Counted from the stretch's first letter, positions 1-64,000 are shown. The stretch: DNA of 64,000 nucleotides from Methanobacteriota archaeon (GCA_963719035.1 CAVRAO010000006.1:64001-128000); one strand, 5' to 3'. Made by a program: numbers and translations. Notes: generated by a model not told the origin, from the letters alone.

Positions 1-123
1 GCCGCAAATACCGAGCGCTTTATACCGCATCTTTCGTACCCGAACGTCTCGTGGCAACCGAAAGATCTCAAAATCAAGCTCGTAGAGGACTTTGATCGGT
101 CAAGCGCCAGCTACTTTGCGTAG
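1..123 (+). CDS. 3' end of a CDS entering from the left edge (partial, unknown)
   Basis: Frame 1 is open from base 1 (AANTERFIPHLSYPNVSWQPKDLKIKLVEDFDRSSASYFA) to TAG at 121-123, followed by T-runs and convergent with the MFS gene. Confidence 0.45.
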   Translation, partial: AANTERFIPHLSYPNVSWQPKDLKIKLVEDFDRSSASYFA

Positions 124-178
124 CTGCTTTCCCATCGGGCGTGTGCTTTTTTATCAAGAAGCTTACTTTTTTGAAGCG

Positions 179-1585
179 TTAACGTACCTTGCCGCGGGCA
201 AGCGAGGCGAAGATGCCGACGAAGCAGAGCACGGCAAAGAGCGAAAAGGCGAGTTGATTGCTCTGCATGAAGAGTTCGGATGACTCAGGAGCAATTACCG
301 CCTGCCCGATGATGAGCGCAAAAATGAGCTGGACTATCGCCAAGCTCAACACTTGCCCGATTGTCCGCATAGTCCCGATCGTTCCCGACGCAAGCCCATA
401 GAAGCGTCTTTCCACGGAGCTCATAACGGCATTCGTGTTAGGCGACGAGAATAACCCAAAGCCAAAGCCTAAGATCATCAGGCTCGCCACGACGAATGGG
501 ATAGGCGTTTCCGGCGTCAAAAAAATGAAGGGAATAAGCCCAACGGTCGTCATGCCCATGCCAATGGAGGCAACTATCTGCGGTTCGATCCTGTCAGAGA
601 GCCTTCCAGCGAGCGGCGACACGGCTGCCTGCACGATGGGCTGTGCGACCAGGATCGTGCCAGCAATCTGCGGACTGAATCCCCGCACACTCTGCAGGTA
701 GATGCTCAGCAGCAGGGTGACGGCAAAGGTGGCGCTGTAGTTGATGAGCGCCGCGACGTTAGAAAAGGCGAACGCCCGGTTTCTCACAAAAAGGCCGACG
801 TTAAAGACGGGAAAACGTGTCCGCAGCTCCCAGAAGACAAACGACACCGCGGCGGCGACCCCGAGGATGATAAGAATGAGGCCGCTGAGCGCCGGAATCT
901 GTGTCATACCGAACACGAGCGAGAAGAGGGCGATCCCGTATATCGCCGAGCCGATGAGGTCGAACGGCTCGCCCTTTGCCTCAGCCCAATCCACTGTTAG
1001 CTTTCGAGCGCTCACGAAAGCAATGAAAATCCCGAGGGGGACGTTCACGTAGAAAATGCTGCGCCATCCGACGTATTGCGTCAGGAGGCCGCCGAGAAAT
1101 GGGCCGACCGAAAGACCGAGATAGACGGCCGCGACGCCAATGCCAAGGACTTTTCCCCGCTCACGGGGCGGATACGCCGACGTGAGGATGGCAAAACCCG
1201 TTACCGTTATCAAGGATGCCGAAAAGCCCTGGAGCGTACGAAAAGCGACGATCGACGTGCTGGAAAATGAGAGCGAAATGAGGAACGAGGAAAACGCAAA
1301 GAGTATCGCCCCGTATGTAAAGATGCGCTTCCTGCCGTAGATATCCGCGACCCGGCCAAACGGCACGAGAAATATCGCGAGCGTGAGGAGGTACACCGTC
1401 GCCACCCATGCAAGCGTGGAAGCGTCCATCGCAAACTCCGTTCCAATCGAGGGGAGCGCGAGATTTACAGCAGAGATGTCAAAGGGCGTCAAGAAAGCAG
1501 CAAGAGAGACAACGATCAGTATAAGCTTTCTGTCCGCGACCGCGACCGTTTGAGCATCTGTGTCAGGGGGCGCCAAGCCGTTCAC
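179..1585 (-). CDS. MFS transporter, DHA2/EmrB-QacA-like (14 TM)
   Basis: 468 aa hydrophobic; motif A GRVADIYGRKR, GPFLGG, WRSIFYVNVPLG, GRLSDRI; GTG start after GAGGA. Confidence 0.93.
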   Translation of the reverse strand: MNGLAPPDTDAQTVAVADRKLILIVVSLAAFLTPFDISAVNLALPSIGTEFAMDASTLAWVATVYLLTLAIFLVPFGRVADIYGRKRIFTYGAILFAFSSFLISLSFSSTSIVAFRTLQGFSASLITVTGFAILTSAYPPRERGKVLGIGVAAVYLGLSVGPFLGGLLTQYVGWRSIFYVNVPLGIFIAFVSARKLTVDWAEAKGEPFDLIGSAIYGIALFSLVFGMTQIPALSGLILIILGVAAAVSFVFWELRTRFPVFNVGLFVRNRAFAFSNVAALINYSATFAVTLLLSIYLQSVRGFSPQIAGTILVAQPIVQAAVSPLAGRLSDRIEPQIVASIGMGMTTVGLIPFIFLTPETPIPFVVASLMILGFGFGLFSSPNTNAVMSSVERRFYGLASGTIGTMRTIGQVLSLAIVQLIFALIIGQAVIAPESSELFMQSNQLAFSLFAVLCFVGIFASLARGKVR

Positions 1586-1895
1586 CTTTCCTCGTCACGA
1601 GACGACACGGTCAAGCGTTCCCTGTTCAAACGCAACAAAAAGCGTAGGCCGTGCACGTACGTCTGGTATGACCTCAAGTCCGATTGAGTAACGTAGCTCC
1701 TCACTTTTACCTTTTTGGAGTGCCGAGGACCAGCACAATGCGTAGTTTACAGCGATATTACAAAGCCGCCGCAACAACAACGTTAAACTGGCGATTCGAG
1801 TAAAAAAACTCGAGCTAAAAAAAGGGGATGGGAAAGGCAAAGCTTACGAATTGTCCGATTATTCGCTACAGCCGCTCGTCTGACCGCCTCCGCCG

Positions 1896-2126
1896 TCATA
1901 TTACGACGAAGTCAAAATCAGCGATCTTTTCGTGCACGTCAGCCAGCGCTTCGCAAAGGTCGTACCGCTGTCTTCGCAAAGTCCTGCTCGCTAGCAGGTG
2001 CCAGCCCCGCTTTGCGTGCAGCTCTCGTTGCACCGTTTCAAGCTCTTCGAGCAAACCATCGTATTCGGCGTACAGCGTTACGAGCAACGCTGTCGGCGTT
2101 ACCATCGTCCTTACGTCTGTAACCAT
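1896..2126 (-). CDS. small hypothetical helical protein
   Basis: 76 aa from ATG 2126 (MVTDVRT...), amphipathic coiled-coil-like composition; fills an intergenic gap. Confidence 0.5.
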   Translation of the reverse strand: MVTDVRTMVTPTALLVTLYAEYDGLLEELETVQRELHAKRGWHLLASRTLRRQRYDLCEALADVHEKIADFDFVVI

Positions 2127-2275
2127 GTTATCGCCTCGAGCTGTGATTCTCACGAGCTTATTTGTACGACTCTTAAGTTCTTCGACAGCCTTAAACCTGT
2201 GTTACGGTCTTTTGTCGCAATTTCTCAAACTGCTTCGCGCTAATCGTTTTACTTGAAAATACTGAACAGATTAAA

Positions 2276-2325
2276 AGAGAAGTAAAAAAGAGGAAAGAAT
2301 CCGGGTTATCCCCGGACTCTTTTTG
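2276..2325 (-). terminator. hairpin plus T-tract terminator downstream of the YyaL-like gene
   Basis: TCCGGG-ttatc-CCCGGA stem flanked by A-runs and T-runs (possibly bidirectional). Confidence 0.55.
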
Positions 2326-2408
2326 TTCAATTTTCTATTTTTTTGTCGAGCGCGGCAGAGCAACTCACTTACAATAAGGTGAAAGCTCGGATTATGGTCA
2401 GCCTGTTA

Positions 2409-4559
2409 TTATCGCGCTTCGCTGCTGCGCTTCTTTCGCACCTGTAAAGCGCGCAGCATTTCGCTTATATCAGTTGTCGGCGTCAAGCAGCTCGACTGCT
2501 GACAGACATATGCGGTGGGCTTTTCATCGATGCATTTCTGGTTCTGCGTAAACGGCGCAATGACGTCGATATCTGCGTTTAGTACATCCGCCTGCCGGAA
2601 TATGACGACGTTACTCGGCAAGTATGCCGTGCTCAGCGCTTTAAGCATCTCGCGAGTATCCGCAGAGAATACGTCACCACAGACAACGGTTTGATATGAT
2701 GGACCGAGCGCGAGGTCGACACCACTTAACAGCTGCGTATACGCCTCTGGTGTACGGTCAACGTCTCTTGCAAACGCCTTGCTAAGACGCGAAGCCGCAG
2801 TGAGATACGCCGCCCTCCCGGTAAGTAACCCCAAAAAAGTGAGGTTTAACATCATAACCGAATTGCCCGACGGAATTGCTCCATCGTACGCCCCTTTCCT
2901 GCGAAAAATAAGCGGCTCAGCGTAATCCGCTGTCCCGTAAAAACCCCCTCCCGCGTCATCGCGAAAGTGCCGCAGCGTGTGGTCCAGGAGTTCGAGCGCG
3001 AGCGACAGATACCGAGTCTCGAACGTCGTCTCGTAGAGTTCTGACAGACCCCATATAAGAAACGCATAATCGTCCAAAGAGGCGAAGACTGCTGCTTCAT
3101 TCTCGCGGTAGCGGTGAAGCAACCTCCCCGTGCGATCGAACATACGAGCGAGCACAAAGTCTGCAGCGCGCGCTGCCGCTGCCGCATACGCCGGCTCATC
3201 AAGGGCGCGTGCGCCTTTGGCGAGTGACGCGATCATGAGTCCATTCCAGTCCGTAAGAATCTTGTCGTCCCTTTGCGGGCGAACCCGCTTCTCCCGCTCC
3301 TTGCGAAGCGTCTCACATATGGCGCCCACGCGGTTTCTGAGTGCCTCTTCTGGCATTTTCAGTTCGGATGCGAGCACGGTCAGCGACATGCGCATATGCA
3401 GTATATTTTTGCCAATTCGCTTCCCCGTGCTTCCATCGCGAAAATTGCCGTCGGCATTAGTGTTGAACACTCGGCGAGCAAGCTCAGCATCCTCCTTTGC
3501 GAGTGCGCGTTCAATCTCGTCCTCACTCCAAAGGTAGAACTTGCCCTCCTCACCCTCGCTGTCGGCGTCTATTGCCGTATAGAACGCACCTTCAGACGAG
3601 GTCATCTCCCGAGCGACAAACGAAAAGACTTCGCGTGCGACGCGTGCGTACACGTCCTTCCCCGTAGCCTGATACGCCTCGACGTACGCGAGTCCGAGGA
3701 GTGCCTGGTCATACAGCATCTTCTCGAAATGGGGCACCAGCCACTCGGCGTCGGTAGAATAGCGGTGAAAGCCAAAACCTATGTGGTCATAAATACCGCC
3801 CAGCCGCATCGCTCGAAGCGTTCGTTCGACCATCTTCAGCGCTCTGCCATTGCCAGTACGGTTCCAGTACCGCAGGAGAAACGTCAGGTTGTGCGGCGTC
3901 GGAAACTTCGGCGCAGTCCGGAACCCGCCGTGCCGTTCGTCAAAGACGCTTGCGAGGTCTTCATACGCAATCTGAATCGCAGACACGGGAATTTCCGCCT
4001 TCGATGGTTCGAGCGACGACTCGCCGATTCTCGATATGATCTCGCCAGCAGATTTTTCGATTTCCGTCCTTTTCGTTAACCACGCATCCTTGATTCGCGG
4101 AATGAGTTCCCTCAATCCCGTTCGTCCAAACCGCGTCTCTTTTGGGATATACGTCGTCGCGAAGAACGGCTTCCCTTCTGGCGTCATGATTATAGTCAGA
4201 GGCCATCCGCCACCGCCGGTCATCGTCTGGCAGACGGTCATGTAAACGTCGTCTATATCAGGGCGCTCCTCCTTGTCGACCTTGACGTTGACAAACGCGT
4301 CGTTCATCAGCGCGGCGATCTCCGGGTCCTCGAACGACTCGTGGGCCATCACGTGGCACCAGTGGCACGTCGAATACCCTATCGAGAGAAAGATCGGTTT
4401 GTTCTCTTGTCGAGCGGTGTCGAACGCCTCACGCCCCCACGGATGCCAGTCGACCGGGTTGTACGCGTGTTGGAGCAGATAGGGACTTCTCTCGTGCGCG
4501 AGCCGGTTGCCTTGTGCGCCGTCTGCCCCGCGTTTGTGCTGCATAACGTTGTGCTTCAT
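2409..4559 (-). CDS. thioredoxin-domain protein, YyaL/SSP411 (DUF255) family
   Basis: [68 protein letters not shown]. Confidence 0.95.
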
Positions 4560-4698
4560 GCCTGCGATCTAACTAAGTAGCTTGCGCCTGCGCCTACTGC
4601 GTTCCGGCAATCGAAACGGCCTTACCGGAGAGCGCCCGCGCACAGCCGTGCCTAAGAAGTCGCAAAACCTTTTACTCAGAACGTTACAAGGGCGTACT

Positions 4699-5727
4699 AT
4701 GAGACGCATACTTATCATCTTCTTCGCGGTTCTTGCCGTCTGCGCGCTTTTTACCCCTATCGTCTCTGCGCACTCGCCCGCGTTCCCGGGCAACAACACG
4801 AGCCTCGACTCGGCCTACGTGGTCAACGATCCCACGAAGTCGTGGGCGCTGTACACGACGCTCCAGCCGGGACAGGTCCAGTACTATCGGTTCGATATCA
4901 CCCAGGGAGAGCGCATATTCGTGCAGCTGTACAAGAACACCGAAGCGTCAAACCTCGGTTTCGTGCCAAGCTTCGTGCTTATGGGCCCGGGATTGACGAG
5001 CAACGGAACCGTTCCCGCAAACGTCGCGGTCCCACCGGGGGCATCGAGCATCGTGATGCAGGGACAGCAGCCCGATAAGGCCACGTACGAGGGCTTTGGC
5101 CCTGGGAGCTTCTACGACCTCGGGAGCGTGGAGGTCAAGGCCCCCGCGACCGGAACCTTCTACGTTGCTGTGTACGATGCTGCCAACGGTGGTGCCTATG
5201 GCTTGGCCATTGGCGAACGGGAGACGTACACGCCGACCGAGTACGTGCTCATTCCGTACAGCGTGTTCCAAGTTCACCTGTGGGAGGGTCAGAACCCGCT
5301 CATCATGCTTGCCCCGATGATTCTGGTGGTGGCTGTCGGGCTCGGAATCCTCGTGATGAGGAGCGGCGGGCACGCCTCGCTGCGATCGCCCTTCACGTTG
5401 CTCGGCACGCTTGCGGGCCTCATCTTCATCGGAACGGGAGCGTATTCCCTCGCACAGATGCTCCTTGCCATCTCGCGTTCTTCTCTTGAATCGGAAGCGG
5501 TCATCACGCTCATATTCGTGCTCGTGCCCGTCATCCTCGGTATCCTCGCACTGCGTGTGGCCTTGCGACGGCGAGAGCAGACAGGCATCGGGCCGCGGGT
5601 TGCCATCGCCCTCTTGGGGCTCATCGCGATCTTCGCGTGGACCGGAATCTACGTCGGACCGGCACTCGCACTGCTTGCAAGTATCATGCCGGCATACAGC
5701 GGTGTACCCCCTCAAAAGCCCTCATAA
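4699..5727 (+). CDS. hypothetical membrane protein: signal peptide, extracellular beta domain, 4-5 C-terminal TM helices
   Basis: ATG 4699 MRRILIIFFAVLAVCALFTPIVSAH signal peptide; hydrophobic C-terminus. Confidence 0.75.
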   Translation: MRRILIIFFAVLAVCALFTPIVSAHSPAFPGNNTSLDSAYVVNDPTKSWALYTTLQPGQVQYYRFDITQGERIFVQLYKNTEASNLGFVPSFVLMGPGLTSNGTVPANVAVPPGASSIVMQGQQPDKATYEGFGPGSFYDLGSVEVKAPATGTFYVAVYDAANGGAYGLAIGERETYTPTEYVLIPYSVFQVHLWEGQNPLIMLAPMILVVAVGLGILVMRSGGHASLRSPFTLLGTLAGLIFIGTGAYSLAQMLLAISRSSLESEAVITLIFVLVPVILGILALRVALRRREQTGIGPRVAIALLGLIAIFAWTGIYVGPALALLASIMPAYSGVPPQKPS

Positions 5728-5729
5728 AG

Positions 5730-6254
5730 ATGGAAGCAGCAAAGATTCGAGAAATCGTCGTTCTGCACGGAAAGTGGCGATCGGGTCAACCTGAAGGAAA
5801 AAAGGCCGATTTGCGTGGCGCCGATCTGCGGGAGGCGGAATTGCGCTGGGTTGACCTGACCGACGCTGATCTAGGCGGCGCCGACCTTACAGCCGCCGAT
5901 TTAAGCTTTAGCATCTTGAGCGGCGCGAACCTGAACGACGCTCTTATGGACAAAGCGACGCTGTACGCCGCGAACCTGAGCCGTGCGAACCTTTCGCGCG
6001 TCAAGCTCACCTACGCCACAGTCGAAAGGGCACAGTTGAACGGCGCAAATCTCTCCGACGCTGACATCCACAGCTCGAATCTTAAGGGAACGCTGCTTGT
6101 TGACGCGAAGTTGCAACACGCTGATTTGAGCTTCACGCTCCTCAATGGAGCAGATCTGACGAATGCAGATCTGAGAGGAGCGAACTTACAAAACACCGAT
6201 TTGACCTATGCCGTACTGCGAGGAGCGCTGCTCGATGGCGCTCAGCTCGAATAA
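5730..6254 (+). CDS. pentapeptide repeat protein
   Basis: Repeated A(D/N)Lxx units (ADLRG ADLRE ADLGG ANLSR); ATG 5730 lies 2 nt after the upstream stop. Confidence 0.92.
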   Translation: MEAAKIREIVVLHGKWRSGQPEGKKADLRGADLREAELRWVDLTDADLGGADLTAADLSFSILSGANLNDALMDKATLYAANLSRANLSRVKLTYATVERAQLNGANLSDADIHSSNLKGTLLVDAKLQHADLSFTLLNGADLTNADLRGANLQNTDLTYAVLRGALLDGAQLE

Positions 6255-6454
6255 GCCGGACGTACGCGTGTTACCGACACAGCCAACGCTAAAAGAGACG
6301 TCAAACTGCGTCGCGCGCTGGACAAATCGTCAACTTTAAATGCGGGACTGACACGACAATCCAGGAGGACAAACATGTCCTCCTAAGGCCATGTTTCGCC
6401 TATCAAAAGTTTGGACTTGAATATTCGCGTGCGTTTAAGGGAGCGTGAAAAAGC

Positions 6455-7507
6455 ATGTCGACGGATATCGGAGAGGTGCTAGCGGGCGAGCGCCTACCCT
6501 CGTTGGTCCGCCTGCTTGTCATGGGGGCGAGTGCAATTATCATCCTCGCCGGTATAAAAGCTGCTGCTGGTATAGTCGCCCCAACGCTCTTCGCCATCTT
6601 TCTCGCTATCCTCTTAAGCCCGGTGCTCCACAATCTCGAACGAAGAGGGCTTTCTACAAACCGTGCTTTAGCGGTCCTCGCAATTGGCGCGACCGCTGTA
6701 GGAACAGGCATCATTGCTGTAATCTACTTCTCGATAAGCCGCGTCTTCAACCCGGCCTCTGCGACAAGCAACGCAAACATTGCGACGACGCAACCATTAC
6801 TTGCAGGCCTCGGGTTTAACGAAACTGTGCTGCAAGCTGCAACGATATTAAACGATAAGTTCGCGCTTCAGGCCGCGACAGCTATCCTACAAGCGGTCGG
6901 CGGTATCATCGTCCAGCTGATTTTAGTGGTAACGCTATTTGTCTTCTTTTTGCTCGCATTGCCACGGATCCGCACGAGCGAGATCACAGAGTATGTAGAG
7001 ACGCACCCGATCTCAGGACCCCTGCTCGCTATTCGAAAGGACGTATTCGATTTTGTGGTCATTCGCACTAAGGTTAATTTTGTCACCGCTATTCCTGCTA
7101 CAGTGATCCTTTTCATAATGGGCATAGACTTCGCGGTCCTGTGGGGTGTTTTGTTATTCTTTTTCAGCTTTATTCCGTACATTGGCTTTGCCTTGGCGAC
7201 GATTCCACCCGCAATATTGGGCTGGCTCGAATATGGGCCAATTGGAGCGATTGCCGTTGTGGCGGTGTTTCTCGTGATCAACTTTGTCGCTGAGTACGTG
7301 CTCTTTCCCCGATACACTGGCAAAAGGCTCAACATTCCTCCGTACGTCGTTCTGCTCTCTGTGGTCTTCTGGGGCTGGCTCCTCGGTGCGCTCGGGACGC
7401 TCATCGCAGTGCCCATCACTTTGTTGATGCGGGTCTTACTCAGCAACTTCACAGAGGCGCACTGGCTCGTCAACCTTCTTGGCAGCGAGGATGGAAGCAG
7501 TCGTTGA
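6455..7507 (+). CDS. AI-2E family transporter (PerM/YhhT-like)
   Basis: FSFIPYIG, FWGWLLGALGTLIAVPIT, multiple TM helices. Confidence 0.9.
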   Translation: MSTDIGEVLAGERLPSLVRLLVMGASAIIILAGIKAAAGIVAPTLFAIFLAILLSPVLHNLERRGLSTNRALAVLAIGATAVGTGIIAVIYFSISRVFNPASATSNANIATTQPLLAGLGFNETVLQAATILNDKFALQAATAILQAVGGIIVQLILVVTLFVFFLLALPRIRTSEITEYVETHPISGPLLAIRKDVFDFVVIRTKVNFVTAIPATVILFIMGIDFAVLWGVLLFFFSFIPYIGFALATIPPAILGWLEYGPIGAIAVVAVFLVINFVAEYVLFPRYTGKRLNIPPYVVLLSVVFWGWLLGALGTLIAVPITLLMRVLLSNFTEAHWLVNLLGSEDGSSR

Positions 7508-7672
7508 GGGACGAAAAATACCCGTTAGCCTCAGTCCACGGGCCCGCCCTTTCAGTAAAAATCGACTGACGTACGAACGAAAAAACAAATCATTCGATTG
7601 AGTTCGCTTTGACGAACTGAAATGACGGGACGGCACGCCCCACAATGACGCTCGCTCCTGCTAGTGAGAGAG

Positions 7673-7894
7673 TTAACGCCTAAGGTCGAGCAACGTGCTT
7701 GCACCATACACGACCCCGGCTGCGATTACAAAAACGCCGATGTAGGCAACAAGTGCTTGGCCTGGCGTATTTGCGTTTAACGTGTTATTAGCCACGTAAA
7801 TGAGGAGCGCGCCAACTATCACAGCTGTTGCAGCTCCAAGAAGCCCGGCACGGCCTTCTCGCACGCGATCGCGCCAACCTGTTGCTCTCTCCAT
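7673..7894 (-). CDS. small 2-TM membrane protein
   Basis: ATG 7894 after GGAGA; two hydrophobic helices (GLLGAATAVIVGALLIYVA; ALVAYIGVFVIAAGVVYGA). Confidence 0.6.
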   Translation of the reverse strand: MERATGWRDRVREGRAGLLGAATAVIVGALLIYVANNTLNANTPGQALVAYIGVFVIAAGVVYGASTLLDLRR

Positions 7895-8112
7895 GTTGTG
7901 TCGTTCTCCTAAGATGTTAGCTCTTTTCACAAAAAATGTGCGTATTAAACCAAACTTGTGGACCACGCGTTTCACTGTTAGCAGCAACAGAATAACCTGA
8001 AAATGAGCTGTGCGTTTCTGGAATGCTCTCAGTTTGCGTTCAAGACGCACATTCAATCACAGAAAAGCACGTTCACGTTTTTGCCACACAAGGCCGTCCA
8101 ACAAGACTCGTT

Positions 8113-8313
8113 TTAGCAACATCCAGTCGAAGCGTCAAGTGGCGTTTTGTTTGTTTTACAACAAGGACAAAATTTCATCATCGCCTTCCTGAACCGAGGG
8201 ACACACAACACAACGTGCACTGCTATGGTAATGGCCAATAGGATAACGTGTACCAACGCGATGATGAGACCTAACATCAACAGAAGCTTTGACATTCGTA
8301 ATTTACCGAACAT
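8113..8313 (-). CDS. small membrane protein with Cys-rich C-terminus
   Basis: Perfect SD GAGGTGA 3 nt before ATG; long hydrophobic stretch, then FCPCCK...TGCC. Confidence 0.6.
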   Translation of the reverse strand: MFGKLRMSKLLLMLGLIIALVHVILLAITIAVHVVLCVPRFRKAMMKFCPCCKTNKTPLDASTGCC

Positions 8314-8485
8314 TTTTCACCTCGCGCGTGTCAATCGTTTACTTTAAGAAGGTACGCCTAAAGATAAACGTTTGCCCGGCTGCGTTTCGGCTTTAACTCG
8401 CTTTTTCTCTGTTTTTACGTTTAAAGTCTGCGCTTAATATCAAGCTAAATCTGAAAAGTGCGAGGGAAGGCAAAAATCAGCCCCC

Positions 8486-9430
8486 TTACTTCTTCCCCTC
8501 AAGAGAATCTTTCAAGTCTCGCACATCTGCTTGCATTATTTTAAGCTCGACAAGGTCAGCTTTAATTTCTTCCGTGCTTTCCTCCAGTGCGGAAAGCTTT
8601 TCTAAGCGCCCCTCAATCGCGTTTAGTTGAGCGATGACGTTTCCGATCGTCTCTCTGCTTCCTTTGGTAATTTCTGCCCGTTCTGCTCTAAACTTCTCGA
8701 GAAGGGCTGTCGTCGTCGTGGCAGTCACCAAGCTCATAAAGAGGATTGCCGTGAGCATCGTTATGACCCCGATAATCCTCCCAAACCCGGTGTAAGGCAC
8801 AATGTCCCCATAGCCGACACTTGTTACTGTAACGATGACATACCAGAGTGCATCGTCAATGGAGCCGACATTGGGATTCACGCCCGATTCAATTGAAAAG
8901 AAGATAGTTGCGCCAACGATGATTACCAAGAGATAGATGGCTAAGCCATAGATGAGCCTGGTTTTTTCAGCAAATGCCAGTACTTCTTTTTCGATTCGTC
9001 GTGAGAACCGAAGAAGGGCGAAGATTCGCCCAAGTCGTAAAATCTTGAAGACTATAGTAAGCGGCAGGGCGACGCCGAACGAAACAAGGGCAAAATAATC
9101 AAAAGGAATGATGGCGAAAATATCGGTCCACTGGTACGCGACGTAGCTCCATTTATTGTCCTGCTCGTTCACCCTCAGCAGGTATTCGACCAATAAGAAG
9201 AGGCACACGACCGCATCAAACGTCGCGATTTCCTGCACAGCACCTGGCTTTAAGGGAAAGGCTACCGTAAGGAACAAGAAAAAGGCATCAAAAATAATCA
9301 AGATAAAACACAGGACATCATAGAGATACCTGATCCTTGAGCGCAGGCGAAAAACCTCGTTGAGACGTCGGATTTGTGCTATTATATTAAAATACTCGAT
9401 TATATCCGGGACTTTCTCGATCGGTTTCAT
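8486..9430 (-). CDS. voltage-gated-type potassium channel (6 TM) with C-terminal coiled coil
   Basis: Pore signature TVTSVGYGD; S4-like KILRLGRIFALLRFSRR; heptad-rich tail. Confidence 0.92.
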   Translation of the reverse strand: MKPIEKVPDIIEYFNIIAQIRRLNEVFRLRSRIRYLYDVLCFILIIFDAFFLFLTVAFPLKPGAVQEIATFDAVVCLFLLVEYLLRVNEQDNKWSYVAYQWTDIFAIIPFDYFALVSFGVALPLTIVFKILRLGRIFALLRFSRRIEKEVLAFAEKTRLIYGLAIYLLVIIVGATIFFSIESGVNPNVGSIDDALWYVIVTVTSVGYGDIVPYTGFGRIIGVITMLTAILFMSLVTATTTTALLEKFRAERAEITKGSRETIGNVIAQLNAIEGRLEKLSALEESTEEIKADLVELKIMQADVRDLKDSLEGKK

Positions 9431-9642
9431 ATCGCTGGAAAGCTTGCTCGAATCGGTCAGTCACCCAAGCGCACCACAAGCCTAGATAAGATAAGACGAG
9501 ATAAGATAAAAGTTGCGCAATGACGCTTCGTTGTCCGTTTCGGATCTTGAACAAGATACACGCGGTTGATGAACGATACTCTCAAGCACGCGAAGAAGCA
9601 AGGCCAGCTGATCCCCACCGAATGTGCGACAAATAACACAAA

Positions 9643-9873
9643 TCACTCGATGTTCTCGACGTATTCAACTCCATTGAGCGTCAGCGATGCATATAGCGTC
9701 CCCTCATACGAAGCGATGAGCCCTTTTGCCTCCAAGTACTCGACGATCGTTTCGAGTGTCTCCCGGTCAAACCCATACTTCTCGCCGAGGTCGTACGAAT
9801 CGATAAGCGTCCCGAACCGACCATCTGCTATGGCGTACATTTCTCGTAAGAACTGTTCCTTGTTCTGCTTCAT
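9643..9873 (-). CDS. small winged-helix-like protein
   Basis: GGTGAG then ATG 9873; ETLETIVEYLEAKGLI...SLTLNGVEYVE wHTH pattern. Confidence 0.65.
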   Translation of the reverse strand: MKQNKEQFLREMYAIADGRFGTLIDSYDLGEKYGFDRETLETIVEYLEAKGLIASYEGTLYASLTLNGVEYVENIE

Positions 9874-10098
9874 CTCACCGGAAAAACTCATCACTACAAT
9901 ATTACAAACGGTAGGTAGAACCGCTGCGAAAGCGGGGCGAAAATGAACGATCTTGAGCGCCACTCATACACCCTCGCTCACGCACGCATCAACGATTTCC
10001 CGAGACGCGTGATGAAAAAGCTTGATTGAGCAGAAATTCGCGTGAGATACCCCCACCTGCGTATGTTTTTATGTGATAGCAACGAAACTGTAGCCGAC

Positions 10099-10371
10099 AT
10101 GACCGAGAGTTGGTCCACTGAGGATGCAGATAATGCAGTGCTCGCCATCAGCATCATCCTCAAGCGCGTCGGCGCCCTCCCTCACGTACTTTTGAACGCC
10201 TATACGCACGAGATCAAAATCGGAGAGCCCGTGGTGACCCGACGCTTCTACGAGCAACTGGCAGTCAACTGTCCACACGCGCTTGACCTTTTTACTATAA
10301 GCATAGCTGAGGCGCTCGAAACTGAGATAGACCGCCCCAAAGCCGCTCTGCGAAAGATACCTATTGACTAA
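10099..10371 (+). CDS. hypothetical protein
   Basis: About 90 aa ORF with normal composition, preceded by a TTTTTAT box; start uncertain. Confidence 0.5.
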   Translation: MTESWSTEDADNAVLAISIILKRVGALPHVLLNAYTHEIKIGEPVVTRRFYEQLAVNCPHALDLFTISIAEALETEIDRPKAALRKIPID

Positions 10372-10419
10372 CGTCGACTAACGTCGGCACAATGTCACGG
10401 AAAGCCGACCGTGCGCTTT

Positions 10420-11148
10420 TTATACAGCGGAAGCGGGTTTCAGGAATTCAAAGTGCTGAATTCCCTCGATGATTCCCCCGGCGTAGTGTTCGCGTGCCCA
10501 GTAGACGTCCTCTGGTAGACTGTCAGTGTTGAGCTCCGATTTGTGGTTGCCGACGACGACGGCTAAAAACCCGGCAGAGAGTAGCCCGATGTCGTTTCCG
10601 CTATCACCAGCAGCGAGGACGTGCTTTCGACGAATCCTAAGCCTCTTTCTGATGTAATCAACCGCTTCCCCCTTTCCTGCTCTTTTCGGAATGATGTCGA
10701 GGTCTGTCCCGCTCGAATAGATAATCTGGTGTTCGATGCCTATCTCCTCAAGTCGCTTGTGGATCTCAGCTATGACGATATCAGCTTTTTGAAAAAGATG
10801 ATAGCTCTGCTTAAACTCAAACTGGCGCGACTGTTGGAACAGATACGGGATCGTGATAAGTGCCTCCTGGACCTCGAGCCGATCCCAACCATGATCGATA
10901 TGTCGGGTCCAGGCGTCATCCCTGCGGTAATCAGGGCCCACATAGATCTCTGTTCCGACATTACAGAGCGTGTATTGCGGCTCGCTTAGACACTCAGCAG
11001 TCATGATCTCAAAGGTTTGTATCTTATCACGTCCCGTGACGTAGACGATGGTCACATTACGATTTGCCGAAAGCAGAAGAGCCAACCTTTGATATGCGGC
11101 ACGATCGCCAGTGAGGGTGTTGTCAATGTCAGGAGCGAGTAGCTTCAT
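10420..11148 (-). CDS. HAD-IIB hydrolase, sucrose-phosphate phosphatase-like
   Basis: DIDNTL motif I, VTGR, DLDIIP..AGKG, GDSGND motif IV. Confidence 0.88.
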   Translation of the reverse strand: MKLLAPDIDNTLTGDRAAYQRLALLLSANRNVTIVYVTGRDKIQTFEIMTAECLSEPQYTLCNVGTEIYVGPDYRRDDAWTRHIDHGWDRLEVQEALITIPYLFQQSRQFEFKQSYHLFQKADIVIAEIHKRLEEIGIEHQIIYSSGTDLDIIPKRAGKGEAVDYIRKRLRIRRKHVLAAGDSGNDIGLLSAGFLAVVVGNHKSELNTDSLPEDVYWAREHYAGGIIEGIQHFEFLKPASAV

Positions 11149-11209
11149 CCGCTCTCCTCATTGTGCCGCGTAATATAAAGTATCTATGACCGCCTGCTGC
11201 GGTTTAACG

Positions 11210-12028
11210 TTACGGCACTGACGGGGCGTCAGAAGTGTACGATCCGAGCACCTTCAGTCGCGAAACGTGCGATTGCAGGGCGGTGAAAGCGCTCATGACT
11301 GCTGCGTCTGAGGCATTCCCTTCAAGATCGATGTAGAAGACGTACTCACCGAGCGACCGCTTTGCGGGTCGCGACTCGATTTTCGTCAGATTTAACTGAC
11401 GCTCGGCAAAGATATGGAGCACCTCATAGAGTGCCCCTGGCTTGTTACGCTTGAGCTCGAGCACGATAGACGTCTTTAAGCCCGCTTGCGCCTCTACCCG
11501 CCGACCGCGTCGCGCGATGACAATGAATCTGGTGAAATTGTCCTCAACGTCCTGAATGTCAGCCTGCACGATCTGCAGCCGATAGCGTTCGGCTGCGCGT
11601 GACGAGGCAATCGCTGCCGAATTACTGTTCTCGCTCGCCATACGTGCAGCCTGTGACGTGCTGCTCACTGCGACGATTTCCCTGCCAAAAGCGCGTAAAA
11701 AAGCGTTGCACTGAGCAATCGCCTGCCAGTGGGAGTAGACGACGTGTATATCCGCCCCCTCCTGGGCTGCAAGATAGTGGCGTATGGGCAGGACGATTTC
11801 GCGGACGATCTCGACCGGAAGGGTAAGCAGAACGTCGAGTGTAGTTCCGACCGATCCTTCAATGGAGTTCTCTAACGGGATGACGCCACAGTCGAGTCGG
11901 CGTTCGATGAGGTCGCGCGCGACGTCTTCAATATTCGCGAAGTAGCACAGCGACTCCTCAGGATACCCTAAGGCCAACGCTGCCATCTCGCTATAAGTCC
12001 CCTCTGGCCCCAGTACGCCGACGAGCAT
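11210..12028 (-). CDS. pheA: prephenate dehydratase
   Basis: LGPEGTYSE, PLENSIEGSV, NFTRF, ACT domain NLTKIESRP. Confidence 0.95.
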   Translation of the reverse strand: MLVGVLGPEGTYSEMAALALGYPEESLCYFANIEDVARDLIERRLDCGVIPLENSIEGSVGTTLDVLLTLPVEIVREIVLPIRHYLAAQEGADIHVVYSHWQAIAQCNAFLRAFGREIVAVSSTSQAARMASENSNSAAIASSRAAERYRLQIVQADIQDVEDNFTRFIVIARRGRRVEAQAGLKTSIVLELKRNKPGALYEVLHIFAERQLNLTKIESRPAKRSLGEYVFYIDLEGNASDAAVMSAFTALQSHVSRLKVLGSYTSDAPSVP

Positions 12029-12065
12029 CGCTTTTCCTTGTGCTCACTTGGCTAATAAGGTTCTT

Positions 12066-12081
12066 CGAAAAAGTTTATATG
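12066..12081 (+). promoter_or_regulatory. BRE-TATA promoter of the aro operon (divergent from pheA)
   Basis: CGAAAAAG-TTTATAT about 50 nt upstream of ATG 12128. Confidence 0.6.
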
Positions 12082-12127
12082 AGAGATCGTGCTACTGTGT
12101 TACACTTTAGCAATATGAGGAATAAGC

Positions 12128-12925
12128 ATGGAAATTGGAAAACTAGTACGGCTTGAACGAATCACCAACCGCAACAGCGGCAACATCGTAGTCATCCCAA
12201 TGGATCATGGCATCTCAATCGGCCCTGTCAAAGGCCTCGTTAACCTGTCAGACATGGTCAATAAGGTCGCTGCGGGAGGCGCAAATGCAGTCCTCATGCA
12301 GAAGGGCATGGTGCCGCACGGCCATCGCGGATATGGACGCGACATCGGATTAATCGTACATATGAGCGCTTCGACGGCGTTAGGCCCCGACCCAAATGAC
12401 AAAGTGCTTGTATGTTCGGTCGAAGAGGCTCTCAAAGTCGGCGCTGATGCAGTGAGCGTCCATGTTAACATCGGCTCTGAAACAGAAGCAAACCAGCTGC
12501 AGAAGCTCGGCACCGTTGCCGAGCGCTGTACCATGTGGGGTATGCCGCTGCTTGCCATGATGTACCCGCGCGGCGCGAAGGTCACCGACCAGTATGCAGA
12601 GGAGTTCGTCGCTCACGCCGCGCGAGCAGGCGCGGAGCTCGGTGCCGACATGATTAAGACGAACTACACGGGCGACCCCGATTCGTTTGCGCGGGTGGTC
12701 GAGAGCTGCCCCGTCCCAGTGATCATTGCGGGGGGGCCCAAAGTAGAGACCGACGCTGACCTCCTTCAGATGATTTCAGACGCCATTGCAGCTGGCGCAC
12801 GTGGCGTGGCAATCGGACGTAATGTGTTCCAGCACGACAAGCCGACCGACATCGTACGCGCGATAGCGCGAATCGTGCACGAGAATACCTCTGTCAGCGA
12901 GGCGCTCAACGAACTTGAGCGTTAA
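12128..12925 (+). CDS. aroA': 2-amino-3,7-dideoxy-D-threo-hept-6-ulosonate (ADH) synthase, archaeal class I aldolase
   Basis: [32 protein letters not shown]; directly upstream of DHQ synthase II. Confidence 0.92.
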
Positions 12926-12963
12926 CGTTAAATGACTGCGTGCGAGTTGTACGGTGGGAGCCA

Positions 12964-14085
12964 ATGAAGAGCGTCTGGATCAAGGCCGATGAAGGCCCGT
13001 GGGAGGAGCGAAAGCCCATTATTACCTTCGCACTCGAGTCAGGGGCGGATTGCGTGCTCGTGAGCGAAGCTGACGTTGATACGGTCAAGCAGCTCGGCAC
13101 GATAACGGTAGCGGCGTTTGACGAGGGTGGCGGTGGTCACGCTGACATTAACGTTGTTGGAAAAGGGGGTGAAGGTGACGGGACGCTTCCGCTTTCAGGC
13201 CCGGGAAACGAAACCACAGATTACAAGCGGCTAGACTCACTGACCTCCGAGAGCGCCGCTTACGTCGTCGTCTCAGACAAAGCTCACGAACAGTTTGCGC
13301 AAGAAGTCGCAAGTGCGTGCGACCACCTCATTGTCATTGGAACGGATTGGAAGGTTATCCCGCTTGAGAACCTTATCGCTGCCTTACAAGGAACCGTCGA
13401 AATCATCGCCGGTGTCAAATCGTTCGAAGAGGCTAAAACTGCGCTCGAGACCTTGGAACACGGCGCTGATGGCGTGCTTCTCGATACCAACGATCTGTCG
13501 CAAATTGCCAAAACGATGGATTTTGCGCGCACGTCAGAGCACGTAATAGAGCTCGTGCCCGCCACCGTGACGACGGTGAGGCCCGTCGGAATGGGCGATC
13601 GCGTCTGCATCGACACGTGTTCCCTGATGACGAGCGGCGAAGGCATGCTTATTGGGTCAGGCGCCAACGGATTTTTCTTAGTGCACGCAGAGACAGAGGA
13701 GAGTCCGTACGTCGCTCCCAGGCCATTTCGCGTGAATGCCGGACCTGTACACGCATACATCTTTGAGAGCGGTAAGACGCGCTACCTCTCAGAGCTCGAA
13801 GCGGGCGACGAAGTGATGATTGTGCGTAGCACCGGAGAGACGCGTCAAGGCGTGGTCGGCCGCATAAAAATTGAGCGTCGCCCCCTGATACTCATCGAGG
13901 CAGACGTGGCAGGCACGACGATAAAGACGCTCCTTCAAAACGCGGAAACTATAAAGCTCGTCGCTGAAGGCGGCACTCCTGTTGCCGTTACCGCATTGAA
14001 GCCTGGAGACGTCGTCCTTGCGCACTACGAGCGAGTGGCACGGCATTTCGGCATCGGTGTCGAAGAGACGCTTATCGAGAGGTGA
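12964..14085 (+). CDS. aroB': 3-dehydroquinate synthase II
   Basis: DWKVIPLENLIA, GDRVCIDTCS, RPFRVNAGPVHAY, KIERRPL, LQNAETI. Confidence 0.95.
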   Translation: MKSVWIKADEGPWEERKPIITFALESGADCVLVSEADVDTVKQLGTITVAAFDEGGGGHADINVVGKGGEGDGTLPLSGPGNETTDYKRLDSLTSESAAYVVVSDKAHEQFAQEVASACDHLIVIGTDWKVIPLENLIAALQGTVEIIAGVKSFEEAKTALETLEHGADGVLLDTNDLSQIAKTMDFARTSEHVIELVPATVTTVRPVGMGDRVCIDTCSLMTSGEGMLIGSGANGFFLVHAETEESPYVAPRPFRVNAGPVHAYIFESGKTRYLSELEAGDEVMIVRSTGETRQGVVGRIKIERRPLILIEADVAGTTIKTLLQNAETIKLVAEGGTPVAVTALKPGDVVLAHYERVARHFGIGVEETLIER

Positions 14086-14089
14086 TTAC

Positions 14090-14818
14090 ATAATTCAACT
14101 GCGCGACGTGACGATCGGAGGAGAGGAGGGGCCAAAGATCGTCGGCGTTATTTACGAACCAAGTCAGGCACAACAGGCCGTTGAAGAGGGGGTAGACATC
14201 ATCGAGTTCCGGGCCGATCTCGCTGACAACATAGATGGCGTGCTTCGCGACCTCGAGCAGGTCTCTCTCCCTATCATCCTCACCAACCGGCTGGTCGAAG
14301 AAGGCGGGAACGCGACAATTAATCGCCAAGATCAGCTCGGCCCCCTCATACCATACGCGTCCATCGTCGATATTGAGCTAATGGCGCCTGATAGGGACGA
14401 CCTGATGGCCGAGGCAGCTACCCAAGGTCGTCCAACGTTGCTCTCTTACCACGATCTCGACGGAACGCCCACGGAAACAGCGATGCTTGATATTATGCGC
14501 ACCGCAAGCCGTTACGGCGACGTTGTCAAGCTTGCAGTAACCATCGAGCACCTACAAGACGCGCCGAGGGTGCTCGACGTAAGCCTTGCTGCACAAGAGG
14601 AGGGCTTGACGTTCAGCGTGGTGCCGATGGGGGCGCTTGGATCGCATATCAGGCCCCTGATGGGGATCTACGGCTCCTCGCTGCTCTACGGGTACGTCGG
14701 GCAGCACATATCTCCAAAAATGCGGCCTTACGGGTTTACCGGAAAACGTGCGTCGCCTGGGATGCTTAGCGTTTCACAACTAAAACGCGCGCTTGAAGAG
14801 ATCCGGTCATGGCGGTAA
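14090..14818 (+). CDS. aroD: type I 3-dehydroquinate dehydratase (probable ATA start)
   Basis: IIEFRAD, ILTNR..EGG, VDIEL, LLSYHD...TP, VVKLAV, PMG; sits between aroB' and aroE; SD GAGGTGA precedes ATA 14090. Confidence 0.85.
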   Translation: MIQLRDVTIGGEEGPKIVGVIYEPSQAQQAVEEGVDIIEFRADLADNIDGVLRDLEQVSLPIILTNRLVEEGGNATINRQDQLGPLIPYASIVDIELMAPDRDDLMAEAATQGRPTLLSYHDLDGTPTETAMLDIMRTASRYGDVVKLAVTIEHLQDAPRVLDVSLAAQEEGLTFSVVPMGALGSHIRPLMGIYGSSLLYGYVGQHISPKMRPYGFTGKRASPGMLSVSQLKRALEEIRSWR

Positions 14819-15681
14819 CGACCGTTTATGGCGTCATTGGTAGCCCCATAAGCCATTCACTCTCCCCTTCTATGCATAATGCAGCGTTCAACGCGCTCGG
14901 CATCGATGCTGCATATTATGCCTTCGACGTGGGTCAAGAACGGGTCGAAAACGCAATACGCGGCGCTAAAGCGCTTGGGTTTGGCGGACTCAATATCACC
15001 TTCCCGCTCAAAGAGGCTGCCTTACATCACTGCGACCCAGATGCCCTGTCAAAACGCATCGGCGCGGTCAACACGATAGACCGCAGCGGAGGGGGCTTCA
15101 ACACTGACGGCATTGGAGCGGTCAGGGCGCTCGAAGAGGCGGGCGTAACGGTTAAAGGCACGACCGTCCTGCTTCTTGGCGCTGGCGGCGCCGCGAAGGC
15201 GATTGTTGCGCAACTGCTCGTTGACGGAGCCCGCGTACTCATTGCCAACCGGACAGCGAGTAGATCGCTTATCCTCGCCCGGCAGATGACCGAAGCGAAT
15301 ATCGACTGCGGCTGCGGCGACGTTGAGGCGCATAGTCTCGTCGAGATCGATCGCTTGCTCAGCGAGGCGGGCGTGCTCATTAATGCAACGACCGTCGGCA
15401 TGCGTGGCGTCCTTGACGGGGAGACGCTCGTTAGAGCCCATCAAATGCATTCTGGGCTCGTTGTGTTCGATATCATCTATCACCCGCTTGAAACCCCCTT
15501 GTTACGCGAGGCGCGCGCCGCAGGCCTACAAACGATTGATGGGGTAAAGATGTTGGTAAACCAAGGCGCTGCCTCTTTTGCCCTATGGACCGCCATGGAG
15601 CCACCTGTACACGTCATGGAGGCCGCGGTGCGCGAGACGCTCCTACGCGCGAACGGTGCGGCGAACGAGGATCAAGGATAA
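14809..15681 (+). CDS. aroE: shikimate dehydrogenase
   Basis: HSLSPSMHN, NITFPLK, GAVNT, NTDG, GAGGAA, DG..MLVNQG. Confidence 0.95.
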   Translation: MAVTTVYGVIGSPISHSLSPSMHNAAFNALGIDAAYYAFDVGQERVENAIRGAKALGFGGLNITFPLKEAALHHCDPDALSKRIGAVNTIDRSGGGFNTDGIGAVRALEEAGVTVKGTTVLLLGAGGAAKAIVAQLLVDGARVLIANRTASRSLILARQMTEANIDCGCGDVEAHSLVEIDRLLSEAGVLINATTVGMRGVLDGETLVRAHQMHSGLVVFDIIYHPLETPLLREARAAGLQTIDGVKMLVNQGAASFALWTAMEPPVHVMEAAVRETLLRANGAANEDQG

Positions 15682-16922
15682 TGGCACTCAAGGCAGCAAT
15701 CGTTGGTGGCTACGGGGAAATGGGGCGTTGGTTTGAACGATTTCTTGGTGAACGCGAGATAGATGTCGCCCTTGTGGGTCGATCGTCGAATGCGCACTAT
15801 ACGGATTACGACGTCGTTGTTATCGCCGTACCCGTCGACGTTACCTGCGACGTTATTGCGCAGGTTGCACCTCAGATGAAGCCAGGCGCGGTGCTGTTCG
15901 ACATAACATCGGTCAAGAAAAACCCCGTCAAGCAGATGCTGATCAGTGCGCCCCCAGGCGTTGAACTCGTGAGCGTCCATCCGCTTTTTGGCCCCAGCAT
16001 GCCTGACATGGAGGGGCAGACCGTCATCGTGACGCCGGTGCGCGGCGAACGCGGGCGCAGATTTCTTATTGAGCTTTTCGAAAAAGCAGGCGCCCATGTA
16101 GAAGAGCTTTCTGCAGAAGAGCACGACCACGTCATGTCAGTTATTCAAGGATTGACCCACTTCGGATATATCGCTATGGGGGTCACACTCGAAGCGCTTC
16201 GCTTTGATATCAAACGCTCTCGCCGCTTTATGAGCCCTGTATATGGGATTCTTATAGATTTCATCGGCCGAATTCTCGGGCAAAACCCCGCGTTATACGC
16301 ATCCATTCAAATGAATACAGATCGGTCCGTCCGCGAGGCCTTTTTGACGCAGTGCGCCGCACTAATTGATGTCATCAACGCAAATGATAGCGCGGCGTTC
16401 ATCGCAACGATGAAACAGGCAGCAAAACACTTTGGCGATGCAGAACCGGCCTTAAAACGTTCGAACAAACTCATCATGGCCAATATTAAGGAAGTAGAGG
16501 ACTTCAAAGGATCTATCGGAAGCACGCGAGGACTGAGAAACGTCTACACCGGAGCGGTCCACATAGGTGTTATAAAGAGCGCTTCTCCGCGCGAAATCGC
16601 TGTTGAAGAACGGTCCAAGGACGTTGTCTTAAAGACGGAAAACGTTCAACTCATGTCCGATGAAGAGGTCTCACGATGTCGATTGGCGCGCGGACAGCGT
16701 TATCGGGATTTTTCTGCGGTTTTTCCTCCTGGCGTTAACCCAGAGATCATCGCACGCGTACTCTCAACCGTCGCTGACGTTACTGCAGTGAGTGTTATAG
16801 ATCATTATGCGCCGGAAAGTAGTTACACTTTCCGCGTCTCGACCTATATCGATGGCGACGTGGAGCGTCTTCACCGCGACGTGACAGAGCTCCTCGTAGG
16901 GATCGGCTGTAAAATTCGTTAA
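15681..16922 (+). CDS. tyrA: prephenate dehydrogenase with archaeal C-terminal extension
   Basis: IVGGYGEMG, DITSVK, HPLFGP, EEHD..MSVIQGLTH; ATG overlaps the aroE stop. Confidence 0.92.
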   Translation: MALKAAIVGGYGEMGRWFERFLGEREIDVALVGRSSNAHYTDYDVVVIAVPVDVTCDVIAQVAPQMKPGAVLFDITSVKKNPVKQMLISAPPGVELVSVHPLFGPSMPDMEGQTVIVTPVRGERGRRFLIELFEKAGAHVEELSAEEHDHVMSVIQGLTHFGYIAMGVTLEALRFDIKRSRRFMSPVYGILIDFIGRILGQNPALYASIQMNTDRSVREAFLTQCAALIDVINANDSAAFIATMKQAAKHFGDAEPALKRSNKLIMANIKEVEDFKGSIGSTRGLRNVYTGAVHIGVIKSASPREIAVEERSKDVVLKTENVQLMSDEEVSRCRLARGQRYRDFSAVFPPGVNPEIIARVLSTVADVTAVSVIDHYAPESSYTFRVSTYIDGDVERLHRDVTELLVGIGCKIR

Positions 16923-16974
16923 GAGAGTCTGATTAAGAGTAACGCTGGGATTAAGCTGTCCTGACGACCGTGAC

Positions 16975-17898
16975 ATGGGGATGACGATGAGCAAGCTGGA
17001 AAAGGTCTTCGTAACGGGCGCTACGGGGTTTCTTGGCTCTCACTTGGTCGACTGTCTAACGAAACGCGGGGCCGCCATCAGCGTCCTCGTCCGTAGTCAA
17101 CCTGACCGCATTGAAAAAAAGGGAACTCATCTCTGCGTGGTGCGGGGCGACCTTAGCCACCCATTTTTAATAAGTGATGCGTCAACCGTGTTCCATTTGG
17201 CCGCTATCTCGCACGTTGGCCATGCGCTCGAAAATCCACGCCAAACGTTCGAAACAAACACGTCAGGCACTTTGACCGTCCTTGAAGCGGTCAGACGGTC
17301 GTCATCTGTAGAAAGACTCGTATTTGTCAGCTCAGCCCACGTTTACGGTACGCCTCGGTACGTCCCTATCGATGAAGGACACCCTGTTCGAGCTCAAGAG
17401 CCATATGCGGCGAGCAAGCTAGCAGCAGAAGCTTTCGTTTCCGCGTATAGCAGCGCGTATGGTATACCGATTGCTATTGCGCGGCTCTTTAACACCTACG
17501 GGCCTCGCCAACATCCCGATTTCGTTATACCTTCGATCGTAAAGAGGGCCCTCACTCAAGACTCTCTGACATTAGGCAATCTTACCCCAACGCGGGACTT
17601 CACCTATGTAGATGATGTAGTGGAAGCTTTGTTACGCCTCGCTGAGAGCGGCGAGGGGATTTATAACGTCGCATCGGGAGTTGAGGTCAGTATCGAAACG
17701 CTTGTCACGCGTGTGGCAGAGATCCTCGGCAAACCCCTGACTATCTCGTCTCAGCATGCGCAGCGCAGGTCGGCTGCTGTCGAAATCGAAAGGATGTGGG
17801 CGGATATCTCGCGTATCAAAACGCTTGGATGGGAACCGCGCGTTAGTCTCATTGACGGTTTGACGAAGACGATCGCCTGGCACCGCGACCACCCCTAG
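16975..17898 (+). CDS. NAD-dependent nucleotide-sugar epimerase/dehydratase
   Basis: TGATGFLG, YAASK, RLFNTYGPRQ, RDFTYVDD. Confidence 0.92.
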   Translation: MGMTMSKLEKVFVTGATGFLGSHLVDCLTKRGAAISVLVRSQPDRIEKKGTHLCVVRGDLSHPFLISDASTVFHLAAISHVGHALENPRQTFETNTSGTLTVLEAVRRSSSVERLVFVSSAHVYGTPRYVPIDEGHPVRAQEPYAASKLAAEAFVSAYSSAYGIPIAIARLFNTYGPRQHPDFVIPSIVKRALTQDSLTLGNLTPTRDFTYVDDVVEALLRLAESGEGIYNVASGVEVSIETLVTRVAEILGKPLTISSQHAQRRSAAVEIERMWADISRIKTLGWEPRVSLIDGLTKTIAWHRDHP

Positions 17899-17998
17899 CT
17901 GGGCGTTTATCATTGCGGCACGTTACCGTCCCGTCGGGCTGAAGGGCTCAAGAGCGAAACCGACCCCGGGCGAACGTTAATCAAGCATTGTGCGCGCG

Positions 17999-18700
17999 TC
18001 ATGCGTGCGTAACGCACGCAGTGTCGACAGAAGCGCGGACAAGGGTTGGAAGCCTGCCCCACGTAGCAAGCTTGTCTCCGACGATCAAAAGGGCACCTAC
18101 GACCCCGCTGATATCCTTTATGGCACTGAAAGCCGCTGGGGGGTCATTGCTTAAGTTCCCAAGCGCCGAAGCAGCAGCGTCAGCCAAACACGCCGTTTCA
18201 GCGACAACACATGCGACATCTGCTGTGCCGAAGCTGATAGACGGACCGACCGTAGCAGAGGACGTACAGACGCCCAAAAATCGGGTTGGTTCAATTTTGA
18301 ACCCCACGTCTTTGAAGGGAGAGACGCCTCCATATATACCGACGGTGACGACGCGGTCACTCGTCAGAGCGATATCCCCCCCGTTATCGACTATGGCGTA
18401 TAACGCGCCTGTGTCTACCATTGCCTCAACAGCGAGATCAGCGATAACGCCTGCAACCGCAGCCATCGGCCCGACCTTCGCCGCTGACGATGCGCCGAGC
18501 ATCCGACGAACGATATCTGGAGGGTCCCCGATGTAATCTTCAACGGGTTCAAGCGCGAAACGGAAGAACGGATTCAGTGCGATAAAACGTTCCAAACTAC
18601 GTCGGTGCGCTCGTATTGCCTGTTTTGCACTCGCGATGTGCTCGGGCGCATCGGCAATGATGGTAACGACGGTCTGCTTAAGCTGAAACTTCTCCTTCAT
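17999..18700 (-). CDS. UPF0280 (ApbE-like) protein, MA1715-type
   Basis: VGPMAAVAG, DNGGDI, CTSSATVGPSISFG, ADAAA. Confidence 0.9.
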   Translation of the reverse strand: MKEKFQLKQTVVTIIADAPEHIASAKQAIRAHRRSLERFIALNPFFRFALEPVEDYIGDPPDIVRRMLGASSAAKVGPMAAVAGVIADLAVEAMVDTGALYAIVDNGGDIALTSDRVVTVGIYGGVSPFKDVGFKIEPTRFLGVCTSSATVGPSISFGTADVACVVAETACLADAAASALGNLSNDPPAAFSAIKDISGVVGALLIVGDKLATWGRLPTLVRASVDTACVTHA

Positions 18701-19086
18701 TCCTCAGCAGTCTTGAGGGCACCATGGGGGCACATGGTCATGCAGGTCTTGCAGAGCACACATCGCTGGAGGTCGATGGAGATCGTCCTATCCTCGCTGT
18801 ACTTAAAGACTTCCACGGGGCACACTGATACGCACGCACCGCACTGCACACACTCAGCCTCATCAAACACGAGTGGCGTGTCCATTTCACGCACCTCGGT
18901 GCCGCGCCGCCTGAAGGCCTCAGCGACCTCTTCGACTCGTTCGTCGGGCACATCGATCACTATCTCTCCAATAGACCCGTCTACTAACGCCCGATCGATG
19001 TTGATGCGCACGCCTGTTTCCAGGACGACGTCTGCGAGTAGTGGGTCCTGCATAATCTTTTGTGGAAACTTCAACACGATCTTCAT
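18697..19086 (-). CDS. NIL domain plus 2x[4Fe-4S] ferredoxin (MA1822-type partner of aspartate semialdehyde sulfurtransferase)
   Basis: INIDRA NIL-like motif; CVQCGACVSVCP and CVLCKTCMTMCP. Confidence 0.9.
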   Translation of the reverse strand: MKIVLKFPQKIMQDPLLADVVLETGVRINIDRALVDGSIGEIVIDVPDERVEEVAEAFRRRGTEVREMDTPLVFDEAECVQCGACVSVCPVEVFKYSEDRTISIDLQRCVLCKTCMTMCPHGALKTAEE

Positions 19087-19104
19087 AGATCCCTCGTGGT
19101 CGGT

Positions 19105-20610
19105 TCACCTGCATGCGAGAAGCTTGCTTAGGTCCTCACTCGTAATGATGCCTACAACCGTGTTGGCCTGATCAACAACGGGAAGGGCCGAGATGTTGTG
19201 CCGCTCAAGACGCCGCGCGGCAAGGTCAATAGGCTCGTCAGGCTTCGCTGTAATAACGCGCTTTGTCATTATCCCTTCTAGACTATCGGCCTTATTCAGA
19301 GCCACTGCCTTTGAGATATCGTACGCCGTAACGATGCCGATGAGCTTGTTTTCAGCAGATACCACGGGCAAGTGATTCACTTGTTTTCCAACAATGATCT
19401 TTGCTGCCTCTTGTACACTGATCGCCTCACGCACGGTGATACTTGGGAGCATCACTTCTCGTACAAGCGGCGCCTCGGAAAGTTGTTTCATAGGCTTCAG
19501 TACAGCACGGTTTGGCAACCGCATCGTTGGCAATGCGAGCTCAAACGTGCCCTTTTGGATTCTTTGGGCAAGTTCTGTGGCGATTTCTTTTGCCTTAAAG
19601 AAGCTCGACATGGATGACGTACGCACTTCTTTCCCATTAAGATCAATTATTCCGGATTTTAACTCCTCATAACTGACGGTCGCCAGTTCAGGCCGTGACC
19701 GGCGACCAACACCGTAATCGAGGACTGTCGTACTGATGTCAGCATCGCTGATGGCCGTTTTTCGCGCAATTCCTGCGTTCAAGACCGGAATCGGCACGCC
19801 GATGCCCACGTACAGTGAAGTGCCATACCTGTGGAGAATTGCAGCTCTGAGGTAATCAGTGCTCATCGCCTTGAGGTCGCCGCACACCATGAGCGTGCCG
19901 AAGTTATTCTCAGGATCGTACTGCGTCCCGTGACCGACGACATATCCTTCAGCACCGCAGAGGAAGATCTTTGTGCCCACGCCGATGGTCTCATAATCGG
20001 GGTCGTTATAGATGGGCGAAAGCGTGCCAGAACCAGAATAAGTCGCATTTCCGTAACGCGGGAGCAACGTCCCCATGTACGTATACAACACCCTATCCGT
20101 AGAGTTGGTCGCGACATTGTACCGCTGATAAGCGTTACGTGGATTCAGCATGGTGGCGTCGTTGAGGTCGCCGATTGTGATGGCAGTCTCTACGCTTCGG
20201 CGAGGATAGCAGTCGGTCGCATAGCCAACGGCCTTTAAATAAACCTCCCTGTGGGCGACGAGATCTTCGATGACATGCGCACCGCCATATTCGAGGCCAC
20301 GCGTCTCTGACAGCTGAGTGGCTCCGATAAACGCATCAACCGCAGCGACACCGGTATAAGCTTCCACCTCGTTGAGCCATACTTTGCTCATCTTGATTGG
20401 CGGATCTGAGTGACCGAAGTTCATCCAAACGCCAGACGAGCACATCGCACCAAACGTGCCAGTGGTGACGACGTCGACCTCTTTTGCTGCACTCTCTACC
20501 CCCAGCTCATCGACGAGGTGCGTCATTTCGTCAGCGGTTACGACATGAACACTTCCGTCCCGAATGCGTTCGTTAATCTCTTCTAAGCTTTTTGGCACGT
20601 GCGCCTCCAA
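19105..20610 (-). CDS. DUF39-CBS homocysteine biosynthesis protein (L-aspartate semialdehyde sulfurtransferase, MA1821-type)
   Basis: VDVVTTGTFGAMCSSG, YGGAHVIEDL, TDCYPR, NPRNAYQ; tandem CBS domains at the C-terminus. Confidence 0.93.
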   Translation of the reverse strand: MEAHVPKSLEEINERIRDGSVHVVTADEMTHLVDELGVESAAKEVDVVTTGTFGAMCSSGVWMNFGHSDPPIKMSKVWLNEVEAYTGVAAVDAFIGATQLSETRGLEYGGAHVIEDLVAHREVYLKAVGYATDCYPRRSVETAITIGDLNDATMLNPRNAYQRYNVATNSTDRVLYTYMGTLLPRYGNATYSGSGTLSPIYNDPDYETIGVGTKIFLCGAEGYVVGHGTQYDPENNFGTLMVCGDLKAMSTDYLRAAILHRYGTSLYVGIGVPIPVLNAGIARKTAISDADISTTVLDYGVGRRSRPELATVSYEELKSGIIDLNGKEVRTSSMSSFFKAKEIATELAQRIQKGTFELALPTMRLPNRAVLKPMKQLSEAPLVREVMLPSITVREAISVQEAAKIIVGKQVNHLPVVSAENKLIGIVTAYDISKAVALNKADSLEGIMTKRVITAKPDEPIDLAARRLERHNISALPVVDQANTVVGIITSEDLSKLLACR

Positions 20611-20792
20611 AACAGTCGCTGTATAGCGAGTGAACAGTGATCGTATTACGATAGCTATTATTTATTATTGTTGGACTCTAAAAATGACGCCTTTTCGTGC
20701 GAACTCTAATTACCGCCTACTAATCTTTGCATCATTGAAGCAAGGCTAGCTTAAAGTAACCTTTAAGTTCAAATAGCGTTGTAGGAAAAAGG

Positions 20793-21476
20793 ATGCTTTC
20801 GGTTGTTATTCCAGCACACAATGAAGCAGATCATATACGTGGGCTCCTCGAAGCTTTCAGCGTTTTTTCCGGCCTGGAACTTATCGTCGCAGAAGACGCG
20901 TCGACAGACGGGACCCAAAATATCGTGCAGGAATTTGCAGCGCGCAATAACGACGTATTACTCTCAAGCTGCGATACAATAACCGGCAAAGGGGCCGCAG
21001 TAAAAAGGGGGTTTAAATTAGCGAAAGGGGATGTTCTCGGGTTCATCGATGGTGATGGATCGATTCATCCAAAAGAACTAATGCGCGTCGCAGCTACGAT
21101 CGACGACGGTGCCGATCTTGCTGTGGGATCACGAGACCTCCGCAACTCTGTCATTGTCCGCCCGCAACCGCTGTCGCGACGAGTCTCAGGTTCGATCTAT
21201 AGCCTCCTCGCCCGCGCGCTGTTGGACACCCACATAAAGGATTTTCAGTGTGGATGCAAGGTGTTTCGCCGAGACGTATGGGACTCACTCACAATTACTT
21301 GCGACGGATTTGCGTTTGATACCGAACTCATAGCAAAGGCGCACGAAAAAGGATTCGTCATCATAGAGGTGCCCATTACATGGAGCAACCAGTCAAATAG
21401 CAAGGTTCGCATCTCAAGAGACGTCTTGCCGATGCTAAAGTGCATTTTGAAGACGCGCGCCCAAGTAAGAAAGTAA
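20793..21476 (+). CDS. GT2 glycosyltransferase, dolichyl-phosphate glycosyltransferase-like
   Basis: SVVIPAHNE, DASTDGT, GKG.AV..G, FIDGD, DFQCGCK, FAFDTE. Confidence 0.9.
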   Translation: MLSVVIPAHNEADHIRGLLEAFSVFSGLELIVAEDASTDGTQNIVQEFAARNNDVLLSSCDTITGKGAAVKRGFKLAKGDVLGFIDGDGSIHPKELMRVAATIDDGADLAVGSRDLRNSVIVRPQPLSRRVSGSIYSLLARALLDTHIKDFQCGCKVFRRDVWDSLTITCDGFAFDTELIAKAHEKGFVIIEVPITWSNQSNSKVRISRDVLPMLKCILKTRAQVRK

Positions 21477-21760
21477 GAGAATAGAAGTAATTACCTCATT
21501 GCACTGTTTGTAGTCGCTCTCGTGCTGATCGTGTTCATGGCGGGCTATTACCTCGCTCAGTGGGGCGATTCGCAAGATCCTGATTCTTGGACGCTCTCGT
21601 GATACGAACAGACACGTCGTAACTGGGCACTACTCTCGTCTGAAACGCAGTCCATGTACTGCGGCGGGACGTTGGATCGAAGAGGACGGTCAAACGGCCT
21701 CTCTTCTGCCTTATACTGAGAGGTTAAATACTGCGCTATACAATCGACACACGTGACACT

Positions 21761-22936
21761 ATGATCTATCTTGACCACGCCGCTACAACTCCGATGCGTC
21801 CGGAGGTTTTCGACGCGATGCGTCCATACTTCCTAGAGCGTTTTGGGAATCCCTCAAGCCTCCATTCCTATGGACTTGACGCGCGTGCGGCCGTTGAACG
21901 GGCACGACAGCAAGTGGCATCAGCGATTGGAGCTAACCCCCAAGAGATTATCTTCACCTCAGGTGGGACGGAATCAGACAATCTGGCGTTACGCGGAGTG
22001 CTCCAAAGAGGGGGCAAAAAAGACCACATCATAACCTCGGCAATCGAACATCCTGCCGTTTTAGAGACGTGCAAGTTCATAGAGCAGCTCGGACATGAGG
22101 TGACCTATCTTTCTGTGGATCGAGAAGGGCGCATTAACCCAGCTGAGGTAGAGGACGCGATCCAAGAGAACACGCGACTCATTTCAATAATGCACGCTAA
22201 CAACGAAATCGGTTCAATTCAACCTATCGCAGAAGTTGGGGCGATCGCAGCGTCTCACAGGATCTTCATGCACACTGACGCTGTTCAAAGCGTCGGAAAA
22301 ATTCCTGTGAACGTAAAAGAACTCAACGTCCAGATGCTTTCTATCTCATCACATAAGATTTATGGGCCAAAGGGAGTTGGCTGTCTCTACGTCCAAAAGG
22401 GCACAAAACTAACGCCACTCGTTTTCGGTGGCGGCCACGAGCGTGGTCTGAGAAGCGGCACAGAGAACGTGTCAGGTATTGTAGGCTTTGGTGAGGCGAT
22501 GCGACTGGCGATACAAGATTTTACCGATAACGCACGCATCCAAAAGCTAAGAGACGCGCTTATCGACGCGGTATTGCGTGAGATACCGGCCACGCAGCTT
22601 AACGGGGGGAGAGCGCACCGTCTTCCTAACAACGCTAACTTCAGCTTTAGCTATATCGAAGGAGAGTCACTCTTGCTTCGGCTAAATGCGAAGGGCATTG
22701 CCGGATCGACCGGTTCTGCGTGCTCTTCAAAGAAGCTGGAACCATCCCACGTGCTTCTCGCAATCGGGTTAAGTCCGGTTGATGCGCATGGCTCATTGAG
22801 GCTAACGCTTGGACGAGAAACGACAGACGCAGACGTTCGATATGTGTTAGAAGTGCTGCCTGGAATCGTTAAAGACCTTCGACAAATGTCCCCCCTGTCC
22901 GCTTGCACGGACGACGATTACGGAAAGCCTGACTAA
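21761..22936 (+). CDS. iscS: cysteine desulfurase
   Basis: IYLDHAATTP, FTSGGTESDN, SSHKIYGPKG (PLP Lys), STGSACSS (catalytic Cys). Confidence 0.95.
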   Translation: MIYLDHAATTPMRPEVFDAMRPYFLERFGNPSSLHSYGLDARAAVERARQQVASAIGANPQEIIFTSGGTESDNLALRGVLQRGGKKDHIITSAIEHPAVLETCKFIEQLGHEVTYLSVDREGRINPAEVEDAIQENTRLISIMHANNEIGSIQPIAEVGAIAASHRIFMHTDAVQSVGKIPVNVKELNVQMLSISSHKIYGPKGVGCLYVQKGTKLTPLVFGGGHERGLRSGTENVSGIVGFGEAMRLAIQDFTDNARIQKLRDALIDAVLREIPATQLNGGRAHRLPNNANFSFSYIEGESLLLRLNAKGIAGSTGSACSSKKLEPSHVLLAIGLSPVDAHGSLRLTLGRETTDADVRYVLEVLPGIVKDLRQMSPLSACTDDDYGKPD

Positions 22937-23205
22937 CTGCGAAGCGCGCGCGACAGGTAGCGCAGTCCGTCAGTAACAGAGCTGCGCATACAATTTAGTG
23001 TGTAACTACACGCGACCATAGACGGCTTACTATATCATTCGTAGCTCGGCAACTGCCACAACGACCACCCCTCGAATAGCGCTTGTTGCATAAACGACCA
23101 TCGGGTCGTCTTCATAAACAATCGGGGCTCGAACAGGTTCTTTAAGGAAAGAATTAACTAAAATGCACAAGGTCTAACGCCTGTTGTAGCCATTTGCGTG
23201 GGTCT

Positions 23206-24288
23206 ATGCAGAACGAGAATACGTCAATAGTGATTTCTGGTCATTTTGAGCAGGAAAGCAAACGCGAACTTCTAGAGGGAGTTCGTCGTTCCATGGAGCT
23301 GTTAGGTGCAGTCTTTGAGATCATTGTTGTACACGATGACAGTGCCGACGAGTGGTGGAAAGGCAGTCCGGAATTTTCAGAAACGTCCTCAGTGCGCGCG
23401 ATACGAACGCCGAAAGAACGCGGGCTTGCAAACGCCACACTGGACGGAATCAACGCTTCTCGTTATGACCTAATCGTGGTAATAAACTGTACCGCAGTTC
23501 CAGAAATGATACCCGAATTGATCTCACGCGTGCAAGATGGCGCGGATATTGTAATAGCAAGTCCGTGTAAAACCTCGGCAAGTTCAGAGAGCCCCGGTGT
23601 TTTACGACGAATCATCATCGCAGGTACCGCTTTTTTTACGCGAACGCTATTTAGAGAGCTGCGGAATGTCAAACACGTTGATTCCAATTTTTTCGCCTTG
23701 CGAAAGGACGTTGTAACGCATGCAAACCTCCATCCATCGGGAGACAACTTGCTGCTGGAAATTCTCATTCAAGGAGACTATGATTCGGTTTCCGAGGTCA
23801 GGGACGAGGCGAATAAACGAAACGTTGGGGTCACGAACGCTGGAAGCAAAAATACGGCGTACACTCTGCGTCACATATCAAGCCTGTTCTGGAGGTCCGG
23901 TGAATTTCATCGGTTTTTAAAGTTCTGTGCAGTGGGGGCTGTTGGTGCCGTTCTAAATCTTGCGGTGCTATATTCGCTAACAGAGCTCGGTGTTTTTTAC
24001 TTAATTTCCGGGCTCTTAGGCATAGAAGCAGGCCTTTTGTCAAACTTCTTTTTAAACAGATCGTGGACGTTCAAGGATCGACAGGGACGGGGGCTCGGAT
24101 ATGTGCTTACAGCATTGTATAGAGATCACGCCGTAAGATTTGTTGGAATTGTGCTCAATCTTCTGATCTTATTGGTTCTAACCAGCTTTTTCGGTCTTTA
24201 CTACCTCTTATCACAAATAATTGGCATTGCAGCAGCTATGTTGTGGAACTATGGCGGCAACCAGTGGTGGACGTGGGAGGCCGCTTAA
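23206..24288 (+). CDS. GT2-like domain fused to GtrA-family flippase domain
   Basis: N-terminal FEIIVVHDDS, ERGL..A..DG; C-terminal RFLKFCAVGAVG...NFFLNRSWTF GtrA with 4 TM. Confidence 0.82.
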   Translation: MQNENTSIVISGHFEQESKRELLEGVRRSMELLGAVFEIIVVHDDSADEWWKGSPEFSETSSVRAIRTPKERGLANATLDGINASRYDLIVVINCTAVPEMIPELISRVQDGADIVIASPCKTSASSESPGVLRRIIIAGTAFFTRTLFRELRNVKHVDSNFFALRKDVVTHANLHPSGDNLLLEILIQGDYDSVSEVRDEANKRNVGVTNAGSKNTAYTLRHISSLFWRSGEFHRFLKFCAVGAVGAVLNLAVLYSLTELGVFYLISGLLGIEAGLLSNFFLNRSWTFKDRQGRGLGYVLTALYRDHAVRFVGIVLNLLILLVLTSFFGLYYLLSQIIGIAAAMLWNYGGNQWWTWEAA

Positions 24289-24320
24289 CGGCGGTCTCTC
24301 GTTATCTACCAGCTATCTCA

Positions 24321-25187
24321 TCATAGCCTAGACAAATTCGGTTTCGCAGAACTAAATGTAACATCCATGCTCCCGGATCGTAACCACTCAAGATCCAACG
24401 TCACATAGGAAAACCCGAGCTTCAAGAACGCTTCAGCTATAGCAGAACTATGTTTTATGATAGCTCTTGCATCCTCCTTGCTGATCTCTATGCGGGCGAA
24501 GCCGTTATGATCTCTTACCTTTGCTCTCGCGATGCCAATCGCTTGCAACGTACGTTCAGCTTGTCTCAACCTTTCAATTCGCTTTTTGGTGACTATCGTA
24601 CCATAAGGAAAGGACGTAAGGAGACACGCACTTGAAGAAGCACCGGCATTCGGCAAGTCAAGCGTTCGCGCGAAGCTTCTCACCTCATCTTTAGTGATCC
24701 CAAGCAAGGGTGAAACGACGCCAAGTTCTTTCAAAGCTTTCAGACCTGGCCGGTAGACATGCAGATCTGATGCATTCGTGCCGTCCATAACCGTATTTAA
24801 GTGCAGTTTATCAGCTAAGCCACGGAGAGTGCTAAACGTGAGCTTCTTGCAGTAATAGCATCGTTCAGGATCGTTGTGCTTAATTTCTGGCACAGCCAAA
24901 GGATTGAAAGCAATCGAGAGCTGGCGAATTCCTATGGCCTTGGCCGTCGCAGCGGCGTTTTCAGGCTCGCCATGATGAAGTGCACCGTTATTTACCGTCA
25001 CGGCAACTGCTGCATCTCCCAACTCCTGCTTGGCAAGCATTGCGACTACTGAACTGTCAACTCCGCCTGAAAACGCTATCAATGCACTGTGGTGCGAGCG
25101 AATGTGAGCACGCACTCGTTCGAGTTTGTCATCTTGAAAGTCGCAGTCGTTTGGTGACCCTTTTTTTCGTCCAGCAGTGGTTGGCAT
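24321..25187 (-). CDS. larE: LarE-like ATP-dependent sulfur insertase (TIGR00268-type)
   Basis: AFSGGVDS PP-loop, RCYYCK, DGTNASD...RPG, SACL, RSGSM. Confidence 0.88.
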   Translation of the reverse strand: MPTTAGRKKGSPNDCDFQDDKLERVRAHIRSHHSALIAFSGGVDSSVVAMLAKQELGDAAVAVTVNNGALHHGEPENAAATAKAIGIRQLSIAFNPLAVPEIKHNDPERCYYCKKLTFSTLRGLADKLHLNTVMDGTNASDLHVYRPGLKALKELGVVSPLLGITKDEVRSFARTLDLPNAGASSSACLLTSFPYGTIVTKKRIERLRQAERTLQAIGIARAKVRDHNGFARIEISKEDARAIIKHSSAIAEAFLKLGFSYVTLDLEWLRSGSMDVTFSSAKPNLSRL

Positions 25188-25261
25188 AGTGTTGATATAA
25201 TTGTACGTTGATAACAGCTCTTGCAAAGAGCTTAGCTAATATGTAAGATAATGCTGCTTTA

Positions 25262-26278
25262 ATGGTATATATGAGCGGTGAAATCGAGGATAAGAGCGCT
25301 GAGATCAAAGCCCTTCTTATTGCCGAGGGGGGGGTTGATATTGACGAAAGGGTCCTTGGACGTATTACGACTCCCGCTTCAGGGCCAGGAGCGGGACTAA
25401 CGTCGTTCTTTTTACGATTTGACGGTCACCGGGTGCGCTTAGGAATAAAACACGATTCTCGGCTTAAGGCGTCGCTTGACGGAGACGAGGTCGTCATCTT
25501 CGATCAAGAAAAAGAAATCGTTCGTGGATATCTCGAAGATGCTCTCGCCCATTGTCCCGGGCAAGCGTTTATCACGGTCAGCGAGGTCTGCATCTTCGAC
25601 TGCCAGTACTGTCCAGTGCCGCTTCTCGGGGGTTCAGTTAAAGGCCTAAGCGATGTTGAGACAACGATTTCAAGGATTCTTAACGATCCGAAGCTTGCAG
25701 ACAAGCTAAAGGCTATCTCGTTGACCTCCGGCGTTGAAAAGTCAGCGCAACACGAAGCCGAGCGGATGGCCGCAATTATTCACGCGCTAAGAAAGAAGCA
25801 CGATCTCCCGATCGGCGTATCCGTTTATCCGACCCTGAATTCAACAAAGCTATTGAAAGACGCCGGAGCTGACGAAATAAAGTACAATGTCGAAACGATG
25901 GATCGTCAGCTCTTTGCAAAAATGTGCCCGGGGCTCTCACTAGACTTTATACTCGAGGCTCTCAAAGATGCAGTAAGCGTTTTCGGCCGAAACAAAGTGT
26001 TTTCGAATATCCTCGTGGGATTAGGTGAGGACGATCGTTCAATCATAAGCGGCATGCACGAACTGGTTGAGATGGGTGTGATACCGATCCTCAGAGCCGT
26101 TGTTGAGCATCCTTTACGCGTCGAGACGGGCATGCGGCGCCCTTCTGCCGAGCGACTCTTGCGGCTTGCGCGAAAGGAGCGCGAACTCCTCGATGCGTAT
26201 GGTCTGCGAGCCGACATAGCCGAAACGATGTGTGCCCCCTGCACTGGCTGCGATCTAATACCACACCGGGACGTGTAG
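25262..26278 (+). CDS. radical SAM protein (archaeal biotin-synthase-related family)
   Basis: HCPGQAFITVSEVCIFDCQYCP CxxxCxxC; C-terminal CAPCTGCDL. Confidence 0.88.
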   Translation: MVYMSGEIEDKSAEIKALLIAEGGVDIDERVLGRITTPASGPGAGLTSFFLRFDGHRVRLGIKHDSRLKASLDGDEVVIFDQEKEIVRGYLEDALAHCPGQAFITVSEVCIFDCQYCPVPLLGGSVKGLSDVETTISRILNDPKLADKLKAISLTSGVEKSAQHEAERMAAIIHALRKKHDLPIGVSVYPTLNSTKLLKDAGADEIKYNVETMDRQLFAKMCPGLSLDFILEALKDAVSVFGRNKVFSNILVGLGEDDRSIISGMHELVEMGVIPILRAVVEHPLRVETGMRRPSAERLLRLARKERELLDAYGLRADIAETMCAPCTGCDLIPHRDV

Positions 26279-26408
26279 CGCTGTCTGCTAAGCACGTTTC
26301 ACGCGATTTTGCTGCTGTAAGTCACGTGAGCAAGAGGCGCACGGTGGGGATTTCAATAACCCGTTCAGGCGTCGAACGCGTTGTAACTCAGTGCAATACT
26401 GCCCTAAA

Positions 26409-27449
26409 TTAAGAGGATAATGAGTCAAAAAAAACTGGCCAGAATGGATCTTGTCTCGGTATTGCGAGCTGATCAACGGACCCGTCGCGCCGCTTAATTG
26501 TTCTTGTTTCTACGTCATCGGTCACCTGCCCAACAATCGACGCTTCTATACCTCCTGAGCACAGTTTAGTGACGACGTTCGCTGAACGGTTCGGTCTGAC
26601 TGTAATTAGCAAAGAGCCTTCAGCTATCGCAGCGACAGGATCAATTGCAAAGGCTTCGCAGACCATCCGAACTTCATCCGGATATATGAACGCTTCCTCG
26701 TGGATCTCCATGCCGACTGCGCTGGCACTTGCTATCTCGTAGAGCCCTCCGACAACCCCCCCCTCAGTTGCGTCGTGCATTGCCGTGACCCCTCCGGCAT
26801 CCATTGCCAACAGCGCATCTGCCACTACTGTCATCTGCTTGCAGAGTGCCTTTGCTTTCTCCACCAGAGACTGGGGATATTTTTCTAGAAGCTCCTTTTC
26901 CTTCATGACTGAAAGGATTCCTGCCGTTTCGATCGCCGGCCCCTTGGTGAGAATGACATCATCCCCAGGCGTCGCACCGGCTGGTGTAACATAACCATGC
27001 TTATCAGCGATGGCAAAGACGGTTACGCCACCTATGGTGGGTGCAGCAAAACCGGGATAGTACCCCGTATGACCGCCAACAATCGCTATTTCTAGCTCCA
27101 AGGCCGCCCTATGGATAGCATCTACAATGGTACGAAAATCCTCTTCCTTCGTCTCGGGAGGCATCAAAAGCGAATAGGTCATGTATCTCGGCTTGACGCC
27201 CATAACCGCCACATCGCTTGCCCCTATATGAACGGTGTACCATCCAAACATTTCCAAGGGTTGCTGAGGAATGGCGAAGATGGGGTCCTCTGCGATTATG
27301 AGGACTCGGTCATTTCCAATATCAATAACCCCCGCATCGACGCCGGTCTTCGGCGGCACGATGACCGTGTCATCGCTCTTCCCCAAGCGAGGTAGCAAAA
27401 AAGAGGTGAATGTGTCCAGGTCGATCTTTCCAATCTTATGATCTGCCAC
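26409..27449 (-). CDS. AIR synthase (PurM)-related protein, HypE/ThiL-like fold
   Basis: GVDAGV, EDPI, SDVAVMG, IVGGHT, MHDATEGG; GTG start at 27449 overlaps the upstream gene. Confidence 0.88.
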   Translation of the reverse strand: MADHKIGKIDLDTFTSFLLPRLGKSDDTVIVPPKTGVDAGVIDIGNDRVLIIAEDPIFAIPQQPLEMFGWYTVHIGASDVAVMGVKPRYMTYSLLMPPETKEEDFRTIVDAIHRAALELEIAIVGGHTGYYPGFAAPTIGGVTVFAIADKHGYVTPAGATPGDDVILTKGPAIETAGILSVMKEKELLEKYPQSLVEKAKALCKQMTVVADALLAMDAGGVTAMHDATEGGVVGGLYEIASASAVGMEIHEEAFIYPDEVRMVCEAFAIDPVAAIAEGSLLITVRPNRSANVVTKLCSGGIEASIVGQVTDDVETRTIKRRDGSVDQLAIPRQDPFWPVFFDSLSS

Positions 27450-28023
27450 GATAGCGCCTCGCGATCTCGCAGATTTCCTCTGCCACCTCAATCGGATCAA
27501 GCCCTATGAGCACTGAGACCGGCTCCTTCCCAATAGCACCTGTTTCATAGAATACTTTAGGCGCCTCGCCGCCCGCTGCCTCGATCACCGCTTGCACTTT
27601 CCAAGGCATTGATGCGCCCTCAGTTTCTTTGATTTCCTCAGGTTCATTCCTTCGGTCGATCACGCTAAAAACCCAACCTTTGGGCCTACAATAATCCTCA
27701 AGCCATCGCGCCAAAGCGGGATTACTGGCGAAGTTTATGCCTGCCCTTAAAGACGCGTCAGTTTTTCTGAGCTCTATAAGGAGTCTAGCCATATGACTTG
27801 ACGCTCCAAATTTAGGCTTGCCTGCAGCATGAGGCAAACCGTTGACAACAGTTATCCGCCCTTCTACCGCCAGCACGTCGTCTCGAGTTTTAGCGTTGGG
27901 GAGTGCATACACAAGGTTGGTTCTGACCTCTGGGATTAATGCCGCAAACTCGCTGCATCCTTCAATGAGGTCTAGTGCAAGCGCCATTTTTCCGCGCATT
28001 TCAATTTGAACGACCTGCTCCAT
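27436..28023 (-). CDS. stand-alone ThiN-type thiamine-phosphate synthase domain protein
   Basis: LIPEVRTNLVYA, AVEGRI, FGASSHMAR, GKEP. Confidence 0.85.
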   Translation of the reverse strand: MEQVVQIEMRGKMALALDLIEGCSEFAALIPEVRTNLVYALPNAKTRDDVLAVEGRITVVNGLPHAAGKPKFGASSHMARLLIELRKTDASLRAGINFASNPALARWLEDYCRPKGWVFSVIDRRNEPEEIKETEGASMPWKVQAVIEAAGGEAPKVFYETGAIGKEPVSVLIGLDPIEVAEEICEIARRYRGRS

Positions 28024-28208
28024 CGAATCCTCCCTGGTTCTGACAAGTTACTGAGCAATGCGGAGTGCTATCATAAGTAATAATCGGAGGGCTCAAGCAG
28101 GTCGTTGCCTGTTAAGCGCTCTCAGATGCGATGACAGGCGTTACAGAGGCACTAATAGAGAATCAAGACCACCGATTGTCTTTAAGTGCTCTAATTAACA
28201 TATTTAGG

Positions 28209-28961
28209 ATGATGATGAGGTACAGCAAAAAAATCCGCAGGTCAATCATGGACTATGAAGGCAATCAGCGTTTGGATTACGATGACGTAGCTGTGGAGGA
28301 CAGCCTTACACTGTTTGTCAACGACACGCGAATAGCGACCCTTATCGCCTCGCCGGAAATGCTTAGGGAGCTCTGTATCGGATACTTGATCACCGAAGGA
28401 GTGGTATCAAGCGTCGAAGAGATTCAAGACGTCAACGTTGACAACACGAAGCGGGAGGCGTACGTCACCAGTTCATCCTTTGATCACGTCGACCTCTGGC
28501 ACGAAGTGCGCTCGGCCGGTATAGGCATAAAATGGTGGACAAATGAAGACGTTGCCGTGAGTTCCGTCGCAACGTTTGAAAAAGCCGTACTTAAGAAGAG
28601 CTTGGCCTCCCTTAACACTCAAGTGCAGAGACAAACTCACGGCGTCCACGTAGCAGCGTTGTTTGATACACGGGGTGAGCTGTTAGCACAAGCGGTGGAC
28701 GTTGGAAGACATAATGCTATTGATAAGGTGGTCGGAACATATGCCGGCAACGACTTCTCTCAAACGTTTCTATTATCATCCGGCAGACAACCGGCAGGCA
28801 TGGTTCTGAAAGCGGCTCGGGCGGGCATACCTTTAATCATCTCAAAAGCCGCACCGATTAGTACTGGCGTCGAAGCGGCACTTCGAGCTGGCGTGACACT
28901 CATATGCTTTGCTAATGAACGTCAGTTTGCTACGTATTCACACGAAGAGAGACTAAGCTAG
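28209..28961 (+). CDS. fdhD: formate dehydrogenase accessory sulfurtransferase FdhD
   Basis: GYLITEG, GVHVAAL, DVGRHNAIDKVVG, SSGR...MVLKAARAGIP. Confidence 0.88.
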   Translation: MMMRYSKKIRRSIMDYEGNQRLDYDDVAVEDSLTLFVNDTRIATLIASPEMLRELCIGYLITEGVVSSVEEIQDVNVDNTKREAYVTSSSFDHVDLWHEVRSAGIGIKWWTNEDVAVSSVATFEKAVLKKSLASLNTQVQRQTHGVHVAALFDTRGELLAQAVDVGRHNAIDKVVGTYAGNDFSQTFLLSSGRQPAGMVLKAARAGIPLIISKAAPISTGVEAALRAGVTLICFANERQFATYSHEERLS

Positions 28962-29115
28962 CGATCTCCCGCTTGTTTTTCATTCAGTCGATAATTTGAG
29001 ACGAATGCACAGACGATGCTCGGTTTGTAGGTTTATTTGTCACGCGATCCACCTTTTTGACCAAGTCTAGTGGCACGATAAGCGAAGCGCGCACATCACA
29101 TGCAAGATTTCGACG

Positions 29116-29727
29116 TTAGATTGAAATCTCGCGCTTCGACGTTATCACAAATATTCCGATCTGAGACAGCAAATTTTGAAAATGTTTTACGGTCTTCCCT
29201 GTCACACAGCTTCTCAAACCGATGAGTCGTTCAATGGTGATATTTCGCGTCCTGCAAAACACATCGAAATCACTGATGGTCGACAGGTGGATATTAGGCG
29301 TATCATACCAGTCACGCGGCAAGAAGTCAACTTTTGGCATTTGCCCTTTGCTCAGAAGATGCCAGCGTATTTTGAAGTAGCCGAAGTTTGGAAAGCTGAC
29401 AATCGCCCTACTGCCTACGCGTAGCATCTCGTTGATGACTAGCGTTGGCTTATGAACGACTTGCAGCGTCTGGTTCAACACGATGTAGTCGAACGACGCG
29501 TCGTCATAATCATCAAGACCCTCATCTATGTCGCCGTGGAAGACCGTGAGCCCTTTACGCACGCAAACAGCAATGCATCGATCTTCAATTTCCACGCCAC
29601 AGATATCTGAAACTCCGTGTTCTTTGAGCTTGATCAGCAAGTCACCGTTACCGCACCCGAGGTCAAGTACGCGTGAACCTTCAGGGATAAGACTAACGAT
29701 GAAGTCTTGGTCAAATCGTCGCATCAT
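29116..29727 (-). CDS. metW: methionine biosynthesis protein MetW
   Basis: VLDLGCGNG, LNQTLQ, EMLRVG..AIVSFPNFG, WYDTPNIHL. Confidence 0.93.
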   Translation of the reverse strand: MMRRFDQDFIVSLIPEGSRVLDLGCGNGDLLIKLKEHGVSDICGVEIEDRCIAVCVRKGLTVFHGDIDEGLDDYDDASFDYIVLNQTLQVVHKPTLVINEMLRVGSRAIVSFPNFGYFKIRWHLLSKGQMPKVDFLPRDWYDTPNIHLSTISDFDVFCRTRNITIERLIGLRSCVTGKTVKHFQNLLSQIGIFVITSKREISI

Positions 29728-30812
29728 CAACTCCCGGCGTTTTCTAAGAAACCTGAAATGAGGTCGGTAAGCGGCTTAACTTCAAGGAGGAACGCGTCGT
29801 GCCCGCGCGAAGATTGAACCTCACAGTAGGTGATGTCTTTGCGTTTCCTGCGCAAGGATCTCACGAGCGCCTTCAATCCCGCAGAGGGGAATAGCCAGTC
29901 TGATGAAAACGAGACGATTAACATCTTCGAACTAATGGACGAAAGATCCTGCAGATCGAAGTAGTCCATGGCTTTCGTAATATAAAGATATGAATTCGCG
30001 TCAAATCGTTCGACGAATCGGTTGCCTTTGTAGTGCAGGTAGCTTTCGACCTCGAAATCTTCTGAAAACGCATAATGGTAACCATCTTCTCCTTTGAGCG
30101 CCCGCCCAAACTTGTCGTGCATCGACTCCTCGCTGAGGTACGTGATGTGCCCAATCATTCGGGCGAGTGCGAGACCTGTACGGGGAGGCTTGCCGTTATA
30201 ATAGTTGCCATTTTGCCAGCACGGGTCTGACATAATCGCCTGTCGGCCTACCTCGTTGAACGCTATTCCTTGTGCGGATAGTCGACTGGCTGCGGCGAGT
30301 ACCACTGCAGATTTTACGACGCTGGGATAATCAACTGCCCACTGGAGCGCCTGCATCCCCCCAACGGATCCTCCGACAACGGCCAAGAGGGTGTCAATTC
30401 CCAAGCCATCGATGAGGCACCTCTGCGCGCGGACCATGTCGCCGATAGTGATGACAGGAAAACCGAGTCCGTATGGGCGCCCAGTCGCAGGATCAACGCT
30501 GCCCGGTCCCGTTGACCCGCTGCACCCGCCGAGGAAATTGGAACAGACGACAAAATAACGCTCGGTGTCGAGTGCCTTTCCTGGCCCTACAAAGTCATAC
30601 CACCAGCCTTGCTCGCCCTCTTCGTTTACAAAGCCAGCGTGAGCGCTGCCAGACAGAGCGTGCAGGAGCAGTATTGCGTTGTCTTTGGCAGCGTTTAGCT
30701 GGCCGTATGTTTCGTAAGCGATCGTTACCGGTGACAACGTACGTCCGCAATCTAGCTCGAGAGCGTCAAACGTGTAATGTCTTGTCCGCGGAATAGCGTC
30801 TACGACGTGCAT
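29727..30812 (-). CDS. metX: homoserine O-acetyltransferase
   Basis: YETYG.LN, HALSG, GGSVGG nucleophile elbow, RFDANSY, GHDAFL. Confidence 0.95.
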   Translation of the reverse strand: MHVVDAIPRTRHYTFDALELDCGRTLSPVTIAYETYGQLNAAKDNAILLLHALSGSAHAGFVNEEGEQGWWYDFVGPGKALDTERYFVVCSNFLGGCSGSTGPGSVDPATGRPYGLGFPVITIGDMVRAQRCLIDGLGIDTLLAVVGGSVGGMQALQWAVDYPSVVKSAVVLAAASRLSAQGIAFNEVGRQAIMSDPCWQNGNYYNGKPPRTGLALARMIGHITYLSEESMHDKFGRALKGEDGYHYAFSEDFEVESYLHYKGNRFVERFDANSYLYITKAMDYFDLQDLSSISSKMLIVSFSSDWLFPSAGLKALVRSLRRKRKDITYCEVQSSRGHDAFLLEVKPLTDLISGFLENAGS

Positions 30813-32074
30813 GCGAGTGCTTGGTCTATATCCTCTATGATGTCAGCGACGTCTTCGATGCCGACGGAAAGCCGTATGAAGTCATCGCTGAGCCCCGCCG
30901 AGGCGCGCTCTTCGGGGTTCAGTTGCTGGTGCGTGGTGCTCGCAGGATGTACGATGAGTGATTTTGCATCGCCAATGTTAGCGAGGTGACTCAGAAGCTT
31001 CACGCTCTCGATGAACGTGACGGCGGCATCATACCCACCCTTGATGCCGAAGCCGACCAGAGCGCTGACGCCTTTGGATAAGTACTTCTGCGCCAGTCGA
31101 TGAGAACGGTCGGTCTCTAGTCCCGGGTAGCTTACCCAAGAAACACGTTCGTGGGTGCTCAAGAATCGAGCGACGGCAAGCGCATTGGCAGAGTGGCGTT
31201 CCATCCTCAAGTGTAGTGATTCAAGTCCCTGGAGAGTCAGAAACGCATTAAAGGGGCTTAAAGCCGGACCAATGTCGCGTAGGAGATGCACACGCGCTTT
31301 TAGCACGTAAGCGATTTCTCCAAACGCGTCGGAGTACACGAGTCCGTTGTAGGTGGGATCAGGCGTCGTAAAATCAGGGAATTTGCCGTTCGTCCAGTCA
31401 AAGTTCCCGGCATCAACGATCAGCCCGCCTATAGAAGTGCCGTGCCCACCCATGAACTTTGTAAGACTGTTGATAACGATATCAGCGCCGAAGTCGATAG
31501 GTCGGCACAGGATGGGCGTGGTTGCGGTGCCGTCGACGATAAGCGGCACATCGTTCTCATGTGCTATCTGAGCGATAGGTTCGATATCAAGAACGTCCAA
31601 GCTCGGATTGCCGAGGGTTTCACCGAAAAACGCCTTCGTCTTATCATTGACGCACGCTGCATAGTTATTCGGATCAGTCGAGTCTATCAAATGAACTTTG
31701 ATGCCCATTCTCGCCAACGTCGACGAAAAAAGCGTGTACGTGCCCCCATAGAGTTGCGATGAGGAGACGATCTCATCTCCGGGCCGTGAGATATTGAGAA
31801 TTGACAACGTAATTGCCGCCATGCCGCTTGCAAGCGCGAGTCCGGCTTTGCCACCTTCCAGCAGGGCGACGCGTTGTTCAAGCACGTCATTCGTCGGATT
31901 CATTATACGCGTGTAGATGTTCCCCGTCTCTTGCAACGCGAAAAGCTTTGCCGCGTGCTCCGTGCTATCGAACAAATACGATGTCGTCTGATAGATCGGA
32001 ACGGCCCGCGCTTTTGTTGTGGGATCGCCCGATTGGCCACCGTGTACTGCAATTGTTCCAGGTCTTTGCATCAT
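30800..32074 (-). CDS. metY: O-acetylhomoserine sulfhydrylase
   Basis: PIYQTTSY, YTRIMNPT, SLTKFMGGHG, HLANIGDAKSL, HPASTTHQQ. Confidence 0.95.
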   Translation of the reverse strand: MMQRPGTIAVHGGQSGDPTTKARAVPIYQTTSYLFDSTEHAAKLFALQETGNIYTRIMNPTNDVLEQRVALLEGGKAGLALASGMAAITLSILNISRPGDEIVSSSQLYGGTYTLFSSTLARMGIKVHLIDSTDPNNYAACVNDKTKAFFGETLGNPSLDVLDIEPIAQIAHENDVPLIVDGTATTPILCRPIDFGADIVINSLTKFMGGHGTSIGGLIVDAGNFDWTNGKFPDFTTPDPTYNGLVYSDAFGEIAYVLKARVHLLRDIGPALSPFNAFLTLQGLESLHLRMERHSANALAVARFLSTHERVSWVSYPGLETDRSHRLAQKYLSKGVSALVGFGIKGGYDAAVTFIESVKLLSHLANIGDAKSLIVHPASTTHQQLNPEERASAGLSDDFIRLSVGIEDVADIIEDIDQALACTS

Positions 32075-32092
32075 CCGCCTCCTTACCGTGAT

Positions 32093-32116
32093 AATTGTTA
32101 TATAACAATTGTTATA
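32093..32116. promoter_or_regulatory. overlapping perfect palindromes (candidate operator) between divergent metY and HTH-nadA
   Basis: AATTGTTATATAACAATT (32093-32110) and TATAACAATTGTTATA (32101-32116), starting about 19 nt upstream of the metY start. Confidence 0.6.
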
Positions 32117-32226
32117 ATACTGATATTGGTGCTATAGCACACTGCCTGATCATTAAGGTTTCGGAGAGGGCAAAAGAGAGTATAAAGAGCAAGAACGTCG
32201 TATAAAAGCGTCTTCCTACCCACGTC

Positions 32227-33444
32227 ATGACTTCCCAACGATTCCCCTGTGAGAATGCGGTTTGGCGCATCCTCCCCACCATCCGGTCCGAGATCGCCAA
32301 ACAACTCGCTAGCCTCGGCCTGCCTCAGATGGTGATTTCAAAGCGCCTCGGTATCACGCAACCCGCGGTCAGCCAGTACGTAACTAAAAAACGAGGGATG
32401 ACCTTCACCGTGAGCGATGAGGCTCAAAGACTCATCCAATCGCTCGCAGAAGACGTCGCACACGGAAAAGATATTAATCTCAACGAGCGGATGTGTGAGA
32501 TATGCGCGAACATTCAGGGCACTGATAATTGCACCTCTGAGCCGGAATCTATGAGAGACCGTTTAAACAAACTGAAAGAAGCGAACGACGCCGTCATTTT
32601 AGCGCATAACTATCAACGCGCAGAGGTTCAAGATGCCGCTGACTACGTGGGCGATTCGTTTGAGCTTTCAAAAATCGCATCTGAGCTTAATTGTTCCACG
32701 ATCGTTTTTTGCGGTGTCGATTTCATGGCAGAAATCGCCGCCATTCTCTCGCCGGAAAAGACGGTACTTTTGCCAGTCAAAGAGGCGATGTGCCCGATGT
32801 CGCGTATGATCGGCCGAAACGACGTCCGACAACTGAAGAGTCGCTATCCTGGAAGCCCGGTCGTATGCTACGTAAACACTTCAGCCGACGTTAAGGCCGA
32901 GTGCGACGTGTGTTGCACGTCAGCAAACGCCATAAAGATCATAAACGAGCTTGAAGCAGACCAAATCTTGTTTATCCCCGATCGAAATCTCGGGGATTAT
33001 CTCGCGTCAAAGACTGATAAAGAGATAATCTCGTGGGACGGCTTCTGCCCGACACACCAAGTGATTACCCTTGGAGATGTACTTATCAAACGGCAGGAAC
33101 AGCCGGACTGCGAGATCGTCGTGCATCCCGAGTGCCGCCCTGAGGTGATCGCAGCAGCAGACTACGTTTATGGTACAGGGGGAATGTTGCGTCACGCCAC
33201 AAGAAGTAACGCGCGTCATATCGCCATCGGAACCGAACTAGGCATGCTCCATCGACTAGCAACGCAGGAGCCACATAAGGAGTTTTCTGCACTTGCTAAC
33301 GCCATTTGCCCTAACATGAAGCGCACGCACCTTGATGACGTGATCAACGCCCTCGAACAGCAGAAGCACCGCGTCACTGTGCCTGAGGACGTCCGTAAAG
33401 GCGCTAAAAAAGCGCTTGACAAGATGCTCGAGATCGGCGTCTAA
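32227..33444 (+). CDS. nadA: XRE-like HTH regulator domain fused to quinolinate synthase
   Basis: aa 1-108: PCE...LPTIR..IA...LGITQPAVSQY...KRG...CEIC; remainder: LAHNYQ, FCGVDFMAE, CPM, YVNT, CCTSAN, FCPTH, HPEC, CPNMK. Confidence 0.9.
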   Translation: MTSQRFPCENAVWRILPTIRSEIAKQLASLGLPQMVISKRLGITQPAVSQYVTKKRGMTFTVSDEAQRLIQSLAEDVAHGKDINLNERMCEICANIQGTDNCTSEPESMRDRLNKLKEANDAVILAHNYQRAEVQDAADYVGDSFELSKIASELNCSTIVFCGVDFMAEIAAILSPEKTVLLPVKEAMCPMSRMIGRNDVRQLKSRYPGSPVVCYVNTSADVKAECDVCCTSANAIKIINELEADQILFIPDRNLGDYLASKTDKEIISWDGFCPTHQVITLGDVLIKRQEQPDCEIVVHPECRPEVIAAADYVYGTGGMLRHATRSNARHIAIGTELGMLHRLATQEPHKEFSALANAICPNMKRTHLDDVINALEQQKHRVTVPEDVRKGAKKALDKMLEIGV

Positions 33445-33537
33445 GGGTCCTGCTGACTTTTTGAAAGAATACGAATCGGCATATGAATCCACGTATAAAA
33501 ACAGGCAAAAAGGCAAACCGCCGATGCAAGGAGTGTT

Positions 33538-33990
33538 ATGTATAGCGAGAAAGTCATGCTGCACTTTATGAACCCGCACAACATGGGGGAGATCGAGAAC
33601 CCAAGTGGAGTGGGTGTGGTCGGGAACCCAGTTTGCGGCGACCTGATGCAGATTCAGATTAAGGTAGAGGGCGGGATTCTCACTGATGTCAAATTCAAGA
33701 CGTTCGGGTGCGGGGCAGCCATCGCGACGAGCAGCATGGTAACCGATTTGGCGAGGGGGAAGACGATCGAAGAGGCCTTAAAGATCACCCGTAATGACGT
33801 GGCCGAGAGCCTCGAGGGATTACCGCCGGTGAAGATGCACTGTTCAAATCTGGCTGCAGACGCACTCCACGCGGCAATTGAGGATTACCTGAAGAAAGAA
33901 GGACGTGGGGAGTGGCTCAACGAGAAGAAGAAGGGTGCAAAGAAAAATTCTGCAAAAAGAAAGAAGAGGCAGCCCCATCAAGCCGCTTAA
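33538..33990 (+). CDS. iscU: Fe-S cluster scaffold IscU/NifU-N
   Basis: YSEKV..HF.NP.N.G, GNPVCGD, FKTFGCGAAIA, KMHCSNLA. Confidence 0.95.
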   Translation: MYSEKVMLHFMNPHNMGEIENPSGVGVVGNPVCGDLMQIQIKVEGGILTDVKFKTFGCGAAIATSSMVTDLARGKTIEEALKITRNDVAESLEGLPPVKMHCSNLAADALHAAIEDYLKKEGRGEWLNEKKKGAKKNSAKRKKRQPHQAA

Positions 33991-34008
33991 CGCTGACTAT
34001 TGAGACCT

Positions 34009-34521
34009 CTAATAACCTGCATTTATTCGTGCTAAAATAGCGGTGGCATCCTCGTCACCGACGAAACTTTGAACTATAGCACCATTTTTTAGTAAAATCA
34101 TCGTTGGATAACTACTAACTCCATACTGGTTGTTTAGCTGAGTGTCGGCGCTTGATATCCATTGCACTGGGACCTTATTTTGAAGCTGCGCGAAGCTAGC
34201 TGAATTTTCCAAATTTGCGCAATGGGGACAGCCCGGATCATTGAAGAATAAAACACTAAAGCCTGTCGTTGGGGTTATCGTTGGGGTTGCTGAAGGGATT
34301 GCTGTTGGAGTTGTCGTTGGGGTTGTCGTTGGGGTTCTCGTTGGAGTCGCCGTGGGAGTAACTGCCTGCACGCTAGAAATCGCTTTCGATGAAACAGTCT
34401 TAGTCGAGTTACTAGCAGTAGATGGGGTCGGTGACGCGGTTGGCCCACTACATCCGGCTGCTATTACACAAAAAAGTAATACGGCACACACTGCCAACGT
34501 TACTGTTCGTTTTTTTGTCAA
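34009..34521 (-). CDS. thioredoxin-like lipoprotein with Pro/Thr linker
   Basis: SD GAGGTG, TTG start; lipobox IAAGC; PT-rich linker; CPHC active site; YGVSSYPT cis-Pro loop. Confidence 0.8.
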   Translation of the reverse strand: MTKKRTVTLAVCAVLLFCVIAAGCSGPTASPTPSTASNSTKTVSSKAISSVQAVTPTATPTRTPTTTPTTTPTAIPSATPTITPTTGFSVLFFNDPGCPHCANLENSASFAQLQNKVPVQWISSADTQLNNQYGVSSYPTMILLKNGAIVQSFVGDEDATAILARINAGY

Positions 34522-34704
34522 ACTGACACCTCGGCGAAGTGATGGGTCACTTCGGATGCAAAAAGACTTGCTTCAACATACATAAGTTTTCTGTCTGAAA
34601 ACCCGTTTCAGATCGCTTGTTAGGTTATTTCCAAAAAAAGAAGGCTGCAGCGCCCTTTCTCTGCACTCGAGCTAATCGCTTCACACGCTTACCCCATCTC
34701 AAGC

Positions 34705-35331
34705 TTACATAAATGCTGCTTTGATGCCAGTGATGATGAACTGCACGCCAATGGCGAGCAGGAGCAGTCCAAGCACGCGGTTGACCACTTTAAGCTCTTT
34801 TTCTCGGATACCTCCCGAAATGATGTAGGAGTGGACCATCGCATAGTAAACGATGCCTATAACAACAAAAATAGCCGCAAAAACAATGACAATTGCCGAC
34901 CAGCCCTGCCCAGCTGCGTCCCCAATGAGGACGATGACCGTCGTTATGGCTCCTGGACCGGCTATGATCGGAATGGCCAACGGCGTTACCGCTACATCCT
35001 CCGCGTAAGTCTTTGGGCTCTGCGGGGCCGGTTGCTTGGTGAAAGACACGCGTGCGTAGACCATCTCTAGGCCAATCAAAAAGAGAAGGACCCCGCCTCC
35101 GATTCGTAGAGCGGCAAGAGTGATGCCAAAAAGCTGAAGAATCCCATAACCTCCAACTGCAAAGACCAGCAAAATCGCGAGTGCATACACAGAGGCGTCA
35201 CGGGCTATCTTTCGCTGGTGCGCGCGATCAACATCCTTAATCAACGAGACAAAAAAGAGCGTCACCGTAATGGGATCAATGAGGATGAAAATTGAAGAGA
35301 AGGCTAACAGTGCAAAGCTAAGCAAATCCAT
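34705..35331 (-). CDS. MarC family membrane protein
   Basis: IDP, FGIT..ALRIGGG, TPLAIPIIAGPGAI, RVLGLLL.AIGVQ. Confidence 0.93.
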   Translation of the reverse strand: MDLLSFALLAFSSIFILIDPITVTLFFVSLIKDVDRAHQRKIARDASVYALAILLVFAVGGYGILQLFGITLAALRIGGGVLLFLIGLEMVYARVSFTKQPAPQSPKTYAEDVAVTPLAIPIIAGPGAITTVIVLIGDAAGQGWSAIVIVFAAIFVVIGIVYYAMVHSYIISGGIREKELKVVNRVLGLLLLAIGVQFIITGIKAAFM

Positions 35332-35577
35332 GAGGTTCCTCCCCTTATCAAACGTTCAAAGTTAACGCAATTGTGCTAAGACTACAAATGTATGACTGTA
35401 TAACCGCTGTACATATAATGACATCCTCGGAAACCTGCTAAAATAAATCGATAACCTTCGACATGAACGCCGCTCGCAATCGTTAACGATCGCAGAACGT
35501 TTTTCAAACCAGAAACCTTTATAACAAGCTGCAAGAGTGGAGCGTACGAGCAACTTGCTCGCGTCATAGGGAAGTAT

Positions 35578-36438
35578 ATGAAAGTACTGGTAACAGGGGC
35601 AAGCGGGTTACTTGGCAGCGCCTTGCTTAGAGTGGCGCTGGAAAACGGCGTAATCGCTGTCGCTGCTTATAACAGCCACCCGCTCAACGGTGGTCTGCAG
35701 ATGGATATCACCGATCAAGCTCAGGTCCACGCTACTGTGAGTCGCATCGCCCCGGACTACGTGATACACACTGCGGCTTTCACCGACGTCGATACGTGCG
35801 AAATCGAACCGCAACGCGCTTGGGACGTGAACGCGCTCGGCACCAGAAACGTCGCCGAGGCTTGCGAGCAGCACGGCGCAAAACTAATCTACATTTCGAC
35901 CGATTACGTCTTTGACGGTGAAGATGGCCCTTATTCAGAAGAGGCGCCGACTCATCCTATAAATGTCTACGGCGAGTCAAAACTCGCTGGTGAAGGATTT
36001 GCTCTGAATAGCGGCTTCAATGCGGTCGCTCGCGTGTGCGTGCTGTACGGGCCCGACAAACCCAACTTCGTCACGTGGGTGATCAACTCGCTACGCGCAC
36101 AAACGCCGATTAACGTCGTAAGGGATCAATACAACACGCCCACGTACGTCGGCAACTGTGCACGTGCCCTGCTGCGCATGTGCGAGCTTGGGCTTATAGG
36201 CGTCTATCACGTTTCTGGGCGCGAGCTACTCAATCGATACGAGTTCGCCTGTGCAATCGCGGACGTGTTTGCGTTGAATAAGAAACTTATTAACGAGACA
36301 ACGACAGACACGTTGCATCAGCAGGCGCGACGGCCGATGAACTCCTCACTTAGAGTAGAGAGAGCTGAACACGCCCTAGGGATGCGCCTTGCAAACGTAC
36401 ACGAAGGGCTGACCCTTCTGCGGGACGAATGGCGATGA
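35578..36438 (+). CDS. rfbD: dTDP-4-dehydrorhamnose reductase
   Basis: VTGASGLLG, HTAAFTDVD.CE, STDYVFDG, YGESK. Confidence 0.93.
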   Translation: MKVLVTGASGLLGSALLRVALENGVIAVAAYNSHPLNGGLQMDITDQAQVHATVSRIAPDYVIHTAAFTDVDTCEIEPQRAWDVNALGTRNVAEACEQHGAKLIYISTDYVFDGEDGPYSEEAPTHPINVYGESKLAGEGFALNSGFNAVARVCVLYGPDKPNFVTWVINSLRAQTPINVVRDQYNTPTYVGNCARALLRMCELGLIGVYHVSGRELLNRYEFACAIADVFALNKKLINETTTDTLHQQARRPMNSSLRVERAEHALGMRLANVHEGLTLLRDEWR

Positions 36439-37508
36439 AAGGATTATTACTATCCGGAGGCAGCGGCACTCGACTGCGGCCATTGACCCACAGCGGACCT
36501 AAACAACTAATCCCCGTAGCGAACAAGCCCGTGCTCATTTATGCACTCGAGGATCTCAGAAAGGCCGGTATTACTGAAGTCGGGGTTATCCTTGGACTTA
36601 ACGGCCGGGAACAGGTCATGGAGCGGATCGGTGACGGATCAGCGTACGGCGTGAACGTCTCTTATATCGATCAAGGCGCTCCGCTCGGAATCGCACACGC
36701 AGTCGCGTGCGCCGAGGACTTCTTGGCGGACGACCCGTTCGTCGTCTACCTCGGCGACAATATCCTGCGTCACGGGATTGCCCCGTTGGTCGCAGAGTAC
36801 GACAAGGGACAGTGCGACGCGGTTATCGCGCTTCAGCGCGTGCCCGACCCTGAACGATACGGTGTCGCCGAAGTTGATAAAAGCGGACGTTTAATACAAC
36901 TCGTTGAAAAGCCCAAAAAACCCAAGAGCGATCTTGCACTCGTGGGGGTATACCTTTTTACCACCCCTATATTTGACGCAATTCGGCAGATCCAACCGTC
37001 GTGGCGCAACGAACTTGAAATCACCGACGCCATACAGCGGCTCATCGACACGCGCCACGTCGTAAAGCATCACGTCATCCGGGGCTGGTGGAAAGACACC
37101 GGTATGCCTGAAGACATCCTCGAGGTCAACAGGCTCCTGCTAGACGACCTCGTGCCCCTCGTCGAGGGTACGGTCGAGGAGGGGGCCGTATTAAAGGGCC
37201 GCGTTTCTATCGGCAAGGAATCGGTGCTAAAAAGCGGGTGCACGGTATTTGGCCCGACCATCATTGGAGAGAACTGCACCATCGATGCAGGGACGTACAT
37301 CGGACCATACACCTCGATTGGCGATAAGACGCACGTATCCGGGGCTCACATAGAAGATTCGATCGTTATCGGAGAGAGCGTCATTACGTGCAGGGAAACA
37401 ATAGTCGAGAGTTTGATCGGCGATAAAACACAGATCCGGTCGACCGACCAGAAGCTGCCCAAGGGGCATCGTCTCATCGTCGGCTCAGGATCATCGATTG
37501 ACTTGTAA
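36435..37508 (+). CDS. rfbA: glucose-1-phosphate thymidylyltransferase (long form)
   Basis: GGSGTRLRPLT...KQL, YLGDN, EKP, ELEITDAI, WWKDTG, C-terminal hexapeptide repeats; ATGA overlap with rfbD. Confidence 0.93.
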   Translation: MKGLLLSGGSGTRLRPLTHSGPKQLIPVANKPVLIYALEDLRKAGITEVGVILGLNGREQVMERIGDGSAYGVNVSYIDQGAPLGIAHAVACAEDFLADDPFVVYLGDNILRHGIAPLVAEYDKGQCDAVIALQRVPDPERYGVAEVDKSGRLIQLVEKPKKPKSDLALVGVYLFTTPIFDAIRQIQPSWRNELEITDAIQRLIDTRHVVKHHVIRGWWKDTGMPEDILEVNRLLLDDLVPLVEGTVEEGAVLKGRVSIGKESVLKSGCTVFGPTIIGENCTIDAGTYIGPYTSIGDKTHVSGAHIEDSIVIGESVITCRETIVESLIGDKTQIRSTDQKLPKGHRLIVGSGSSIDL

Positions 37509-37606
37509 ACGACCGATTGTGTGAATGGCGCACGATCACAACGAAATGACCTTAATTTAGCAAAAGAGTTATACCGTGGCCTCTTTATTAGTTGATGGTG
37601 ATTAAC

Positions 37607-38014
37607 GTGGAGGATAGCAACGCAACAATTAGCGAAGTCCTCGCGAACTTACAACAGATTTTCAATGGCGTTGAGTCGTTGGGTAAAGCCGTCGAGTTTG
37701 GTGACAAGGTCGCCATCCCGATCTACCAGTTCAACTTTGGTACAGGTGGCGGGGGTGGCGGTGGCGGCCGCGAAGGACGACCCAGTTCAGGCGTCGGGTT
37801 CGGGCTCGGCGGAACAATCGGCCCCGTGGCAGTCGTCATACTTACAAAGGATACGCCCGCCCCACAAGGAATACAAATACACGAATTTAAAGCTAATAAG
37901 CTCGGTGAGGCACTCGCAGAGCTCATTCCCCGTTTATGGGAGATGATCGAGTCGCAAATTGGCAAACGGGAAAAGCTCTCGAGCGAAAAGAAAGAGAAAC
38001 TGATGAACATCTGA
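37607..38014 (+). CDS. GerW/YtfJ-family protein
   Basis: G..V..GDK..IP....FG.GGGGGGG...G.G.G.GG...PVAVV; GGTGA then GTG start. Confidence 0.8.
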   Translation: MEDSNATISEVLANLQQIFNGVESLGKAVEFGDKVAIPIYQFNFGTGGGGGGGGREGRPSSGVGFGLGGTIGPVAVVILTKDTPAPQGIQIHEFKANKLGEALAELIPRLWEMIESQIGKREKLSSEKKEKLMNI

Positions 38015-38040
38015 AGGATCGAACGACGGATAATCAGAAC

Positions 38041-38583
38041 ATGCAGCAAAAAGAAGAGTTAGAAAGCCTTTTAAAGACGTGCGAGTCCGCAAAAGACAGC
38101 GTCGATGCGTTTTTACGAAGCATCAATGATTATGTCGCCGTGGTCGAAGAACTCCCTGCAATCGTGAAGCCGCTCGTACGACGAGACTTAGAGTCGAATA
38201 CAGGTATGAGCGCAGACGAATGGAAAGCGTTTTTAGAGAGGCTTGGAACGCGCTACAGCTCAATTTATGACGCAGCGCAGCGCGTGACTGGCGCGCTTGC
38301 CAACGGAGGCGACGATACAGAGGTCGCTGAGGCCACGGCAACATTCAACGCGATGTCAGCCCCACTCATAGAAGGCGCAGATACCGCCATAGAACAACTA
38401 GAGACGATGGCGGTATATATGGAGGGACTTCCCGACAAGATCAATATGGTACCAGAAGCGTTCCTAAAGGGAGATTCCCGCGATGAATTAATCTCTTCCG
38501 TGCCCGGACGCGTCGAACGGGCTCGAGCGTTGAAAGAGCTCCTCGAAAAGACGAAAGGGGAGCTGAGCGCGGTAGCCGGATAA
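38041..38583 (+). CDS. hypothetical all-alpha protein, probably co-transcribed with the YtfJ-like gene
   Basis: ATG 38041 lies 26 nt after the upstream stop; acidic amphipathic helices. Confidence 0.7.
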   Translation: MQQKEELESLLKTCESAKDSVDAFLRSINDYVAVVEELPAIVKPLVRRDLESNTGMSADEWKAFLERLGTRYSSIYDAAQRVTGALANGGDDTEVAEATATFNAMSAPLIEGADTAIEQLETMAVYMEGLPDKINMVPEAFLKGDSRDELISSVPGRVERARALKELLEKTKGELSAVAG

Positions 38584-38724
38584 GCGATGGGTCAATAACA
38601 CCTTGATTGCCGAGCTCGATTAGATAATAAAGTATATTATAGTCGCCGTCGTGGCCTTGAAGAGCGCTGCACAGAGACGTTTTAAAGCGTATGCTACGAA
38701 CAGCGCTTAGAGACTACTTTTTTG

Positions 38725-38925
38725 TAAGCTTGAATCTGAGGGTACGTCCGAGAGCGATACGATTACGATCCTTGAGCTCCTGCTTCTTACCTTCGTTCCA
38801 GCTTGAACCGCACTCATGTAGCCAGTCACGCGGGCGATATGTTCGACGTTGTGCGAACCACAGTTGGCGCACGTTTCGTGAAGGCCGCCCTCGACATGTG
38901 CGTCATCGAGGAATAACATCAGATC
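38725..38925 (-). pseudogene. displaced duplicate of the nrdD 3' end
   Basis: About 200 bp imperfect direct repeat of 41510-41711; encodes ...HIARVTGYMSA/SSWNEGKKQELKDRNRIALGRT with a 1-bp deletion; no 5' part. Confidence 0.9.
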
Positions 38926-38974
38926 AAGTATGACACTAACTTAGTCACGTTCTCCGCCTTCGTAGGTCAAGAGC

Positions 38975-39007
38975 AAAAAGAAAAAAAGTGGAGGGGTTTG
39001 TCCCCTC
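38975..39007 (-). terminator. terminator of the PKD gene
   Basis: Minus strand GAGGGG-ACAAA-CCCCTC followed by long T-runs immediately after TGA. Confidence 0.7.
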
Positions 39008-40923
39008 AGAGGACTTGCACCGCCCTTACGACCTGAGCAGTCTGACCGGTTTTGTCGGTCACGGTGAGGGTGACGGTGTAGGTGCCCGCTTGTGCGTAGA
39101 TGTTTTGTGCTAGTGGTGTGGCAGAGTTGATTTTGTTGCCGTCGCCGAAGTCCCAGGCGTAGTTGGCGATGGTGCCGGTCGAGGTGGAGGCGTCAAAGGT
39201 GACGGATTGACCGACGGTAGGGTTAGCGCTGACGGTGAAGGCTGCCTTGAGTGTGGGGCAATGCAGCGACTGTGACAGACTGCGAAGTCGTGTCGGACGG
39301 TTGCCACTGGCATCGGTCACAGTGAGGGTGACGATGTAGGTTCCCGCCGCGCTGTAGGCGTGATGAACTAGCTGGTCCGTAGCGAGGGGATGAGCCGTCG
39401 CCGAAGTCCCAAGTCTACGTTGGCGATGGTGCCGGTCGAGGTGGCGGGCGTCAAAGGTCATGGTGATCGGTGCGTAGGTGTTAGCTGGCTCGAAGGTGAA
39501 GGCTGCCTTGAGTGTGGGGCAATGCAGTGACGTGTACCGCCTGTGCGACCTGAGCGGTCTGACCGGTGCCATCGGTCACGGTGAGCGTGACGGTGTAGCC
39601 GCCCGCTTGTGCGTAGGGGTGCTGTACCCGAGATCCGCTGCCCGTGGAGCCGTCGCCGAAGCTCCACTCATACTTGACGATGGTGCCGGTCGAGGTGGAG
39701 GCGTCAAAGGTGACGGGTCGGTTGATGCTGGGGTTCACTGGATCGAAGGTGAAGGCTGCCTTGAGTGTGGGGGGTGTTGCAGCGACAGTGACCTGCTGCG
39801 AAGTGCCAACGGCACCGTTTGCGTCGGCCACGGTGAGCCTGACGGTGTAGATACCTGCTGCGGTATAGGTGTGCTCTACCCGTTGTTGGTCAGATCCGCT
39901 GACGGGGGGTGAGCCGTCGCCGAAGCTCCACTCATACTTGACGATGGTGCCGGTCGAGGTGGAGGCGTCAAAGGTGACGGGTCGGTTGATGCTGGGGTTC
40001 ACTGGATCGAAGGTGAAGGCTGCCTTGAGTGTGGTTGAGGTTTTGACGTTTATGGTTTTAGTGAAAGTAGCGGTCTTTTGTGCTGAATCTGTCACGGTGA
40101 GGGTGACGGTGAAGGATTTTGCGTTCGGGGCTGTGAACTTAACCTGTTGTCCTGCTGCTTTCTGCCCATCGCTGGTGGTCCACGCGTAGGTGTATGGCGG
40201 TGTACCGCCGGATGCCCACGCCTTAACCGTGACAGGTTGTCCTGCTGCAGGACGCTCCGTTGCAACGAAGACAGCTGCTTTGAGCGCGGGCGGGGACTTT
40301 ATTGTGATGGTTTTGACGGCAGTAGCGGCTGCGCCGTTGTTGTCGGTCACGGTGAGGGTGACGGTGAAGGATTTTGCGTTCGGGGCTGTGAGCTTAGCCT
40401 GTTGTCCTTCCGCATTCTGCCCATCGCTGGTGGTCCACGCGTAGGTGTATGGCGGTGTACCGCCGGATGCCCACGCCTTAACCGTGACAGGTTGTCCTGC
40501 TGCAGGACGCTCCGTTGCAACGAAGACAGCTGCTTTGAGCGCGGGCGGGGACTTTATTGTGATGGTTTTGACGGCAGTAGCGGCTGCGCCGTTGTTGTCG
40601 GTCACGGTGAGGGTGACGGTGAAGGATTTTGCGTTCGGGGCTGTGAGCTTAGCCTGTTGTCCTGCTGCTTTCTGCCCATCGCTGGTGGTCCACGCGTAGG
40701 TGTATGGCGGTGTACCGCCGGATGCCCACGCCTTAACCGTGACAGGTTGTCCTGCTATCGCTGCGCATGGCGCGGTAAAAGAAGCTCCGAGTTTATGAGA
40801 ATTGTGAGCACTTGCCGCAACGGTTGCTGGAGCCATTGACACAAGGAGCACCGCGATCACAGCACACACAGCGATCGTTCTTCCGCCGCGTTTAACGGGC
40901 GGAATGAGTTCATCTTTAATCAT
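39006..40923 (-). CDS. secreted multi-PKD surface protein (about 7 domains), frameshifted in this sequence
   Basis: Signal peptide; three SGGTPPYTYAW units; four FDASTSTG...W(S/D)FGDG...Y...G.YTVTLTVTD units; indels between about 39260 and 39520. Confidence 0.85.
39647..40033. repeat. identical PKD-encoding segment of about 120 bp repeated at 264-bp spacing
   Basis: GAGCCGTCGCCGAAGCTCCA...GCCTTGAGTGTGG at 39647 and 39911. Confidence 0.85.
40090..40756. repeat. near-identical 255-bp intragenic tandem repeat (about 2.6 copies)
   Basis: GACAGGTTGTCCTGCT recurs at 40231, 40486 and 40741; units are nearly identical. Confidence 0.9.
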
Positions 40924-41519
40924 GCTATATCACTGACCTCGTCGGTGCCGCGCTTCGCACGGCTCGCCGACGGTCTTTTTGAAAACACGTATTTTTAGGA
41001 TTTGACTTTTATAAAAGTTTCGTTATAAAAATATGACAATGTTGTCCTATCTCGTCAAAATTACCTTATTTAGTCGAAATAGGACTATTTTAGCAGTTTT
41101 TATAAAGGGCCTTTCGAACGTGAAGAGCTACCTAGTCGAGATGTGCAAGGATTCGGGGACGCAACTCAAGGAGCTAGCACCGACAAAAAAGACCCCACAA
41201 AAAAGAAGACAAGTCTGCACGCAGGCTCAAAGGGATTAAGACGCATACATTATGAAGGCGTAAGCATCATAAAAAAGAGGAAAGCGATTGAGACTACCCT
41301 TTCAAACGTGAGGAACGTTCAACTCTAAATTCAATAGCGACGCTTCTGCTTACGGTGCTTCTCGAATCGACACATCAGTTAGAGCCGCTGCTCGGCTCCC
41401 CGAGGCGATTTGGCCGCCTTTTAGACCTCCGTTTACAGCTACCTCTCTTTGTATTAACGCTTCCACCGAGCGGCCTCGTCGTTGTTCGCCTATGCGCCGA
41501 CTTGCTTGCTAAGCTCGAA

Positions 41520-43862
41520 TCAGACAGTGCGTCCGAGAGCGATCCGGTTACGGTCCTTGAGCTCCTGCTTCTTGCCTTCGTTCCAACTTGAAACCGCGCT
41601 CATGTAGCCAGTCACGCGGGCGATATGTTCGACGTTGTGCGAACCACAGTTGGCACATTCTTCGTGAAGACCCCCCTCGACGTGTGCGTCATCGAGGCAT
41701 AGCGTCAGATCCCGCCCCGGCGCGAAGTATCCGATCTGCGTATTCTTGACGATGTTTAAACAGAGCTCCATGAGCCCTATAGGGTCAGGTTTCGCCTCCC
41801 CTAAGAAGATGTGTGTTAAATCTCCGCCGTCAAAGCAGTGGTAAAAGACCTCCTCGTAGCGGAGTCGATCAAAGAGGTCCACATTGGCGCTCACCGGGAT
41901 ATGCGTACCGTTTGAGTAATAGATGGGCAGATCGCGGGACTTGTCCTTTATATATCGTTTGATCGCTTCAGAGACGTTCCCCTCAACGACACGGCGACAC
42001 TTATCCGTAAACTCAGGGTTGAGGAGGTCAGCAACGGCGAGGCGTTGTGCACTCGATTCTGCAGGTGTCCGTGCCAAGGCGATCTTGATGCCGTGTTCGC
42101 TTCCAACCTGTCGGCAGTATGCCTGGAGCTCGGTCATGGCCCGTATCGCGAGTTCCCACGCTGCAGGATCTTCGTGTATGGCCGACCCGGTATGATACTT
42201 AACGGCGTCGTTCACCCCAACCACGCCGATTGTGTAGACGAGGCTGTCGAAGTCGTAGAGCTGCGGCCCTCGCTCCCCCGTGTTCGGGTCACGCGGGTGC
42301 TGTTGCAAGAACGGAAGCCGATTGCCCTTGATGAGCGGTTCCATCCACTTGCGCTTAATCAGGAAGAACTTGACGGCGCAGTCGACGAGGTTCTTGAGGT
42401 TGTCGATAAACGCGTCAGTGTCGTGTTCGGCCTTATACGCCGCACGTGGGACGTTGAGCGTGACGACATGCCACGAGCCCATCGAGAAGTGGGCGCCGTT
42501 TCTAAAGTAGAGCTTATCATCAAAGTGCTGATCTTCATCCCTATCGACCTTGAACATGTAAGCGCAACACTGGTAGCAGGAGACGCCCTTTCCGGCTCCC
42601 CGGTACTCCGGTATCATGTTGTCAAAGTAGGTCGAGCCAAACTCCGCAGAGAGCTTAAAGGCGGCCTCGTAGTTATCTTCAAGGGTGGGTATCTCTGGGT
42701 GGCCGTAAAAAACGTCCTCGGTGCGTGGCACGATAAATGAGGGCTCGATCGCCACCTCGGGCTTCGGGAAGTTAAAAGGCTTTCCCCAATTGTCGCCCGC
42801 CGTCATGACCTCCATAATGGCCTTAAAGCCGAGACGCACCTCGCGTTCAAACTCACCGTAGGTCCGTAGGGGCGCCTGTTCGCCGTCCCAGACCTTCCCG
42901 TGCAACACGATGGGTTTATCCTTCCACAGCTCGGGGACGCCGGGGGTGAGCTGGAGACTGCTGAAGACCATCTGTCCGCCGCGCGCGATGAACACCTGCG
43001 TGAGCTCATAGACCGTCTCTTGCATGAGCTGCTTGATCTGTGTATAATCCAAGTGTTCAAGATGGGGGGCCAAAAAGGTCAAGAAGTTGTAAAAGCCCTG
43101 TCCGCCCGCGCAGTTCGTTTGCCCAGCGGCGAGCGCCTTGACGGCGTGAAGGATGGCGACCTCGGGGCTCTTTGCAGGGCCGGCGACGGATGCATGTGCT
43201 CCGGTCCCGTCGGGCATCAGGCCGTAGTAGAGGAAATAACGCAGGTCGTAGTCGGCACAGAACGGCCGCACGTTTGCGTACTCCATGTCGTGAATGTGAA
43301 AGTCTCCCGAGCGGTGGGCGTCGCCGATGCTCTGGGGGAGCATGAGTAGCACTTGCTGCTTGCTCAGCTTATCGTGTTTCTTCTTGGCCGACGTTTCGGG
43401 GTTTGCAGTCAGATTAGAGTTCTCATTTGCCTCGAACCCCTCGCCATGGTCAATGCGGTAAGCATCATAGAGAGACGTTCCCACTCGTGAGCACGCACGC
43501 GCCCACTCGCCGAACCCCTCCTCAAGCAAGACAACGTTGACAAACTCACGAATCAGCGGTCCGCTCAGTTCGTGGACGTCCATCCGTTTAATCTTCTTCT
43601 CAACGATATCCGCGATGCGTCGCGCCTCAGCACGCTTCATGCCACGCTTCCCATAAAACGTCTGCGCGAGCGCCGTTTCACGAAGGAGCTGCTTTATGAT
43701 CGCTTCGCTGTTCCACGGGAGGATAAACCCGTCACTCGTCCGGACGTTGGGCATGTCTTCGGCTTGTTCGCCAAAGAGCGTCGTCTGGAGGCTGCGGGGT
43801 TGAAGCATCGGGAGCAATGACTTCTTCGGGGTGTTATTTCTCTTTCGTGTAGATATGGCCAT
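41520..43862 (-). CDS. nrdD: anaerobic (class III) ribonucleoside-triphosphate reductase with ATP cone
   Basis: ATP cone (IREFVNVVLLE), HIHD, YQCC, TPAES, YYSNGTH, glycyl-radical motif RVTGYM. Confidence 0.95.
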   Translation of the reverse strand: MAISTRKRNNTPKKSLLPMLQPRSLQTTLFGEQAEDMPNVRTSDGFILPWNSEAIIKQLLRETALAQTFYGKRGMKRAEARRIADIVEKKIKRMDVHELSGPLIREFVNVVLLEEGFGEWARACSRVGTSLYDAYRIDHGEGFEANENSNLTANPETSAKKKHDKLSKQQVLLMLPQSIGDAHRSGDFHIHDMEYANVRPFCADYDLRYFLYYGLMPDGTGAHASVAGPAKSPEVAILHAVKALAAGQTNCAGGQGFYNFLTFLAPHLEHLDYTQIKQLMQETVYELTQVFIARGGQMVFSSLQLTPGVPELWKDKPIVLHGKVWDGEQAPLRTYGEFEREVRLGFKAIMEVMTAGDNWGKPFNFPKPEVAIEPSFIVPRTEDVFYGHPEIPTLEDNYEAAFKLSAEFGSTYFDNMIPEYRGAGKGVSCYQCCAYMFKVDRDEDQHFDDKLYFRNGAHFSMGSWHVVTLNVPRAAYKAEHDTDAFIDNLKNLVDCAVKFFLIKRKWMEPLIKGNRLPFLQQHPRDPNTGERGPQLYDFDSLVYTIGVVGVNDAVKYHTGSAIHEDPAAWELAIRAMTELQAYCRQVGSEHGIKIALARTPAESSAQRLAVADLLNPEFTDKCRRVVEGNVSEAIKRYIKDKSRDLPIYYSNGTHIPVSANVDLFDRLRYEEVFYHCFDGGDLTHIFLGEAKPDPIGLMELCLNIVKNTQIGYFAPGRDLTLCLDDAHVEGGLHEECANCGSHNVEHIARVTGYMSAVSSWNEGKKQELKDRNRIALGRTV

Positions 43863-44333
43863 TCGCCCACCTTTTTATAACTAATATCGCAGGAGCGAAA
43901 CGCAGTCGATTCGTTTGATGATGAATGTCAAACTCTTATTTAGATGGATAGTTGCTCAAGTGTGTCGATGCATGGCGGGAAAAACTCCCGCCGAATATGA
44001 CTCCTGCTAACGGTGTAATAGTTGATGCTTATTACGATATTCCATGCAACGCGATAGTAAATCAATGTTGGGATTTGTAACGCATTCATACCCCTCGCTA
44101 TCGCTGGTCGTCAGTGAGCTGTTTGAAAGCGAACGATCCGCCTTTCTCTTAGTCGCGTTTCTCGCCACAGCGACGTTTTCTTTGCTCCTGCGAGCTCTAG
44201 AAGAGCTTACGACGCTTTCCCTTTGTTTTCTCGTCGCACGTCAGCCACACGGCTAAGCCCTGAAGAAAGCGCTGAGCGGCAAGCGTGCAAAATAGAGACC
44301 GTTTGTCGTTGGGCGCTTATCGACTTGGCGGTG

Positions 44334-44708
44334 CTAGTCGGGATAGGGCATTGAGAGCGTGTTTATAGCGAAATCAGGACTGAACCCCTTTATACTCTCA
44401 TCGTCAACGTTCAGGACGCTCCAGCTGATCACGTCTCTAGCTAAACGCTCGACGTGAACTGATGGCAGCGCATAGCGTTTTAGTCGCCGTCGGTAGGACG
44501 AATGGGCCGCCCGACATTGAGCGTCCCAATACGCCTGGACATGGTTGGGCGCTCGCACGTTCGTCGTCTTATAACGTGACGCGTCACACGCACATACATC
44601 CACATCGTGATCAAGCTGGTAAGAGTTCGGAGCAAATAAAAAACGACCGCACTTTACGCACCCGAATACCGCGAGCTTAACGTGCCGTTTTCCGTGAACC
44701 AGTGCCAT
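44334..44708 (-). CDS. hypothetical protein with putative Zn ribbon
   Basis: SD AGGAG; VFGCVKCGRFLF...VCAC. Confidence 0.6.
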   Translation of the reverse strand: MALVHGKRHVKLAVFGCVKCGRFLFAPNSYQLDHDVDVCACDASRYKTTNVRAPNHVQAYWDAQCRAAHSSYRRRLKRYALPSVHVERLARDVISWSVLNVDDESIKGFSPDFAINTLSMPYPD

Positions 44709-45104
44709 CTAATCTCCTGTTTAGTCAGAATCAAATCGAAAACAAATTAAATGAGATAGACGGTACAAATACCGAGGTGTGAGGGCTTTAGCGTCTTTCA
44801 ATCCATAGCTGGAGCCCTTCGTCTACCCATCGCTTTGCTTTCGCGTGACCTTTTTTGTGAGCCTAACTTTGACATGTAACCCTTAGGGTGGCACCGCTAT
44901 TGGCTGCTGAGGTGATAAGCACTTCTCTCAACTAACAAGGAGAACATCGATCAGTAACGCGCTTTTTAAGCTTTTTGTTTACGTGATAAGGGAAAAATAG
45001 AGCTTGATGTGGCCAATAACAAAAAAGCTCCACTAAATAGCTTCCAAAGAGAAACAAGAGTGTTGAGCTTGGGCGTTACGGTATATCTTTCCTGCTGCTG
45101 CCAT

Positions 45105-45401
45105 TTAGCATCGCAATAAGCTCAAGATAATATCGATGTTCAGCTCATCGTTGGGGAAAAGATCCTCAAACGTCAAGAACGTGTCTTTGACCTGCAGCAC
45201 CGGTGCCATCGTCGTAAAGACGCCCTTCATAAGCAAAGTCGTCCGCGACTGCGGCGAGTCCAAGTCGTGCTCTTCAAACGAGATGCCGTGTTCTACAAGG
45301 GATTTTTTCAGGACAGTACAATTGGGACAGACGGGCAACGTGTACACGTTCACGGTTTGCTTCGTTTCTGGTGTTATCACAGAAGTCCTTACGGTACTCA
45401 C
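45105..45401 (-). CDS. NrdH-like glutaredoxin (true start may be GTG 45380)
   Basis: VYTLPVCPNC, APVL cis-Pro loop; upstream of nrdD on the same strand. Confidence 0.85.
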   Translation of the reverse strand: MSTVRTSVITPETKQTVNVYTLPVCPNCTVLKKSLVEHGISFEEHDLDSPQSRTTLLMKGVFTTMAPVLQVKDTFLTFEDLFPNDELNIDIILSLLRC

Positions 45402-45596
45402 TTTTATAAAAGCCTTTCATATTGAGATATGCCCTTTCATACTGTCCCACTTTGATGCGTCTCGCGCAGTGCCCTTGGCCGAGCATTGCAACTTAGGTAT
45501 TTGAGGTTGTAAAGAGAACAGGACCTTAATTAAATCGCGTTTGCCGATTTGCAGCGCTTAAACTGCGCTTGAGACGTGTTGAAACGAACGGGTGAA

Positions 45597-46115
45597 CTAT
45601 TCGAAGGTTCGCGTCAGCTCGCCTTGCTGCACAAATTCGTCCAGCTGCCAGATGAATTTGCCCTGTGCAGCGCGATCTTGATAGTCTATAAATATATCCG
45701 GTGGGTTCCCTTTGAAGCGTTCATAGGCACCGCCGGCTCCATAGGTGACGCCGGCGACTTTGTACCCGCTGTTGATCTGGAGGACGTATGCTGAGGCCGC
45801 TTTCGTTGAGAAGAAGCGGGTTATCGTGAAGGTCTCTTGATAAGTGGCATTTTTGCTGGCGTTATCTTGTTGCGGATAGGTGTACGCCCACGTGACCTTC
45901 GCGGCGGTTGAATTGAGCCACGTGACCCTCCAGGTCGTCAAGTTTTGAGGGTGCTCTTCTTGTATCGTTTGGTGCAGAATATCGAGGTACCCCTCGAGCC
46001 TTGAGTCGTGAACGAAGCCTTGTGCGTCAGTGTTTGACGTTTGGGTGCAGCCTGCAACGAGAACTGCTGTAAGCGTGAGGAGGACGATAATGCTGCTCGT
46101 GACCATTTGTTTCAT
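45597..46115 (-). CDS. hypothetical lipoprotein
   Basis: Signal peptide with lipobox LVAGC; directly downstream of the large PKD gene. Confidence 0.75.
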   Translation of the reverse strand: MKQMVTSSIIVLLTLTAVLVAGCTQTSNTDAQGFVHDSRLEGYLDILHQTIQEEHPQNLTTWRVTWLNSTAAKVTWAYTYPQQDNASKNATYQETFTITRFFSTKAASAYVLQINSGYKVAGVTYGAGGAYERFKGNPPDIFIDYQDRAAQGKFIWQLDEFVQQGELTRTFE

Positions 46116-46167
46116 GAGAGTGCCACGTTATGACGCATTGATCACGTTAACCTACTACAAGAGCAAA

Positions 46168-49100
46168 CTACGAGGCGCTGCAGATGTTCGATTCCTCTTT
46201 GCCAAAGACAATTATCTGATCAGCTTTGTAGAGCTTGTACGAATCGTTGCCCGCTTTCACGTTGATGTTAACGAGGCCGTGGTTCACCGGTGAACACCCG
46301 CCGCTGGCCCAGTCCTTGGAGGTCATGGTCGAATTGACCGTCAACGATTCCCCAGGTTGAAGGATGAGCTTCTTGCCCGCAACGTTGCCGACTGACGAAG
46401 ACTGCTTGCACACAAGCGCCTTGAGTTGTGTGGCGTTGGTCGTCGAGACTTTGCTCGTCGTTTGGTTTGTGCGGTTATGGCTTGTCAGATACTTGTTCCT
46501 GACGGACTTTCCGACGACGCCCGTCGCGTTAGTTTTGGTTGTCGCTTCGCTTGTCGTCGGTATGTTGAGCGTAGATCCGATGAAATCCAAATGAATGCCA
46601 GCGGCGTTGTGCCTCGTGCCGTCGCTCAACACCGTATTAGCGGAAGCCGAGCCGCTACACGTCGTGCAGTTCTGTTCTGCGGCAAATACGAACGGGGCAC
46701 TCGTGCCAGTCCGGTTAACGTCGCACCCGTAGAGAGAGATGTAAGGCGAGACTTCTATCGGGATGTCTAACGTATTCTTTATATCCCACTCCATGTGGAC
46801 CAAGCCGGTGTTGGTGTCGCGCACGAGCCTGAACCCGTCGCCCTCATAGGTGATGACGCCGTCCGCTTCGTATTTTTCAAGGCCGATTATTTCGTGAGGC
46901 GGCGCGGAGTTTGGAGCGATTTGGTATTCGTCTGTAGGTGTGGGCGTAGGGGCTGGAGCTTCTGGGGTTGGCGTCGGTTCAGGAGTCGGGATTGGAGTTG
47001 GTGTCTCTGGGGTTGGCGTTGGTGCAGGTGGAGGGGCGCTAACCGTGATGCCGTGAGTGACCGAATCGGTCGCGCCGCCGTTGTCGGTAACGGTCAGGGT
47101 GACGGTGTAACTACCGGCCGTGTTATACGTGTGGCTGGGAGACTGTGCCGTTGAAGAGGCCCCGTCGCCAAAGTCCCATCTATATGAAGTAATTGACCCG
47201 TCGGAATCAGAAGATGTAGAGCTGAAGGCGATTGTGCCACCTGTTTGCACTGAAGTGGGAGAAGCTGTGAAGGCGGCGTTCGGAGCGGCATTTGTCGCGG
47301 TGACTGTGACCGTATCTGTACCTGTAACCCCATGGTCGTCAGTAACCGTGAGGGTGAGTCCATATGATTCGGTTGTGGATGTAGCAGGGGTTTGAAGGGT
47401 GGGGGTGGCGGTGTCAGCGCCGGAAAGGGTGGGGTTACTGCCCGCGGGTTTGGAGGTGATGACCCACGCGTAGGTGAGGGTGTCGTGGTCAGGATCGGTG
47501 CCAGAACCGCGGAGGGTTACTGAGGTGCCGGCGTGAATCGTCTGGGCGGGGCCGGCGTTTGCAGTCGGCGCATGGTCGATGATGACAAGGGTGATAGTGT
47601 CGGATCCAGTGGCGCCAGTGGGGTCTTTAACGGTGACGGTGACCGGATAGTTGCTGAAATCGGTGGCACTAAAAGTGGCGGACGTGCCGTCGGCGCTGGG
47701 GGTGAGCGTTCCTCCTGATGCGACGGGCGCCCAGGTGTAGGCGAGGGTGTCGCCGTCAGAGTCGGAGGTCGCGGTAGTGAGGGTAATGGTGGCGTCGTTG
47801 TGCGCTGTAGCCGCGGGAGACGCAGCGAGCGTTACAGAGGGTGCCGTGTTTCGTGTGTCGGTTGTGAAGCGGTGGTGAGAGTGACCGGGTTGGCGATCAC
47901 GTTATCGAGGGAGCCGGGGCCGCTCGTGAGTGCCCAGGTGTAGGTGAGGACGTCTCCCGCGTCGAGGTCGTGGGCGGCGCCGGTGATCTGGGCGGTTTGT
48001 GCCGGCGTGGACGGCTGACTGCGGTGGCGGTGTCAATTATGGGCGGCTGGTTCACCGGCACGACGACGTCGCCGTAGCCGACGATTTGTCGTTTCCGAAG
48101 TTGTCTCTAACAGTCGACTTCACGCTGTACATGCGCATCAGCGAATACGTTGGTCGAAGTGCGCTCGTTGACGTATGCGACTCGCCAAAGTCTGAAAGCA
48201 CTGGTAGATGAAGCCTCCGTCATTAGGATCTGTTGAAGTGGACGTGAAGTTGACCTGTTGCCCGGCTTCCGGTGAGGTAGGCTCGTAGGCGAAGTTGGGG
48301 ATAGGTTTATTCGAATGACCAGCCGCGACAACGGTTACCGTTCGAACTGTTGTATCATCAGACCCGCTTCCGTCGCGAACTGTACAGGTAGATAGTGTAG
48401 GGACCCGCACTCGTGAAAGTGTGAGTTCTAGTAGGGTTGGTGCTAAAATTCAGCCAATTGCTTGGTGTGTCGAACCTCAATCCGACGTTGACGATTGGAC
48501 CGACTGAATCACTCGCATCGAATGTGATCGGCTGCCCCGCCACCGGCGATATAGGCGTATAAGTGAATTCGGCCAAGAACTGCTGATTGAGCGTGCACGT
48601 CAAAGCTAAGGAGCCACGTTTGATCACATGCGCAATCGGCACCTGTACATGGATATTGTGATTGTGATCATTGAGACGACGCGTTGATGTGTATGTTATA
48701 GTGGCAACACCGTTCTCGTCAGTCATCGGAGGAGTAGTGCCGTAGGGGGTCATCGTTAGGATTGTTGGAAACAAAATAGACCTACATTCTGGAGCCGGAA
48801 GCTGGTAGGTAGCGTTAATGACTGTAACGGAGATTGTGTAAGGCGTATTTATATTTACATCGAGCGTCGGAACGTTGATGACGACTTCATAACCGTAAGG
48901 GTCGATAACGACAACCGAAACGGGATTGCTCGTGAGTTGAGTCCCGTTAATAGAAGTTGACGCCTCGAACGTATATGTACCAGGTGCGTTTTCAGTGACC
49001 GTGAGAGATGCGGAGCCACCTGGGCCGGTGGTTGTGGTTCCTTCGCGACCCGTCAGTGCTCGAAATGCTGACAGCGTGGCCTGATAAGGGGCTGCCGTTG

Positions 49101-50257
49101 TGATTAACGAGCGCAGCCGTGAGGGCAAACGGCTTCCCAGCAACCACTTTCAAGGGGGCGCTGAGGGTAAGCGCGGGATCCTCTTGCGCCTTAATAGCAG
49201 TAGCGGAAGCAGCAGCAGGGGTTATCACAGGGATGATGCGGACAAGGAGCGGGTCACTGGCATAGCGGCTCGCACCCACCGTGGCGACAGCCTGGAAGGT
49301 GACGTTCCCAACCTCCGACTCGGTGCCCGTGAACGTCGCTGAACCGTCGCTTGCAGTAGTCGCGGTGCCAACCGTGGTGAAGCTATTGCTACCCGTAGCG
49401 CGCTGGAAGGTGACTGAAACATTCGTTAACGGCGTGCTGTTGTTAACGAGCATCGCGATAAGAGTAAACGATTGGTTAACTGTTGCGTCCGCAGGGCCCG
49501 TTAAAGTGAGCACCGGGAGAACTCCGCTGACGCCCAATGAGTCGATTATGGTCGATGAATTATTAGACGCCTGAGGGACAGACGCGTTAGACTGTGGTGT
49601 CGCCGTGGGAGAACCGCTTGGCGTTGGAGAGGGTTCCGGTGATGCTGACGGAGAAGGGGATGTCGAAGGTTGTAGTGAAGGCGATAGTGACGGTGTTGGC
49701 TGCAGGGCGTGAACGGTAACAATAATCTCATTGCTCGTGCGGGTGGTGCCAGCGTCATCGATGCGGGCGGCCCACGTGACGGCGTGTGCTGTTGGATCAC
49801 TGTGCGAAAATGAGGCGACACCGCTGCCATCGGTCGTCGCGGTCCCAATTACGACGCCGTCAGCAGTGAACGTAACGGGCGTGTCAGAGCGGGGATTCCC
49901 GATGGCCTCTTTAAGCGTAGCGGTGAACGTGAAGGACTCATTGACATTCACGTCAGCTGGGCCTTGAAGCGTGAGTATTGGCGGTAAAGATGGGGTCGGA
50001 GAAGGCGTGGAAGTTGGAGAAGGCGTGGAAGTTGGAGAAGGCGTGGAAGTTGGAGAAGCAGAAAGCGAAGGTGACGGTGAGGGTTCTGGAGACGGAGTCG
50101 CCGTCGCGAGCGGTGTAGCACTCGCTGATGCGAGCGGAATAGTGGCCTGCGTGGTGTCTGCCGCACTCGTTTTAACTATGCTAAACGCACCGTTGCCGTA
50201 AAGGATCGAAACTAGGAGTACTACAACTAGTAGTACTGCAGAACCCTTATGTGCCAC
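46168..50257 (-). CDS. large secreted Ig-like/PKD multidomain surface protein (about 1350 aa), split by several frameshifts in this sequence
   Basis: GGTGGTGA then GTG; signal peptide, P/S/T linkers, Big-like domains (TDGSGVASF, TDENGVATI), PKD domains (FDASDS, PTANAGP..TI, SYRWDFGDG...YTVTLTVTD); ORF pieces 48992-50257, 48358-49143, 48107-48410, 46168-47250 join up. Confidence 0.8.
49998..50058. repeat. 18-bp tandem repeat x3 encoding a (PTSTPS)n linker
   Basis: GAAGGCGTGGAAGTTGGA at 50001, 50019 and 50037. Confidence 0.9.
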
Positions 50258-50754
50258 GTCACCACCTACGCGATACGAGTTGCCGTTTGACTACAATATT
50301 GCTAACTAACTACAGTCTTGTCGCCACTGTTAGAGTATAATCAATCTCCTAGGCTCATATATATAAATGACTGTGACAGGTAAATGTGACAATTACATGA
50401 TAAGCAGTATAGTGCTGCAAAATCTGCAAAAAACCGTGAGCATCCACTTCCTGAAAGCTGGGCGATACTGAGGCGGCGAATCGAAAAAACAGGGGTTTCT
50501 CACTCGTAACAACGAGTTTGATTACATCCCCTTCTCTTTTATCGAGTCAGCAAAAACCGGAGTAACGTCGATAAGATCCGCTTTGCACAGCGCGCTTCGC
50601 TGCGCCGAAGAGATGTCATATCGTCCCGAGCAAACTTTTTATACTCTCACGAGAGCTATCGATACGAACAATTTTTCAACACCGCTAATCATCCGAAAAA
50701 CCTAACCAATCAAGTGGGGCTCTCGGACGGACGCTAACAACCCGGGGTGATGAC

Positions 50755-52217
50755 ATAGCAAAACTGTCCTCCAATTATACCGATGATGATGCATCCTCTG
50801 AGCTATTTGCACTAAGTGCCGCTCTTGCGCACCGGCGTGCCCGCGACGACGTCGAGCACGGCGAGATCAAAGAGTTCGCACGGACGAAGCTCAAGGAGTA
50901 CTGGACTGAAGCGCGCCAGGGCCCCCCGAATTCATGGACCTTCTACCGTATGGGTTTGGCCTATCTGTACCTCAATAAGCCCTATCCGGCGTTTGCTGCG
51001 TGTGCTAAAGCCCTTCAGCTGAGCGGGTCAGAGCTCGTGCTTGACGCCGCCTATGACGCGCTAAGCGCGCTCGACGAGTGCGAAGAGGGACTTATCGGAT
51101 GCGAATGGCTGCGCCGATTGCTCCTCATCGGGGCCGCAGGAAGATTCCAATCAATGAGCGCGCTCGCGCGCGTACAGGTGGTGGCGTCGAACGCACCACC
51201 AATTAAACCCCCCGTCACGATTTTCGCGGGCGGGTGCAGAGCAGACGATCAAGGGTGTCTCTTGATTTATCGCCCACTCGTGCTTCAAGCCTTTAGCACA
51301 TACACGGGCACGATCATCTCGGGAGGCACAGCCTCCGGCGTGTGCAGTCTCGCTGGAGACTTGCAAGAAGCGTGGCCAGAGTCCATCCACACAATCGGCT
51401 ACGTCCCTCGCGATATGACCGAGGTGCCCATAGACGATCGCTATCGTGAGATACGATACACACCAGGTGCCGAATTTAGCGCCACAGAGGTCATCCAGGT
51501 ACTGGTGCGATCTCATCGCTTCCGGCGTGCCACCGGCACACGTTAAGGTGTTCGGCATCGACGGCGGCTCGATATCAGCGAGCGAATATAAAATGGCGCT
51601 CGCCCTCGGCGCTTCCGTTGCTTTGCTACATGGAAGCGGACGCGAGGCGAAGAAGATTCTACATAATCGCCAATGGCGGGCCTCACGAGGGCTCATATGT
51701 GTTCCCGTCGATCCTTATGTGATCGAGGAATTCGCTAAGCCACACCCAGTGCAACTCGACCCAACCGATAGAGAGCGGTTGGCGCGTGTTATACATGAAG
51801 AGTATCGGGCCAGTGAACAGGATCTCACAGCCGGACGATCCCGCTATTGCTTCTTGGGATGAACTTCCGAGCTACCTCAGACACTCGAATCGAGCGCAAG
51901 CCGATCGTGTCTGTGAGAAGCTACAGCGCATCGGATGCTCTATCGAGAAGTCAGGGAACAAGACGCCGGTGACCGAGTTTACCCCTGAAGAGCTCGACAT
52001 CATGGCGCAAATGGAGCACGGCCGGTGGGTAATAGAGCGCCTCGACGGCGGCTGGACGTCTGGACCGCGAAGAGACTTACGGCAGAAGATCAGTCCCTAT
52101 TTTGTCCCGTGGCCTATGCTGTCAGAGGACATAAAGAACAAAGAGCGCAAGATGGTTCGTAACATACCACAGCTCCTTGCAACGATCGGCTTACAGGTAT
52201 GCGAGACGCGCGAGTGA
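50755..52217 (+). CDS. TPR-like + SLOG (LSDAT/TRPM-like) + RyR domain protein (about 485 aa; two frameshifts, near 51499 and 51815; probable ATA start)
   Basis: TPR-like WTFYRMGLAYLYL...AF...AKAL; SLOG IFAGG, IISGGTASGV...AG, GG.IS..EY..ALALG..V..L.GSGREA; RyR LARVIHEEY, WDELP..LR.SN..QA, MAQMEHGRW..ER...GW..G......KISPYFVPW..LSE..K. Confidence 0.8.
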
Positions 52218-52454
52218 TAGTCACATCCAGAGCGTTTTGCGCGCTGTCACTTGGCAGGTTTGCACGCATCACTTTTTGTACTGGGAGTACGCTAACAAGG
52301 CACACGCCATTAAGCCAGGCGCGCGCGCGATGATTTTGCTTATCCACAACAGAATGGAGCTCGTTAGTCTGAAGCTGAGAGATCGTGTTCTGTCAAGAGC
52401 TGCGTTCGATTGCCGAGCGTTCGCCCGCCGCGCACAACGGGGAAAGGTGTGATT

Positions 52455-53639
52455 ATGGCGCCGTCATATGCTGAGACGAAAGATCAAAGCGTGGTCAGCG
52501 GCGACTATTGCGCCGGGCTTCAGGAACCAACAGACGATATGCACGACACCCCCGAGGAGATGGCGCAGTGGGGACCGCTTGCTGCCGCTCTCCAAAGCTG
52601 CCAAGACATCGTCGAACCGGCGTATCAGGCGGCGGATCACACGGCTGTGCACTTCCAGAGACAACATCAGGCCATTACCGTCGCGGCCGCCGTCTTCGGT
52701 ACCTTCGCTGTCCTTTTTGCGATCCTCCAGCTGCCCCGAATTATCAGCGGATTTGTCGTATCGATTCCCGTAGCTGAGGGCATCACGGCGGCAATCGCGT
52801 TCATAGCGGTCCTGCTCGGCATCTTCACGCTTCGACAAGTGAGGTGGATGTTCCTCCGCCATAAGGCTGAGCGGTTCAAGTTCCTCAAGTTCCACTTTTT
52901 GATTGACCCGCATCTTTGGGGCGCCGACCCCGACGAACGGGAACGAACGGCGCAATGGCTCAAATACTCGGCTAACAAGATCGCCGAACTGACGAACGAG
53001 GAGCTGGAGACCTGGGCAGAGCACGGCATCCTCCCAGAAGAGTCGGCCAGCTTAGCAGGCAGCAAGGCCGATGCGTACACGTTGTACAAGCTCGTCGATT
53101 ATTACCTAACCAAACGCTGCAGAAATCAGCTGAAGTATTTTGAACGCAAGGCCCAGCAGTTTTCAAGCAGGGATCGCTACATTAAGGCGTTGCCTCGCCT
53201 TCTGTTCTTTGGGAGCATTTTTGCCGCGCTGATGCACTTCTCCCTCGACCTTTTCGAAACGTACCTCCTCCCGCACGGGGAGGTGGCGGCTCAGACCGCC
53301 GAAGCGGCGACAGAGACTGCACCCCCCATCAACCTGACCGTGGCTTTGATCCTCGTTGCCGCTTCGCTCCCCGTCATCGGAGCGGGCGTCCGGACGTTCC
53401 GATCGGCCTACCAGCTCGCCCGCAACACGAGCCGCTACAAGGCGGCTTTCGAAGCGATCAAGCTGCCAGCCGAACGACTTGAACTTGATGCCGGACGCCT
53501 CTATGGACTCTACGCTGAGGGGCACACGGCAGTCGACGCCCACGACGTCTTTCGCGACATGTGGCGCTGTGAGCAGATCTTAGAGGCCGAACATCGCGAG
53601 TGGTTGCGCTTAATGATGGAAGCCGACTGGTTTGGCTAG
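52455..53639 (+). CDS. double SLATT (DUF4231-like) membrane protein
   Basis: AD..A..FQR + 2 TM + W...R.KAE; then R...QL.YF..KA + 2 TM + RY...E..EW; SD AGGTGTGA. Confidence 0.78.
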   Translation: MAPSYAETKDQSVVSGDYCAGLQEPTDDMHDTPEEMAQWGPLAAALQSCQDIVEPAYQAADHTAVHFQRQHQAITVAAAVFGTFAVLFAILQLPRIISGFVVSIPVAEGITAAIAFIAVLLGIFTLRQVRWMFLRHKAERFKFLKFHFLIDPHLWGADPDERERTAQWLKYSANKIAELTNEELETWAEHGILPEESASLAGSKADAYTLYKLVDYYLTKRCRNQLKYFERKAQQFSSRDRYIKALPRLLFFGSIFAALMHFSLDLFETYLLPHGEVAAQTAEAATETAPPINLTVALILVAASLPVIGAGVRTFRSAYQLARNTSRYKAAFEAIKLPAERLELDAGRLYGLYAEGHTAVDAHDVFRDMWRCEQILEAEHREWLRLMMEADWFG

Positions 53640-53718
53640 TCCAGAAAAAAGCGCTTAGAAGAACGAAAAACGTCAAAAGGCGCTCTGTGGCGGCGGAATC
53701 GCCGATCGCGCATACAGC

Positions 53719-53735
53719 CGAAAAGCTTAATATAA
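53719..53735 (+). promoter_or_regulatory. BRE-TATA promoter of the TIR gene
   Basis: CGAAAAG-CTTAATATA about 65 nt upstream of ATG 53801. Confidence 0.5.
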
Positions 53736-53800
53736 GAAGCGATCAACAAGCTTGAACAATTGTTTGTCACTAACTGCCACGGTATGTAAACTGGTGTACC

Positions 53801-54835
53801 ATGGGCGATAACATCTTCATCAGCTACTCTTCAAAAAATAAGGCCATCGCTGACGCCGTTTGTCATAAGCTTGAAGAACGGAAGATGAAATGCTGGATTG
53901 CGCCTCGTGACATCCTGCCTGGTGCAAATTACGCTGAAGAGCTCATTAATGCTATTGATAACAGCAAGCTCTTTGTGCTCATTTTTTCCAAAGACTCGAA
54001 CCAGTCACAACACGTGCTTCGAGAGTGCGAGCGCGCCGTCTCCCACGGGATTCCTATCATTCCGTTCCGCATAGAGGACGTGCTTCCCGGCGCTGCGCTG
54101 CAATACTTCATCGGGCCACAGCATTGGCTCGATGCGATAACTGCGCCGTGTGACGCTCATATAAATCGCCTCGCTGATACTGTTAACATTCTCCTTACCC
54201 AAGAAGACCTCACGCAGAAGAGCGCCGGCGAAATGCTCGCTGATGCCGAAGCGCTCGCGGTACAGCGGCAACAACAGGTCACAAAGATGAAGCGGACCAC
54301 GATGGTGCTCGCTGCCGCGATAGTCGTGCTCGCCGTTATCGGCGGTGGGTGGTTTATTTCTCAACAGATGAGTCAGGCGAGCATGAACCTCGTGCCGTAT
54401 GTGAACGCTGCTGCTGGATTCAAGATGGAAGCCCCGCAAGGATGGGAAAAGGTTGATCGGACACCCACTACCGACAATCCAATAGCAGCGATTTTCTATT
54501 TGCCGACGAATAATAAGTCCGAACAAGTTAACATCATAGTGACGCCGGCAGAAGGTGCCGACTTTGATAAGGTGACGACGACTAACCTGGATAACGCACA
54601 AACGTTGGTGGACAATAAAAAGATCGACATGATCGAGTCAAGCGAAACCACGTTAGGCGGTCAGACGGCGTACAAGATCGTCTACAACAATAATGCCGCC
54701 GGCTTGAGGAGTATGCAAATCTGGACCGTCAAAAACGATACGGTCTACCAATTCACTTATAACGCGCAGCCACAGCACTACAACGATTATATTGCGACCG
54801 TCCAAAAGATGGTCGACTCGTTCCAAATCACGTAA
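53801..54835 (+). CDS. TIR domain - single TM - PsbP/DcrB-like extracellular domain protein
   Basis: IFISYSS, CWIAPRDI.PG..Y...I..AI, S..V.RE (catalytic-Glu position), QHWLDA; TM MVLAAAIVVLAVIGGGWFI; Y.N...GF.M..P.GW...TTLGGQTAYKIVY...MVDSFQI. Confidence 0.88.
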   Translation: MGDNIFISYSSKNKAIADAVCHKLEERKMKCWIAPRDILPGANYAEELINAIDNSKLFVLIFSKDSNQSQHVLRECERAVSHGIPIIPFRIEDVLPGAALQYFIGPQHWLDAITAPCDAHINRLADTVNILLTQEDLTQKSAGEMLADAEALAVQRQQQVTKMKRTTMVLAAAIVVLAVIGGGWFISQQMSQASMNLVPYVNAAAGFKMEAPQGWEKVDRTPTTDNPIAAIFYLPTNNKSEQVNIIVTPAEGADFDKVTTTNLDNAQTLVDNKKIDMIESSETTLGGQTAYKIVYNNNAAGLRSMQIWTVKNDTVYQFTYNAQPQHYNDYIATVQKMVDSFQIT

Positions 54836-55149
54836 TTGGCGCGCGCGCCACGGAAGGTGCCTTTTTCTTTCTCAACTCACTATTTGGACATTTGCCTTCG
54901 CTTTAAACATCAGTTAAAAGGCGCCAAGGCGGTTCACGATCCAGCGGGCTTATCCAATTGTTTAGTTCATGTGGGGTCGCTGACTTAATAGGCTCGACGG
55001 TCACTTTAGCGGCTAGCGTTATGTCTATGCGTAAACGGCATAGCGGCGTTCAACAGAAACGTTTATGAGGGTAAACTCTGTCTTTTTTCCGCATGGTGCT
55101 GCGCTTTGCAGCAACAGCTACGTTACGTAATTTTCACAAGGCGATCAAG

Positions 55150-56525
55150 ATGAATGACGACAGCAACTTAAAAAGCCTCCTTGCTGATTTAGGGAGTTCG
55201 GAATGGCACACGAGAGTTGAGGCCGTGCGAGCGCTCCGTAAGCTCGGCGACAAGCGTGCCGTGGAGCCCGTCATTGGTACGTTGAGCGACGAAAACAAGG
55301 TGGTGCGCAAGTACGCGGCATACACGCTCGACAAGCTCGGCGACAAGCGTGCCGTGGAGCCGCTTATAACCACGCTAAGCGACGAGAGCACGAGCGTTAG
55401 GAGCATGGCAGCTCAATCACTCGGCCACCTCGGCGATGCGCGGGCCGTTGAGCCGCTTATAGATTCCTTGAACGACGAGGAATGGCTCGTTCGCGATGCA
55501 GCAGCACATGCGCTCAGTCACCTCGCCGACAAGCGTGCCGTGGAGCCGCTCCTTACTGCAATCAACGACGAGCACTGGTTCGTTCGCGAAGCCGCAGTGC
55601 GCGCTGTTAGCAAGTTGGATGATGAACGGGCCCTGGAACCGCTCATTTCCGAGGCGTTTAATGACGAGCACTGGTTCGTTCGCGAAGCCGCAGTGCAATC
55701 GCTCGCATCGCTTGGCGACCCGCGGGCCGTTGAACCACTCATCACGATTGTGACGAGTCCAAAAAGCGACGCGGAGAGAAGTACCATGGGCGACATATAC
55801 GTTCGAAAGGCGGCGGCACAGGCGCTGGGCACGCTCCACGATAAACGAGCTATGGAACCGCTCATTGTCGCGTTGACCGACGAGTACCCGTAGTTCGTGA
55901 AGAAGCAGCCCGTGGTCTCGGTCAGCTCCACGATAAACGCCCTGTTACTCGACTTATCCGCGCGTTGGACGATGAATATTGGACCGTCCGCGAAGCAGTA
56001 GCACGCAGTCTTGGCCAGATTAATGACGACCGGGCCGAAGACGCCCTCTTTGACACCGCTGTGGGCAACCGGCCCTGGATTCGTGACCTGGATGACCAGG
56101 ACAAGTACGTGCGCAGTGTGGCGACACACTCCCTCTGGAAAATGGGCGATATGCGCGCCATCGATGCGCTGATCGACAACCTGCAGAGCGAGGATCGCTT
56201 TGTGCGCAAAGCCGCAGCTGAAACGCTTGGGGAGCTCGGTGACAACCGCGCGGTTGATCCGCTCGTTGATGTTCTCGCCAATTCTGATAGCAACGACCGA
56301 GCGCACGCAGCTGACGCGTTAGGCAAGATCGGCGATGCGCGGGCCGTTGAGCCGCTGATCCACGCCTTAGGCAATGAAAATTCGTCAGTTCGTAACTACG
56401 CAGCTTACGCCCTCGGTCAACTCAAAGATCCGCGGGCGATCGATCCGCTCACTCGAGCTTCTAATGATGTTGACATCGACGTCCGAGATTCCGCTGCTCA
56501 CGCATTGTGGAGGCTTCAACGCTGA
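55150..56525 (+). CDS. PBS-lyase/HEAT repeat protein (single-base frameshift near 55890)
   Basis: About 13 VR..AA.ALG.LGD.RAVEPLI..L.D units; reading resumes as VREEAARGLGQLHDKR in another frame across the TAG. Confidence 0.88.
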
Positions 56526-56756
56526 AGAGAGTGTCTCTCGCTTATAGTCGCGCGACTTATTCGTACCTCGACCGCGGGCCCCCCTCAAGACCTATTTAGC
56601 CCGCTTTAGGTAAACAACGTTCTTTTTAAGGCGCGGTTTGAATAAGAGCCCAGAGCAGAAGTGGTCAGAAAAGTTAATCAAAAAAAGACCTGCAAAATCT
56701 TCCTCAAGCGGCGCACAAACTGCTGTGCGCCAAGTTTAGGCTACATGTCGTTTCTC

Positions 56757-57267
56757 TCACGCCGCAGAAGCTTTGATTCCCTTCTCAAGAGTTGAGACAA
56801 AGTTCTGGACCGTTGGGATGTGTTTTCCTTTTACAACCTCTTTCGTTGTCGTGTAGAAAGTCGCGACCGGAGGCTTACCGGCGAGTTCCTGCATATCCTG
56901 CAGCGTGGTCTTATTCCCAGAGAAGTCATAAGTGCAGAAGAACGCAGCGTTTTTTACTTTGCCAGCGTTTTGCACCATGTTACGTCCTAAGTGCACTGGC
57001 CACTGTATACGCCCATACCGGGCCGCCAAGTATTACGACGTCATACGACGAGGGATCGTACATCGTCGGCTTGATCGGAACCTCTTTCTTTTCTGTCGAC
57101 TCTTGGTAAGAGAGTTTGTAGCCTGCAGTGCCCGCTCGATTGGTGGGATCGATGAGTTCCTCTAAGTCACATTTGAACGCCGTCTGTTGTCCAATAGTGC
57201 TCATAACCGTTCTCGCAACCTTTCTTGCCGTTCCGGTTCTAGAATAGTATGCGATGAGGCACTTCAT
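56757..57267 (-). CDS. flavodoxin-like protein (one extra base near 56981)
   Basis: YYSRTGTARKVA, YDVVILGGPVW, AFFCT; ACG-TAA-C-ATG becomes T-Y-M on removing one A. Confidence 0.85.
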
Positions 57268-57444
57268 AAGTTTAGACGGTGCCTGAAATCCTATTTAACT
57301 TTTTCTAGACCGACCCAATCCTGGATTTATCGCAAAAAGAACGAGTTGTAACTGCAGCACTGTTGGACACTGTTATCGCTGAACGCGACCCGCACCGCTC
57401 GAGTGATCGGGGACACCTGTGATCAGCGGCCGCGCCTTTAAACG

Positions 57445-57972
57445 TTAAGCTAGCAATGCCTTTCGCACTTCCCGCGCGTTTTCCTGGCTCGTCAGCACTG
57501 TTACAAGATCGATAGCAAAGTCGATGGCGGTTCCCGGTCCCTGGCTCGTGATGATCTTGCCGAAGTGCACTACCCGCTCTTCAACACGTCGCGCGCCCGC
57601 GATTTCGATTCCTGGAAAGCACGTCGCCGTCGCCCCTTCCATGATTCCTGCAACGCCGAGCACGTGCGGCGCAGCGCAAATCGCACCGACGTATTTGCCT
57701 GCGTCGTATGCTGCGCGTATAAGCTTCAATACGCGTTGATCGCGTTCGAGGTTGATATAACCGGGGTTCCCCCCTGGAAGGACCAAGGCGTCATACGTCT
57801 TGACGTCGTCGATAGAGAGGTCCGTCATCACCTTGATCCCGTGCCCACCTTCTATAGGCGAAGGGGCTATACCAGCAAGGAGGACCGATATGCCCGCACG
57901 GCGAAGGACGTCAACAATCGTGACCGTCTCGAGTTCTTCAAATCCTGGGGCAAGAAGGACAACTACATTCAT
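57445..57972 (-). CDS. DJ-1/PfpI (YajL/ThiJ-like) family protein
   Basis: GFEELE, DVLRRAG, LPGG.PG, AICAAP, TSQGPGTA. Confidence 0.93.
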   Translation of the reverse strand: MNVVVLLAPGFEELETVTIVDVLRRAGISVLLAGIAPSPIEGGHGIKVMTDLSIDDVKTYDALVLPGGNPGYINLERDQRVLKLIRAAYDAGKYVGAICAAPHVLGVAGIMEGATATCFPGIEIAGARRVEERVVHFGKIITSQGPGTAIDFAIDLVTVLTSQENAREVRKALLA

Positions 57973-58622
57973 AGGTCCCTCTCAGGCCTCTAGGCTCTTA
58001 AGCGTTTTTAACTCTGCGCAGGTCCTTCTTCCTACAACCAAGGCTATAAGTAAGGTCGCTCATCCTCTGTCGAGGCAATGCGATGCTAGAGATTATAGTT
58101 CAAGAGATTCGAGGGACATGCCCGGTGCATTCAAAAGGGGATCGTATCGTCATTAGCGGGCCCAATATCGGTACTAGCGGAAAGCGACGCGCTCTGCACC
58201 CACGCGCTCTCAACCCTTCTCCACTACACGACCGTCCTCGAACATGCGTGGTGCCCTGTTGATCTCGGCCTGACAACGCCCGAAGACCCTTCGCATGCCT
58301 ATATGCAGTGTGTAGACCCGGGGCCGCCGTATACGAAAGGTGGAACGGTCATCTTTAGGTGTCAGCAAATAGTAGGTAAGTGAGAGTATATCAGAGCACG
58401 TGTGTGCCGAAAGACGGATGTTTTCACCGTCTGTTACCGTTGAAACGACGTATAACTAAGGCTTCTCTTGCTTAACTGGCAGACAGGTAATAAGTTCTGA
58501 CAGCGTGCTTCAAGTTTTCGGCAGCTTTCGGGCTCGCGCTGCGTGGAATCACTGGAACGGAAAACGTTTAATGGTTTCGCGTACACTTACTCCCGCTTCA
58601 CGTGTAGGGGAAAGCAGTGCAT

Positions 58623-59162
58623 ATGGCGTCGCGAAAGTTGAAAGCAGTGCTCGCAGCAGCTGTGATAGCAACCGTTCTCACAAGCGGCTGTTTGTCTTCC
58701 CTTCCGTCAGGCTCCACCCCTACAGCCACGCCACAAGATTTATCCGCATCGTACGATGCTTCCTTCGTTCTGAGCGGCTGGCGTGCTGTTAGTAAATTCA
58801 CTCAAATAAAGCCCAAAACCTATGTGGGCGCTTATGCAGATGCAAAAGGGCAAAAATGGAACTTCACAGTCGAACTATTTTCAGCCGAAAACAATTCATA
58901 CGACAGGTATTTCGAGCTTATGAAAAAGAGGAGTGACGAGGGGTATATCAAAACGTCCGAATCGAAGATAGCGCTCGGAACCGGTCACACTGTCTTTGGG
59001 AGAATTGACGAGAAATGGTACGGCTACAAAGCAAGCGATTCAGCAAACCCCGCATTATATGCGTTGTTCTTTGGATATGATGAGACCGCTGAAAGCTGGG
59101 TGGTGGCAACTGCCTCAAGCGGTGCGATGATCATGACACAGACTACTACCGCGTCGTCTTAA
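58623..59162 (+). CDS. hypothetical lipoprotein
   Basis: Basic N-terminus, hydrophobic core, lipobox LTSGC, P/T linker. Confidence 0.75.
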   Translation: MASRKLKAVLAAAVIATVLTSGCLSSLPSGSTPTATPQDLSASYDASFVLSGWRAVSKFTQIKPKTYVGAYADAKGQKWNFTVELFSAENNSYDRYFELMKKRSDEGYIKTSESKIALGTGHTVFGRIDEKWYGYKASDSANPALYALFFGYDETAESWVVATASSGAMIMTQTTTASS

Positions 59163-59200
59163 CTGCCCGTTAAATGCAAAAAACTCCGACCTAAGACACA

Positions 59201-59248
59201 GAGGAGGACACCAGAGAGGAGGACACTAGAGAGGAGGACACCAGAGAG
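59201..59248. repeat. 15-bp intergenic tandem repeat x3
   Basis: GAGGAGGACAC(C/T)AGA at 59201, 59216 and 59231. Confidence 0.9.
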
Positions 59249-59322
59249 ACGGCAGCCGCTTTCATTTTCAGCGCGGATCAACGCAGCAGTTCAGACCCAT
59301 ATCGGCTTGATGCGTTCCTGAC

Positions 59323-59586
59323 CTAGTACGCGTAACTGGATTCCTTCCACCCGTACGTATCGTGAAGACTCATCCACGTCCGAATCTTCGCGACTATTAG
59401 ATAAACGTGGTTCCGCACCCGCTCCGGGATTGTAACGTCGTACATTCTATCCTGGAGGTATTGAAATGCCTCACCACTGTGAGAGCACCTCTGCATGAGC
59501 TTTTCGACAGCGTTCTCCGCACCCTTGCCCGACAAGTCGCCGAGTTCAAAAAGCAACTCATCCACTTCGGCAAAGTCTTTAAACAT
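59323..59586 (-). CDS. small hypothetical protein
   Basis: 87 aa helical ORF with TATTTAAA about 25 nt upstream (leaderless-type arrangement). Confidence 0.6.
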   Translation of the reverse strand: MFKDFAEVDELLFELGDLSGKGAENAVEKLMQRCSHSGEAFQYLQDRMYDVTIPERVRNHVYLIVAKIRTWMSLHDTYGWKESSYAY

Positions 59587-59782
59587 CACAAAAAGGTTAA
59601 AACCGCTTTAAATAACGGTTTGGTAAGCACAGCGCGAAAGTAATATGCTAAAAAAAACATTTTCACACCTTTCGTCAAACTGCTTTCTTGAGTGCTTTGC
59701 AGAACTCATTAGTCGAAAATCAAGCAGCTCTGCTCAAACTGCACGATACTGCTTCAGCGCTTCTCGCTTGAGCCCTGGATGG

Positions 59783-60015
59783 TTATGACGAATCGAGGCC
59801 ACCAAAATATCGCTTGACAAACTGGTCAGCTTCTTCGTCTCGCGGTTCAAAAAGAATTCCTTGGTCGCCAGGAAAAGGTACGCGGTGATCATGTTCCCAA
59901 GACAGGATTGCCGGCTGGTATACCATCAGGATACGCTTCACACGTCGCTCGAGGGAAAGACGACGTCGCGAAAGTGTTTGCATAACGAGCATATTGGTGT
60001 CGCGAGTAAGGTCAT
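59783..60015 (-). CDS. small Cys/His metal-binding protein (two +1 frameshifts in this sequence)
   Basis: Three frames join to MTLLATPICSLCKHFRDVVFP/RATCEAYPDGIP/AILSWEHDHRVPFPGDQGILFEP... Confidence 0.7.
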
Positions 60016-60185
60016 GGGGCGATCACTCATCTTAACGTGACAAGTGGCAAAAAAACTTTGTATGCCTTTGCACACGTTGCGAAGAATAATCTTGGCGAGT
60101 TCCGCTTGAGCGAGCTACAAGTCGCGTACTAGCTTAAGAGGATTTTTTATATAGATCGGGCGGGTATAGGGCAGCAGGTGTTAAC

Positions 60186-60716
60186 GTGACTAATTTGTGG
60201 AAATCGCTTCCTGTAGGCCCCAACCCACCCGACGTAGTGTATGCGCTTATCGAGGTGCCAAAGGGGTCGCAGAACAAGTACGAATATGAGAAAGAGCTTG
60301 GTATCTTTGCCGTCGACCGCGTGCTATATTCGCCTGTGCAATATCCAACTGACTACGGGCTCATTCCCCAGACGTACTATGATGATGGAGATCCGTTGGA
60401 CGTCATGGTGGTAATAGACGAACCAACCTTCCCTGGTTGCCTCATTGCGGTCAGGCCAATCGGCTTGATGAAGATGATCGATAGCGGCGATAACGATGAC
60501 AAGGTCTTAGCCGTACCAGATAAAGACCCAATGTACGCAGAGGTCAAAGACCTTGAAGACTTACCCCCGCACAAAATGAAAGCGATTGGACACTTTTTTG
60601 CAATATATAAACAGCTTGAGGGAAAGACGACCGAAGTAGTTGGTTGGGAAGGCGCCGTTAGTGCTAAAAAAGCGATAATGCATTCAATAGAACTCTATAA
60701 CGATAAATTCGGTTGA
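60186..60716 (+). CDS. ppa: inorganic pyrophosphatase (family I)
   Basis: NKYEY, DRVLYSP..YP.DYG, DGDPLD, DDKVLAV. Confidence 0.96.
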   Translation: MTNLWKSLPVGPNPPDVVYALIEVPKGSQNKYEYEKELGIFAVDRVLYSPVQYPTDYGLIPQTYYDDGDPLDVMVVIDEPTFPGCLIAVRPIGLMKMIDSGDNDDKVLAVPDKDPMYAEVKDLEDLPPHKMKAIGHFFAIYKQLEGKTTEVVGWEGAVSAKKAIMHSIELYNDKFG

Positions 60717-60886
60717 TTGATTTCTCGGCGTCTACAAGCTCACAAATCTAAGGTTTATTCACGAACCCAAGACTCAAAGCTTAGATCTGGCTCGAGCGTC
60801 TCTGATGTGTTAGATCATAAAGCGCGCCGAGCCGGTCCTACTGTCAAGATTTCATCGTATTAAGACTGTGCAGTGAGACAGGTGTT

Positions 60887-61708
60887 ATGGATATTACACA
60901 GCTGATACAGGCAATCGTCCTCGGGATCGTGCAGGGAGTCACTGAGTGGCTCCCCATAAGCAGCAAGGCGATGGTCTCGCTCGTTATGATAAGATTCTTC
61001 AACGCTGATGTCACCCTCTCCGAGGCCGTCTACTATGCGATCTGGCTTCACCTTGGGACGCTCTTTGCGGTCATCCTTTTTTACAGGGTCCAAGTCGTGC
61101 AAATCGTCAGAAACCTTCCCCATTATCTCTCCAACGTGCGCTCCCCGAGTGCCTATAACCGGCTTACGACGTTCTTGATAATTGCTACGTTTTGTACAGG
61201 ACTCATCGGCGCCCCGCTGATCGTCTTCGGATTAGACAAAATCCACATCACAGGCAGCGTTGCCTTTTTCTTCATCGGCGTTCTGCTCATCGTGACAGGC
61301 ATCTTCCAAAAGCTCGCTCGAAGAACGGTGAGTGCGAACAAGAGTATGTCAGTCAAGGATGCATTGCTCGTCGGCGTCATTCAGGGATTTGCCGCCCTCC
61401 CTGGACTAAGTCGATCGGGTCTCACGGTCTCCACGTTGCTGCTACGCCGATATGCGCCGACAGACGCACTCAATCTCAGCTTCCTTCTCTATATCCCGGC
61501 CGTTATCGGCGCTGAGATCGGTTTGCAGATCCTAAAGGGGGGTATTTATTATAACGCGTATGCGCTCCTAGCCGTCGTCGTCGCCTTCGCCTTTGGATTG
61601 CTGACAATAAACGTCCTTCTTAAGATCGCTGAACGCATCGATTTCAGCTACTTTGCGATTTTTATCGGCGTTCTTTGCACGCTGGCTATATTTGTGCCGT
61701 TAACTTGA
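60887..61708 (+). CDS. uppP: undecaprenyl-diphosphate phosphatase (BacA family)
   Basis: QGVTEWLPISS, HLGT, LPGLSRSG.T, SFLL.IP. Confidence 0.93.
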   Translation: MDITQLIQAIVLGIVQGVTEWLPISSKAMVSLVMIRFFNADVTLSEAVYYAIWLHLGTLFAVILFYRVQVVQIVRNLPHYLSNVRSPSAYNRLTTFLIIATFCTGLIGAPLIVFGLDKIHITGSVAFFFIGVLLIVTGIFQKLARRTVSANKSMSVKDALLVGVIQGFAALPGLSRSGLTVSTLLLRRYAPTDALNLSFLLYIPAVIGAEIGLQILKGGIYYNAYALLAVVVAFAFGLLTINVLLKIAERIDFSYFAIFIGVLCTLAIFVPLT

Positions 61709-61817
61709 AGTTCGCAGTTCCGGGACGCAGACTCACCGTTGCGAACAATTTAACAACTTAACGTAAGCATCGTCACACGTGCGAACGTTTTTAACCATTC
61801 GCGAGAACAGCGGCTTG

Positions 61818-63269
61818 GTGAAACCGCTGAAAATTCTCTTTGTCGAACCGCCAAAGGCTGAATGGTTCGTGATGGGCGAATACTTGCCGCCTCCTTTGGG
61901 AATTCTGCAATTAGCTGCTTATGTTGAGGGAAGTTGTAAAAACATTGAAATCGACTTACTCGATTGTCAAGCGGCAAACGTCGACTGGAGAGGACTAGAG
62001 AAGCAAATCGAGATGGTAAGCCCTGACGTTGTAGTCCCAAGCGCACTGGCCACCTGCAATGCTTACGTCACGGCACGCACTGTCGAAACCGCCAAGACTG
62101 TCAACCAAGAGATCTTGACGATTGTCGGCGGTCAGCACTTTACCGCTACCGCTAACGAGAGCCTTGCAATTTATCCGGAAATAGACCTCGTGATCAGGGG
62201 AGAGGGCGAACAAACGCTCGCAGAAGTCCTTCACGCGCATAGCGAAGGACGATCATTTTCCAATGTGCAAGGGGTCTCGTTTGCACACAACGGCGCTATA
62301 CATCACTCGCCCGATCGACTATTGTTAACAAATTTGGATATGTTGCCTTATCCGGGATACCATTTCGTCGAGGACGTCATCGAGAAGTATCACTTCAGGC
62401 AGATGACAGACGCCTCAAAACGATATGCACTCATAGAAGGTTCGAGAGGGTGTGCTAACGACTGCGCTTTCTGCAGCCAGTGCGCTTTTTGGCGACGGAA
62501 GTGGCGGAGTAAATCTCCAAAGAGGATAGCCGATGAGATGCAGCATATGTATGAACACTACGGGATGAAATTCCAGTGGCTCACCGACGATAACTTTGGA
62601 TTAGGTGCGCATACCCAAGAACTATGCAAGGAGCTCATCGAGAGAGGGCTTTCGCACGATATAATGTGGTTCATGCAGGCGCGCTGCGATGACATCAGAC
62701 GTCACGAAAATGTGCTCCCCACGTTGAGCGAAGCCGGCCTTCGCTGGATACTCACCGGCGTCGAAAGTGGGAGCGAGTCCACATTGGACGCGTTTAACAA
62801 AAAAATCCGGCCCGAAGACGCTCAGCATGCGATATCACTCTTAAAGCGCAATGATATCTTCTCTCAGGCTATGTTTATCATCGGCGAGCGACACGATTCT
62901 GCTGAGTCAATTGCTCGCTTGCAGGCATTTGCCAACGATATAGACCCGGACCTAGCGATTTTTGGCATACTGACGCCTTTTCCGGGAACGAGGATGTATG
63001 ATGAAGCACTGAGTAACGGCTGGCTTGAAGATCGTAATTGGGCGCACTACGACATGATGCATGCCATAATGCCGACGCAGCACTTGTCACGACTCGAAGT
63101 CCAAGAAGAACTTTACAACTGTTATCGTGGTTTTTACGGCTCTTTCTCAAGGCGATTAAAAGGGATGTTCTCGACAAATGCTTTGACGCGTCATACCTAT
63201 CGGTATTTAGCCGGGCAAGGTCTCTTGAAAGCTTTCAAAGACTTATTCCGGAGGGCCCCTGATGCCTGA
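61818..63269 (+). CDS. B12-binding domain radical SAM protein
   Basis: PPLGILQLAA, VGGQHFT, RGEGE, SRGCANDCAFC, GVESG, TPFPGT; start uncertain (61779-61818). Confidence 0.92.
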   Translation: MKPLKILFVEPPKAEWFVMGEYLPPPLGILQLAAYVEGSCKNIEIDLLDCQAANVDWRGLEKQIEMVSPDVVVPSALATCNAYVTARTVETAKTVNQEILTIVGGQHFTATANESLAIYPEIDLVIRGEGEQTLAEVLHAHSEGRSFSNVQGVSFAHNGAIHHSPDRLLLTNLDMLPYPGYHFVEDVIEKYHFRQMTDASKRYALIEGSRGCANDCAFCSQCAFWRRKWRSKSPKRIADEMQHMYEHYGMKFQWLTDDNFGLGAHTQELCKELIERGLSHDIMWFMQARCDDIRRHENVLPTLSEAGLRWILTGVESGSESTLDAFNKKIRPEDAQHAISLLKRNDIFSQAMFIIGERHDSAESIARLQAFANDIDPDLAIFGILTPFPGTRMYDEALSNGWLEDRNWAHYDMMHAIMPTQHLSRLEVQEELYNCYRGFYGSFSRRLKGMFSTNALTRHTYRYLAGQGLLKAFKDLFRRAPDA

Positions 63270-64000
63270 GGGCACGTGGAAGACCCGATACCTGCTCTTT
63301 CTCGTCTTCGTGTCTTTTTCGACCCTTTGTTTGATCGCCGCGATTGCCTTTCTTTCGCCGCGCGTTTCTGACGTATTTGCTTGGCGAAGGCAGCTTACCG
63401 GATTAATATTCTCGGCGTTGTGCATCTTAGGGATACTCGCTGTCTTCTTTCCGCAGCACTGTGCTCGAACCCCTCACAAAGAACGCTTGATTAGCGAGCG
63501 TTATAATTTTTCCCTTCAAGGAGAGCATGATTTGCAAAAATCGTCTTCGATCGGCGGCGTAACGGTATCGCATGGACACCACCCCCTATGCCTCCGATAT
63601 TATCAGCACGAGTTCGTCTTCGGCAAAAAAACGCTATGCTCCGCGTGCATGGGATTGTTCTGTGGTGCCCTCATTTCACTTGCAGGTGCGTGGTACGTCT
63701 TTATTCAACAATTCCCTTTCAACCTGCCCTACGGAATCGTTTTTACCCTCGGGGCGGTCTTGATCGTGGTCGGCATTGCCCCTTACGTGATCGCTCATAC
63801 GCTGGGACCAGTACGGCGTTTTTCCTTTAACGCGCTTATGATCGTTGGGATGTTGCTCGCGCTCGTTGCAGTTGACGGCAGAGCTCAAAGTGTCGCGTTG
63901 AACGCGTTCCTTATCGGCTTGTTTGTTTTTGTGCTATTTACCAGGATCAGCCTTTCGCAGGACAAACACGAGCAAATCTGCGCAACGTGTGGACAGACGT
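63262..64000 (+). CDS. membrane protein with His/Cys motif (partial, runs off the window; absent from the ORF track)
   Basis: ATG 63262 overlaps the upstream gene; open to the end; TM helices, GHHPLC...HEF...LCSACMG, terminal CATC. Confidence 0.75.
   Translation, partial: MPEGTWKTRYLLFLVFVSFSTLCLIAAIAFLSPRVSDVFAWRRQLTGLIFSALCILGILAVFFPQHCARTPHKERLISERYNFSLQGEHDLQKSSSIGGVTVSHGHHPLCLRYYQHEFVFGKKTLCSACMGLFCGALISLAGAWYVFIQQFPFNLPYGIVFTLGAVLIVVGIAPYVIAHTLGPVRRFSFNALMIVGMLLALVAVDGRAQSVALNAFLIGLFVFVLFTRISLSQDKHEQICATCGQT

Follow-up and report, generated by a model that had tools for sequence, protein, structure and literature searches.

Do three neighbouring genes of an uncultured peat methanogen encode the signal maker, the sensor and the membrane effector of a single nucleotide-signalling circuit? 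The genes lie on the + strand at positions 50755 to 54835 of the window, the 64,000-nucleotide stretch of archaeal DNA analysed here, exactly where the original prediction had placed three consecutive genes. They code, in this order, for a protein with TPR-like repeats, a SLOG domain of the LSDAT type and an RyR domain (gene 1), a double-SLATT protein with four transmembrane (TM) helices (gene 2), and a TIR-TM-PsbP protein (gene 3). The reading favored here, with a probability of about 0.55, is that the trio is a Thoeris-like system composed of a receptor-like membrane TIR protein as the signal maker, SLOG-RyR as the sensor and SLATT as the membrane effector.

In the proposed circuit, the TIR makes a signal, SLOG-RyR reads it and SLATT acts. 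The TIR domain of the membrane-anchored protein would face the cytoplasm and its PsbP-like domain the outside. In response to a cell-surface cue, the TIR domains would come together and turn NAD+ into a signal derived from ADP-ribose, to be bound by the soluble TPR-SLOG-RyR protein via SLOG, RyR or both of these domains. This protein would then switch on the double-SLATT protein, presumably by touching it, and the latter would disturb the membrane, leading to growth stop or cell death with a predicted antiviral purpose.

Domain architectures of the three proteins

As assembled, gene 1 (50755..52217) is split among three frames by single extra bases at positions 51498 and 51833, and its domains were also examined in uninterrupted orthologues, including the 487-aa protein from another species of the genus (genome G007), whose AlphaFold2 model has a pLDDT of 89.7. 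The N-terminal part (50755..51186) is the predicted TPR-like helical-repeat region, with helices at residues 12-143 of the G007 model; the TPR_1 profile matches it weakly (E = 0.098 for the window piece and 0.0049 for the G002 orthologue), and TPR_2 is detected with E = 4e-7 in a paralogue of gene 1 from the same genome. The SLOG domain of the TRPM/LSDAT type (51202..51748) carries both motifs listed in the original prediction, SGGT..GV and GG.I...E...GSGR.A. The LSDAT_prok profile hits the two split pieces below the cut-off (E = 0.036 and 0.0085) and the uninterrupted orthologues above it (29.6 and 29.2 bits versus 25.4). In VIA-align comparisons, residues ~140-331 of the G007 model match the LOG/SLOG structure 1rcu (Z = 17.5) and the N-terminal region of the animal TRPM4 and TRPM2 proteins (Z = 15-16), so the middle domain does have the SLOG fold.

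The C-terminal RyR Repeat12-like domain (51758..52214), also anticipated, is recognised by the Pfam RyR profile (E = 2.7e-14, 53.6 bits versus a cut-off of 27.4), and its sequence matches in the PDB include RyR1, RyR2 and RyR3 (E about 1e-13). Foldseek aligns it to Repeat12 of RyR3 (E = 1.2e-6 over about 195 columns), and VIA gives Z = 14.2 to 6uhi over residues 317-486 of the G007 model. Pfam detects a single RyR repeat, whereas the model aligns to the whole two-repeat R12 domain. Gene 1 resembles TRPM2 and TRPM4 in its SLOG fold and the ryanodine receptor Repeat12, in both fold and sequence, in its C-terminal part. Unlike in those channels, however, the domains are soluble, are joined in one small protein without a cation channel part, and have as their membrane partner a SLATT protein that is unrelated to the channels.

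Gene 2 (52455..53639) encodes 394 aa if translation starts at its ATG and 409 aa if it starts at a TTG at 52410. Four hydrophobic helices of the product are arranged pairwise (TM pairs at 52671-52826 and 53199-53390) as two hairpins, spanning residues 88-139 and 264-327 when counted in the 409-aa form, in agreement with the two SLATT-like 2-TM units of the original prediction. The AlphaFold2 model of the protein (pLDDT 83.5) has long helices. Its own matches to SLATT_1 (22.5 bits versus a cut-off of 26.3), DUF4231 and SLATT_3 all fall below the cut-off. Among 23 members of its family, SLATT_1 is found at E <= 0.01 in 19 (best 1.1e-10), DUF4231 in 11 and SLATT_3 in 8. The protein has 75 homologues, and a C-terminal motif is kept across the family.

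Gene 3 (53801..54835) combines a TIR domain (53813-54139; TIR_2, E = 4.2e-22), one TM helix (54302-54358, residues 168-186) and a C-terminal PsbP-like domain (54386-54829; E = 2.3e-11), the last being an addition to the original prediction. In an alignment with the 6wt6 TIR domain, Glu75 falls on the conserved Glu, a residue that we take to be the NADase catalytic one, and the Glu had been spotted correctly. The Lys and Arg residues that precede the TM helix fit a topology with TIR inside and PsbP outside, which is the orientation predicted from the sequence.

Genomic setting and conservation within the genus

The intergenic gaps measure 237 and 161 bp, close to the 160-240 bp estimated earlier, and each gene is preceded by its own promoter-like box, which means that the trio is not a tight operon. 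A BRE/TATA-like box 5' of gene 1 (50630..50644, + strand) is near-identical in a DNA alignment of four same-genus loci. The T-rich box 5' of the SLATT gene (52270..52281, +) resembles it and has its core kept in all four. The BRE/TATA-type box 5' of the TIR gene (53719..53736, +), where a separate promoter had been suspected, is kept in G000 and G007 and partly in G002 and G010. All three boxes may act as promoters.

The neighbourhood proves to be conserved across genomes, with the gene order SLOG-RyR, SLATT, TIR-TM-PsbP kept in three other species (G007, G002 and G010). In a fifth species (G014), a NUDIX gene is followed by a RelA_SpoT-TPR-SLOG-RyR gene, by the SLATT gene, which overlaps or abuts the latter, and then by a gene for the TIR-like DUF4062. 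Conservation within one genus may reflect simple descent. With this query, and counting the G014 variant, the block was found in 4 of the 17 other same-genus genomes. It sits in a variable region, where NrdD and DJ-1 lie 3.6 to 62 kb apart, and G006, G008 and G017 lack it beside DJ-1.

This distribution bears on the purpose of the circuit. Instead of antiviral defence, the same components could serve outside-in physiological signalling, for example in response to envelope stress or cell contact or in the control of dormancy, an option to which we would give about one chance in four. In its favor, no further genes of recognisable defence function flank the trio, whose window neighbours (surface proteins, NrdD, HEAT repeats, flavodoxin, DJ-1, BacA) are of ordinary kinds. 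Furthermore, the TIR proteins linked to SLATT are receptor-like and carry varied domains on the extracytoplasmic side, PsbP in the window and TPR, FGE-sulfatase or DUF4440 at other loci, and the same genome encodes two further membrane TIRs with other ectodomains. Against it, patchy presence in a variable region is typical of accessory defence genes, and the combination of TIR and SLATT is described in a recent preprint as a proven anti-phage system (10.64898/2025.12.03.692087). Among the defence models in PADLOC (2023 release, which lacks the newer Thoeris types), ThsB-type models match weakly (E = 7e-4 to 3e-3), the best TIR model for the locus is SAVED_TIR (E = 9e-9), and that release gives no ThsA match and nothing beyond chance level for genes 1 and 2.

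SLATT-family loci across phyla

RyR, SLATT and TIR genes are linked recurrently across phyla, as seen in a survey of 62 loci of the gene 2 SLATT family, mostly bacterial, 59 of which are outside the genus. An RyR domain is encoded in 52 of the 62, usually as a small protein just upstream and, in 8 cases, fused to the N-terminus of SLATT. The constant companion of these SLATT proteins is the RyR domain and not SLOG. TIR genes are present in 23 loci, and the remaining 39 have none within about 8 kb. SLOG-RyR and RyR genes do occur together with SLATT and TIR genes, as the original prediction required. RyR and TIR_2 are the commonest Pfam families among the immediate SLATT neighbours (RyR in 28/60 and TIR_2 in 9/60 upstream positions, TIR_2 in 10/62 downstream ones). 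By crude gene calls, TIR accounts for 19 of 233 genes within two genes of SLATT versus 5 of 487 at larger distances (odds ratio 8.6). The Glu is kept in all 25 SLATT-linked TIR_2 proteins, and a TM helix follows the TIR domain in 18 of the 24 TIR open reading frames of these loci.

Phage RyR-domain proteins bind or cleave cyclic ADP-ribose isomers, and two of them, RyDEP and RyR Tad, served to define five ligand-contact positions (PMC13232231; 10.64898/2026.06.04.730250). These proteins are viral counter-defence sponges or glycosidases, whereas the RyR domain studied here is host-encoded and predicted to be coupled to a membrane effector; the Pfam family (PF02026) and the R12-like fold are common to both. 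Of the 34 small, bacterial RyR partners of SLATT, 32 have the full set of five contact residues, as do all 8 RyR-SLATT fusions (40/42). The RyR domains of the window, G007 and G010 keep the His, Trp and Arg (Arg/Lys position) but have Ser in place of the second, phosphate-binding His and Glu in place of Asp, so that two of the five cyclic-ADP-ribose contact residues are changed and the full set is not kept.

These residues could also be read in another way, namely that RyR is not a sensor but a buffer or glycosidase that clears stray signal and sets a threshold, with SLATT (as proposed for ThsH) or SLOG acting as the receptor. We consider this improbable, at roughly one in five. The dyad positions being kept in the 40 of 42 small or fused host RyRs would suit such an activity, and in type VII Thoeris it is a SLATT protein by itself that responds to cADPR (10.64898/2025.12.03.692087). 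However, the window domain has Glu for the dyad Asp and Ser for the phosphate-binding His. Moreover, direct fusions of RyR to the SLATT N-terminus (8 loci) and, at other loci, to SLOG sensors follow the arrangement in which sensor domains are usually attached to effectors.

The widespread ancestral form of the gene 1 protein is RelA_SpoT-TPR-SLOG-RyR, accompanied by a NUDIX gene and labelled in databases as ppGpp synthetase/RyR domain-containing. Gene 1 is homologous to the C-terminal two thirds of these proteins (40-45% identity). The same genome keeps such a pair at C8:142930-145461, and in G014 the full-length protein directly precedes the SLATT gene. In contrast, window gene 1 and its G007 and G002 orthologues lack both the RelA_SpoT domain and the NUDIX partner. 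It could be argued from this that the TIR is an independent neighbour and that SLOG-RyR and SLATT answer another nucleotide, such as a product of the RelA_SpoT domain in the full-length paralogue at another site of the genome. No SLATT gene was detected beside the C8 pair and the genome has only one SLATT of the gene 2 family, as this explanation would have it, and the promoter-like box of the TIR gene is separate. Nevertheless, RelA-bearing loci may also have TIR (L026, L027, L071) or DUF4062 (L022), TIR genes of different phyla are enriched in the immediate vicinity of SLATT, and TIR adjoins SLATT in all three same-genus loci where its position could be read, all of which makes an unrelated TIR rather unlikely.

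Integrity of the first gene

The prediction that gene 1 appears only when three frames are joined holds: the frames 50755-51498, 51500-51832 and 51834-52214 contain no stop within the three pieces and are colinear with residues 1-248, 249-359 and 361-487 of the uninterrupted G007 orthologue, with 422 of 486 aligned codons identical. At the putative start codon, the window has ATA at 50755 where G007 has TTG. The dN/dS values relative to G007 are 0.18 for gene 1 (486 codons), 0.12 for SLATT and 0.07 for TIR; purifying selection thus acts on gene 1, which is complete but for two single-base differences in length.

Contigs of two public sequencing runs (X1 and X3, representing two samples from two studies) are each one base shorter at both 51498 and 51833, with the contigs at full depth there. 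They are 98.5-99.7% identical to the window (99.7% at gene 1). Both break sites are homopolymer-length differences (GG versus G). A third length difference in the same contigs, at 55886, rejoins a split HEAT gene, and a comparison with G007 shows a break in the flavodoxin gene as well. With three of six neighbouring genes broken at four sites in total, assembly error is indicated, and the two breaks in gene 1 are probably assembly indels. Decay without intact relatives, the outcome that would have undermined the original prediction, is not what is observed. X1 and X3 represent either a closely related strain or the source itself with differences, which leaves a small probability for a real, strain-specific break. 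The least likely of the alternatives is a system that is dead in the window strain, with gene 1 truly frameshifted twice and the cluster decaying: the window sequence as given does read in three frames, G010 also has a one-base insertion only 3 nt from a gene 1 break, and X1 and X3, which differ from the window by substitutions as well, are not the identical genome, but the homopolymer sites, the clustered breaks in neighbouring genes, the absence of stops and the low dN/dS all speak against it.

Relationship to Thoeris systems

Three features of the locus are of the Thoeris type, namely a TIR with the conserved Glu, adjacent SLOG and RyR domains, and the recurrence of TIR with SLATT in unrelated genomes. 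Both SLOG and RyR are kinds of domains known to bind TIR-made signals (10.64898/2025.12.03.692087; PMC13232231). The type VII preprint defines type VII Thoeris as a ThsB TIR with a ThsH SLATT effector and canonical cADPR as the signal, and type I as a ThsB TIR with a SIR2-SLOG ThsA and 3'cADPR as the signal (10.64898/2025.12.03.692087); "RyR" does not occur in its text. The trio resembles type VII in that a TIR gene adjoins one for a SLATT membrane protein and a TIR-made, ADP-ribose-derived signal is predicted to act on a membrane effector. It differs in having SLOG-RyR as a third gene (most SLATT relatives have a small or fused RyR), in its double SLATT unit with four TM helices, in the membrane-anchored TIR with a putative outside domain, and in its archaeal host. 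The two-gene layout of type VII, with SLATT as the sole effector and receptor, is not seen here, where the SLOG-RyR gene lies between the promoter and the SLATT gene. With type I, the trio shares a SLOG domain as the predicted reader of the TIR product, but this SLOG is of the TRPM/LSDAT type and is joined to TPR-like repeats and RyR instead of SIR2, and the effector is a separate membrane protein.

Implications

In appearance, the trio is a relative of the Thoeris immune systems of bacteria that is wired to the membrane; its signal readers are likely the same two modules that are found in the animal TRPM and ryanodine receptor calcium channels. A broader and distinctly tentative suggestion is that RyR domains of the Repeat12 type, joined here by a TRPM-type SLOG, could be the original cellular receptors of TIR-made signals of the cyclic ADP-ribose type, coupled to membrane effectors. 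The sensitivity to ADP-ribose and cADPR that is attributed to animal TRPM2 and ryanodine receptors would then have descended from such prokaryotic modules, and the TIRs that accompany them would act as genuine transmembrane receptors for something outside the cell. If so, a layout in the style of the Toll-like receptors would exist in bacteria and archaea.

Reading frame and domain architecture of gene 1

The original prediction of three consecutive + strand genes at window positions 50755-54835, the first of them readable only when three frames are joined, was confirmed. Gene 1, read from 50755 on the + strand through three reading frames, encodes TPR-like, SLOG (LSDAT type), and RyR domains. 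A DNA alignment with three same-genus orthologs revealed an extra G in the window at about 51498 and a shortage of two bases near 51831. Four public runs supplied contigs that were compared over window positions 50600-56600; the contigs of two of them, X1 and X3, were obtained from two samples in two studies and are 98.5-99.7% identical to the window. Both have one base fewer at 51498 and one fewer at 51833, each at full contig depth, so that gene 1 there reads in a single frame and differs from its relatives by three in-frame bases. A C added at 55886 in X1 and X3 rejoins two HEAT-repeat ORFs, and all three sites (51498, 51833, and 55886) are homopolymer-length differences. With the two bases removed, the gene 1 pieces are stop-free and match residues 1-248, 249-359, and 361-487 of the ortholog from genome G007, with 422 of 486 codons identical; the dN/dS values are 0.18 for gene 1, 0.12 for the SLATT gene, and 0.07 for the TIR gene. 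The breaks in gene 1 are probably assembly indels; since X1 and X3 are not from the identical genome, a true strain difference is a less likely reading.

Coding conservation of gene 1 extends from 50755 on; the codon at this position is ATA in the window and TTG in G007, and a canonical in-frame start first occurs at 50950. In genome G010, a different single-base insertion, lying 3 nt from the extra G of the window, splits gene 1. Both insertions flank the same GTAC (window positions 51495-51505 and positions 7290-7300 of the G010 locus, L018), and G010 is a single-contig genome; an error that long reads make systematically where a motif is modified may account for the two. The flavodoxin gene at 56760-57267 is split in the window and whole in G007 (169 aa). 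Split genes are also seen at 55093-56525 (HEAT-repeat) and 46168-50257, the latter a large PKD/Big surface-protein gene broken into at least 4 ORFs. Two further checks were left out of the argument: a 263-aa G007 ORF with matches in three window frames, which overlaps with a gene on the opposite strand and is possibly spurious, and a tally of long frames that overlap across the genome (268 pairs from 3764 frames), whose baseline is uncalibrated.

The SLOG, SLATT, and LSDAT families were reportedly defined by Burroughs et al. in 2015 (NAR). The Pfam LSDAT_prok profile matches gene 1 pieces 1 and 2 weakly (E values of 0.036 and 0.0085), and the RyR profile matches piece 3 strongly (2.7e-14). The intact orthologs score 29.6 and 29.2 bits against LSDAT_prok (cut-off, 25.4) and exceed the Pfam cut-off for RyR as well. 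The uninterrupted G007 protein stood in for gene 1 in the domain and structure work, and its AlphaFold2 model was built with 34 homologs (pLDDT 89.7, pTM 0.89). Residues ∼140-331 of this model resemble LOG/SLOG structures (1rcu; Z 17.5 and rmsd 2.5 over 160 aligned residues) and the TRPM4 and TRPM2 N-terminal region (Z 15-16 over 184-190 aligned residues); together with the Pfam matches of the intact orthologs, these similarities bear out the proposed SLOG fold of the TRPM/LSDAT type in the middle domain. Residues 317-486 resemble a whole Repeat12 domain (6uhi; Z 14.2), and Foldseek matched the model to human RyR3 Repeat12 with an E value of 1.2e-6.

The SLATT and TIR proteins

Gene 2, on the + strand, encodes a double-SLATT protein with four hydrophobic helices arranged as two pairs; its length is 394 aa if translation begins at the ATG at 52455 and 409 aa if it begins at the TTG at 52410. 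Its matches to the Pfam families SLATT_1, DUF4231, and SLATT_3 fall under the cut-offs. The SLATT family of gene 2 has 75 members at E <= 0.001 and a strongly conserved C-terminal motif, and 19 of the 23 members scanned match SLATT_1 at E <= 0.01 (best, 1.1e-10). The structural model (pLDDT 83.5) gave no Foldseek match in the PDB at E <= 0.001; the best matches, at E 0.04, were ABC transporters and alpha-pore-forming toxins. When the RyR part of the G007 ortholog was modeled in complex with the SLATT protein, the prediction scored 0.00 (mark 0.32), which speaks neither for nor against contact.

Gene 3, also on the + strand within 50755-54835, codes for a 344-aa protein with a TIR_2 domain (E 4e-22), a single transmembrane (TM) helix at residues 168-186 preceded by basic residues, and, at its C terminus, a PsbP-like domain (E 2e-11). 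These features fit a topology in which the TIR domain would be cytoplasmic and the PsbP domain would lie outside. The predicted retention of the Glu was upheld, with Glu75 at the conserved TIR position.

In the genome of the window, G000, three TIR genes stand in a row on contig C12 (278424-282669), encoding a TIR-TM protein with a C-terminal domain, a TIR-TPR protein, and a TIR-TM protein with a Pro/Thr-rich tail; both membrane TIRs carry Gln in place of the Glu that is conserved in the TIR of the window. The same contig encodes a TIR-STAND NTPase (119088-120884).

Conservation within the genus

Full-length matches to the SLATT query were found in 4 of the 17 other same-genus genomes, many of which are 60-90% complete. 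The order SLOG-RyR, SLATT, TIR-TM-PsbP, followed by HEAT-repeat, flavodoxin, and DJ-1 genes, is shared by G007, G002, and G010, and gene 1 is intact in G007 (487 aa) and G002 (507 aa). In G014, a NUDIX gene and a gene for an 850-aa RelA_SpoT-TPR-SLOG-RyR protein are immediately followed by the SLATT gene and then by a DUF4062 (TIR-like) gene that is cut by the contig end. The genome of the window itself carries, on another contig, an intact 843-aa RelA_SpoT-TPR-SLOG-RyR paralog (C8:142930-145461; locus L008, positions 6931-9462). The end of a NUDIX gene lies 43 nt upstream of it, and a PsbP_2-like gene converges on it downstream. The ORFs scanned beside this paralog gave no SLATT-family match, and the paralog may serve the genome's only SLATT in trans.

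In G006, G008, and G017, the DJ-1 gene is present and the block is absent beside it. The distance between NrdD, the other flank, and DJ-1 is 3.6-62 kb among species of the genus (window 41520-57972 versus G006, G008, G010, and G017), which marks the region as variable. The SLOG-RyR, SLATT, TIR, HEAT, and flavodoxin genes are gained or lost as one unit beside DJ-1. The remaining window neighbors of the trio are ordinary genes. No tRNA genes were found in the window and no composition shift was seen at the trio locus, so neither provides a mark of recent insertion; conservation within the genus may reflect plain descent.

The promoter-like boxes of gene 1 (50630-50644) and the SLATT gene (52270-52281) are alike, with a T-rich core and then TAC, and differ from the box of the TIR gene (53719-53736), which hints at co-regulation limited to genes 1 and 2.

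RyR and TIR domains in SLATT loci

The SLATT alignment, run against species-representative genomes, returned 62 loci, 3 of them from this genus and the rest mainly from Acidobacteriota, Planctomycetota, and Verrucomicrobiota; the survey also reached Dehalococcoidales, Nitrospirae, and a Methanoperedens. With neighborhood profiles made from the few sequences of this analysis and crude gene calls, a RyR domain was detected in 52 of the 62 loci, in agreement with the expected co-occurrence of RyR or SLOG-RyR genes with SLATT. Its commonest form is a protein of ∼95-110 aa directly upstream of SLATT; RyR is fused to the SLATT N terminus in 8 loci and forms the C terminus of RelA_SpoT-TPR-SLOG-RyR proteins in 6, all with NUDIX. 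In at least 3 of the 10 RyR-less loci, the contig stops at or close to the SLATT gene. TIR was found in 23 of the 62 loci and DUF4062 in 3. Pfam tallies of immediate neighbors (upstream, RyR in 28/60 and TIR_2 in 9/60; downstream, TIR_2 in 10/62) agree with the profile-based RyR and TIR counts. TIR genes are concentrated beside SLATT (19/233 at rank 1-2 versus 5/487 farther away, with crude calls and partly non-independent loci).

The Glu is present in all 25 TIR_2 proteins of the SLATT loci, and by a simple hydropathy threshold the TIR domain of 18 of 24 TIR ORFs is followed by a predicted TM helix and then by a region whose size differs among the proteins. PsbP is limited to the archaeal TIR proteins; others have TPR, FGE-sulfatase, or DUF4440 domains. 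Three Terriglobia loci (L032, L042, and L044) encode TIR proteins of ∼690-710 aa upstream of RyR-SLATT fusions; with six or seven predicted TM helices behind the TIR domain instead of one, these look like polytopic membrane TIRs.

The putative RyR ligand pocket

According to two 2026 preprints, phage RyR-domain proteins bind 2'cADPR and 3'cADPR, which RyDEP cleaves (PMC13232231), and phage RyR Tad binds 2'cADPR, 3'cADPR, and cADPR (10.64898/2026.06.04.730250); both name contact residues. Counted from the first His, the contact positions are His 0, Trp +3, Lys/Arg +18, His +25, and Asp +42. The full set is intact in 32 of the 34 small RyR proteins encoded beside SLATT and in all 8 fusions; the pocket of these bacterial SLATT partners thus looks ligand-competent. 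Ser at +25 and Glu at +42 in the window, G007, and G010 indicate an altered pocket in the archaeal protein of the window; G014 has Ser at +25. In the window's protein, a larger share of the sensing may fall to the SLOG domain.

Relation to known systems

A PADLOC run returned nothing usable for genes 1 and 2. The closest characterized system is type VII Thoeris, in which a TIR protein is paired with ThsH, a SLATT effector, and cADPR is the signal (10.64898/2025.12.03.692087). The term "RyR" is absent from the main text of that source, and its supplementary tables may list related candidates. TIR-SLATT neighborhoods have already been described, as has SLATT as a predicted membrane effector regulated by ADP-ribose derivatives (PMC9503650 and PMC7159879). 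None of the papers listed by the literature search contains SLATT and RyR together as whole words, and the RyDEP preprint (PMC13232231) makes no mention of transmembrane or host-encoded partners. TIR-SLATT signaling and the binding of cyclic ADP-ribose isomers by phage RyR proteins were each described in 2025-2026 preprints, and in the searchable literature the two are unconnected on the host side. New here are the archaeal host, the separate soluble SLOG-RyR protein with a double SLATT, the putative PsbP ectodomain, the 62-locus count, and the descent of SLOG-RyR from RelA_SpoT-bearing forms.

Proposed mechanism and implications

With a probability of about 0.55, we infer a circuit in which the membrane TIR would sense an outside cue and make an ADP-ribose-derived signal, SLOG-RyR would read this signal, and SLATT would act on the membrane. 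The main argument for RyR and SLATT as one working unit comes from the RyR-SLATT fusions. The same circuit might serve physiology instead of defense, a tentative alternative. Somewhat less likely, RyR would be a buffer or glycosidase and SLATT itself the receptor, as proposed for ThsH. It is unlikely that the TIR is unrelated and that the signal comes from a RelA_SpoT domain; the concentration of TIR genes beside SLATT speaks against this. Least probable is a system dead in the strain of the window, against which stand the stop-free pieces, the dN/dS of 0.18, and the absence of the extra bases from X1 and X3.

The trio and the 62-locus family suggest that hosts themselves use RyR, beside or fused to SLATT and often with a membrane-anchored TIR. 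Three questions thereby become directly testable: does the RyR fold act as receptor of what TIRs produce, can prokaryotic TIRs relay an outside cue into the cell, and did two families of animal calcium channels derive their ligand modules from systems of this kind? The trio also adds methanogenic archaea to the range of TIR/SLATT/RyR-type systems.
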